Assembly (NCBI GenBank): GCA_047495785.1
Contig: JBLDXI010000013.1
Location: forward strand, 4,464,001-4,528,000
Length of the DNA stretch: 64,000 bases
Direction: 5' to 3'
Source of the DNA: Lepidodermella squamata
Lineage: Eukaryota; Animalia; Gastrotricha
Made by a program: the position numbers and the translations under genes. Below, piece after piece: positions 1 through 64,000 of the stretch (its first letter is position 1; each line of letters begins with the position of its first letter). The notes below the pieces were generated by a model, which worked only from the letters and a program-made list of their open reading frames with translations, searched no databases and was not told where the DNA came from.

Positions 1-20
1 TTGTTTCTTCTGAAACTTAC

Positions 21-715
21 ATAATACGGCACGCATTCGGAATCGTGCCAATGAAATAGCCGCCCGGTTTCAGGTATTCAGCCGCATTTCTGAACATCTG
101 ATCAGCACGTTCGGGCGTTTCAAACGAGTAGTGAAACGAAAACTGGCACGAAACCAAGTGAAACTCAAACGGCCAAAGCACGTCGCCGGTATTCGCCGAA
201 GTCGCTTTTTCCAGCACGTTTTCTTTCGCGCAATCAGCAACAATGAACGAGGCGTCGAAAGTACCGCGACGGCTGCTTTTCCGCTTGTGGTCTTGATACC
301 GAGACTGGCACTCTTCGACAGATTTAGCGGCCAAATCTGCAAACATCACGTGCTTCACCTCGTGTTTCGCCCATTTTTGCAAATCGCCGCCTTTACCACA
401 CTTGGAAAATGGAAAAAAAATATTAAAAAAATAACCCAAAAAGAAAAATATTCCATACAGCTAAATCAAAGACGAAAATGCGTTTCGTATCATCAGGAAA
501 GGATTCTCTTGACCGTAATACAAATTTAGCTGCGAAAAAATAAGATGTACATATTTTTCAATTTATAAATTATTTTTCGTACATATTAAAACAGCTTTCA
601 ACCAGTTATTAAAATTTCGAAGTTGTAAAATCGGGCTACTATGTCGGTTAGCAAGTCCTATACTCTGCCGGTTATTGTAATGTTCAGATACGATCGATTC
701 ACCAACAAGAGACAT
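21..715 (-). CDS. RNMT: mRNA cap guanine-N7 methyltransferase, 5' part; the gene continues off the left edge. Exons 715-583, 529-459, 400-21
   Basis: The spliced translation MSLVGESIVSEHYNNRQ...LRNFNNWLKAVLI|SKFV...VFDLA|CGKGGDLQKW...VSCQFSFHYSFET...LKPGGYFIGTIP carries the Abd1/RNMT hallmark motifs. GT-AG junctions keep the frame. Confidence 0.95.
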
Positions 716-828
716 AATATAACTAAAATCGGAAAAAAATCAAAATTAAACTTAATTAAAATCACATAACTTTATTTCACGATCTAATCGTTCAATTGAA
801 AATCAACATTTTTATTCGAGAAAATTAA

Positions 829-2020
829 TTAATTAGCAGGTGGAAGCTGGATTTTCTCGCCGGGTTTGAAAGGCGGCATGCCCAGATAAGGGCACGAAGA
901 GCATCGAAAAGCATCGCCAAGATAGCACTAAAAAAATTACAGAATAATATGAATAATTGATCAAGATTTACGCTAAAATTACATTTCCACACGCCGATTT
1001 CGGTTGATCAGCAGCTTTTTCGCCCTTTTCGAGCTCCTCTGCCAAACCACAGGTACAATTTTTGCAAGCTCGCTTTTTCCCACCGTCAGAAGTTCCACAA
1101 TCAAATTCTATTGAACAGAAAATTATTTCTTGATAGAAATTGAGGGTTGAAAATCGAACTTTTGTCGATTTCAGAGGCAGCTGGAGTTGGTTTCTTGCGA
1201 TCTTCAGCGGTTAACAGGGTATCAGTATCGATCAAATCGTCATCGTTCAGCGTCCAAACGTTGCCATTTGATGTCGCCGTTCCGGTTTGACCATCGACAA
1301 AACCAAAAGCCCGGCTCCATGGTTGATCGGGAACTTTAGCCTCTGAAAATTCGCAAAAATGTATTTTCGTCCAATATCGATAATAAGGCTATTCCTACTC
1401 CCACGTAAAAACTACGGCGCAATAATCAAATTAGGGTCCTGCAAGCCGAAATGTCAAGTTTGACAAGGCAATTGTACATTTTCAATTAGACAAATTGTGA
1501 GATATAGCGCATTCGTATTAAAATATTGCGCTTTTTTTAGGTCTCGTCTAGTCCCTTTTAGGTTATAGAAATTGTCCTTACTTCCAAGGCGAGCACCGGA
1601 TCCAATCGCAACGCCAGGCTTTTCAGCCAATATAAAATCAGAGTTTGTCAATGCATCGACCTTAAATCCATTCAGCATCATTTTCGAAGCAATTTGGTTA
1701 GAATCATCGCCTTTCCTAATCAATAAATGACCTCCAGGTGCCAATAGCTCGTAACACCGAGCCACTAAATCATCCCCCAAGGTGAAAGAAGTCGGATAAC
1801 CAGCCAAAATGGCGTGAAGAGTTTCGTTTTGGAGGAACGCTTTCATAATAAAATCTTTGTTTTCGAATGAAACGTGGCATGGCAGTTGGTCACAGGCCGT
1901 TTTCAAGTCGCCAAGCTTCGCCTGGTCAGCAGATTGTTGATCAGCTGCAGCAGCCGACCATATAACTAACAGCTTTTGATTGGCTTGAATTTTCGCCAAG
2001 TTCAAAATTTCTTGAGCCAT
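829..2020 (-). CDS. CIAPIN1: Anamorsin (CIAPIN1/Dre2), cytosolic Fe-S cluster assembly factor. 4 exons (about 2020-1582, 1342-1160, 1107-983, 927-829)
   Basis: N-terminal methyltransferase-like domain (LAPGGHL), acidic linker [15 protein letters not shown], and Cys motifs [15 protein letters not shown] and [32 protein letters not shown]. Confidence 0.95.
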
Positions 2021-2931
2021 TTTTAAATGAATAAATTCAGGTATATACCTAAAGCAAAATTAAGAGTTTTGTGCAGCGTTTTTATTCCCTTCTTCCGAGA
2101 GCATTTTCAACGCAAAATCATTTTTCGTTACAATTTCACATAATTTTTCACGTATTCAAGATTCAATTATCAATATTTCATCTCATAACATTACTACAAT
2201 AATATTTGTGTACATATATATATATTTCATATATATAATAGATGTAGTTTGAAGATGAGCAGCCTCTCATTATTTCTCAAGCAGCTAGCGTTTTTCAAGC
2301 AAGCTGGCCTCACAAATTTCAGGTTCGTTCCCATTCATATATATACGCACAATATTCAGTAAAAGATGCAGGTAATAATTATCATTGATATCACGTTCAG
2401 AAAAAACATAATTATCTCGAAAATACAAGCAAACGAGAAAACAGTGTGGACAGCAAAAAATTAGAAGAAGCACTCGGACAAATGTGTGAATATTATTCAA
2501 CTGACTAAATATTTCGTCGAACACAAAGGTGGCGTCGGACTACTATGCACATGTATATTTACGATCTTGGATATATATGATGATATAATGTATCGATATT
2601 GTTCCTCAATGTCTCAAGATCAAGCGAACAACTCAGGTTTTCATCTCGTGAACTTTTATTCTTTATTATCAGCAAGGCGACGACTCTTTCGCGCATCAAT
2701 AAAAACTGAAATATACCGACTACTAATCTGCAATAGATTGAATAAGTACACGGGAACAATAATAGTATTTCAGGAGATCCCTTCAATTATGTTCAAAGGC
2801 ACACCTATTATCATCGCGTGTAAAGTGGATTATGTATTTTTGGAAACATTAGTGCACATGTTGTTGAACATATTTCTAAAAAGATGCACGCCGAACTCGT
2901 CTTCCAACTAGGTAGTTAACATTGAAAACAT

Positions 2932-4326
2932 CTAGCTAGCGTGGCATTGCACGCCTCCTCGAGGACCGCCCGCCTCGTCGTCGTCCGAATCTGCACCGTA
3001 GGCTTCTCGTCGCTCGCTATTTCCCTCGCCGCGAGTCATGTCGATTGGCATCATATTCACATCCATCACATTTTCACCCGGAGGAGGAATGGTAACATCG
3101 TCGGGCTTTGGTAGTAATCGGGCAATTTTCTACAAAATAACAAATTGTTTATATACAAAATATGAGCACGACATTGAAGGCTCACCTCCAAAGCAGGTTC
3201 GGGGGCGAAGTTATTTTCAGGAAATTCGACAGTAAATTTAATAATAAGATGGCCTTTCGAGGTCGTGTCTTTGTAGTATGGCATGCCTTCGTGGCGAATG
3301 ATTTGCATTGAGTTAGGAGCTACGACATTTCCGGGAGCGCTAGTAATCATGAGCGTTTGTCCACTGAGATGCTTGACCGGGCGTTTAAAGCCACACAAGG
3401 CTTCTGTGAGACTGATCGTCATTTCCATGTACAAATCGTTGGCCTCGCGTTTGAAAATTTCGTGTTCCACTTGTTGAACGACAACTATCACGTCTCCGGG
3501 CTCCATACCAGGCTATATAATCAAACGTACAAGTTAGATCATCGATACTTCAAGATTAATACGAATTACCTCTTGATTGCCTTCGTTATAAAGAACGACT
3601 TTCAAACCGTGGTAAGAGCCGGGTCCAATAGCTACTTCTCTCACAACTTCTTCTTCAACTGTTCTTGCACCTTTGCAAGTCTTGCATCGGTCGCGTTCGT
3701 TGATCACTCTGCCTTCTCCATGGCAGTCGGAGCAAGTCGACTGCATTTGTTGAATAAAACCTGGCGCCAGCTGTTGCACTGTAATTTTGACACCGTTACC
3801 TCGGCAACCTTGGCAAGTCTGCATAGCACCGGCTTTGCCTCCTTGACCATTGCATTTGTGGCATAGAACCATCTTTCTCAATTTTAGCTTAGCTGTCTTG
3901 CCGCGGTAGAGCTCTTCCAACGTGGCTTTGAGGGGATAAACAGAAGACTGGCCTTTATTTCTTCCACGGCGGCCACCCATTCCACCTCCACCAAACATGC
4001 CGCCAAAGAGCTCTTCAAAGATTGAGCCAAAACCAGCCCCTCCACCACCTGCACCTTCTTTCAAACCTTCTAGGCCGTACCGATCATAGGTCGACCGCTT
4101 CTGAGGGTCTGAGAGAATTTCGTAGGCGAAGCTGATTTCTTTGAACTAAATAAAATATTCTGATATTTACGAAAGAACAAAGCAAATTGGATCAAACCTT
4201 ATCACCATGGTCCTTGTTTTTGTCTGGATGATATTGTTTAGCAGCTTTGTGGTAAGCCTTCTTTATCTCTGATTCTGACGCGTTTCTCGCAACACCCAGC
4301 AGTTCATACAGGTAGTTGTCCGCCAT
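2932..4326 (-). CDS. DNAJA: DnaJ/Hsp40 subfamily A co-chaperone. 4 exons (about 4326-4198, 4146-3569, 3512-3186, 3130-2932)
   Basis: J domain with HPD ([25 protein letters not shown]), G/F-rich region, four CxxCxGxG zinc-finger repeats, C-terminal domain, and a terminal CaaX box GVQCHAS*. Confidence 0.95.
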
Positions 4327-5392
4327 TATGAGAACAAAATCAAATATAAAATGAGAAACCTAACAAAAATAACGATTTAGCACAAGCCAGCAGTGCATCA
4401 TGTATCATGTAAGTACATCCCCCGATTGGCTCAAAAATCATCCTGACCAAGAGCACAGAGCAATAAATTAGAAAATATACTTAAGCATATCAGCATATCG
4501 CTCACGGCGCGGAAGAACCATCCGTTCAAGCAAAAAATATGATGTTTAGATATGGCTTTTTAGTTTTAAGTGCTGATTCTTCCGCGCCACAAACGATATG
4601 GCAACTGTCTCTCCACCAAGTTCTTCAGAAAATAAGATCAAACAGCTCTACTGTCGCGTACCTCGTCCAAGATCGAACTTACGCTCTTCAGCTAACATCG
4701 ATTAACGTCCAATGTCTACAGATAGATGTCTACGGTGAACCAAGCGGAAAGCAGAGAGCAGAAAGCGGACAAGATTCGAAAGAAAAAAGACGGCTAAAAA
4801 AGACGCGCGCGTTTTTTCTGGAAATTTAAATTTTGCAAAATTCATTTAGTTGTGGAAACTGCAATTTTTACCTTCAAAAAAATACATCGTTTTGCGGATT
4901 TCAAGGACGCAAAAATGACATTTTTTCGGCATGTTTCGGCTCGCAAATCGCTGAGTCGCAAAATGTCTCGCTGGTACTGCGATGACTAACGTTCGCAAAT
5001 ACCTAAATGTTATGGCTTTCCAAGAAATCTAGAACCACTGCCCACTGCGCACTACGCACCTATACTGCTCAAGATTTTTAGGCTTTTGCGGATGCTTATG
5101 CGCATGGCTCTAACCGCCAATAAAATTGTTATTATTAACTTGTTAAACTCCAAATTAACGAAATTCCAGGGCGAGTCAAAGCTTTAGGAGAAATGAGAAG
5201 TCGGATTTTTCATCATTCATCATTCATCATTTGATATTGGAGCCTTGTTTATACTTCTGCTTCATGCTTCATTTAGATTATGCCGCTGACCGCTGACACT
5301 CTGCTTGAAACTCGTTATGCTCTGTACTTAGCCACTTTCATGAATTATGTTACTATACGTTCAAGACTCATTTGTCATTGATTAGAGCGTAA
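4327..5392. promoter_or_regulatory. Divergent (bidirectional) intergenic region between DNAJA and MAT2B
   Basis: Head-to-head gene arrangement about 1.07 kb apart. No specific element could be confirmed. Confidence 0.5.
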
Positions 5393-6307
5393 ATGCCAGT
5401 TATCATCGTCAGCGGGGCAACTGGTTTGCTCGGTCGTGCAGTGCTTGATGTGTTGAAAAAAAATCTGCCAGATGCTCAGGTTATTGGACTAGGATTTTCA
5501 AGATGTCCCGATGGAATTAAGAAATGTGATTTAACTGTGGAGAGTGAAGTGGCGCTACTATTTTCTGAGCTAAAACCCGCTGTATTCGTGCACTGCGCGG
5601 CTGAGCGGCGCCCAGATATCGTGGAAAGTGGAAATCCATCAGCTAAAGCTGTGAATCTTTCAGCCACGGAGATTTTGGCGGCTAAATGCTCACAGGCGAA
5701 TGCTGTTATGATTTTCATGGGCTCTGATTATGTTTTTGATGGAACTAGCCCTCCTTACTCGGAGTCTGCATCTCCTAACCCACTGAATACTTACGGTAAT
5801 CAGAAACTCGAAGGAGAGAAAATCGTGCTTGCAGCTAGCCCTCGTAACATTGTTATACGTATCCCAGTGTTGTATGGGCCATTAGATCCGAATTATGGAC
5901 TTGACGAAAGCTCTGTTACTACGCTTTTCAAAGCCGTGAAAAACAACACTGCGCCAGCTAAAATGGATCATGTGGCTATCCGTGTACCCACTCTAACAAC
6001 AGATATAGCTAAAGTTATGTTGAACATAATTTGTGGAATATTGGCTAGCAATGAAAAGATCAGTGGCATTCTACATGTTAGTGCCGCCGAAACCTTTACT
6101 AAATATGAGATTGCATGTCGCATGGGAGCGCTGTTTGGATTGCCAACTAATCATCTGATCGCCGATAAAGAGTCCGCATTTACTGCCGGTACTCGTCGTC
6201 CTATAGATTGCAAGCTATCATGCGATCGAGCTCGTGAACTTGGTCTAATGGTTGAGATGACTAGCTTCGATGAAGGCATCAAGTATTGCTTGGCCCCGTT
6301 CCGTTGA
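5393..6307 (+). CDS. MAT2B: Methionine adenosyltransferase II beta subunit (RmlD-like SDR fold), single coding exon
   Basis: GATGLLGRAV Rossmann motif, HCAAERRPD, SDYVFDG, PNPLNTYGNQK (YxxxK), IRIPVLYG, FDEGIKYCLAPF. Confidence 0.92.
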   Translation: MPVIIVSGATGLLGRAVLDVLKKNLPDAQVIGLGFSRCPDGIKKCDLTVESEVALLFSELKPAVFVHCAAERRPDIVESGNPSAKAVNLSATEILAAKCSQANAVMIFMGSDYVFDGTSPPYSESASPNPLNTYGNQKLEGEKIVLAASPRNIVIRIPVLYGPLDPNYGLDESSVTTLFKAVKNNTAPAKMDHVAIRVPTLTTDIAKVMLNIICGILASNEKISGILHVSAAETFTKYEIACRMGALFGLPTNHLIADKESAFTAGTRRPIDCKLSCDRARELGLMVEMTSFDEGIKYCLAPFR

Positions 6308-6440
6308 ACATACAGAAAAATAACTTATGAAGAGATGAATTATTTTTGCGATGTTTACAACCTTTCTCCGGTCTTTGGTGATAATACTAAACTTGATATT
6401 TTCATTATTATTGTTTATAGCTGCCTTGGCCGTCGCCATA

Positions 6441-9400
6441 ATGCGGCCATATTATTTAAGTTGTTTATTGTTATTCGCAATTTTTCCGGATCAACTCCTC
6501 TCGCAATCAGCCGTGAATGACCAAGTGCCAACAGCGATTCGCTATGATCCTATCCAGAACATTGTCTTTGACTCTGGATCAGGTGGCGTCCGCCAAATTC
6601 GAGACCCGATCTACTTCATCACGGCGCCTCGCCGGGTTCGACCGGGCATGATTATCGTAATCAGTGCAACAATTCTGCGGATCGATCCTTACCCAGCAGT
6701 AACCGTGAGAGCCTACCTCAAAGCCAAAGAGGCTGACATCGGTTATGTGATGGCTGAGGAGACTTTCAATCGCAAGGGAACTAGGCAGCTTAGAATTTTG
6801 GTAATTAATATTCAACTATTGAGCCTGTTTGAAATAACGCATTTTCTTTGTTAGATGCCTCTCAATTCTCTACCAGCCAATTACACGATGAGAATTGAAG
6901 GCTATATTGGTGCTTCTAACGATACTCGTTCTCAATTGTGGGCTGAAGATCAGCCGCTACTGTTTTATCGGAAACAAGTATCGGTCTTTGTCCAAACTGA
7001 TAAACCGATATATCGTCAAGGAGAGACAGGTATGATAAAAATTTGCCTCTAAAAATTGTTTCAAAATGAATTTTACACTAGTGCGTTTTCGTGTAATTTG
7101 CGTCGAGCCGAATCTACTGCCAAAAGCCAGTGTAATCGATGTCTACCTCAAAGACCCGAACGGCATTCAAATACGACGTTGGAAAGCTCAGCAAACAATT
7201 TTAGGCGTCGTCGAACAACAGTTCGATATAAACGACCGACCAAAGTACGGGACGTGGTCCATTCAAGTCGACGCACTCGGATTTTTATCGGAAAAAACGT
7301 TTGAAATCGAGGAGTTTTGGCTGCCTCGATTTTCAGTCAACGTTTCAATGCCGCCATTTATAAGCGCGGATGGTTACGCTTTGGTCGGAACTTTGATGGC
7401 TAACCACACAGCTGGTATTGCTGTTCGAGGCTCGGCTAATTTGACGCTTTGCGTTCGAGATAACCCGCATTATAGAAATACGCTGCAATCTAGCGGGGAA
7501 CCAGACCCGGATTGCGGTGGCTATCCCTCATACGGAAAAATGCGGCGTGAATTGCAACTGTTCACCGGCACTCGAGACTTCATATTTCCGATGGAAGAAA
7601 TTCGAAATCAAACGCAGATACGAGGGAGAACTTGGATAAATAAGCAAATCGTGGTGAATGCCTCGGTTTTCGACTGGTTTTACAAGGAAATACGCTACGG
7701 CTGGGGTATAGCTAACGTATTCGAGAACAAGATCGAGCTGAAGTTTTTGGGCGATAAAGTTCGCACGTTCAAACCCGGTCTTCCCTTCGTTGTCTACGTC
7801 GCGGCTATGTCACCCTTCGGCTCTCCGATCCCGCGTGAATACCAGCAAAACGTGACCTTTGAAATGAACGTTCAGGGTCAGCAAGTGATACGCGCCAGTG
7901 ACAATGTGGCTAGGCTGAACGAAGAAAGTTTGACTTATTTCGAGGTCGTACCGGCTGAAGGGACGATTTCGTTGACTATTCGAGCATGGTATGGCGGCTA
8001 CCAGTCACTCTACGTCGAAATGCGTGCATTCAGGTTTGCGGCTATAAATTTTATGAATTTTCAAAATTTCAAAACTATTCAATTTCGAATTTGGTTAATT
8101 TTTAATGAATTTTTCAGATACTACACTCGTCAAGATCGGCAGAAGTACATTACTATCAGTTCTTCAACAATGTACCCTCGAGTCGATCAATACATGGTTT
8201 TCACCGTCCAAACCACGGAGCCAGTCGACGAAGTGCATTATCAGATTATTTCAAACGGAAATATCGCCGTAACTGATTCGATGCAAATGGCTTCGACCCA
8301 GAAAACGTTCGCCGTTGCGTTGTCACGAGACATGGCCGCATCATCGCACATCCTTGTCTACTATTTCGACCCGAATGGCGAGGTTGTAGTCGATGGGATG
8401 AACTTTTTCGTCAACGGAACCGGCGAAAATGACGTTCAGTTGAAATTCAACCGCGGCAAAGATTTCAGCCAGCATTCAGTCGAAGTTATCGCGGTCTCTG
8501 AGCCAGGCTCCCTCGTCTCATTCCAAGCCGTTGACTACGAAATTTTCCTGAGAGGCGGCGGTGGTTCTCTGCTTATCGAGTCTGATATTTTGGATGAATT
8601 GGCGACTTACGACGAGCATGCGAATTCGAGTTTCCGCCACACCTGGATTTACCCGAATCGTTTGAGGAAGACTTTCTACTTTTCGTCACCAACTTACGCC
8701 CACGACGCGAACAGCACGTTCTTGTACGCTGGTCTGCTGGTTTTCAGTGATGCGAACGTGACTGAAATCGAGCATAACTGCAACGTTAGCCTCGGCCAAT
8801 TCCCGTGCTATGACGGCTCGCCATCGACGTGTTTCCCGGCCTCGGCTCGATGCAATGGGCATAAGGACTGTCAGAACTGGCGTGATGAGATGGGCTGTGA
8901 GAAGGAGGCGCCGTATAATCAATCGCATTGGCTTGAATTGTTCTCGCGACATGATTTGCACTACGTCCCTTACAACTGGATGTGGTCGAAATCTTTCGTC
9001 AAATCTTATGGACAAGTAGAATTCAAGGTAAAAATTTCGACTTAGCATCGACAATTTTTAATAAATTTAGGAAATTAAATTGAATTCTGAATTCTGAAAA
9101 TTGCTCCATTTGTTTTTATTTTGAAAATCTTGAACATTTGATTTCTGGTTTTATTTAGCTGAATTTTCATTTCGTTTCAGTTCAATTCGAATCCAACATT
9201 TTATGAATTTAATTTTGGATGTAAACATTTCTTAAAATCAATTTTGGCTCTCGCCAATATAGACAAAAATGTAAAAAATTACGAACGATTTCGTATTTAT
9301 TTTTCTCTAATTTATTAAGGTGATTTTTTTGTAAACAAAATTAACGAATTTTATTTTTATTTTCAAGGTGGATATTCCGATGTTACCGCGAGTTTGGCTT

Positions 9401-12400
9401 ATCAACGCGTTCAGTATTTCGCCACTGAACGGTCTCGGAATTCCGACTGTTCCAACGCTCTTCTCCGGCATCCGACCCTTCTACATCGTCGTCGAAACTC
9501 CCGAAGTCATCACGCTGGGCGAACAAATCGGTGTCCGAATCGCCATTTTCAACTACTGGCACTACTACCTAGAAAGCGTAGTAGTCCTCCACAAATCGCC
9601 CGACTACAAATTCGTCCGAGTTCGAGACTTCGGTGCTGTTAGTTCTTACTCACCCGAGTTGGGCACAGGTGACATGCACACCCTACTGTGGCTGAACCCA
9701 GGTCAATCGACCTACATTTTCATGCCCTGCATCCCGCGCCGCCTCGGCAATGTCGACATTGCAGTGTCAGTCTACAGTTTCTACGCGCAATATTCAGTCA
9801 CGAAAACAGTCATCGTCCAGGCGAATTCAGTCGCCGACTACTACCACACGCCGTACCTGGTCGATTTAACAGACATGGGTGGCCAAAACGCACCTGATTT
9901 CCTCATCCCAGTGCCGCAAAACTTCCTACTACCCGATCGCCGTGAGCATCTGTACGTACCCGGCTCGCAAAAGGCGATCATTTCATTTGTCGGCGACGTT
10001 TTCGGCGCTGCGATCAACAACTTCGCGCTAGACGCTGAACACGCGCTGGAAATGCCGTACGGCAGCGGTGAGAACAACATGTTCAACTACGCTATCAACA
10101 TCTACGCGATGAAGTACCTGAAAATCGTCAACCAACTGTCGATCCCACTGCGCCGTCGCACGTTCGAGTTTCTGTACAAGACCCTGCAGCGGCAAATGGC
10201 TTACATGAGCGTGAATGGGTCGTTCTCAATGTTCCTCGACGAACATCGCCCATCGACCTGGTTGACGTCGTTCGTTCTTCAAACGCTGCTAGAAGCCGTT
10301 GAGGAGCGTGACTGGCAGGACGAGTTTTTCATCTCGGGTAATTTGATCAATCTAGTCGCGAACTGGCTGTGCGAGCAACAGAACAAGACCACCGGGGCTT
10401 ATGTCGATCACGGGCCTATGCATGATATGAAAATGTGGGCGAATTATACTCAGATGAGAAATGAAGAACGGGCGCAGTTAGATAACGTGTCCTTAACAGC
10501 TTATGTTCTGATTTCGATGCAAAAACATCAGTTTTTGAGTGGACCGGCGCGTAGTTGCGCGGAGGCGTCGAAAAAACTGGCGACTAGTTACCTCGAGCAG
10601 AAGCTGGACAACATCACCGACCCGTTCCAAATCGCCCTGGTCACCTACGCCCTGCACACGACGTCGAGTAATTTGAGAAACGCGGCGTTTTTCAAGATGA
10701 GAGACGCGCGTTACGCGAATTGCGGCTCGCTTAAGGAGTGTTGGTACTGGGCGGATCAGTTGATCCAGCCGCAGAATCAGGAGGTTCGAGACACCCGTAT
10801 CACGCTGCACTACCACGACCCGGCCATTAACAAGGGCAGCGCGGTTCAGGCATCGGCCTACGCTATGATGGTCTACCTCCAAAACGGCGACTTCCAATCA
10901 GCCATGCAAATTATGAGGTGGATTCAAACGCAGCGGCAAACGCATTTCGGTTTCGGCTCGAGTCAGGACACGATCGTCGCCCTTCAATCGCTGGCTGAGT
11001 ATGCGCAACGTGATATCACTCGTGTGCTGTTTAACATGAATTTGACTGTTGAGAGCCAGTCGCAAGTTCGTTGGCGCGATTCGATCAATTTGACGATGGA
11101 TAATTACGCTCTGATGCGGTTTACGACCGTTCCGGCTGAAGCGGCGTTTTTGACTGTTCGAAACGTTCTCGACGGTATCGGCATGGGGCTGTTACAGATG
11201 ACGACGTGGAAAAATGTCGAGTACACGTTTTTGATCCGCCAGCCGCAGGTCGGGCCGCTTTTCTTGCTCGAGAATTTCAACGAATCGCTCGTATTTTCTG
11301 GGTTCAATTCGTCGATTTTGAACATGAGGCCGTGTGTTCGCTACGTTGGCGGCTTGGGCAACGACCAGAATGACCCGAAATACTACCAGAAATTGAGGAC
11401 TGGTTTAGCGGTTTTGGAGGTCTATTTGCCGTCTGGTTACATTGCGATCAACAGTACGCTGAATCGAATGGTGCAAGAGATGCAGGACGAGGAACGATTT
11501 TATGGCCGGATTCCGAGAATTAGAAGAGCAGAATGTTATTTCGGAAAAATAGTCTACTACTTTGACTACGTGAGTTATATTGCTGATTTATTATGTTTCA
11601 TTCAGTTTAAATTTGAAATTCGGTTTGTCCCAGAGATTGATTGTAGAATGTTGTTGAAATTATCCCCACAGTAGCGGTCATATATTCGGCAAAGCTAATG
11701 AGAATTTGAGAGGAATTTCGTTAAACGATTTTTGGAATTTTTTTTAATTATCTTAACCAATCGTGTATCAGAAACCTGTAAGATTCAATTTCATGATAAT
11801 TCGAAAAATTTCGCCAAAATGCTGCTTAATTTCGAAAGAATTTTTTTCTTGATTTTGTTAAAGAAGTTGTAATTGATATACCTAATCATTTAGGTAGGTT
11901 TCATAAATGAGGAATCAAAAATCCTAATTAAATTTGAGAAATTCATGTCGATAATTAAGGTGGATCAAGTTGTAAAATGGCCTCTGTAAATTCTCTGGAT
12001 AATTTCTTATTTTCCATTAAATTTGACTTGCATTTTTGTAATTTTCCGTCGCTTTTGAAAAATTTATATTCGACTTTTTCTAATTTCCATAATTTCTTTT
12101 TCCCTCGCAGTTGGATCCAGAGCCAACGTGTATACACGTTCAAGCCGAGCGTTGGTGGCCCGTCGCAAATATGACCATCCACCATAAAATCCGAGTTTTC
12201 GACTACTACGAACCAGGCCGATACAACTACTCGCTGTACGAGTCGTACGATCTTTTCAACCTCAACATTTGCAAGGTTTGCGGCTCGTTCCAGTGCCCGT
12301 ACTGCCTGTGGTACAATCACGCCTCAGCCTTGCTAAGACCTCGCGTCATCCTACTACTCGCCCTCGTTATTGTTGCTCTATTCTGCTCGAGACAGGCCGG

Positions 12401-12443
12401 AACATTCGGGCATCACCAACCTGCTTCAAATATATTGTTTTAA
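6441..12443 (+). CDS. Mcr: Macroglobulin complement-related thioester-family protein (Mcr/TEP6, CD109-like). Exons 6441-6800, 6855-7029, 7082-8033, 8118-9027, 9368-11569, 12111-12443
   Basis: Signal peptide, MG domains (VFVQTDKPIYRQGETVRFRV, FEIEEFWLPRFSVNV), an LDLa module (about 8779-8898), a degenerate thioester site PYGSGENNM, FGSSQDT, a receptor-binding domain (VFDYYEP), CKVCGSFQCPYC and a C-terminal hydrophobic anchor. Confidence 0.9.
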
Positions 12444-13430
12444 ATCGCGGAAAAATTGTTGAATGAAAAATTTTATTCGGTTCTCATTCCAAAAACGACT
12501 TCCTCCTTTTATATAGCACGCTTTCTTACAATAATGGTGTAACCAAAAAATTCATCGTATATTATTATTATTAATAATAATCTAGTGAGCATTAAAATGC
12601 TTGTAATTGTTGCGCTTTTTTATGGTGAGAAAAGCTTCAAAACGAAACATGGTTGTGAATTGCAGAAATTTTCTGTGTAACTAATCAATTTTTCAGCGCG
12701 CAATTTGGTCGTTTTTTGATACTTCATCTTTGCTCTTTTCATGGTCCGAGGTTGTGATTGCACCTTGAAATTAACTTACCTTTGGCTTGCACGCGTATCG
12801 AGGCCAATTTTTGCTGCTGAGCTTTTTTCTACTCGCGGTTGTGTATATTAAAAATTGAAATTTTTTGCTTTATTATTGAAATTATCGACGAATTTTGAAT
12901 AAATTCACTTTCTTCCATCGCATGGTTGTGGACGCGTTGTTGTGCGTTGCTACTTTCTATTCAACGACTTATGCTATTTTATACCTGAGTAACGCAAGTT
13001 TTTTTGGATGTTTCCGAATTCTTCAATAACCTTGTTGTTGTTGTCTTTACAATTGTCTCGTGCATGCGTTTATATTAAGAGGAAACAACATTTTAATCTA
13101 TTACTGTACATCACTTTTACGAAAAAGACAGCAAAAATCAATAAATTGCCAAATGTCGACGTTTATTCGCGTTTTTTCCGCCAGTTGCCACAGCTCGATT
13201 GAGGATTTTGTAAAATAGTTCGGTTAAATGAAAATTTTATTAACCGAAAAAATTATACAAATCTCATACGCAGAGACTTGGTTGGGTGTGATCATTTTTG
13301 TTTCTATCTTCGTTACATAGCAAAACAAGTGACCAGAGTAAGCACTCAAGCTAAAATTTTGATTTGCATTATTAAATCGAGTGCTCCTCAAAACGGAAAT
13401 CTCCGTTGTTCAGCAAATTTGGCATGCATA

Positions 13431-13825
13431 TGTTGTACGCCTTTAGAGGATCTAAGCTTATACGGCATAGGCTTAAGCCTATACGGGATAAGCGATATTT
13501 TAAACTGTCATAGCGGCCAAACTGTGAGGGTCACAATCGATCATCATATACTATCGATTGGTGCCAAATCGAATTCCACGTGGCACATTCAGGGTCAAGT
13601 TTTGGCCTCAAAAAGCGAATTTTTTGCATTTTTTCAACTTTGAAGGCGAAAATCATATTTCCAGAAGTTCCGCGCGGAATTCGATTTGGCACCTATCGAT
13701 AGCCCTTGATTACAGCAATCGATTGATATATGATGATCGATTGTGACCCTCACGGTTTGGCCATTATTTTGGTTAAATACAATGCTCATACCCTAAAGGC
13801 TTAAATCCCTTACAGGCGTACAACA
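13431..13825. mobile_element. Non-autonomous TIR element with TGT...ACA termini and a 4-bp TSD (Ginger-like)
   Basis: Outer TIR TGTTGTACGCCT / AGGCGTACAACA, flanked on both sides by CATA. An inner ~45-bp inverted repeat lies at 13515-13560 / 13716-13762. Confidence 0.7.
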
Positions 13826-13958
13826 CATATAGATCGCAAGCTGCTCTTTCACGTGGTATAAGCTTTGAGGTGGGCAATTGCTGCTGAGTCTTGATCTCAT
13901 CAAAAAATGAAATCATAGTGAAAATCGTAACAACGCTTCGTAACTTATCAAAGCAGGT

Positions 13959-15603
13959 GTGCCCGAGCCTATAGTTAGATGGGTAGCTGATTTTCTGCGC
14001 GGCCGTTGTTTCAAACTGAAGGTGGAAGGCGAGCTCAGCGTCGTCCCTCAAGGGTCGCCTCTGAGTCCTTTGCTCTTCATTTTGTATAGAGCCGACATGC
14101 AGCCCCGTGAAGTTAAACCCGACGACGGTAAGCGTCGCGTTGCACCTACGCAGACGACACCCTCAACTGGGCGTACGGCAAGTCGCTTTTAGACTGCTCT
14201 CGGCGACTGCAGCTTCAACTGGACAACACTGTCAGGGGGTGCGCCCGTTGGCGCTTAACACTGAATCCTGAAAATGCGAAACAATGATTTTTGGCTTTTA
14301 TAATTCTTTACCCTCGATCCATCTCAGGTTAGGTCCCCGAAAGATTAAGCAGGTACAACAGCTGAAATACCTTGGTCTTCACCTTAGACAGTTGGGACAA
14401 TTGTCAGCAATTTCGGCAAAAACTGAGGATCGTCACTGCCCCCACTGCAATGGCGGCTGTGAGCCTCATCATTCTGGTTCGTGGCGTGGCTGCCCTGCAG
14501 TAAAGACCGCCCAGGCTGCAGAGGTGGTTCGTCGCCGTCCCATCGCCGTCGCCCGTGAAGCGAAAGCTGCCGAACGTGAAAAGCGTCGTCAACAAGCCAA
14601 GATTCCCGAACACCTACGGGGTGGCACCACGCACTTCCTCTCCACCTGTGACTTGGCGGACCGACGCCCACTCCGTGGTCAGCCCCGTCCCATGCGGTGG
14701 TGCCTCCTGCTACTCCGCCTCCGTTTGTCAATCCTGGTCACTCCGCAACCAATTTCTATCGCCTGATGGCGCCCGGCTTTTTAGTCTTATGGAAGAGCGA
14801 TTCCAGCGTATGGAAGCCGCTTTTGAACGTCGGCTCGAAACTGTCGGCCGCTTGTTCGATCGGCTCTTCGCCTCCCCGCGCTGCCACCTCAAACCAGCTC
14901 GACCCGCAATGGCTAGTACGCTGCACACGCTGCTACAATGGAACCCGTGCGGACTCCCTGGCACGGAACTTAAAGCTTGTCGACAGCTAGAGACTTATAA
15001 ACCCTGGTGGCCCTGCCCTGCAAACCCACCTACGTCGGCTGTTCAACATGTCTCCTGGCAGTCGGTACGTGCCTCAAGCGTGGAAAGAAGCGGTTGTTGT
15101 GCCTTTTCCGAAGGCCGGCAAGCCGCAGAACCATGTCTCGTAACAGCGTCCCATCTCCTTGCTGCCGACTGACGCCAAGCTCCTGGAGTCGATCGTAGCT
15201 CGGTGGATGACCCAGTTTCTCGAAAGTCAACACCTTCTCCTTGAGAATCATTTTTGCATTCCGTCAGCACCATTCCGCGCCAGATGTCCCACTTCGCATC
15301 GTTCATCGTGTCCACATCGTGTCCACAAGTCAGTTTAGGGTCCAAGTGAACACCGAGAACTCGTATCGACTCGACCTGCGGGATCACGGCTCCGTTGAGC
15401 CGAACATCGACGGACGCGCTACCAAAGGGCATAACTTCGCTCTTCGCGGGGTTAAACTTCCGGCGCCACTTCTTAGCCCAGTCGGAAATACGGGTGATCT
15501 CCAATTGGAGAAAGCTTCTCTGGCGAAGAATCGGTGAATCAGGGTGCGCCGGGCAGCTGCCCACATTTATGCCAGCCAAACAGATCAGAACATCTAAGCT
15601 CAA
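13959..15603. mobile_element. Cluster of decayed non-LTR retrotransposon (LINE) fragments in both orientations
   Basis: Plus strand: RT motifs WVADFLRGR...VPQGSPLSPLLFILY and LKYLGLHL, a gag-like knuckle CPHC...HHSGSWRGCP and an APE start LLQWNPCGL. Minus strand: RT C-terminus DWAKKWRRKFNPAKSEVM...IRVLGVHLDPKL. Frameshifts and stops are present. Confidence 0.85.
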
Positions 15604-16599
15604 AAAGTTATGCAGCGTCTCATCTCTTATTGCCTTAATTAATCAGTGACTTCACCAGCTGAGCCATTGAGCACGCCGCTATCAGAGTTGGTACGGCTTA
15701 ACAACAGCGAATCCTCTATGGAAAATCCAATACAATACGCCGCCAACTTTCTCCCTTTCCTGCTACGTGAAACTTGAACAAAAATGTTCACGGGTGCCTG
15801 CTATTTCACGTCCGTAAATCGTTTTGCCTGATGCACAACACTTACGGAAGTATACGTGACCCCACTACTTACAGTCACCCGAATTGACTGTAGGTACCTA
15901 TTGAACCAGGTTCCAGCTTCAAATAGCTGCACTGCATTGCTGCGACTTCAAAAAAACGAAGGCAAAAACATACTTAAAAACGTAACTTTATTTTTCACAA
16001 AGCAGCAATAACAGAGGAGGAGCTCCCTCGATCCTATAAATAGACAATTTTAGATTCCGACAGCCGCGTAACAGAATGTTTTCTCCAACTAAATAACTCG
16101 AATATAACTTTGGCAAAGACAATCCGCAAAAAATAACACAGAGAACGAACAACCACATACCGAAATGGATGCGACTGAAATGATGATAATAATTTAGTAG
16201 TAGATCATACAAATTAAGGAACTTTCAGCACGCAATTATTCATCAGAGAAATTGCAGAAAAAATGTCTTGACTCGTATAACGTGGCTCTCACGGGTCACA
16301 TTTGCATCACTGAGTTTATAGTGTACAGGTAGACAACCAGCGGTTGAAATTTTCGGACGGTGATTTGGATTGAATTACATTGCTGTGTGGCACCTTCAAG
16401 CAGCGGCAATGTGAGATGCCTTCAAATGCAAGCAATTTCAGGGTGGAAAAGAAAGGATTTTATTAGTGGGTGAACAAAATGGCTAAGTGTTGGATGGCTT
16501 TGAAGCGAGTGAAAAGGAGGAAAAATACCAGCGGCTAATTGTCAATAAAAACGGAATCTATGCTTCCAAAGTTTTTTATTACTAGGTAAGTGGCTATAA

Positions 16600-19500
16600 T
16601 CATGCAGCGTGTCTGAACACGAAAACCGAATCGTCGAGCAGGTAGTAAGGCGCGGACATGTCGCCCTCGCACAGGTACGGCAATTTCGTGAACGAGTGGA
16701 TTTCAAAGCCGAGCGGGCGCATCAGCTCGATGAACGACGCCGACTGCTCTTCGTAGGAATAGCCGCGAATGTTCAGCGTCTCGATGGGCTCCGTCGAGTT
16801 GCCCATCTCGACGTAGGGGCAGAACGGGAAGGCGTGCGCGACGATCAAATAGCCGTCCATCGCCAGTTTGAGCTTCATTTGCTTGATCAGCGAGATCGGG
16901 TGTGAGCAGCGGTCGAGCACGTTGAGGCACGCAATCGCGTCGTACATTATGCCGTGGTCCGTCCACGATTCAGCTGTTAACAAGCTATAAACAAAAATAC
17001 AGGATGTAACAGCTTTTTTACATTGATTTGGATATTGATTGTACTCAAGAATCGGTAGCAATACTGGTTCTCCTCCTAGACTTGTGACTGCAAAGATCGC
17101 CTATCAGATACCACCTTAGCAGGTACATTTTATTACTAGCTTCGTTATTAATTTTCTGCCAACATAAAATAGTTGAGTTCCATCGCCTCTTCAATTACTA
17201 TTAATCATCTGGCACAGCTAATCCAAAGATATGTTCGAATCTTCTCGATTTAAGGGGAAGAATTTCGCTCACAAGGACGTTACAAAAAAGGCGAAGAAAT
17301 CTACCTTGGAACGATTAATGACTTCGGCGAAGTTGAACTCAACTGATCAACAAAGAAGCAATGGATCGAATTCTTGATGTGATTGTTGCATTCAAGGTGC
17401 AGGATGGCAGCAAATACATGTGCAGGCCATTATCGATCTGCTTGCTCTTTCCTTTCTCGGCGCTCTCATCATGCGGCGATCGTTCAGGAATTACGACTTC
17501 GCCACGTGCCAAGTCTGGGAGCTCGACATCCAGGCTTGTGCCGCGTTGCCCGCAGCGGTCAAGACGACATGCCCCTCCCGACTGCCAATACAGCTAAACG
17601 GTTAATTTTAGAAGAAACGTCGTATTCCGTTGATCATTAGCTGGTCAATATGTCAGCGTGTTTCTATCGACGCCGTTCTCATCAATCAACTAGGAAACGT
17701 CTTCTTCCTTGATGGCCCTGGTGGATCCGGTAAAACTTTCACTTATTCAACTACCGTAGTTACCGAAATACTAACCCGGGCTTATACAAAAATGATACCT
17801 TTAAAAATGGGGAAAAGTAGGCTTCTATTCAAGACTAGGCTTCTATTTGAGATAGGCTTATGCAACGGAGATCTGACTTTACTTTCTGTCTTTCAATCCC
17901 AAAACTCATCAAAGTTTTCATTATTAGTTATTAGCTAGGTCGTCTAATAGCTGAAAATTAAGAATAATAAGGAATGCTTTAAATAAAGTCATCGTAAGTC
18001 GCAGATTATTGCATATCTTCACGAATTTTTCGTTTTTAAATACCGTTCAGCGCAGCAGAGCACACGTGCCGTAGTAGCCTAGGCTACTATTCGAGATAGG
18101 ACTATGCATCGACGAATTTCAATTTACCTAGGCTTCTAATCGAGACAGGCTTCTAAACGAGTGGGGGCTTATATTTCGGTAACTACGGTATTTTGACTCA
18201 TTTGCGAGCTTTGGGGAAAATATGCCTTGCTACTGCTTCCTCCGGTATTGCCGCTATTCGTCTCGAGGCCGGGCGTACTACCCATTCCAGATTTGTGATC
18301 CCGTTATCTCTCGATGAAGGGTCCAAGTGCTCCATTTCGAAAAAATCTCATGCCGATCATCAAACAGGCATATGTTATAATCATTGACGAGGCACCAATG
18401 CTGCACAGATTTGTATTAGAGGCTTTGGATTTCACGCTGCAAGACCTCATGGACAAGACTAACTCGCCTTTCGGTGGCAGGGTTGTTTTGCTAGGAGGTG
18501 ACTTCAGGTAAAAGAGTTACGATTGCTACATACATCAATATGGAATGAGCTCATGTAAGGCTGTTATATATGATGGTTTTAGGACATTTCATAGCTGAGC
18601 CGTTACCAACTATAAGTAATGAACCTCGGACCTATTCCTAATGTCTTGGCATACTGAGACTCTCATAATGTGCTCTGAGACTCTAAATATCCTGCACGAC
18701 TGCAGCCATCGAAAGGAGGTGAACAACCAGAAACAAGACAAAGTTAGTACTGTAGAAGTGGCAACTTACTGAAAGGCTTCGCGGCGAGTCAGACGCCAGC
18801 ACATTGGTGCCGATTTCTCCGTGACGTACACGTTGTCAAAGAGGGGTGCCATTTGTTCCGTGACTTTGCCGTCGCCAGCGCCAATGTCGAGCAGCGAGTG
18901 GGTGCGCCAGTCGTCGTCGACGCGCAGCAGCGCTCGGAATTGCGCTGTTGAGAAGACGAACATGGAGCCGCGGCCGAGCAGGCCGTTGATCGATGTTTTT
19001 GAGATGACGAAGCTGAGCAGTTTGGCGGCGAACAGGTGGAACATTTGCGTGAACAGCCAGTCCGACTTGGCGTACGACTGGTCTAGAAACAGATCGGTGC
19101 CGTTGTCCTGGCGTAATTGCACAAATTTGGAAGCCAGATCCATTGGCAAGGCTTTGAGATCAGCGGAGTAGTGCTGCAACACAATTCAATAATTACAGAA
19201 TGTCTACAATTTTTCAAAACTGTAAACGGGTTCCCTAAATTTTTTGCCTCGTCTACTCTTCTACCTCCTCAATCTGCCAAATTAAGGAAGAAATGTCTCC
19301 CTTCATCGCTTACAGTGCTTTTCGTGTCTCTTTGTCTATGAATAGAACAAGAATTTGCCTATTGCTAAAATGAAGATTTCTACTCAAAAACAGAAAAAGC
19401 AGCTTCCATTTCCCGTTGAGTATTCCGGTAACTCCCAATTTTATTGAGAAGTTTCAGTTTCTTAGCTATCAATAATTGTTGAAATTCCTTAATTTGAATT

Positions 19501-19953
19501 AGGCCATTATTAGCCTAAATTAGCCTGAGTTTATGCGTCAATTATTGAAACTTCTCTGCCTTCGCGTTAGTTCCATGCCAATATATATCAGCAACATGTT
19601 TTAAGCACTAGGCTACAAACTGGCATTGAATATGAGCTTTTTCTTGAATTTGAATTCAATCCTCAGAGCCTACTCCAATTTTAAGTTCCATTTTAAAGAA
19701 TTTTTTCATTTTTTCCAATTAATTCACCATTTAAATTAAACTGAACTTTACTAACTCTACTAAATGTACTAAAAATTTGAAAACTTCATCACATAATCCA
19801 AAATGTTATGAATAGCTCACCTTTTCTTGTTAAGAATAATATAGATCAAATGTCTGAATTTTCGAAAGAACTTACTTCTTTGCAGAGAACTTTCGAGTGA
19901 GTCTTGTCGAACTCGGCCCGTTGCATGTAGGCATTCATGAGCACCGAACGCAT
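16600..19953 (-). CDS. METTL9: Protein-L-histidine N-pros-methyltransferase (DREV). Exons 19953-19876, 19173-18770, 16984-16600
   Basis: TSINGLLGRGSMFVFS, LLDIGAGDGKVT, YVTEKS, CLNVLDRC, PFCPYVE and LPYLCEGDM..YYLLDD are METTL9 signature segments, and the splice phases are consistent. Confidence 0.93.
17500..18511 (+). mobile_element. Helitron Pif1-helicase remnant inside a METTL9 intron, split by a MITE
   Basis: RLILEETSY, FFLDGPGGSGKTF (Walker A), LATASSGIAA..L.AGRTTHSRF, IIIDEAPM, PFGGRVVLLGGDFR. One frameshift. Confidence 0.9.
17754..18188. mobile_element. Tc1/mariner-pogo-type MITE with TA TSD
   Basis: TIR CCGTAGTTACCGAAATA / TATTTCGGTAACTACGG with TA on both sides. Internal repeats of AGGCTTCTATT. 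Confidence 0.9.
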
Positions 19954-20212
19954 GATTAATTAAATGCAGTTAAGTAGAGATATTCGTCAAATTATTTACA
20001 AAACCGACATCAATATAAAATAACACCTAACCAGGAAAAAGTAAAATTATGAAAAACGAGATGCCAAATTGAAATATGACTACTATAGGCTATATACTTG
20101 AGCAGAGACTTTCAAACAAAAATTCCGGCAATTTTTTTTGAACACCGGACTTGAAAATTGAAATAAACGTAATTCAGCGGGGCTATATAGAATTCGAGAA
20201 TTGCAGAAGCAT

Positions 20213-23200
20213 TCAAAGGCCGATTTTGTAGGACCGGCCCTTCGGGTTGTGGATGGCGGTGCATCGCGGCTGCGTGATGGCCCACTCGTACCAGACCGAG
20301 TGGTCGTCCGACAGCCGCCACATGTGCACCTTCAACTTTTCGCCAGCCGCGAACTGCAACGGACTGACGAGCGGGAAGTAGATGGAAAACCACGAGAATA
20401 GATCGGGCGAGTGCGTGGTCGGGTGGATGCTCATGACGATGTCTTTGTACAGCACCGAGTCGAAATAGCCGGCCAGGCCGTGTATCGTCACGTCGTAGGG
20501 GATTGTGAATTCGGCACAGGCGAATCGATCGTTCGAATGGGGCTCTAAACGCGCAATAAAGGGGTAAATATTCGAGTGTGAGATGGCCGACTAATGATAA
20601 TATGAAGAAAATTGACCGCTCATAGTGCGCTTTTTCAATAAGGAAACACCGGAAAACTGGCTTGCAAAATCGATCAGATGAGAAATTTAATAAGGCCGTA
20701 AAGGGAATCTTGATTCTCTTTCCGCAGGCAAATTTTCTAAAATTTTAAAATTGATCAGCGTATTTCTCTATTGCCTATAGGTATAGCGTATAGCCCCATG
20801 TACAACTTACCCATTTTCACTTGGAGAAAATAAATGAAAAGGAATGAATATGGCCAATCCCTAATTTGCTACATAATTCGCTTCAAAGGCTTGTCTCGAA
20901 CGAATTATTATCATAAGCCAAAAAATGATATCGCCAATTGAGATTCTCAAGATTTAAATAGCGGTGGTAAGTGGTAAGTTTTAAGCACAAACGGAATTGT
21001 CTAAAAAATGGGTTTCATTTGCCAACTATTTTATTCGCCTTCATCATATTTTTTCGTTGTTCGGACTTCGAATTTACCCTGAATAAGGCCCTCAAAATAA
21101 CGAACCAAGAGCGCATTTTCATGCAATTTATTTCAATTTTTCAAATACATCGGTGCAATTTCCATCTAAAATTAATTTTTAAAAGAAGTTTTTTTTGCGA
21201 ACCCAATAATTTTCAATGAATTATCTTAGCTTGGCTCTTTGAAATCGGAGGAAACTTTCAATTACAATCTGACAAGTGAGCTCAAAAATCTACATGAAGT
21301 TCGGGGATTTTATGACACTAGACTGGAAAATATACCAATAAATAAACGGGAGAAATGCTTTCTGCCACCAAATTTGGACTTTCTGCCACTAAATATGAAA
21401 ATCCAAAAATCGCCACCAATTTGGATTTTCTTGTCACTACAAATGTTGAACTGAGGATGTTGCTCGTTAGGAGGAGAAATACCGGTAACAAAAGTGTCAA
21501 AAAGCCCGACGTGACTTAACAATTAAAGAAAAACAAGTGATTAGGAAGCTGAAAAGAAGCCGATTTCGCCAAGCACGCCAATATGAGCTTAAAATGGATA
21601 AACTTCATTAAGAAGTACCGTTCGATGGCCAGGGCGATCGTGCTTGAAGGACATGCCAATTCAACTTTTACAAATTATATAAAAAAATTCCAAAAATGTC
21701 TTATTGTTTATTGTTTACTTTTGTTATTGGACATATCAATTCGTGATTTAAGGATGGCAACCTCAAATTGGTGGCAAAAAACCCTAATCTGGTGGCAAGA
21801 AGTACCACTCCCTAAATAAATTTACATTAATTGTGTTCAAAGATGGAATTTAAATTTCAACAGCGGATCGGCTCCCTCATGAAGCAAGTGAGAGTCTACA
21901 ACTACTTTTCTAGAGAGAGACAAGAGTGGTTTAAATTGCCGAAAAGGGAGCGTTCGCTGTTTCGGGTATTCGCTGTTATGGCGGTCTGTTATGGCGGCGG
22001 GGTAGGACGTCAAAACAGCGAATGCGCAGAACAGCGAAACCGACATAACAGCGAAAGCGACAAAACAGCGAAAAATCCTCCCCAAAATGCTGTGTAATGT
22101 GCTATATTAAAATCGCTGTTATGTCGCAAATTAGATTTTTCGCTGTTTTGTCGCGTTCGCTGTTTCGGGTATTCGCTGTTATGGCGGTCTGCCTTATCAA
22201 ATCTTCTATAAAAATCAGAAGTCAGAAATCGCTTTAAAAAATATGCTTTTTAAACTGTTCAACTACTGGTTTCAGCCACAATTCTTACTCCTTCCATTCG
22301 TGCAAATCATTTACAGCTTTTTTTGAACACTCATTCAAACATTGCTTCACTGAAAATTCCGTTAATTTGATCTATAAATCTTACCGAAATTCGGATGATC
22401 AAACTTGAACATAGGCTGCGGCTCAGCAAACACGTTCGCGTTGTGAAATCGCACGACATACGGCAGTTCGAAGACGTACTCAGGGTGCTTGTAGCCCTGG
22501 TGCTCGCGCATGTTGAACAGCTCCGAGTACAAGCGATGCGCCTGGATAGGCGCAATGTACGACGTGTACGACGAAGGGATGCTGATGCCGCCGTCTTTTT
22601 TCAACAAATGCTGCGCCCCGTCCAAGCACTCGGGCGACAGCTCGTTGTCGCCGAACGAGCCGAGCAGTTCTGAGACCAAGATGTCGGCGAGTTGCGGCGG
22701 TTTCCACTGCCGCATGTCGCTCGCGATGATTGTCACGTCGTCGTTCGCCCACTCGGTGACGCGGCGGTTGCGCAGCGTCACGATCGCGTTCGGGTTCTTC
22801 TCGACGGCGTACACTTTCACGAGGCAGTCGGTTTTGCGGGCGGCTCGGAGTGTAGCGGCAACCAACGGACCTCGACCGGCGCCAACCACCATGACAACAA
22901 CGCTGGAAATTGAGAAAAATACATACCGTAAACTCCGAAATAAGAGCGCGGGGACTTGTATTTTCAAAGCAATTAAAAACGGGTCCTCCTGTCAGCGTAA
23001 CCAAATTTACAGTGAGCGAAACGAAATTTGCTGTATCGGAACCAAATTTTTGAATCTTCTAGTAGCCTTAAATCGCTTTTGCTTCCAGCCATCAGGGGTT
23101 TCGGGGTTTGGGCTACTGCAATTTCGGGCATACTTTCGGGAGTAGTCTAAAAATGATGAGATACAGTAGTTTTGCGTTAAGCCGGACGACAACAAGCCGG

Positions 23201-26200
23201 ACTTGCGTTAATACGGACAAAATCGGCTGGCTCGTGCCGCGGACTAGCGTTTTACATACTAATAGTTGCAATAAGCCGGACGCCATTAAGCCGGACATGC
23301 ATCAAAACAGATAGATTTTTTAGTGGATTTAACTTCAAAATGTCCGGCTTATAGTACAATTTTCTGAAAAAAACCCGCCGCTAAGTAAAAAGTACCAGCT
23401 GCGAGCCGAGTGAGCTATGCAACAGCTAGAATTGTCACCGCAGGTTTACTTGTGCTATTTACTAACAGTTCTCTATTTGAAAACTTTTTGAACAGTTGAG
23501 AAATTATAAAAAAAATCGCCATCCCTAAGCGCGCATTATCGCCCACCTTGTCGGCATCTGTAGAGAGTAGCGACCCTGACTATAAGGAGACTATGAGGCT
23601 GATACTTGCAAAAAATATTAAATAATTCAAGCTTTTTTCTAAACCGGACATGTCCGGCTTACATTAAGCCGGACAAAATCGTCTGGCGCGGGTCGTGTCT
23701 GGCTTAATGCAAAACTACTGTATATCATCATCTGTTATATGTTATATTTGGTCAGTTATATCTGTTATATCTGTTATATCATCAAGCCAATTTTCCCAGT
23801 TAATCAGCGATTATTATAATGTTTTTAATCCCGAAATTAGAAAGCAATGAGCTAGTAGCCATAAAAGGCATGATAAAATGTTATTTGCACACAGCGGTAC
23901 AAAATTAGGCCTGAGGACTTATTCGCTCAATTACCGTGAAGACTGAGGGCTTAACCCTTAGCCGCCGGCGCAATGACGTGTTAACTCGAGCACCTTTCAG
24001 AAAATCCCAGAAAATCAAGAAGAGGCTAAAATCAAATTCTGAGTCGGCAGAAAGTCTTACATTTAGCCTTAGATTGAAAGCCGAACCTCTTTTTCAGAAG
24101 AAATTTACCTGGGTTGCCGTTGCTATGACGTGTTAACGCGTTTTCATGACGTGTTAACAAGTCACTCGAAATTTTTCTCACTATTTTCGACCTGATCGGA
24201 ATGGCTTTGAAAATTTGGATTTTCGGGGAGTGCTTGTTTCATGCTATTGATTTATCATGATTTATGACGCAACAATGGGTTCAATAGCCCAAATGCTCCG
24301 ACCACGGTGAATTTTCTCCGGAATTAACGCGTGTACACGTCTTCGGCGGCTAAGGGTTAAGCCAGACGAGGTTTTATCACAGACCTGTGGTCCTTACATC
24401 GGATTTTACGTTATTAAAAAATCAGAGGGAATTTAATTGAAATCGATTATGAAAAGGCTAGACCGAAAAATTATATGTCTTGGCCATGAGTTCATTTTCA
24501 GTCAGGTTTATAGAATGAGTTTATCCCTCCATGCCGAGTTCACGTGCATTCGTTTCAACAGAAACTCGTAATAGAATCGACATCTTAATAAAATATACGG
24601 ATTCAACAAAATACGCCACTTACCTACTACTATTTCAAATAGTTCCTAACAATAAAAATCTCGCACTAGGATGGTAGGATGAAAAATGTGGTGTTTCACT
24701 ACCGTAGAGGAAATTTTCAGTCTCGCTTGTTCAAGACTAGGCTGAAAATTAAATGAGCGTATCACATGTTATTGTCTTTTTTCTGGCTAAAAACTTACCG
24801 TATTCCCTTGCAAACTGTGGCACTGCCGTTATACAAGAAGCGAGCTGGCATGCAACTATACCCCGGGGAACAATGGCATGCCTTTAACGAATGGGGTAAA
24901 TTGGGAAAATTTAAAGTTTTCAATTAAGATGATTAACGCTGTAATGGCGCTCATTTTACATTGCGATGCGCATTCTTCGTGGTTATTGCGTATTTCGAAG
25001 CTGATTGGAGACTCCTAAGGCTTATGGCATCACTGACTTTCAATCTAGACTGGCCAAATCCTCCCCGAAAACGAGTCCGAAGATGAAGAACCTGCCTGCC
25101 CCTAAATCTACCGGCATCACTAACGACGAGAGCAACGATAGTGGTGTCAAATTCCTCGAATGAATGGTTTAATATTAAGGAGAAAATGCTTTCTACTATC
25201 AATTTTGCAGTTTCACCGTCAATTTTGGGACTTACGCCATCAAACCGGAAAATTCTAATTTCAGCGTCGATTTTGGGGTTTTCATCATCAAATTGCGACT
25301 TTCGCCAACTATTTTTTTTCATTTTTCGACTAAAATTCGTAAATATATTTTAGTCATCTTCTACAACCGATATTTCTATTAACTAATCAAATTAACTAAT
25401 CAAAGCACATTTTTGGCTTCTGCTTTCGCGCATCGAAATAGATAAAATCACAATTTTAATCCTGCTTCGCTTATTATACCAGTCCCTTTCGGTTAGTGGC
25501 ACTGCCATACTTAATGAGGGATTTCGATTTTTGATGTGCCAGCTTTTATATTGGCTGCCACAGTTTGCAAGGGAATACGGTATAGCGGCTGTTCAAATTC
25601 GCACCTAGTTCAACGAGGTGGTGCGGCATAAAAGCGATTCCCCTGTAACAAACTACTGTACTACATACGACGCCGCTAACTTTCTCCCAGAGCGACCAAA
25701 TGCTGAATTTTGGCAGCAGCCGACCCAACAGCCGGACGAGCAGCTCATCCTCGCAGCTGAGCAGCAGCAAAGAAGGAGGCCTGGTCGTCCTCGAGGTAGC
25801 CGAAGCCGTTCTGGCAGCCGCCCAACCCGTCGTTCCACTCGTGGTACCCGCCGTCGGCGCAGCGGTCAACATGCGGCGGCAATTAAATATTGTTGAACGG
25901 GTCGAAGATAATTGATGTTTTAGGAGAGAATAAATAAATAAATGAATGTTGTACGTTTCGGAGATAAACTTGTTGTACAGGGGAAGATAAAGCGTTGTAC
26001 GAATAAAGCAGCAGCCCCCTTTCCTATCACGTGAACTCGGCTTGAATGAAACAGGTGCCCACCGGTTAGGAGGCTACAAAAAACGGCTCAATCGCCGACA
26101 AGTTTCACTTTCTACTCTACTGCGAAACCATATCCTCTCAGTTTGACAAGACTTTTCCTTTCCCGCAATGAACAAATTGCTGATCGCCATCTTGCTAGCG

Positions 26201-29200
26201 GCTAGTATCGTCGTTTTTACACTAGCGGAGGGTTACGGAGGCGTTCTTTAATGCCATCAGTTGCCACACCTATTTCAAGGCTCTGTTTTGATTGCGCAAC
26301 TGAGCTTTCACGAGAAAGCGAATTTTCAATTTTCATTTTGTTTTCGGCATAAAAATGCCGCCGTTGTTTTGCTCAGGGAAAAATCAGCCGTTAGTACATA
26401 AAATCATGCTGGGTTTGCATCAACTTGAGCCACCTGAAAATCAATTTTCGTGGTTATGGCCCTCGAAATTAAAGCCATGGAGAAACAAAGATTCATTTTT
26501 GAATGTCACCGAAGTAATTTGACTGTCAAATGTGATCAAAATTTGCTATATATTTGCATTTACGGTCAAAATGAGTCACCTAATGCTATTCTTCAAGGCC
26601 GCGGCGATGTTTTCATTTTTCATATTTTTTCGAAAATGGGAACGATTAATCACCCTAGACAATGAACCGTGTTCTATGCCATAAGTTAATCAAACATAGA
26701 AACACAGGGAAAAATAGTTGACGAATATCTAAAATTCGAGGTAAATTCATATCTCATGGGCAGAAAAATCTTAGAAAAATTCAAAATGTCATGAGAATAG
26801 TAAGCAAGTATGTCACTTGTCAATGAGTTGTGAATAAGATGAAAGGGTCCAACGGGGTAAAATACCTTAATCAAAATTACGGAAGCAGTTAAAATCGGAG
26901 TTTTCCGGGTTTTCTCCGCTAAATTTTTAAATTTATTCGGTAAAATGGCGGATGAAGGATCGAATATTCTCCTTGGATTTTTTTTCCAAAATTACGTCTA
27001 AAAATTTGCAAATTTGCGTAAATTCCAGGACACGTATTTTTGTAGGTTACGAATTTATTTAGAAAAATATGACTAAATTCTCAAGCGATGGCCATCAGCT
27101 GAACCAAATTCAAACAATTTTCGACGTTCGGGTTGTAGCCGAATATTCTTTTGCTGATCAAATTTCCGACTGGCAAATGGCAAAATTTGTAAATTTAATC
27201 AATAACACAATTATTGAAAAAATTCAATGTGTCGAAATATTCGAATAATAATTGAGGCTACTAGTAAAAATGACTTAGTAAAAATCTACGTAGCTTAGGG
27301 CACCAGGTAGCTAAAATAAAAAATCCTAGTTTCAGGGAGGGCATCAGTATCGATCAAAGGCTCACCACCAAGCGTCACAGGAACACACCACTTGCAGCAG
27401 CGATTACGCAACGCAAATAACTCGCTGCGTTGCGCTCTTTTTAATTCGTGTTGCACTTTGGTTGAAATATGATGCGCGTGCGACGCTTATTTATTTTCTG
27501 CTGCACTTCGGTATTTTGTGTGGCGCTGTGGTTTTCAGCGTCGATCAAAAACTGAAAACGCCGAAATCGCAATGAATGTAAAAAATTTAGTTCCAGGACG
27601 CTCAAAATTAGTGCTGAAGCCTTGTTTTTAGTGGTGCCATTATTTGGGCCCTATAACAATCCTGTGATTTGAACAGTGGTCCTCAACCTATTTTCGCTAA
27701 CTACCAAAAATTAGCCGGCCGGGAACCTTTCCGGTTGAATCGCCGCTTGTCAACAATTTAGAATGTTTGTTCTAGCGGACGAGGGACGAGTGAAAAATGA
27801 CCAAAAAAGCTTAGAATTAGAAATGATAAAATATATGAACTATGAACTATGAAATAGGTAAGGTCTAATAGCAATTTTCAGATTCAAATACTTGAAGTCA
27901 AAACGCGCGCGAAATGCAAGTGATAAACATGCGGACCTCTGCAGACCGCAAAGAACGAGGCAAAATCGGCGGGAAAATCGCGACTTAAGACTTGAGAGTC
28001 ACTGAATTTAGTAATCCTCTTTGTACCTATCATTTTGTATCATTTAGTATCTTGATTTCAGGTGAATTTTCAAAGTTAAAAGCAAAAGCTTGAATGAACA
28101 TCATGTAAAAAATAAAAATATATATTTCAACTTTTCAGTTTTGATTCATCAACCATTGTTGCGTCACAAAATTAAGTGCGTAAACAGATAAATTTAGGGT
28201 TTTTCAATCGCCGCAAACTCAGCAGCGCGATAGCTCTAATTTCGGACGTCCGAAATTCGGCACACTACCCTGTCCGAATTTGAGGCACAACAAGTTAGAA
28301 CGGTTCACCAGGGGATTCCGTATAAAGTTTAAACGCCACGAAATTTTTATCTTCGAATCTATACTATAATATTTTGGACCTTTTATCATGGAATCGGTCT
28401 GTATGGTGTAAATGAACGTTTTAGCGATTTTTAAATAATATTTGTGGGTGTGTGAGCCATGTGGCCGACGTTCAAATGGTCGTATTCGCGCGGCTTATTT
28501 AGAAATATGCCTAAACGTGCTGGGAAGACCGTCAAGAAGGGCAAAAAATGTACGTACAATAAGATAGCTCCAGGCTTGAAGGACAAGATCAAGCCATTTC
28601 ATGAAGCCGCGATGGACTGTGTCAAGACAGCACGAGTCAAACTTCAAAGTTAACTGGCGCGTGCTCGTTTATTCTACTCGTGAGGATGTTTTGTTGCTGT
28701 TAGTACAGGATTTGTGGAGTGATGAATGAGTAAATAAACAAAAATGGGGTTAAAGAATTTCAACATCTGAGCAACGTCTTGGCACGCATGATAATTGAAA
28801 AAAACGTAAAATTAAGTAGTTCTGATTAATGAACAGAGGAACCCACGAAAATTACCGAATTCTTACAGTATCAGTATCTAGCTGGGATCTGGATGTTAAT
28901 TCTCATCCTCTTCAATGAAATACTAGAGACGGAGGACAAATTCATAAATTCCGTAGCTAAAAGTAAGGACACCTTTAGAAACTCAACCATCGCTTTCAAA
29001 CCACGAAACGAATCGAAACGTTTTACGCGCTCACATTGCGCGCAAGTTGCGAGCACGCGGACCCGCTTCCAAAATTCAATGTAAATGTATCCTCATGTAT
29101 TTTTATGTGTTCTTAACATTATGACCTTTCATATAGGATAATTACATAATAAATTATTTCCTTGATAATATAGTGTTTTTTTTTTAGGAAATTCGAGAGC

Positions 29201-30864
29201 TGGGCTAGGGTTCAGGGTCAACGTTAGGGTTCGGGTTTTTTCAAAGTTCGACTTTAGGGCACTTGCACTTCGCCAATATCAATTTCCGAGCGGAGAAAAA
29301 TTACTACGCAATCGGAACCCCGTTTATTCCGAAGTAAATTCGCAGCTCAAGTCGGCTTTTGGGTTACTCACACGCCATTAAAATATCACCCATCAGGACT
29401 TGGATGTTCTTCATAATAATACGAATATTGCTATATTTAACAACTCACGTCCGACTTTTTCGCTCCTCGACCGGGACCATGTCATTCAGAGCTGCCGCAA
29501 CAGCTTGATGGTACAGCTCGTACTTGGTTGGGTCACGCTCGAACGTTTCATACGTCTGCGACTCGAGGTTGTCCATCAGCGGCTGAAGCGGGCACTGCAG
29601 GCAGTCTTCGTAGCCAGATGCGAATTCTTCGATGACATTTTTCGGCGGCATTGTCTTGTACATGTGCGCGAGATACTGCGCATACACTTGATAGCCTTTT
29701 TCCGACCTGCAGTGGCCGGTTATCACTGGCTGCGTTCCAAGCTGTAAATGAGATATGAAAAAATTGGTTCAAATCCAAAATCGCAAAAAATTATTAAAAG
29801 ACAAAATTATCTGTGTTGACTTTTGAATCGATTTAAATATGAATTTTTTCACAATTTCGATTATTTTTCATTATTTAAACAATTTTTAGCTATTTTTTCG
29901 ATTTATTGCGAATACTGACCCTGAAAATTCGCTGCAACATGTTTTGATGAACTTTCGGCAACACCGGATAGCTGGCACGATTTACTAGAAAGGCACTTGT
30001 ATCAACGAAAACGGCTCGAATCGGCTCCCCAAGCCACCTTTGAAACGCAGTCTACGCAAGCCAGCCAAATTAAATCATTTTTTCAAATCACAATAAAAAA
30101 CCGACTTCATCCGGGGCATTTGGACCAATCATCAAGGCGAGCCCGACTCTCAGCTGATTTTGCGTCAAAATTCGTAGACGATTCCACCAAGTCCACGGGT
30201 CGTTTTCTGGATCTGGATTTTCAGTCGTAGGACCACACGCTGGAATAGCGATCCAAACTTGGCTAACAAATCCGTGTAATTTCGAGAAATGCGAGTACAA
30301 AATCCGAGCGAGATTAGCGCAATTCGGCCCTCGTAACTGGTAAACAACGGCTGAAACAGCTAGATGAGAGGCGAGCGATAATTCTTCCAAAAAAGCCTGT
30401 AATTTCGCAATTATAGCAATTCAATTTTTCGATTTCTACTGCAAGACCTTTTCAGATATGTGCCGTTCAGCGTCGTTCGGATCGTCGACATCGATCCAGG
30501 ATGAAAGGCGAGGCACGACAACGTGCTGCCAATCTGAGATTTTAATTCAATTTTCATCGATTTTTTCTTTCATGTCGTTATTTGACTGTCTTACCATCGC
30601 TGCTAATGACCATGTCCGAGCGCGTGCTTGGTCTCGCTATTTCTTCACTGTCATCTGCATTTACGCGACGGCGCCGTCTCGGATGAAAAAGTGGTGTGAC
30701 AACAAATCCGAAGCTAAACAAAACAACAAAATAATCGATCATTTCCGCTCCGTAGCACTCAAACTATCATCCTACCCCTGAGTTTTCGATTCAGCAAGGC
30801 ATGACGGCAGATCGCTCGTGAAACAAAAGTCGCGGCCAAATACTAGACTCTTCTGGTTTTTCAT
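20213..30864 (-). CDS. PRMT5: Protein arginine N-methyltransferase 5. Exons 30864-30776, 30713-30595, 30533-30448, 30396-30106, 30051-29920, 29741-29449, 22902-22385, 20544-20213
   Basis: TIM barrel ([21 protein letters not shown]), [97 protein letters not shown]. Confidence 0.97.
21949..22191. repeat. ~40-bp direct repeat pair with intervening inverted copies of the CGCTGTT motif
   Basis: GCGTTCGCTGTTTCGGGTATTCGCTGTTATGGCGGTCTG occurs at about 21949 and about 22153, with several AACAGCG copies between them. Probably a MITE remnant. Confidence 0.65.
23164..23720. mobile_element. Tc1/pogo-type MITE with TA TSD
   Basis: TIR CAGTAGTTTTGC(G/A)TTAAGCC at both ends, TA flanks, and internal AAGCCGGAC repeats. 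Confidence 0.88.
23955..24356. mobile_element. piggyBac-type MITE
   Basis: TTAA|CCCTTAGCCGCCG ... CGGCGGCTAAGGG|TTAA: TTAA TSD and CCC/GGG termini. Internal ATGACGTGTTAAC repeats. Confidence 0.9.
24798..25580. mobile_element. Tc1/pogo-type MITE with TA TSD
   Basis: TIR CCGTATTCCCTTGCAAACTGTGGCA / TGCCACAGTTTGCAAGGGAATACGG, with TA on both sides. Confidence 0.88.
26020..26251 (+). pseudogene. Truncated copy of the secreted-peptide gene family (promoter plus signal exon only)
   Basis: CCTTTCCTATCACGTGAA...TTAGGAGGCTAC...TCCCGCAATGAACAAATTGCTGATCGCCATCTTGCTAGCG aligns with 48450-48266 (minus strand). The donor GT has become GC, the TATA is degraded and no second exon was found. Read-through gives 27 aa. 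Confidence 0.75.
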
Positions 30865-31162
30865 TTCACGCAATACGTATCTACTGGAAAATAATCGATA
30901 AATTGTGTCCGCTCATAATGCTTTAATGGCATTTTCGCCGAGCCGCAAACATGATTGCGCGCAAACAAGTGAATATCATCAGCGAATTTATTATTGAAGC
31001 CGAATAATACGCATCTATGTACGTGACTAGCGACTATATACCAACGAGAGAAATCTATTTACAAAAATACTCGTCAACAAAAATGAAGACGGAAGAGAAA
31101 AATGTCTTTGGCACGAAATTTTAAGCACAATATCGAGTCCTAAGAATCCCAAATGAGCAAAA

Positions 31163-32041
31163 TCAGACCGGTGATGGCTTTTTTGTCGTACTCGGCCGTG
31201 GAATATTGCAGGGTTTTTCGTTATTAGCGCTGCTTTCTGACCGTAAATCCGTCACAGCCTGATGATATCCAGTGTGAAAACCGGCCATGTACCAACTCAT
31301 GAGTGCGCAGTGCAGAGTTGACGACGAGGGGCCAGCCGGCGACTGCATAAGAGGCATAGCACTCGGTGAGAGTGCAGGAGGTAGCATGAACGCGTTCGGT
31401 TGACGCGAAGAAGAACAACCACAAGAATCACAAGAGCCACTGGCTTTTTGATGTTGTTGATCTTGTTGAATAGACGGAGAGTAATTACTGAATTGATGAG
31501 TAGATTGCTGTTGCGGTTGCTGTTGCTGCGGCTGTTGCGGATGTTGAGGGGGATGATAAGTAACCGGAGCGATTTCGTTGAGTAGTTTTTCATCCTCCTC
31601 ATCATAACCGATATAGCGAACAGTGCAAGAGAAGGTAGACTTTGAGATCTCAATGATTTCTGCCTCATAAGGCAACCCGTCTTCATATAACGCCATACAC
31701 TTATCACCGACTTTCCAGCGAATTTGGGGCGAGTGAGATACGAAAGATACATCTTCATTAGGCTTGTTACCTAGGCTTTCGTTGTGTTTCGTGTTTTTCA
31801 ACGCTGATTTGATTGGCTTGCGCTTGACATCGGGAGTGACGTCAGATCCTTGAAGCTTGCTCAAAGCTAGCTTTCGGCTTTTCTCGTAAGCGCGAATCAA
31901 TGCTTCATCGTCAATATCGACCTCGTCGTCAAGCGAGGATGAGTTATCAGCTGGGTCTTTCGAAGCACCTCTACTCCAGATCACAGAACCTGCTGCAGCT
32001 GCAGCTGTATTTCCAGAAGCGCTATCCATAACTATTGACAT
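31163..32041 (-). CDS. SMN: Survival motor neuron protein, single coding exon (start 32041 or 32029)
   Basis: Gemin2-binding DDEALIRAYEK, Tudor domain WKVGDKCMALYEDGLPYEAEI...CTVRYIGY, and YG box LMSWYMAGFHTGYHQ. Confidence 0.95.
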   Translation of the reverse strand: MSIVMDSASGNTAAAAAGSVIWSRGASKDPADNSSSLDDEVDIDDEALIRAYEKSRKLALSKLQGSDVTPDVKRKPIKSALKNTKHNESLGNKPNEDVSFVSHSPQIRWKVGDKCMALYEDGLPYEAEIIEISKSTFSCTVRYIGYDEEDEKLLNEIAPVTYHPPQHPQQPQQQQPQQQSTHQFSNYSPSIQQDQQHQKASGSCDSCGCSSSRQPNAFMLPPALSPSAMPLMQSPAGPSSSTLHCALMSWYMAGFHTGYHQAVTDLRSESSANNEKPCNIPRPSTTKKPSPV

Positions 32042-32939
32042 ACATCTAACAAACTGTGAGTGAAAAAGTGAAGTGTTAGTGCACCGTGAAAAGAATAAAG
32101 TATAAAAGAAACCGTGAAAGTGGAGTGAAAGAAAACGTGAAGTAATGTGACCACCAAAACTTAAATCCAGTAAAGTAAACCCATTGATCACGGTCAAGAA
32201 AGAGTATTATTTAAGAAATGAGCAATGAAGACTCATGTATGGACTGAGCAATAAGATGGATGCAGCACATCGCACGTCATCCAACTTCAACCCAATGAGG
32301 TATCAAACATCGCTACTTGGCTAAAAAACATCGCGATCAAGAAAACAGTTTCTATTGAATGATTCACGCTATCTAGCTATCTACGCTATCTAGCCGCTGC
32401 TAGCCACAGAGAGTCGTCGCAATCGGCAATCAGTATCGGACATAGGCCTTCCGCGGCTATCTCGTAGCTCAATTTCAAGAAGTCGAAGTTCTTTTGGAGT
32501 GAAGAGCAAAGCCCGCGTGGTTTTCAACGTCAAGGTCGCGCGGGCTCTTCAGTCTTTCCGCCGCCGGAAACTCAATTCAGCTGTTCGGCAGATGTGGGGC
32601 CATAAAATTGGCATATTGCAATTCAGAAATATGCAATTTATGGTCAGCAAGAGTTTTGAATAAAAATCTGAATAATTAAATACAGTTCGAAAATAAATGA
32701 ACCCGCCTTTAAAAATCAAAAATCTTCCGCCGCGAGCTGGTTCCGCGATTTGCCCGACTCAGAACTCAGACCTTTTCAGACTTTCAGACCTGATTACTCT
32801 TTTTCATTTCTGCGTGATCGCTTATCGCTTGTGATGACATTTAACTTTACCGACAATGTGATATGATTTCTCCTGCTTTGTCTTTTCTGTTTCTTTTCTG
32901 CTAACTCATGCTTAATGAATGATTCATTATTTGAATTAG
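32042..32939. promoter_or_regulatory. Divergent (bidirectional) intergenic region between SMN and PHF14
   Basis: Head-to-head genes about 0.9 kb apart with a CpG-containing centre. Each ATG is immediately preceded by a splice acceptor. Confidence 0.5.
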
Positions 32940-35900
32940 ATGGAAGAACCTTCGTCTAGCTTACCTACAGAACTCAACTTCTTGCTAAGAGGCAGAGCTC
33001 CAGGGAAACGTCAGATTAAACCAGTTTCTATTGAGCAAGCTCAAGCCAGTTTGGCGTGGGTAAAAAATATTTGCGGAGACGATGACGAGGAAGAAGATGC
33101 CGATGGCGCTCCTGATATAATCTCGCCGAAAGCTGCCTCGGAAAATGGCGATGATGGCGAGACGCAGGAAGAATTAGATGAAGATGAGGCAGCGGACGAC
33201 GAAGAGGAAGAAGCTTCCTTAGGCGAAGAAGCCAGCGACGAAGAAGAAGACAGAGGCGAACATTCTGCAGACGAAGAGGAATCTGTTGATGAAGTTGGAC
33301 CGGAAGATCTTTCTGAAGACAATCCTGTTGAATCAGAGCTAACAGTTGATCAGAAGCCTCTTAAACTTGTTGTGAAGCGCGCTGTTCAAGTTGCCACGGT
33401 TGAAGAGCAGCACGAAGATGAACCTGAACAGGTTCCAGCTGGCCTAGGTTTCTTGCTTAAAACTCGCGCACCTGGCAAACGCAAGATCAAACCAGTCTCT
33501 GCCGAGAAAGCTGCAATCCTCGCCGAACTCGGTGGTAGTGATGATGACGACGAAGACTTCCAATGCGCGGCTGACCCTCATGAAAACGACGACAATAGTA
33601 ACACATCAGCCGCTAGCGAAGACAGCGATGATAGTGACTACTCTCCTGCCAAGAAGAAAACCAACAAGAAGAATGGCCACAAAAATGGTTACCATTCAGA
33701 CGATTCAGACGTTCAAATAACCAAAGAAGAACATAACTCTATCCATATTGATCTCGATTCATTCGATAATTCATCATCAGTGTCATCGAAACCTCAAGAA
33801 TTGCCATCTGGTAGTGGTCCGAAGGTCGAAACACTAGTTTGTTTAGTTTGCCTGAAAGAAAATAACGATAATCCCGATAACGAGCTGGTTCAATGTGATG
33901 GCTGTGGTATAGCCTGTCATGTTTTATGTTATGGTATAAGCAAAATCAAACTATTCGCTACTGATCTTTAATTCATTTGTTTCTCTATAGGAATCGGCGA
34001 ACTGAGTGATCTAGGCATGGATGACGGCAGATCCACGCCGCTTTCTACAGCTTCGACTGAGCCGTGGTTTTGCGACTCATGTCGTGCCAGTTCTCAGAAA
34101 GTTTCTTGTCAGCTATGCCCAAACGAGGGCGGAGCTTTCAAGCAAACAGATTCAGGCCACTGGGTACATCTAATTTGTGCCCTTTACACCGGCTGCAGCT
34201 TCGGCGAAGTCGGTGGTCTATCACGTGTCAATGTTAACACTATCAAACAGAAACAATGGGGCTCTCGGGTTTGCTCATTATGTCCGGATCCTCAGTTTGC
34301 TAGCACAGGTTCGTCGTCGAATATTTTCCACTGTCTTGTTTGTTTATTTAAAATTTTCAACAGGAGTTTGTATCTCATGTGATGCTGGAATGTGTCGAAT
34401 GGTTTTCCACGTAACGTGTGCTCAACGTGAGGGCCTATTAGCCGAAGCTCCAGTGGCCGTAGCAGCTTCAGTACTCACATCAGCAATGCATTCTCCGATG
34501 GCGAAAATGCCAAAAGCGCATAGAAATGATTATTCGTCGGACGAGGAGGAAAAAAAGCAGCGCAAGCGGCAAGCGGCTGCTACCGAAGCAGCTGATCCGT
34601 TTTACGCATGTTGTAAACGGCATTCAAATCCGGAGGCCACAAAGAAAAACAGACGAAATTGTTTGGCTGCTTTTCGGATTTGCAATACGTTCAAGCAAGA
34701 CGATCGATGGGAATTAGGTAACATTAATTAGCCGTTTTTTCGATTATATTTTTATTATGTGCAACAATTCCCAAGTCATAATTACATCCTCATTTACGGA
34801 CATTTGGTCCGACTTGAGTTGGTCTGCCTAGACAAACTAATCCTCTCAATTTATTGAGCTGATTGATCACCTCTTCCAAATTTTTCAGTATTTTAGCGTG
34901 GTCATTTCGCCTATGTCCATTGAAATCTTGTATCAGTTGGCTTTCGCGCCTCTCCGCCAATATCCGAGTACAATTACCAGTGTTCCCTCTAAGGTGTAGG
35001 CTTATTTGTTGAAGCAAGTATTACCGAAAATCTTGGTTGTCAACTAGCTATGCTTAAATGTCAAGCATGCTTAAAAAAAATCGCGCTCGCTCGTAGTTTT
35101 TATTTATACTTCATCTCAATCGCTTCATATCGTTCGTGTTGCGACGTAAGGAACCGCCAGTGCTAGCGCATATTTCTATATATCATTAGACCACTTCATA
35201 GCGGTTGTTTACAACTGCGGGGCGGTTGCATCCCAAATTACTATCTTCAGTTCACAGGGGCTATAAAATTGCCATTAGCAGCGGTCTTGCATTCTCAGCG
35301 ATTCTTGACCCTTGAAGAGAGTAACTCAGCTTCTTCGCCTATAAACTTTTCTCACTCAAATGTTTCTCATGCTTTTCATGAATTCTTCGATCGAAGATTC
35401 TACGGGTAGCAAAAACGAGTGACCACGACCTGGTGCCGTACATTTATCTTTATTTTAAGGCAGCAAAATGAGCTAAGGAAATTAAACCAATATAGTAATT
35501 CATCACACACTGAGTTCCAGCAGGACGGGCGATAACAGGTAACAGGTTGAATAGTAGCCAGCACTCAGCAATAATTTAGAGCGACCTTTTGCCGGAATTT
35601 TGCCAATTTCCATCTCATATCTCCAATCAATGTCCAATTCCAGTAACCAATCAGTTATAACAAAATTGGCGAATTCGAGTAAATTTTGAAGTAAAAAAAT
35701 CCTATCGAAAATTCAGAATTTAAAATGTGATGCAGCAGTTGATAGAATGCAGAGAAATACCTAACTGCAGTCGATAGATGTTGAGATCGAGAGTTTGAAG
35801 GATAACGTGATTAGTACCCATTGTAATCCACTGGGTAATTAAATTGCAAGTGGCAGCCATCATTTGAAAAATACATGGAATGATTCGGGCAGAAGGTAAC

Positions 35901-38900
35901 TAAAATAACAAGCCACAGTTATGGAGTGGGGCCGGGTACGGGTCGGGTTCCGGTCTGACTTTGAGACCCGCCTCTAGTACTAAGCCTCTAGGCTCAAAAC
36001 CCTTAGATAACTACGGGCCGGGTCGGGTTCCCAACATTAGGCCCGTGGAACACTCTGCAATGACGCTAACAACTACGTCGCAGTGATGGTGACTTATTCT
36101 GCCTCACTTGATTTGGTTAAGCTGTTTCCTAAACATAAAAGCATTTCCCTATCTATTTTAGACTGATTAAATGTTAAATACTAACATTCAGCGCAAATAC
36201 TGTGCTTTGATTTAGCTTTGCCAAGCAGAAAAAATCGTACTATTACTCGAGAGAAAAGGTGAAAGATCCACTCATAACCTGTCCTCATCATAAGTAGATT
36301 TTCGCCTCCAGTTACTCTGAAACCCCGAGAATTATATGTGAATTCTTTAATATGTGATAAGTTTTAACTCAATAACCTGAAGGCTGATGAAACCAACAGG
36401 AAAAAAGCAACTTTCGGATTGCTCATTGAGATATCTCTATCGGCAATTGGGGGATTGCCTTATACGATACGACATATTAAGATTCTGTGTGCTGTGGGTT
36501 CCTTACATCGCAACACGAACGATATTGCTATCACAATTAAACATTCAAAAAATTGCAAGAAAATTTCGCGATTCATCTCCTCCTCCTCGCCTTCGTCATC
36601 CTCAGAAATCATTTCAAAAGGTTCAGCCTATTGTGGAGAGTCATTTTCGTCGACATACGCTGCCATCTTCCCCAACTTCTCAGTCATTTGGCGACGCTTT
36701 TTAACACTGCGCTAAATTGCGTACGCCGACTTGACTGGCCCTACTATTTTTTCCAGGGATATAGAAGGGTGGCAAAATCAGAGCCTGCTTCAATCGCTGC
36801 CAATCAGCGAGAAATTCGGGGCGTGATGATTCAAAATTGTTGAACAATACTTCGCATGAATCTCCAATCTCCTCCGTAGCGTCGTTGCCAAATTGGCCTC
36901 TGGAAGTACGCGGAAAATGTTGACTTCGCATTTTATAAATGATAAAGATTATACCGATCCTCGGCGCTGAAGACAAGCTGAGGATCGGAAAAGCAAAAAT
37001 TCAAACGAAATTCTTCATCGGGAAAGCGACGGTCAAGTTCTTCAGCCAACACTGAACACATCTTGCTGAGGTTAAGTCGAATTGAAATATTTTCAGATTC
37101 CGCCAATGAATCGTTAACTTTACCGACTGCGTCTTCAAACTTCAAACCACTTTTCCTGGGTCGAATTAAGGGCAACGAAATTGCGCACGCGCTTGACTTG
37201 CATTGAGCCGAAATGGGGTCCAGTTCCGATTTTCGCAGAAACCTGTAAAGCTCGCCTATTTCTTCCAACAGAGAGCCAAGGAGACGTCGGCGCAAATTGA
37301 ATTTAGCATCTTTCATCTTTTTCGAAATGCCTTTCACTAATTTGTCGTTTGACCTCGTTGCCTCTTCTTCAAAGTATATAACCAAAAGATTGTACTGGCG
37401 AGTGATCGAATTGATAGCATCGCTTCTGGAGAGCCAACGAATAGCATGAATGCCCTTTACAGCAAAGTAATCTTCTTCCAATAGCTTGCCAAGCTTGGAA
37501 AACCGCTGTTTGCGATCGGCAGATTTAGAAAAATAGTTGTAAATAGGTTTGACTGTCGGTTCCAGCTGTTTGAAAACCTTGCAGCTCTTCTTGTTCAATG
37601 CGTCGTTCACACCTAAATGTGGGCGACGCAATGTTGATATTGAAGGACACTTTTTCTTCAACAAAACTTTCGCACAACCAATGCAGCCACGCATGACCGA
37701 AGCTCCGTCAGTCACTAGCTGAACATAATTACGTAAATCGATTCCGCAGCTAGTCAGAGCATCACAAATTTTCTTGACTATTGCGTTCGCTATCGCACCA
37801 CCGGAAACATCAATCGGCTGGAAAAACATGGTTCGCCCCGGAATTCGAATGTAAAGAACTAGGCACTTTGTTATCGAAACATCAGTCGATTCATCGGCGA
37901 TGATGGTATAACAGGTGGCTTTCTTGACACCTGTCAACTGTCTCGCGTCGTAAAACTTTTTTAATCGCGAACAAAAATTCCCAGGCATAGTTTTTGCCCC
38001 TGTGGGACGAAGTTAGAATAACACGCAAGACGACGACTAAGTTCGCCAACGACTGCCACTTCAACAGAGAAACATTTTCCAGCGCAAGCCAATACCGGGC
38101 GTTCGCATAATAATACTCTTCTAAAAATAGCTTAGCTACTTTTTGCATTCATTTGAGCTTTTTTGTAGCTATTTTTAGCTCACCCAGAGTATTATTACGC
38201 GAACGCCCTGTAGACCAACATTAAGATTCTTTTGTCGGATGACTTATTTTTGCTCGTGCTTGGCTGATCTTCGACAGCCAGTGTGCTAGGCGTCGATTCC
38301 GCGGTTCTTTTCTTTGGCGGCGGCGAGGCGAACAATTCGTCAAGCTTAGCCTGACGCTTTTGAGGAGGAGGCGTCATTGTATTGAAAATATTCTCAATTT
38401 CTTCTATTTTCGAAAAAATTCAAAAATTATGAAAATTCCAGTAAATAAATTTAAAACCAGCTTCGCGTTTTGAAATGATCAAAATTTAGTTACTAATTTG
38501 AAAAAGTGAATGAACACCAGCTTTGTGTACACGTGCCTCAGATAAGCGTGCCAAAACTTGAAAAATCTTGATTTTTCATTTTTCTTATTTGCCAAGGCCC
38601 TTTTCTTATTTGTCCGCGGTATTTTCTTATTTGTCCATTACTTGTCTCCAAGGCTTAGCGGGGACACTGACAATAACCTGCTTTATGCACTCCTTTGAAT
38701 CCATTATATACTACTGTCTCTAGTTTCGAACAAGGAAGAAGGTAAAGCTTATGGGCTTTATAATCGTTCGAGTTTTCTCCGAAATCTTTTCGCCCTCGAT
38801 AAATCAAAGGAGTTTCGACTAGGCCCTCAAACCCGTAAATCGCTATAAATCCGAACTTTTTTCCATAACGTGTTTAGGCGGCTCGTTATTTTAGCTAGGA

Positions 38901-41121
38901 AATTAGATGGCTTGTTCATTGTCTCTTTATCAGTTTTAAACATTCCCGCTTGTTCATCGGTCGATGTATAATCTCAAACTCGCAGATCCAAGTCATAGGG
39001 TCAGGTTTTGATCTGGGATGGAAATGATAGCAAAATAACAAAGTTCTTAGTGAATTTTATTACTTCATCAAGTTATCATTCCACAAGTCACGCACTCCCA
39101 AGGCCTTCACATCTTCCCGTGCGAAATAAGTGATCATGTGATTCTGGGTCGTTTGCGACGGGCTTGAGAAACATTCCCAAGTTACCGTCTTTTAATTTGA
39201 TGAGGTTACCGACAACCTCATCCAACTTATTATTGATTGTAGTGTGGCCCTTTTTAACCTCCTTCAGCCCATGTGCTTTGGCTTCCTCCGCAAATTTCTT
39301 GTCTGTCGTATTGAACAGCTTTCGCGTCAGATTTGGCAGGAGACTCCACCTCTTTGCCGTTTTTTTTCTCAGAGCTTCACCAGCTTCTTCTTCCTCAGCA
39401 TACACTGCTACAACAGCCTGTAAGATACAAAAATTGGTTAAAATGCCATTTAATAATGTTATGCTGTAGACTAACCGCTAGAAATACGAAAATCAGCAAT
39501 TTGTTCATTGCAGGAGAATAATAGTTGAGTCGAAATAATTCAAAATTTATACAGTTCAAAAAAATTGCGATTCATCCTTATTCATAGCCTGCTAATTGGC
39601 GAGCATCTGGGCACATTTTCGTTACTTCAAGCTCACGTGAAAGTAAAGGGTTTCTTGTTTCTTGTTAGGGAGCCACTGCACGTGAAAGGAAGTTGAAATT
39701 TGAGCAGCTGCTGGTGAATCATGAAAACAGAAAGTTTTAAACAAATTTCTTTTTACTCCAGTAATATATAAAAAAATTCAGACGATTTTCCCCCCTAAAA
39801 TTGGAAACGTTTGAATAATCACTAAACGTGCTTGTTTTTCTTACAATTTAAATGAAACTTGATTCTAACGTTTCTGTCCGATTCTTTTCCAGCTCTTGGA
39901 CGTGATCGGTACGAGCGGAAGTTGGTCGGAGCTCGCGAGCGGTTTCTAACGCGAACTCAGCGCCAAGTTGCCTCCTTCCAGTCGTCAGTCTCAACAGCAC
40001 TAACCTACCAGTCGCGGCCGTTGACGTCGTGCCCAGGCGCCGTGAAGCGCGCCCTGCTCAAGGCGAAACTCGGCGGCGTCGAGGAGGAGCAGTTTGTCAT
40101 GTCGCCATCGCACAACTCGAACAGCGCAGCAGCCTCCGCCTCCCACTACGCCCCGCTCTCGTTCACCGCCCGATTCTGCCAGTATTACGAGGCGAGAAAT
40201 CGAAGAATCGACGAACTACGCCTGCTGGCCTCGACATCTAACAGCCAGCAACGCGAGGCAACTCGGGAAGAGAACGAGTTGAAAAAGACGTATGAAGTGT
40301 TGTTTCAGAGCGTTCGCCGGCATCGCGATCAGGGCGATAGAAATTGCCAGGAACTCGCTGAAATCTACGCGAATGTCGTAGATTTCCTGAAAAAATTCTA
40401 CCCCGACGACGAGTCTATCAGCGAATACTCACTGCCAGACGATCTTAAAGCGCCAGTCTCGGATAAGAAACAATTCGAGACTGAATTGAAAGAAACAGCG
40501 GGTATTTCGATGTTTGAATGTGCGGTTTGTAAGCAGACCCGCGAGCAGCATATGCTAATGGCGTGTGGGACTTGCGACCGCAAATTTCACTGCTTCTGCT
40601 TGGACCCTCCCCTATCTCAGCCTTGGACAACGGGACCAGGTAAAGGCTCGAAGCGGAATTCGGCTGGGAAATGGGCGTGGGAGTGCTATTTTTGTTGCCC
40701 GTCCTCGAGTGATAACGACGTTGTGAGGAAGGACGTGGATGTCGATGCGCCGAGGCAGTTGCGGCGAGATATCAAAGCGCCGCAGCGTTTTATCGCATTT
40801 TCCGAAAATCCAGGCCCGCAATCTGACTCGAAACTGCCGAAACCGGTCGAAGAAACTCGGAAAGTCGAGGAAAAACCTGCGGCGAAGGGGCGAAATGTGT
40901 GCTACACGCACCGGGGCGGCAAAAGGGGCGGCCGAGGCGGTAGTGGAAAGGGTCAGAAACGAGGTCAGAAAAGTGTTGAAAATGCGGGCGACGATGGCCC
41001 GCTTGCGAAAAAGCAGTCAGTGCCTGAAATTCCGCCGATTTCTGTCGCGATTCTGTCAAAATCTCCGACTAAGCCCGCCGATCCGAAGGTCTACGATTTT
41101 TCGTCCGAGTCCAATGAGTGA
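32940..41121 (+). CDS. PHF14: PHD finger protein 14. Exons 32940-33933, 33991-34308, 34364-34717, 39893-41121
   Basis: Acidic N-terminus, PZP module (CLVC...[18 protein letters not shown]; [10 protein letters not shown]; [26 protein letters not shown]; [21 protein letters not shown]; [11 protein letters not shown]), coiled coil and C-terminal PHD (CAVC...[14 protein letters not shown]...WECYFC). Confidence 0.92.
34978..38669 (-). mobile_element. hAT DNA transposon with decayed ZNF862/ZBED-like transposase (about 38377-36400) in PHF14 intron 3
   Basis: TIR CAGTGT(T/C)CC..CTAAG at both ends and an 8-bp TSD ACAATTAC/ACAATAAC. Motifs [31 protein letters not shown]. Frameshifted. Confidence 0.92.
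39088..39508 (-). CDS. Secreted peptide precursor, family member B (120 aa). Exons 39508-39476, 39417-39088; nested antisense in PHF14 intron 3
   Basis: [11 protein letters not shown]|AVVAVYA signal, [16 protein letters not shown] pro-piece with a dibasic site, then [12 protein letters not shown]... The intron is a 58-nt GTTAGT...TTACAG. Confidence 0.8.
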
Positions 41122-42361
41122 AAAATGTTTGCTGTCATTTGAATGAAACGCAACGTGGAAAATTGGTTTAAATTCAAATTAAATTCAATGTTTTTCAACT
41201 GGGCCTTGGCTGAATTTTCGAATTTTTCTCGTTGCGTTTCTGAATTATTTCATAAACTGCTGTAACTTGAACGACCAACAAAAACTGGAAAATCATTATG
41301 CTATGTACTTTCAATCGACTTTCATCCAAAAATTATTGCTCGTCGTTTTCTTTCTCTCTGCGAGAAAGTCCGCAAAATATGCTGGCCATCTCTCTTGCTC
41401 CTGCTCTTTGCGTATTCTTATTGTTAATTCTCTATTCACGGTGAATGTATGTAAAATTCGTGTGATACTTGCCTTTTATTGTTCAGCTGAAAGATTGTAT
41501 TGTTACCTGCAACTCGATGATGCTAATAACTGCGCTAGTAATGATTTAAAAGCTGACCAAACAATGTCAAATGTCTTTTACGCAATTTTATACCTATCGA
41601 TATACGCAATTCTGTCGTGTATTAAAACAAAGCTTGATTAATTATTAACACAGTTTGATCGGTTTATTGCTCGGGGAATTCGATTGATCACAAAATTTAG
41701 CGGGGCTTATTTAAAGCAACAGGCATGTTAGCATAGTGAAAATTAACTGAAAAATATCTTTTTGTTGCAAATTTTTCCATGTAGATTTTTCAATGCTATA
41801 ATATTTCCTAATTTCAGGAATTTCCTGATAAAGATGAATTCATATTCTGGGGAAATTAAGATTGGATATCCCTTTGTTGGTAGTAATTTTTTTACTCTTA
41901 AATCAAGTAACATGGGCGATTTGTATTTAAAAAATCTATGAGGTGGGCGATATAAAATTATTTCTGGGTCTTAAGAAGCCAAAAGTCAATGTTGGTTTTG
42001 ATTTTGGGTTCTAATTTTAGCACAACAAAATTTTGACGATTTCATTTGCCTAGAATATACTGGATTTCAATGATTAATTGTGATATAAGAATGAATTTCC
42101 ATATAATTTTTCGTGATTTTAGTGTAAGGTGTGAGAACAGTGTTAGAAACCATTTTTTATTAATTTTGGGTTATTCGCCAAGCTTAGAAATTCGATCCCG
42201 TCAAACGACAATTTGTTAGCCCATGGTTATATTTTGCTTAAATTCTCAATTATTTTTCCTTAAACATGTGTAACGATTGGTTTGGATTTTTTCACATTTT
42301 TAATTCGGGTTTTTATAAAAACTTAATTTTTAATTTTAGTCACATTTTATCTTGATAAATA

Positions 42362-45709
<3,348 letters not shown>

Positions 45710-46404
45710 AAGACGGCGAATTCCGATGCGCGAATGAATAGCTCAAAGCTGTTATTATTCCGGATTCCGAACATTTATTACTATTGTACTACTCCTATGC
45801 GTTCTTTATCTCTCTTTATCAGCCACCACGTAGCTCTAAAAAATACAACTTGTGTTATGACAATTTAGACGTTGTGCGATGTGCTGAAATATGCGTGTCG
45901 GCTTCGATTTTCTCATTAAAATGGGAAGTAAAAACAAATGATGGTTCGACAGAAGAATTTGATCACAGATTTCACAAGAAATAAAGCGGAACTCTAAAAC
46001 AAATGTTTTCCTTTTCATTTTAGGTGTATTTAATTTAATATATAATGTGAATGCATGGCTTGCCAAACGGTAATGGATCAAGACTAAAATAATTTGGTAA
46101 TATAAGCTCATTTTTGCGACGTGTTTGGGTCTAGGTAAATGGCTTATTTTTGGAGGCATTTTTTGAGTGTAGCGCTTTCGTAGAGGCCTAATAGACCGAC
46201 GAAAATTTCAGTAATTATCACTAAATTTCCTAAAAATTTCAATTTCTAATGATGCGGAAGCCGCGAGGATGAGAAACTAGGAAGATTGGAATAAGTATAG
46301 TAAACTCAAAATATCAAGAGGTCGCGTTTGACTTGTTATTTTATTCATTTCATAATTCCACGAATCCTTTACCCAAACCAAGTGGGCTAGTTGTTATCCT
46401 TGCA

Positions 46405-46592
46405 GATTCAGCGCAAAAAACTGTATAACATATGTCGAAACCACGATGATAAAATTCTTTTTACCGAAATTTAATTTTTTGAATAAGGCCCTTGAATATG
46501 GGCTGTGTGAATATGGATAAAATTAAATTTCGGTAAAAAGAATTTTATCATCGTGGTTTCGACATATGTTATACAGTTTTTTGCGCTGAATC
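46405..46592. repeat. Perfect ~73-bp inverted repeat with ~42-nt spacer
   Basis: GATTCAGCGCAAAAAACTGTATAACATATGTCGAAACCACGATGATAAAATTCTTTTTACCGAAATTTAATTT and its exact reverse complement. Confidence 0.9.
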
Positions 46593-47539
46593 CGCTGGTG
46601 TATAAGATTCGAGGGATTTGGAGCGGTTCGAAAGGGTGAAAAGTCATGTTGAAAATAGCCATTTTTCGCGATATTTTTGATCGTGCTGGAAAATAATCCG
46701 CGAATGTAGAGCAAGACGCCGATCTGATCGCTCAAGTACATCAAGGTGATTATCTGATAACGAGATCTCCTCTCGAGCGTTCATACCTGGCGAGATCCAG
46801 CAACCTAGCAACCGTTGCTATCATAAAGAGTCGATTTCCAATTTTAATTTTAGAGCCTTACCTTTGCGTCATAGAAAAAAATCACAAGAGTAAAAGTTTC
46901 CTAACTTTTTGAGCTCTATCCGATAAAAATAGTTCCGGGCTATTCTGAGAACCTTGGTACGGTCGCTTGTCGAATTGACCTGGAATGACCCTATTTACGA
47001 TTCCTCCATGCAGTAACCAGTAGTTAGATTGAGGCTCTACAATTCCGTCGTGCATCAATGTACCGAGGATTCAAATAGGTGTGTCGAGCCGCTTTTTGTA
47101 GTGCGTGAGCACCACTTCTTGTGGCTTTGATCAGATGATTTTATTTGAATAGGGTCTTCTACTATTTTACTTCGCTTTCTGATATAACACTTTTTCCTAA
47201 ATACACAGCACAGCATTCAATCTGACGTCAACTATGATCTAACAATATCAGTGCATCGCATTTTCAGGTCTGATAACAATTTTCAGTATTGCTGGGTGAA
47301 GATTAGTGGGAATGATGTTTTCGTGTTTTTCTTACCTGCATACCTCTAGCCTTACTTCATTCATTTTGATCGATTGAACATGGCATGAAAATCTTGAGAG
47401 ATGTCGAAAATTACACCAAACCCGGTCAGAAAACCAATTTACCGCATTGACGATTTCGCAATGTTTATTTGTTAGCTCACCATCTCATTCTGAAAATTCT
47501 TCACTCCTCTAACAACGAAAAAGCATCTTCACGCGTTGA

Positions 47540-48298
47540 TCACGCACCAACTTTCTCTTTAATTGTGGCTACGGCGGCCTTTACTTTATCGTTCGCGTTT
47601 TTAGCCTTGTTGTAAACACCTTTCACCTTGTCGACACCTTTCTTGACTTTAGCGGCGACTTCGTTCACCTTATCCGTTTCCTTTTTGATTTTCTTGCTGG
47701 CGTCCAAGAGTTTGCGATCGATCTTCGCGAATGCTTTAGCTGTGCGTTCCGATTCAACCGGTTCTTCGCCAGAGCGTTCGGCTTCTTTGGGTTTCGCAGG
47801 GATTTTCGCACCAGTCTTCTCCGCTCCTGAGGCCTTGACCTTATCGACAGTCTTTTTGACGAGATCCTTAGCAGCTGCTGCTACTCCTGAGTTCTTCACC
47901 TTCTCGACTGCCTTTTTAGCTCCATCCTTTGCTTTATTGTAGAGTTTCTTCAACCCACCGAAAAATCCGGAGCGCTCGGCCTCTTTGGGTTTGGCTGAGA
48001 TTTTCGCCTTGGTGGTTTGTTGAGGTGCTTTAACGGTAGGCTTGGTTGCGACTTTCGCTTGTTTTGTCGTTCTGTGGGCCGAGTTGCCCGGCCTATTGGG
48101 ACCTTTCGCAGGAGCCTTGTCACCGGATCGTATGTGATGGGCGGTTTGCTTGTCACGGACGATGCGAGCTCCCTCCTCCTCCTCCTCAGCGTATACAGCT
48201 ACTGCAGCCTGTTAGAAGAAGAAACATGAGAAATGCCTTTCAGGAGTGTTGTGCTAAAGGCAAACCACTAGCAAGATGACGATCAGCAATTTGTTCAT
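47540..48298 (-). CDS. Secreted multi-peptide precursor, family member D (233 aa). Exons 48298-48266, 48208-47540
   Basis: MNKLLIVILLV|AAVAVYA signal, EEEEGAR, a spacer, KEAER|SGFFGGLKKLYNKAKDGAKKAVEKVK..., a second KEAER|SG and ESER|TAKAFAKIDRKLL... The intron is 57 nt; TATATAAG and CACGTG lie upstream. Confidence 0.85.
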
Positions 48299-48383
48299 TG
48301 CGGGAGAGAAAAAGTCTAGTCGAACCAAGATGAAATTCTCGCAGTAGAGAAGAAAGTGAAATTTTACGAGCGATACGCCCGTC

Positions 48384-48450
48384 TTATATAGCCTGCTAAT
48401 CGCCAGGGACCTGTGCGATTTTCATTCACGCCGATTTCACGTGAAAGGAA
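48384..48450 (-). promoter_or_regulatory. TATA box plus E-box promoter cassette shared by the peptide genes
   Basis: CCTTTCACGTGAA (48438-48443) and ATTAGCAGGCTATATAAG (48384-48400). Homologous motifs occur at 39586-39639 and 26028-26082, at similar distances from the ATG. Confidence 0.7.
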
Positions 48451-50184
48451 AGGGAGAAAGTTTGCGTCGTAGTATAGTAGTTTCTTGCTAGGCAGTCGCT
48501 GCCGTCATTTCGGGAGAGCACGCCGGGTTGGGTGCAAAATTGCTCAGCTGGCGAGGTTCTAGCCAGACAAAAGTAAATAATATGTGATGCGCCCACCTAA
48601 TTTTTTCTTTCAAATTGACAGGATGACAGTTTTCTGAAAATTATAATGCCGAATGACTTGTGCGTGAGAATTATTTTTTCAACATGTGGTGTAAGAGAAG
48701 TGAGGCAACCAGAGTGAAAATGATGGAGATTATGGTTTTAACCAGCCTTTTTCCATCTATGATGTAAGCGTGTTATTCCTGTCTCCGATATTTAAGAAGG
48801 AACAAGGCGAAGATTGAAATCACTCGAAATTCGTGATGGAGAAACAATGAATACGTTCTCCAGTTCACCTTAAAGGAATCGAATTTTCAATTTTACCCGC
48901 TTTGTAACGGAGTAAGTATCTAATATTCGATATTCCTTGTCGATTCAGCTTGATTTCTTCGAATAATTATCAAGTTCGATTTACCTTTTTAGGGGAATTA
49001 CCCACTTGCGCATTGAATTCTAGTTAATTTTGTATCACTTGCGCATTCATTTTCAATTGTTGAGGTTAGCTCCGTTATTACGGCATCACAAAAATATATT
49101 TTTATGGAAATAATTAGGTATCCATGAAATGACATGGTTTCGGGCAAGTTTCCTTTCTAGCAATTTCAAGTTCCATACAGTTTCTAGCAAAGCTAATTGA
49201 TCATTTAGACGGGATTCACGACTTGGACTCTTCTTTAACATTCTCTGGGATGGAACAATGATAAACGCGCATACCCTCAGCTTAGCAAACCGAGCCTGTC
49301 GAGGGGGTCTAATTTCCGAGATTGAGCCCTGCACGGTCTAACTACGCATCAAGTGGCAGAGAAAAAGAACTGAACTGTCCAAATTTTCTGCAAATCCCGT
49401 TTCTATTTTTATCGCAAGCCACACCAGTAACCCCAAGATACGGCGTTTCATTGATGCTGAATTCTTTCCGTAAAAATATGTTAATGAAATGCCTAAATGA
49501 CGAATCGAACATCATAATTCAAAAATAGATGCGCCAAAACTTACCAAAATTTAATGCCCAAGTAGGGTACACCCGTTAAGTGATTCTGTCTTCTTCGAAA
49601 TATATTTCCAACCGCGGCATTGCATCGCAATTGCTTAGATTGTAGAGTTTTCCTTTGTTTTATAGTAATTTCTTTTGCCTTGATTAATTAAAAGTTCAAA
49701 AAATCCCAACTTGATTTACTGATACTGATACTGTTTTATTTTGCAATTTGTCTTTCGACATTTAGCAATTAGGAATTAACAAAACGTTAAGTTATGGCGC
49801 CTTACCACAGAAATTGTGAATTTTTCCAAGTCAGTACATTTCGATAACGTGTTTGTTTCGATAACGTGTTTAGTTTTAGGCGGGCTCATTATTTATTTAT
49901 ATTGAGGCGTTGCTCGGACATTGACATTTCTCAACCCATTTTCTACTAATTCACTTTGTTTTTGTGGCTATCTTGATTGTCGAGGAGACCCTATGAGGTG
50001 CCAACTTTATTGTTATCATTTTGTGTTTAGGCGGGCACATTTTTACTCCTAAATTTGATGACTTGGTCCTCGCCTAGTTTTCGGTTTTTCAAACTCTTCG
50101 GTATGTTTTTTGATTGATTTCTTTATTATTAAACCTCAATGCCTCTCTTTCAGGTGTGAACATAACATTAGACTGAGCTGTTAC

Positions 50185-53100
50185 ATGGGAGGCAGCCATT
50201 CGAAGCACTCGAACAACCACCTGCCCTACGATGACCACCTGCCGCAGTCGCCCACCTTCGACACGCTCGACAACCACCACCACCAGCCGGGCTCGAGCAG
50301 TGGCGGGCGAGAGACGCCCGTTCCGGCGTCGCATTCGAACGGCCACGTGAGCGGCGACAACGCGAGTAGCAACAACGAGAATCTGACGACCATCGACGAG
50401 ATAAAGGCGAAGGCGGCACTGGCGAAGGACGGCCATCGGCGGCTGGACGAGCTGGCGCCGGAGAAGAAGGCGGCTCTGCTGGAGGCCTACTCGAAGATGG
50501 ATGAGCATTTGCAGAAGCCGGGCAAGATTCGCGACAATCTGGAAAGCGCCGTCGAGTTGGCCATTGTCGATTTGAAGCGAAATTTTTTCAACGAAGAGCT
50601 GACCGTATTTCTACGAGACCTTGAACCTGCGCTTCGCAGCAACACTGTCGAGTAAGTTTTGACTTATTCAATTGAACGGCCTAGGAAATTCTAGCTCGCA
50701 AACAAATCCTTGATTCATTTTAGTGGAACCAAATTTCGGAATTTTCTAGTGGTCGCAAATCACTTTTCGGATATTTTTGCGGGTCAAGATGTATATTGGG
50801 CATGAGCTGAACTCTTTCCCCTCTTTGGAAACAAAGTTGGACATGCCTCTTGATGTTTTCGTGTTTTTTCAGCTGGATAAACGAGTTTATCGGACCGGAC
50901 TGTAAACCGATTGACTTGTTAACTTCTTGCCTGCACGCACTGCTCGATGCTATTCGAGGCCAACGGGTGAGGCGCCGTTATCCAGCTTCAACGTCACAAC
51001 GTCTTCGCAGTACTTTCAAAGGTACGTCATCACCTTCATTCGTTTATTCAAGTTGACAGCCTAATATTTACGTAATTAGTTTCACTTTCAGCGGAGGCGA
51101 ATTTCAAATATTAAATTGTTAGCCATATTACAACTGTTTTAGAGTAAATCTTGTCAAGAAAAATGTTAAGCACCGAAAAAAATAAATTTCAGCACTATGT
51201 GAATTAATTTGCTGGCAAAATCAGGAGTCTTTCCCTAATTTCAGAAAGTTCGATCTAAGTTTCGGGACCTTTGGGTTTCTTGAGCTTTCCAACCCTAATT
51301 TCATGTTTTTGCCTTCAAATTTGTTAAGGCCAAGTTATCTCAGCTTTCTATATGAGATATGATTCTCACTCAGTCTTAAATGCTGAATGTTATGATCAAA
51401 GAATTTCGAATATTACTTAACCGGAAAGCCGTTCAAGTTCGAATATCAACTGCGTTTTAATCAATTTTAATCTTTGAAATTACCGAGTTTTGATGCCATG
51501 AATTGAATAACAAAAGCTTTTAAATTTTATTTTTGACTCTTTACCAAACCCAAAGAAAATCCAAGTTACAATTAGCAGATTTGAAGCTGAAAAATTGCTT
51601 ATATACTTGGATACAATTATTAAATGGTCTATTTTCGTAAGATTCGAAGCCTCGATCGAATTGTCTGCCTAGAATCAGGCGATTGAAGCCGTACGACATG
51701 GCGATAGATTACTCGAACAACGGTACTCAATGTTGTTTGTACTGTCAATTTATCATTTTTATCATTTGGGACTTTTTCGGTCTACTGTTCACCTAACCTT
51801 GTGTAATCACTGTTTCGTGAAAAAAACGAACAATTTGTGTCAATTTAAAACCATTTTTTCGTGTTTTCCCAATGTAGTGAGGAGTGGTTTGAGGCGCAGT
51901 GGATCGAAACGGCTGTCGAAGCCCGAGCAAGATCTGAACGATGCCGTCGCGCTGTGCATCCGCTGCCTGAAGGCGATCATGAACTACCGCGACGGGTTTC
52001 ACAAGGTGCTCGACCACAAATCGGCCATCAACTTGATCGTGTTGTCGCTGGCGTTGCGCGAGAGTTCGCGCGTCAAAGTGCTCATTCTGGAAATGCTGAC
52101 GGGCATCATCAACTTCGACGCGGTTGCCGGGCGCAAAATTGTCCTCGATGCATTTGACAACATGAAAATTGTCCTGAACGAGCCGCATCGCTTTCACTTG
52201 TTGCTCAAAGACTTTTCGGTTGCTTACAAAGCTGATATCACGTTTGCGGTTGGTTTATTTTTATATTAAAATTAATAATTTAAACGGATACGCTAAGTTT
52301 TATCCGATGTGTCTAAGGGCAAACGTGTTGCGAAAATTAGTTAACTCGGCCAAAATTGATGCCGTAGTGGTTTTTAAACTGGACCTCTTAAAACTTTGAT
52401 TTTTTACTATTTTGAACACTATTTTTTCGCAGATCACGTGCATTCGCTTCATCAACATCCTCGTCAATTTTCACGATGATTTGGCCGTTGCTGACTATTC
52501 AGCCCAGCGCATCGCCCTGCAGTGGGAGTTCCGGCAAAGCGGCCTCGAAGCTCTTTTACCGGTAAATTTTGCTAAATATAACGCATCTTCGAAACAAATT
52601 TTGCCATGCTTGTTAACATTGTGTTCAGACACGATATTTGGAGAGTGAAGTCGCGGTAAGGCTCTCTCCCTTATTGCCTATTCATAAGTCTGTGCGCTTT
52701 TGCTTCGGTTAAAGATGTGGTTTAACGGGGCTTAGCCTTTGTAACGTCCACCCTTGTCGTTGTTCTTGTGTTCGTATTACCCCTTATTGCCTAGTAATTG
52801 AAATCGCCTCATTTTGGCTTTTTATACCTGCCTTGCACTCATTTAGAACGGGCAACAGAATTTCTCAAACGATTTCTTAGAAGTCTTGAAGACTCTCATG
52901 ATTTTTAACCAAATAATTATTGTGGGCCCCTTAAATTCGATTGCTTTAATTGGTTGTCGCAACCAAATTTCGTCTTGATGAAGCTCATCATGCTTGTGAT
53001 AAAGCAAGGCTTCTCAAAGAGGGGGGTCCAGCCAGTGGGATTGCATCTGAAAACTCATTCTAACTCGCCTCAAATCCCGAAAAAATATGCTAAAGGATAA

Positions 53101-56100
53101 CTTGCCTCGCTATAATCGCTTTTATCAATGAGCTATAAAACTACAAATGCGCGGGGCATTGTTGAAAAACATGATTTTTCTATAATAGGAACGATTGGCC
53201 GAGGGCGAAACAGACCGATTGACTGCTGAGGTGCAGGCTTACGTTGAGAACATCATCGACGTGAACAGCTTGATTTCGGCCGCGGAACAGCTCGGCGCCC
53301 TACAGGCCGAACATGAAGCAGCCGCTCTACAACTATCGCACGCCCGAGACACGATTCGCGAGCTAGAGGTCGAATCGAAGGACAAGCAAATCGCAGCTGA
53401 GAAGCGAATCGCCGATCTCGTGGCCGAAGTCACGATTTTAAAGGAAAAAATTTCGAATCTAGAGAAGAATTTGGCGAAAAAACCGGCGCCGGTTGCGACG
53501 ACAAATGTGCAAATTTCGATGGTACCAGCGTCGCACGTGTCCACCCTGCCGAAAAGCGACTCGCAGACGCAGATACCACCCCCGCCGCCTCCGCTACCGG
53601 TGCTGACGAAAAACCCGTCGAATGCGAGCCAAGACTCGGCAGTCGGCCCGCCGGTCCCACCGCCGATCGACCCTGTGACCCTGGCGCCCGGCGGGCCCCC
53701 TGCTCCGCCGCCACCTCCGCCGCCTCCCCCGCCGCCTCCAGCTATGGGCGCCCCGCCACCGCCGCCCCCTCCACCCGGTATGAAAGCACCCCCACCGCAA
53801 AGCACCCAGCAGACGAGGAAATGCCCGGAGCCGCCGTTCGCAATGCAGCCGATCAGCTGGACAGCCATCAAGGCGCCGCAGGCCCGGGGCACCCTGTTCG
53901 ATAAAATGAACGAAGACAAGCTGTACGAAGTGTTGGACCTATCCAGCTTCGCCCACGTCTTCAAACTGCCGACGTCGCCGTCGCATAACGGTTCGATGGT
54001 TGATTTGAACCAATCGACGTCGATCGACTCGATCGCCCCGCAGTCGGCGACGAAACGCGGCGTCCCACCCGGCACGCCCGGGGTCGACAGTCCAGCGGCG
54101 TCGCTGCCGGATACCTCGCACGTGTTGGACTCGAAAAGTTTCCAGAAAGTGGCGATTCTACGGCGCCGATTGCCGCACGACATCGAGTCGATAGTTCGAT
54201 CGATCAATAATTTGGACGTTCGATTTTTGTCGTCTGAACACATTGATACGCTGCTGAAATTGGTCCCGGGCGAGGCGGAGATTGCGGCGTTCGCCGCGTG
54301 TGGCCTGCAGACGTCGGAGATGGGCTGCGATGAGGATCGGTTGATGTCGAGTTTGATCCACGTCGAGCGGTTGCAGCAGAAATTGGAGATTATGCAGTTC
54401 ATGCTGGCGTGTGGCGAGACGATTCGCTCGCTGCGGCCGAAAATTGCGAGTGTGTCGACGGCGGCGAATGCTGTGCGCGCTTCGAAACGCCTGCATAAGC
54501 TGATCGAGGTCATACTGGCGCTTGGAAATTACGCTAATGTACGTTTTTTTCTAAAATTGTCCAAATTGAGCGAAAATTTGTAAAGTCTTGGTGGTTTTAT
54601 ATATGTATATCCCTGACTGCTGAAATGCGATGCGAATGCTCAGAAATATTCGAAATGGCATCAGAATAGTACTGAAGTTAGCCAAGTTAGTCGACGGTAA
54701 AAAAAATCCCAAGAAATCTGGTGGCACAGCCGGGTAAAATTCCCGAAATTTCAGAACCAGTTACCATGCGGTATTTCTTCGGTAAGATCGCGGAGAAAGG
54801 ATGGAAGATTTTAAATGGGTCTAAATAAGTGCACCACCTAAAATGAGGTTCCAGCACTAAATTTGAGAGTGCGTTTACCTAATTTGCAAACGGCTCTCAC
54901 TAAATCATTTGGGCACCTAAATATGAGTTCCAGCACTAAATATCAGCATTCAGTGCCTATTACTGCTGTTAAGCCCAGGCGAGGCTCTCGGGCATTCTCG
55001 ACCACGCGCCCTCAGACTAGGTTTTCACCGTATTCCGTATTACCGAGAGCTCAAGCCACTTTTATAGTGCTGTAAGGTAGGCATGGGTTTACGGTTCCGA
55101 GAAATGTTAAGGAGTTGGGATTAGGATTAGGATATGATGCACCCGCGATTTTAGGCTCGCTTGCATAATTTTAAGAGAAATACGGACTTCAAAATAATGC
55201 ATATTATGCAAATGAGCCATGATGTTGAGATTAGCATCACTTTATGACTCACTCTTTCGATTGGGAATTGTTAAGTTGCTCACTGCCTACAACTCTGCTG
55301 CGGAACGCCGCCATTGGCTTTTTACGCGGGACCATCATGGTGGGACCCTGAGTGGCAGTATGGACTGTATTTCGGTGGCAGTATGGGCTTTATCCGAAAC
55401 TTTGAAACTTATCAGCTTCAAGAGTAATTATAGCTAACTGAGACGTCTTTATCATCGCAGTCTTTGTTTGAAGGTTAGGTGTTGCGCAATAGTGATCAAA
55501 GTCAGCTTTCACCTTTTGAAATGCATAGGATAGAGATAGGACTGAAATGGTTTGCCACTTGCCACGTCTCGTTTAAGCAGGAAGTGAGTGGCTGTAGTAG
55601 CAAAGAATAAAATAGTGCTATTTGCCCATAACTAAAGTAGACTAACAATGAGTTCCTCCTGAAAGAGGCCCTCCCAGCGTAACTTAAATTTCAACATCCT
55701 GCCTTATTTGCATGTGCGCACATTTTTTACGGCCTAGCAAGCTTTTGACCTTTGACCTACAAGTGATGCCTGACCCTGCTTGCGATTAGCGGCGGACATT
55801 ACCACCAAATCTGCAGTGTCCAAGTGTGAAAAAGCAAGTGTTTATGGTTGATTGATTAGGGATCGGGGATAGGGAATAGGGCCCAGGTCGATTGGCAGAT
55901 CCTCGAAGTAACTGCTCTCCAGCGGCCTCGCTAGTGCGGCATGATGACATTTCTATCCACGAATTAGGTGGTGGCTTTGTATATTTAGTGTTAGAGTTGC
56001 TTATTTAGTGTTGAATAGGATTAGTGCGAGTGACTTTCAAATTTAGTGCTGGAACCTTAAATTTAGTGCTGGAACCTTATTTTTAGTAGGTGCAGTTGGC

Positions 56101-59100
56101 ACACCCATTTTAAATTAATGAATTTCTTCTAAAAACTTGATTTGAATTAAAAATAGTCTGCAGAAATTAAACATTGGAAAATTGCTGCGGAATTTGTTCT
56201 TATAATTTTTAATTACCCGCTAGAAGTTGACGGTCCACTTTTAGGTCCACTTTTCTTTTATTATCAGCGGCCATCCCTTAACTTGATTTTCAATTAGTAT
56301 TTTGATGAGTTCATGATTAGTTGACCTCGGTATCCGGTGGTATGCGTCATCAAAGTTGAAAGAAAACACGTATTTATTTGTGAAAAAAAACAAAAAAATG
56401 TAGTTCAAATGGCTGGCTGCATAATGGTCGCGGCCATTAAGCGAAATAATATTTAGCTCTGTCGCTCTCCTTCATGCGCCACAACATCATGCCACAACAC
56501 TTCATGCTCGGGCCTTTGTATGATTGTAACGACGCCATACATTTCGGCGATTGCTTCCTTGCCTGCGAAGGTTCCACGACGTCTTGAAATCAGACAAGAC
56601 GTGAATAGTAGCGAATACTAGGCTAGCCAGCCTATCGTGACCTTCCTTGTGGCACGACTTGCATGATATCAGTGATTTCGAAGCTTCGTCGAAAGTAGCG
56701 ATTGAGGGGCATTCTTGCAGCGCCATGAATTGTGGTATTTGTGGCCGTCAACGTAGCGACAGACGTTTCCCTTCATGTTGATAAATTCCAAGTACTTCAA
56801 ACCGATGGATATCTTTGGTGGTCTACTACGACCCCCTTTCACCGGAACCAAAGGCAACCTGGGCGCCGATGTAGTGTCTTCGAGAGGAACGAGCTCAAGT
56901 AGTCGTAGTCGAACTCGAAGCAATACGTTAATATCACTCTAGACAGTCGCTGATGTTATCTTGTCGACCAAGCCATGCTTGTAGGTTCGAATGTGCACCT
57001 CGACCCTCCCTTGGTTGGTTCGGCCCGAAATAGTTCCGAGTTTCCGCTTGTAAATGCTGCTCCACACATCTGGATTAGCTGAGGCTGTCTTTGGAGCGTT
57101 TTGATCACTCGAGGACGGTGAAGCTCGTTCTTCGCTCTAGATCTGGCGAGTACGTGCGCGATCGACGTTCGATCGCCAGATAGCACCGAGTTTGCCAAAT
57201 GCTGCCTGGATTTGTTATGGTCACGTCATGTCAAATCGATGAGCGTATTGGCAAGGTGGGCCGCCGACTTCTACTTTTGGGGTATTTTTAGAAGTTAGCG
57301 GGCATCACCGGACCTCTAAATGAAACTCGCGAAAATATGAAACTGCCACCGAACTCATCAAAATACTCATTGTAAATCGGATCATGTTTAGGGTTAAGGG
57401 GTGGCCGCTGATAGTAAAAAAAAATGGACCGCCGACTTCTGCCAGATTTTGAAATTTAAATTTAAATTTTTGAAATAATTTCAAAATGAACTTATTTTTT
57501 ATTAGAAAATTGAATCATTTTACTGTTCTAGAAATTTTGCTCTGGATTTTAATTTTTTTGTGAGATTTTCGCTAGAATTTCTAACCAAATACCTATATTT
57601 ACCTATATTTCCATTTTTTCGATTTTTTAGGCGTCATCCCGGCGAACTGCTGACCCGGCTTACGGCATAAAACTCGCAAGTTTGGACCTGATAACCAATT
57701 ACAAATCGCCGAAGGACAAGTCGTACACGCTGCTGCACTACATTGTCGAAAATGTGACAAAACTCGTGCCGGAATTGAAGGATTTAAAGGACGAGCTGCC
57801 GCAGATGGACGAGGCGGCCGGCGTTGATCTCGAGGCGATCAACACAGAAATCGCGTGGCTGAAGAAGTCGATCGAGCAGGGCAAAGCTGAGGCGGCCGGG
57901 CGGCGAGAACCGCCCCAGGAATTGGTTAATTTCCTGCGCGAAAACGAGCGGGAAATCGAGCAGTTGGTGGCGGACAAAAGCGCGGCTCACGATGCGCTGC
58001 GCCAGGCTGCGGAGCTGTTCGGTGAAAATCCACGCACGTGCCAGCCGTCGACGTTTTTTGCCGTTTTTTCACGCCTTGCGACCAATTGGAAGAAAACCGA
58101 GGCGGATTTGGCGGCGCGGGCGAAGATTCGGCCGAATGTCCTCGCGAGGCAGACGACTGCAGTCGCCTCGAATGGGCGTATTTTGGCGTCAAATGGCGCG
58201 TCGAACCAGGCCGTTCAGCAGAATACGCCCTTGGACTCGAAATTGCCTCAGTTGGGGCTGAATAAATCGGCGGTTTCGATGCCGCGTGGTGGTGTCAATA
58301 TGTTCGGCATGTCGGATGAGCTGCAGGCGAAAATGACGAAGCAGCGATCGCGGGCTGAAGGGTCGAGCATTGCCTCGGCTATGGCCAATTCGATGATTGC
58401 TGAGAGCGAAAATTCAAATTCGAATGCATACGCGAGGCGGGAGACTTTGGAGGAAATTATTTCAAGTAAACCCAAATATCAATATATACGGAAGAATAAT
58501 TTTTGTTGAAATTCGGAAAAATTCACGGGAATTTGAATCCGAAAAATTCTATTGATTGGGTAAAACCGATTTTTTTTCATTTCATTTAAAAAAACCACTT
58601 CAAATTTTGATTGCTTGCAATGTGAATAATTGAATTGAATTGAAACGAAAATTGAGTTTTCTAGCCTAAAATTTCAATTTTTTGGTTGCAAATTGGCTAG
58701 ACCTGGAACAAGGGAAATTCATACTGATAAGTGATTGAAAATCAGAGAATTCTCATAGCGGAGCTAAATTTCGACAATCGGCTCCAAACTTTAAATATGC
58801 ATAGGATTGTCATTTTTCGATAATTTTGGAACCGCAATCAAGCCTCAATTGTTTGAACTTAATCAGAAAATTGAGCAGAATTTTGAAGAAATAAGTTGGA
58901 CTATCGAATCCCAAAAATTCTGAAGCCAATCAATTATTCTTCTTCCTTTTCATATTTACAATAATTTCCATCATTTTTGTTGCTCAATTCGACTCTTGAA
59001 GTTGAATGTTATCGTTAAAAATTCTCGCTTTTTCAGTGGAAATGAATAGCAACTAAATGTGATATTTCTTTCCTTCCAGGTGTCAAGACGAGTCCATATC

Positions 59101-59183
59101 GCCGGCCCGTTCGAACTGGCAACCACGCGAACCTCGACGGCGTGAGTCCAACAACGTCACCTTTGCCGCCTCTGCTGTCCTAA
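50185..59183 (+). CDS. FMNL: Formin-like protein (FMNL/FRL class). Exons 50185-50651, 50873-51021, 51878-52248, 52433-52561, 53189-54538, 57631-58465, 59080-59183
   Basis: N-myristoylation-type MGGSHS, GBD/FH3 (LRSNTVDWINEF, CIRCLKAIMNY, CIRFINILV), polyproline FH1, FH2 (ISWTAI, ILALGNYAN, AYGIKLASL, TLLHYIV, FGENP..PSTFF) and a DAD-like LEEIISSVKTSPYRR. Confidence 0.92.
54817..56106. mobile_element. Non-autonomous Mutator-like element in a formin intron
   Basis: GGGT...ACCC termini flanked by a 9-bp TSD ATTTTAAAT. Subterminal inverted repeats GGTTCCAGCACTAAAT / ATTTAGTGCTGGAACC. Confidence 0.75.
56222..57440. mobile_element. Deleted TIR element related to the transposon at the right end of the window
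   Basis: ~90-bp imperfect TIRs (AGAAGTTGACGGTCCA..TATCAGCGGCCATCCCTTAAC..TTTTGATGAGTTC and their reverse complement). An internal FLYWCH-like remnant YVDGHKYHNSWRCKN lies on the minus strand. Confidence 0.7.
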
Positions 59184-60889
59184 ATGCTGAAGCTGATGAA
59201 TTATGATATCTAGGCTTGCCACTTATTGTTGCTCGTTTTTCTTAAATTTCGATGATTTGCTAAACAAATCCGTGCCAGGATAGTGCCAGGATATTACGGC
59301 TTTTTACTTATTACACGAGTGCTAAGAACAAAAGCGCGGTTCTATACTACAATTGCTACTTCACTTTTTACTATGACGCTAAAATTTCTATTGTATACTT
59401 CACTCGCGGAACAATGATGCTTTAAACCGGAAAATCGAATACTTGGTGTTGTAACCCCACTTTGAAATTGTCTCAATTTTTCAGTATTTTTCTTCTTGCT
59501 AATTTTTAGGCAGTTGTGAGATAGTTTTACAGCACATTCCGTAGTATTTTTCACATGAAAAAAGAATAATTTTGCTCTTTGAAACAATAATTTTTTCACT
59601 CGCGTGTGGTGATATTGTGTCTTCAAGCTTAACTTTGCAATCGGTGGTAATTGAAATCAGAAAAAATTGTGAACTATTCGGGTGACGGTGCTCATGATAA
59701 CGTGATTCAATTTTTGATACGGTTAGTAAACTTCGCCTCTTATCTAGCTATAACTGATTTTTAGAAAATTGGACCATTACCCTAACATTTACGTCAAAAC
59801 ACCCCTCATAATATTAGGCCAACATTTCGTAAAAATTCACATATCTATGCATAATTTTAGATTTCAACGTTAAATTGCCCTTATATTCCGATTTTACGGA
59901 AGTTCATTATTTTGTGTACCTTTTAATTTTTGTCTTTTAAATGGCTTACCCTGCTGATCGACTGATATGCACCTGACCTACTTATATTAATATACCTTAT
60001 TTTTGAGGCACTTTGAAAACTATGCAAAATTATTATCGAATACTTGATGAGTAAAGAATATGCAAATTTGTGTTTAAATTGAGATAAAATCAACCCAACT
60101 CGTCTCTTGTTCAGTCTGCTTTTCAATCGATTTTTCTTTTGCCTTTTGTTGATACATATGCCGATAACTGTGAATCTACCTTCTACCGTTGTTCTTATAC
60201 TTCTTCTTATATATGCAGAAAAAAGTTAAATTTTATTGCTACTTCTGGTGAAATTTAATGTCCGCTATCGAATGTCTTTTATTCTTCTTATAACAAGGAA
60301 TCACGACGTGATTCGGCTTTGAAAGAAACGAAAAAATGATGCAAACAAAGCTTGACTTTATACTATTAAAATTGCGAATTGTTGCAGTTTCTTGACGCTT
60401 TTGTTTTGAAGTCTTTTCTAGAGTTTATTTTCAGTGTTATATGCGCGATCCTGTTGAATATGGAGAGCTGAGGGGAAGTAAACTATAGAAGGGGTTCCGG
60501 ATGAAAAGGATGAAAGGTTTAATATCAATTATCTGAAGGTCTAAAGGAAGAGGTTTCTGAGATCGGTGAAATGCTAACAATTTAGTGAAATTCGTGAATT
60601 TACTTACTGGGATCGACGGAAAATGGCCGCAAATGACCTTCGGGTTTCTGGGAAATTTTGGAAAAGGAATGCTGCTTCAAAGTCGCGGTGATGAAATCGA
60701 AAGTCCGCTAATCATTTTACTTGAATTTAGTCGTCATTTTATTCTAATTTATTCAAATGAAGAGTCTGGCTAGAATCGCGAGAAACCAATCCATCTCAAA
60801 GGTGAGCCGCTTTTATTTAGGCTTTATCTACCTATTTTAATTGCAAACAAATTTGTTCAAGCCTGTTTTACTGTAAAATTTTGACGTGG

Positions 60890-61115
60890 CTGAAGTTAGC
60901 GGCCCATTTTTTTCAATTGATAGCGGCCACCTTTTATCGTCCGATTGGTGTATCTGCCAAGTCATCTCGTTGTAGTATTCATGTTGCAGAATTTTTCTAG
61001 ACATTTTTTACAATGACCACCATCTTCCAGAGGTGGGCCGCTGGGGGGTGGGCCGCCAACTTCTATTTTACCGGAATTTTTAGAAGTTGGCGGCCCACTT
61101 GTCAGCGGCCCACCC
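60890..61115. repeat. Terminal/subterminal repeat block of the OTU-transposase element
   Basis: Repeated GAAGTT(A/G)GCGGCCC, AGCGGCCACC and GGGCCGCCAACTTCT motifs in both orientations, shared with the 56222-57440 termini. Confidence 0.6.
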
Positions 61116-61294
61116 TGCCAATACACCATTCGATTTGCCAAGGCGAACACATTATAAAAATACAGGGGTCTTTAGTGTCCTCAATCAAATAGAAGCGTAA
61201 ATGACTGCTGTGAAATGGCTAAATTTCTAATTAAGCATTATGATTTGCAGCTGAAATTCGATTTATTTCAAAGGAAAAGAACAAGGACTGCGGT

Positions 61295-64000
61295 TCAATT
61301 AGCGCAAATAACGGAGGCATAGTGCTCGGTACTGTCGAGCAGAGCGATTTTCAGAGTCTTCTCAGCCGGAGGAGCATTCGGGCGATCATCTTGTACGATA
61401 AGGTCATAGTTGTGCTTGTAGACGATTATCTTACACCTGTAGAGCATGGCGAATGCGGCTATGGAATCGTTCTCCCCATAAGTGCTCCATTTTTCCATCG
61501 ATGCAACTGAAAACAAACACATAAATTCATTATAACAGAAATTGATGTTTTTCCTTCTAACCTCGTTGGGAGAATCCTTGAGACGGAGTCCGCTTGCGTA
61601 TACATCTCACGAAATTCGTAAAGTGCTCGGGGTGGTTAGACATGAACTCGTTCGTTTCTTTACGATATTTCGCAACTGTTTTTCGGCACTCAGCACCCAA
61701 GACCTGGTGAACAAGAGCGTGGAAAAGGCAGCTGCCATCACCAAGTACGTCGCGGAGAAGCAAGCCGAGCGATGCCAACTTATCGACGAGGATTTGATAC
61801 TCCTGCTTATAAGGCAAAGGCTTAGCCCAATCACTCGGTTCAGAGGGCTCGAGATCCAGTGTGTGCGGAGGCGAAGGTGCGATCCGTAAGGCCTTCTTCG
61901 AACGGCTTCGACCAATAGGGCTCTGCTCAAGTGGCGGTGAATGATAGCTCGAAGAGCTGCTAGCTGTCGACTCGCTACGGCTGCGTTTCTTCGCCACACG
62001 TTCGCCCTTCCTTGGCCGACCAACCTTTCGCTTGATCACTTCTTTTGGCGATTTGGCTTCGTTTTGGGTTGATTTGGCTGCCTTACGCGGACGCCCAGGC
62101 CCTCTTTTGAGCACGATCGGTTGCTCGACTACTTCGACTCGTTCAACAGGAAAGTTTTCAGCTGCAGGTGCTTGGGCTTCGATGGCTGAATCGACCGCCG
62201 GAACTGAGTTCGAATTGTCCGACAGGAGAAGATCGTCGCGCGGTCGGGTTGGCTCGTCACGCAAGCCGAAAACGTGCTTTTCACGAAGGCGTTTCAGTGC
62301 AGCCAGCTCGGCCTTGTTCAACTTGGGAACATGCAGGGGTCGCACGCTTTTCTTCTTCCTTCCATCACCCCACTGAGCTTCCTCCTTTCCAATAGGAACT
62401 TTGCGGTTTTTCTTCGCGTTGTTGTCAACAGCCTTTTTAACGAGCCGATTCGCCGTCGCTTTCTTCAGTTGCGCCAACCGCTCGACAGCCTCTTTAACCA
62501 GGCCATAAGAAGCTTTCTGAGTGTCTCGAAGAGTCAGCGATGGCGTGCGCCGACCCAATTTCTTACCAACAAGGGAGTGCTTGTAGGTCCGAATGTGCGA
62601 TTCCAGTGCAGCTTGGCTTAATCGCCCAGAAAAACACGCCGGAAGATGCGATTTGATGTAAAGTGCTTGCCACATCATCATAAATGGTATGAATTGAGCC
62701 TTATCCGTCAAAGTTTCGACAACTTTTCGGCATTTGAATTCATTGTTCTTTCCACCATCGACACGAACGAGTTTAGCTTCAACCGAGGCTTGTTTCTCGA
62801 GGAAGACTGCCGTCAAGGGAGACATTTTCGAATATTTCTGAGGCATCGAAACGGGCTGATACACTGGAATATCATCATTCTCCTCAGATTCATCTTCAGC
62901 TTCACTTCTGACCTCGGCAGTTTCATCCACCTCGTCCTTGTCGTCGATGTGGTCGAAACTTTCTAGTTCCATTTGCAGCCACAGTTCGTTGATGCGATCG
63001 CGGCCTCTTACGGCATCGACCTCGAATTCGGCGCAGAATATGACGACAATAGCTCGCCAAATTTCGAAAATCTGTTCTTTGGTGCACCCGGCTTGAAGAA
63101 CTCCGAAACACTTCAGCGCCAGCTTTCGGACATCTTTCTTGACACCTTTCTCCTTTAGATACCTTGAAAGGTCGTGCATCAGATGGTTAATGCAGAAGAT
63201 GACCAGAGTTCCATAAGTCTGCAATGATTTGGCGTCTTTTGGAGCTTCGATGAACAGACGAGCTCGGCTGATAACGTAAGCTCTCACATTCACCTCGCAA
63301 AATGTGGCCACTACGGCGTGAAGCTCAGCGAAACAGCAGTCGATCACGATTACTCTTGGCATTTTAGCTGTGCTGTGAGCCTTTTCGACTGCGGATCTCC
63401 AGTTCTTCAAAAGAAAAATAGCATTTAGGGAAACCCATGTTTTCTATCGGAAGTCGAATGTTTACCTTGAGGAAAATTTGAATTCGGTCGCCAGTTTGCT
63501 CTGACGAAATCAACTCAGCAACAGGATAACCTAGAGACTTGCCATTGACCGTTGTAGGCAGCAAGGCATAGTAGAAAACCCGTTTTCCAGATTCGAAATC
63601 GAGCTTCCATATGCCACCAGTGGCATCCAGAACGCAAATCACGTAACCATGCTTCATAGCTTCAAAGAACAGCTCTATTGATAAGTCGAAGTAGAGAATA
63701 GCACCCATCGGATCCTAAATTTATGGAGATATAAGTCTAGCACAGAAAAATCATTAATAGTCTTACCAGAGCAAGTCGAATGTAAGGTCTCGCGTCAGCT
63801 TTCTGCTCGGCTTTGAGTTTAATCAGGTCGATGAAGGGATCAGCATCAGCTCTTCCAGCTATACGTAAATAAATCATAACTATTAATTAACTCTTTTGCT
63901 ATTAATGCTTTACCCAAATTGATCTTTTCGGATTGAATTTTCTGCAAAACAGAAAGATCAGGGACTTCTTTTCTAGGCATTTCCCCCATCATTTCGCCAT
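61295..64000 (-). mobile_element. Mutator-superfamily (NOF-FB-like) transposase gene with AT-hooks and a C-terminal OTU domain; 5' end lies beyond the window. Exons ...-63914, about 63858-63767, 63714-63466, 63404-61562, 61506-61295
   Basis: CVLDATGG, YPVAELISSEQT, PRVIVIDCCFAELHA, FCINHLMH (CxxH) and ALESH fit a MULE DDE core. AT-hooks KRGPGRPRK and KRKVGRPRK. OTU motifs VLGDGSCLFHAL...YGEND...EHYASV. The frame stays open across GT-AG introns. Confidence 0.82.

Follow-up and report, generated by a model that had tools for sequence, protein, structure and literature searches.

The window analysed here, a 64,000-nt stretch of eukaryotic DNA with about 42% G+C, carries three intact genes arranged head to tail on its minus strand, SMN, PRMT5 and METTL9 (DREV). 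The stop-to-ATG distances read from the sequence are 298 nt from SMN to PRMT5 and 259 nt from PRMT5 to METTL9, and a PHD-finger gene with its ATG at 32940 lies divergent from SMN on the plus strand. The identities of the three genes, their shared orientation and the 298 and 259 bp spacing had been proposed in a sequence-only reading, and all are borne out by Pfam and the sequence coordinates. Scans of the window for tRNA genes and for Rfam families were both empty.

The gene models were compared with a distant relative and with assembled contigs of sequencing runs. A word search that took METTL9 exon 2 as its query led to the relative, found on ENA metagenome contigs (L001-L004) with a 68%-identical protein. 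RNA evidence came from three matched runs, all in the form of contigs, compared over 29300-33000, a range that covers only the SMN-PRMT5 junction. Run X1 behaves as RNA, with spliced joints in PRMT5 and a collinear, intronless SMN, and run X3 is unbroken across introns and spacers and behaves as DNA. The RNA and DNA contigs are 2-3% divergent from the window haplotype.

31163..32041, minus strand: SMN, a single exon (Pfam, structure match, RNA-type contigs collinear without joints)
20213..30864, minus strand: PRMT5, eight exons at 30864-30776, 30713-30595, 30533-30447, 30395-30106, 30051-29920, 29741-29449, 22902-22385 and 20544-20213 (X1 joints, Pfam, homology to L001)
16600..19953, minus strand: METTL9 (DREV), three exons at 19953-19876, 19173-18770 and 16984-16600 (Pfam, homologues, splice sites read from sequence)
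32090..32939, no strand assigned: intergenic region between the divergent SMN and PHD-finger genes (layout and X1 contig)

The SMN open reading frame encodes 292 amino acids from the ATG at 32041, or 288 from the conserved ATG at 32029, and closes with a stop codon at 31165-31163. It matches SMN_Tudor and SMN_YG-box in Pfam (PF06003 at 26.7 bits, cut-off 22.7, and PF20635 at 29.3 bits, cut-off 21.3), and with both the Tudor domain and the C-terminal YG box present it is a member of the SMN family. Matches in the PDB include fly and human SMN, and the top solved structure is that of Drosophila SMN in entry 4v98 (the SMN-Gemin2-Sm complex), where the alignment spans the pre-Tudor region and the Tudor domain. 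At one position the window protein has a Glu where fly SMN ('GYEN') and human SPF30 ('GYGN') align an Asn, which we take to be a contact to the methylated arginine. Exact look-ups of the protein from the two start codons found no record, and SMN also had no match in a word search, whose length filter the fragments probably did not pass.

The eight exons of PRMT5 add up to an in-frame coding sequence of 1860 nt, or 619 amino acids, from the ATG at 30864-30862 to the stop codon at 20215-20213. Four introns, 29742-29919, 30396-30446, 30534-30594 and 30714-30775, have GT..AG joints in X1, and for a fifth, 30052-30105, the loose end of an X1 contig at 30106 matches the start of the next exon; the remaining exons were positioned by Pfam and by homology to L001. 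The spliced models of this gene and of METTL9 were searched exon by exon. The PRMT5 exons in the window match PF05185 and PF17286, PF17285 (the TIM barrel) matches the orthologue of the relative, and the SAM motif GAGRGP and the double-E loop read from the sequence are intact. With catalytic and oligomerisation domains and intact motifs, the gene encodes PRMT5, a type II arginine methyltransferase. PRMT5 is the writer and SMN the reader of the symmetric dimethylarginine of Sm proteins.

METTL9 has a coding length of 867 nt, corresponding to 288 amino acids, with its ATG at 19953-19951. The DREV profile PF05219 is matched by the two large exons at profile positions 7-135 and 137-264 of 265, which together give a full-length DREV methyltransferase domain. 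The nearest named homologues in the searched collection are protein-L-histidine N-pros-methyltransferases, and a hexamer scan places an AATAAA at 16580-16575, 20 nt past the stop codon. METTL9 is a protein-histidine methyltransferase that is not known to be linked to Sm methylation.

The SMN-PRMT5 and PRMT5-METTL9 junctions

Both junctions contain an acceptor-like site shortly before the ATG of the downstream gene, and the 3′ UTR of SMN extends far into the first.

30906..31162, minus strand: SMN 3′ UTR (RNA-type contigs; X1 record 3 unbroken over 30906-31336)
30884..30891, minus strand: TTTTCCAG, acceptor-like site upstream of PRMT5 (read from sequence)
20027..20040, minus strand: TTTTTCCTGGTTAG, acceptor-like site upstream of METTL9 (read from sequence)

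The SMN 3′ UTR contains an AATAAA at 30992-30987 and, by hexamer scan, a second signal, ATTAAA at 30927-30922, which is nearer to the PRMT5 acceptor. The SMN contig (X1 record 3) passes the AATAAA and stops at 30906. This end point follows the ATTAAA by 16 nt, and from it there are 22 nt to the acceptor AG at 30885/30884 and 42 nt to the PRMT5 ATG. The latter two distances leave too little space for a conventional promoter and a 5′ UTR outside the SMN transcript. On the other side of the junction, 30827 is the first position of the X1 contig of PRMT5, 57 nt past the TTTTCCAG acceptor, and 30828-30905 is devoid of X1 contigs, so the distance from the SMN 3′ end to the 5′ end of PRMT5 is at most about 80 nt. 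No X1 contig bridges the two genes, an absence that is uninformative since contigs drop rare precursors, and the contigs over 29300-33000 show neither a leader nor a soft-clipped non-genomic 5′ end. Contigs cannot reveal rare forms or the ends and levels of RNA, and these results neither prove nor exclude trans-splicing. The PRMT5 5′ end was also sought in metagenomes, with the version of the window and with that of the relative, and both scans were blank.

The AATAAA, TTTTCCAG and TTTTTCCTGGTTAG motifs pointed out in the sequence-only reading were all found in place when the sequence was reread. That reading had also put about 100 nt between the AATAAA and the PRMT5 acceptor; the motif positions stand, but the effective spacing does not, as the RNA contig of SMN ends only about 22 nt from the acceptor.

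The AG of TTTTCCAG, at 30885-30884, precedes the PRMT5 ATG by 19 nt and is predicted to be the trans-splice site of that gene. The AG of TTTTTCCTGGTTAG, at 20028-20027, lies 73 nt before the METTL9 ATG, and in the relative TTTTCTTTCTTGTAG is found 45 nt before the METTL9 ATG, within a PRMT5-METTL9 gap of 120 nt. The window holds 124 YYYYYYAG matches, where shuffles give an expectation of 119 +/- 10, and RNA-confirmed cis acceptors at this locus are often weaker than TTTTCCAG. Since the motif thus occurs at chance frequency and genuine cis acceptors can be weaker, the acceptor motifs by themselves carry little weight. A GT at 30950 could also pair with the AG at 30884 as a possible cis intron of 67 nt, which could then belong to a PRMT5 5′ UTR overlapping the SMN 3′ UTR.

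A scan for 14 poly(A) hexamer variants, among them AATAAA and ATTAAA, found none in the PRMT5-METTL9 gap. A hexamer-free gap here, as against the AATAAA after METTL9, would fit the pattern of internal versus terminal genes of an operon. The gap DNA of both junctions is unalignable between the window and the relative (alignments A1 and A2), and no conserved motif was found in it.

Gene order and spacing in relatives

In L001-L004 a divergent PHD-type gene is followed by SMN, PRMT5 and METTL9 on one strand, and the amino-acid identity to the window is 44% for SMN, 71-86% for PRMT5 and 68-70% for METTL9. PRMT5 spans about 2.4 kb in the relative versus 10.7 kb in the window. The gaps of the relative are 583 nt between SMN and PRMT5 and 120 nt between PRMT5 and METTL9. 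The shorter of the two is hard to fit with a separate promoter and therefore supports an operon junction at that place, whereas the longer one is sufficient for a promoter of its own and gives no such support. An apparent truncation of SMN in L002 was rejected as a deletion, as the scaffold has a run of Ns there.

A tblastx comparison shows that the conserved order extends well beyond the three genes, with a six-gene block of formin, proteasome ATPase, the PHD gene, SMN, PRMT5 and METTL9 collinear between the window and the relative. Between the window and L001-L004, the order of the trio is thus not conserved beyond the background synteny, and because flanking non-operon genes are collinear as well, its conservation is not specific and provides no argument for selection on the pairing. 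Of the synteny in related taxa that the sequence-only reading had named as a check, the order SMN, PRMT5, METTL9 is indeed kept, but the wider block is equally collinear and the trio is not singled out.

Other contigs add little on the neighbourhood. A closer relative (L009, 93% amino-acid identity) is represented by a 995-nt contig without neighbours. In another organism (L010), an 8.4-kb PRMT5 contig carries neither SMN nor METTL9. The METTL9 genes of further organisms (L005-L008) have no PRMT5 upstream, with flanks of just 0.1-0.9 kb that make them uninformative.

Operon model and alternative explanations

The arrangement is read here, with about an even chance of being correct, as a three-gene spliced-leader operon, SMN-PRMT5-METTL9, driven by the divergent promoter of SMN and the PHD-finger gene. 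The genes are co-oriented and separated by short intercistronic distances (298 and 259 nt), and the model would combine their co-transcription with trans-splicing at both acceptor sites. Transcription by RNA polymerase II would begin at about 32150-32300, upstream of SMN, and run through the three genes over about 15.6 kb. Cleavage and polyadenylation of the SMN message would take place near 30906, about 16 nt past the ATTAAA, and a leader would be joined to the PRMT5 message at the AG at 30885/30884, 22 nt beyond the SMN end, and to the METTL9 message at the AG at 20028/20027, while METTL9, as the last gene, would end at its canonical AATAAA. The strongest local support for the operon comes from the 22-nt distance between the SMN contig end and the acceptor, together with the 120-nt gap of the relative.

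A similar layout could result from three independently transcribed genes, with PRMT5 and METTL9 each driven by a promoter that sits within the upstream gene's 3′ UTR or overlaps it, and with acceptor-like motifs that either arose by chance or serve short 5′ UTR introns as cis acceptors. This explanation is somewhat less likely than the operon. The chance frequency of YYYYYYAG speaks for it, as do the sizes of the gaps (298 and 259 nt here, and 583 nt between SMN and PRMT5 in the relative), the lack of a leader and of an X1 contig across the SMN-PRMT5 junction with 30828-30905 bare of contigs, and introns of 51-67 nt at this locus, which make a cis intron from GT 30950 to AG 30884 plausible. 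It is difficult to reconcile, however, with an SMN RNA contig that ends 42 nt before the PRMT5 ATG and with a PRMT5 stop codon that in the relative is just 120 nt from the METTL9 ATG. At 259 nt here and 120 nt in the relative, and without a poly(A) hexamer, the short PRMT5-METTL9 gap could also suit an operon of these two genes, next to which SMN would be a separate, abutting unit. Such a boundary would agree with an SMN-PRMT5 gap of 298 nt here versus 583 nt in the relative and with the two canonical signals of SMN, but the SMN RNA contig ends 22 nt short of the PRMT5 acceptor, a spacing on a par with the tightest operon junctions, and the two-gene version seems unlikely.

The presence of SMN and PRMT5 side by side invites a functional explanation, in which selection would couple the writer and the reader of Sm symmetric dimethylarginine and thereby co-regulate the assembly of snRNPs and of the spliced-leader RNP. 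In C. elegans, spliced-leader trans-splicing requires two members of the SMN complex, smn-1 and smi-1, as well as the methylosome component icln-1 (pICln) (PMC5737717), which renders the functional SMN-PRMT5 idea plausible without bearing on this locus. The SMN-PRMT5 adjacency also persists at an SMN identity of 44%. The coupling nonetheless appears improbable, as the whole six-gene block is collinear, the divergent non-operon neighbour included, the PRMT5 of L010 is without either neighbour, and METTL9 falls outside the theme. In addition, adjacent gene pairs number in the thousands and each gene has many functional partners, so that some related neighbours are to be expected by chance, which is a rough argument and not a computed figure. 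The proposal of the sequence-only reading that reader-writer coupling is the reason for the operon therefore finds no support in the comparative data and leaves METTL9 uncovered. Its description of the operon as functionally coherent holds for SMN and PRMT5 and fails for METTL9, for which we know of no role in Sm methylation. Within the three-gene operon model, the pairing of SMN and PRMT5 is best explained by the packing of housekeeping RNA-processing genes into operons, as a side effect and not a demonstrated adaptation, and it may be luck that the two are adjacent.

In its proposed form, the locus resembles nematode spliced-leader operons of the C. elegans SL2 type, both in placing co-oriented, unrelated or loosely related housekeeping genes behind one promoter and in having the upstream 3′ end just before the next gene's unpaired 3′ splice site. 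The distance from the RNA end to the acceptor differs, being about 22 nt here versus about 100 nt in C. elegans. The operons of that species are reportedly enriched in RNA-processing genes, and its smn-1 and prmt-5 are presumably located on different chromosomes. The compact operons of tunicates, flatworms and rotifers have intercistronic regions that are very short or absent. The present locus is similar to them in the very short distance from the poly(A) signal or site to the acceptor, whereas its stop-to-ATG gaps (259-298 nt) are longer and it belongs to another phylum, probably the gastrotrichs. The SMN/PRMT5 methylosome pathway is matched in its parts by an SMN with Tudor domain and YG box and a PRMT5 with GAGRGP and double-E loop. 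SMN and PRMT5 are not known to be neighbours in animals with an annotated genome.

A literature search found no paper on gastrotrich trans-splicing. If confirmed, the operon would be one in an animal group without published trans-splicing, it would encode assembly factors of the spliced-leader RNP, and it would offer a handle on whether operon membership sets the PRMT5:SMN ratio. A more far-reaching version is doubtful, in which a conserved spliced-leader operon of gastrotrichs encodes SMN and PRMT5, so that the leader-RNP machinery depends on trans-splicing and selection on stoichiometry keeps the pair together. Were it true, it would imply a built-in feedback, since SMN and PRMT5 build Sm cores, including those of the spliced-leader RNP.

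The upstream region of SMN

The intergenic region at 32090-32939 is likely the shared promoter region of SMN and the PHD-finger gene, whose divergent arrangement is also present in L001. The SMN 5′ UTR reaches into this region, and the X1 contig upstream of 32089 is a divergent allele of the genomic sequence. A 59-nt loose end of the contig at 32089 was considered as a spliced leader and rejected, as it aligns to the genomic upstream sequence (22/27 identical, score 34 versus a control maximum of 27) and its boundary is without an AG. Judging from this alignment, the loose end is the other haplotype with a small deletion.

32054..32085, minus strand: conserved 3′ splice-site-like block upstream of SMN (alignment A3 with L001 6063-6092)

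Of the sequence upstream of SMN, this block alone aligns well between the window and L001 in A3. It consists of a CTAAC branch-point-like motif, a T-rich tract and a CAG ending at 32054, and precedes the start codons of SMN by 13-25 nt. In both species CTAAC or CTCAC, a T-rich tract and a CAG are found 13-30 nt before the SMN ATG. The block is a candidate acceptor of an outron or of a 5′ UTR intron, and may thus serve for trans- or cis-splicing of SMN itself. The X1 RNA-type contig runs unspliced through the CAG at 32054, with which a spliced form is still compatible.

Features of the SMN gene

32054-32085 (-), branch-point-like motif, polypyrimidine tract and CAG, shortly upstream of the SMN ATG
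about 31590-31600 (-), SMN Tudor segment 'RYIGYDEE'
31505-31540 (-), glutamine-rich CAG/CAA run in SMN

The block preceding the SMN start codon has a counterpart at positions 6063-6092 of L001, a metagenome contig of the relative that keeps the SMN, PRMT5 and METTL9 order, and it is retained in two species between which the DNA flanking it shows no alignment. The block is a possible acceptor for SMN itself, either in trans-splicing or for an intron in the 5′ UTR. The unspliced form across it is seen in an RNA-type contig (run X1, in which spliced joints are present).

Within the Tudor domain the aromatic positions appear to be kept, and alignment places a Glu in the SMN of the window where fly SMN ('GYEN') and human SPF30 ('GYGN') have an Asn that serves as a dimethylarginine contact. 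The sequence of the relative reads 'GYDDQ' at the same place. A loss of the Tudor region in L002, a second contig of the relative, was considered and rejected, as L002 6464-6563 is a run of N marking a scaffold gap and no deletion.

The glutamine tract of SMN is suggested to be length-polymorphic, because at the CAG/CAA repeat both the RNA-type contigs and the DNA-type contigs (run X3) break and branch, with several alternative fillings. A second haplotype is present in both runs, with 2-3% divergence across the locus.

Intron expansion in PRMT5

22903-29448 (-), PRMT5 intron of 6.5 kb
20545-22384 (-), PRMT5 intron of 1.8 kb

The two long introns represent a strong local expansion, of which repeats are probably the source. 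The remaining introns in the window span 51-178 nt, and the counterpart of the 6.5-kb intron measures about 146 nt in L001. In L009, a 995-nt contig of a closer species with 93% amino-acid identity, that counterpart is about 60 nt long.

Putative mobile-element remains and neighboring genes

17630-18511 (+), PIF1-like helicase pieces inside METTL9 intron 2
14000-16000, G+C-rich stretch (53%) downstream of METTL9, including an ORF at 15043-15603 (-)
5393-6307 (+), intronless ORF of 304 aa containing the complete RmlD substrate-binding domain (E about 1e-54)
7066-11674 (+), alpha-2-macroglobulin/TEP-like gene adjoining the RmlD ORF

Three frame-shifted ORF pieces in METTL9 intron 2 match PF05970 (E about 1e-15 for two). 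The segment is the decayed remnant of a helicase of the Pif1/Helitron type and lies in antisense orientation to METTL9. The G+C-rich stretch is missing in the relative, whose METTL9 is followed directly by a gene for a ligand-gated channel. One ORF in the stretch had no match in Pfam and by eye resembles the C-terminal portion of a reverse transcriptase from a non-LTR retrotransposon. Farther away, the RmlD ORF may encode either a MAT2B-like subunit that regulates SAM synthesis or a reductase acting on sugar nucleotides.
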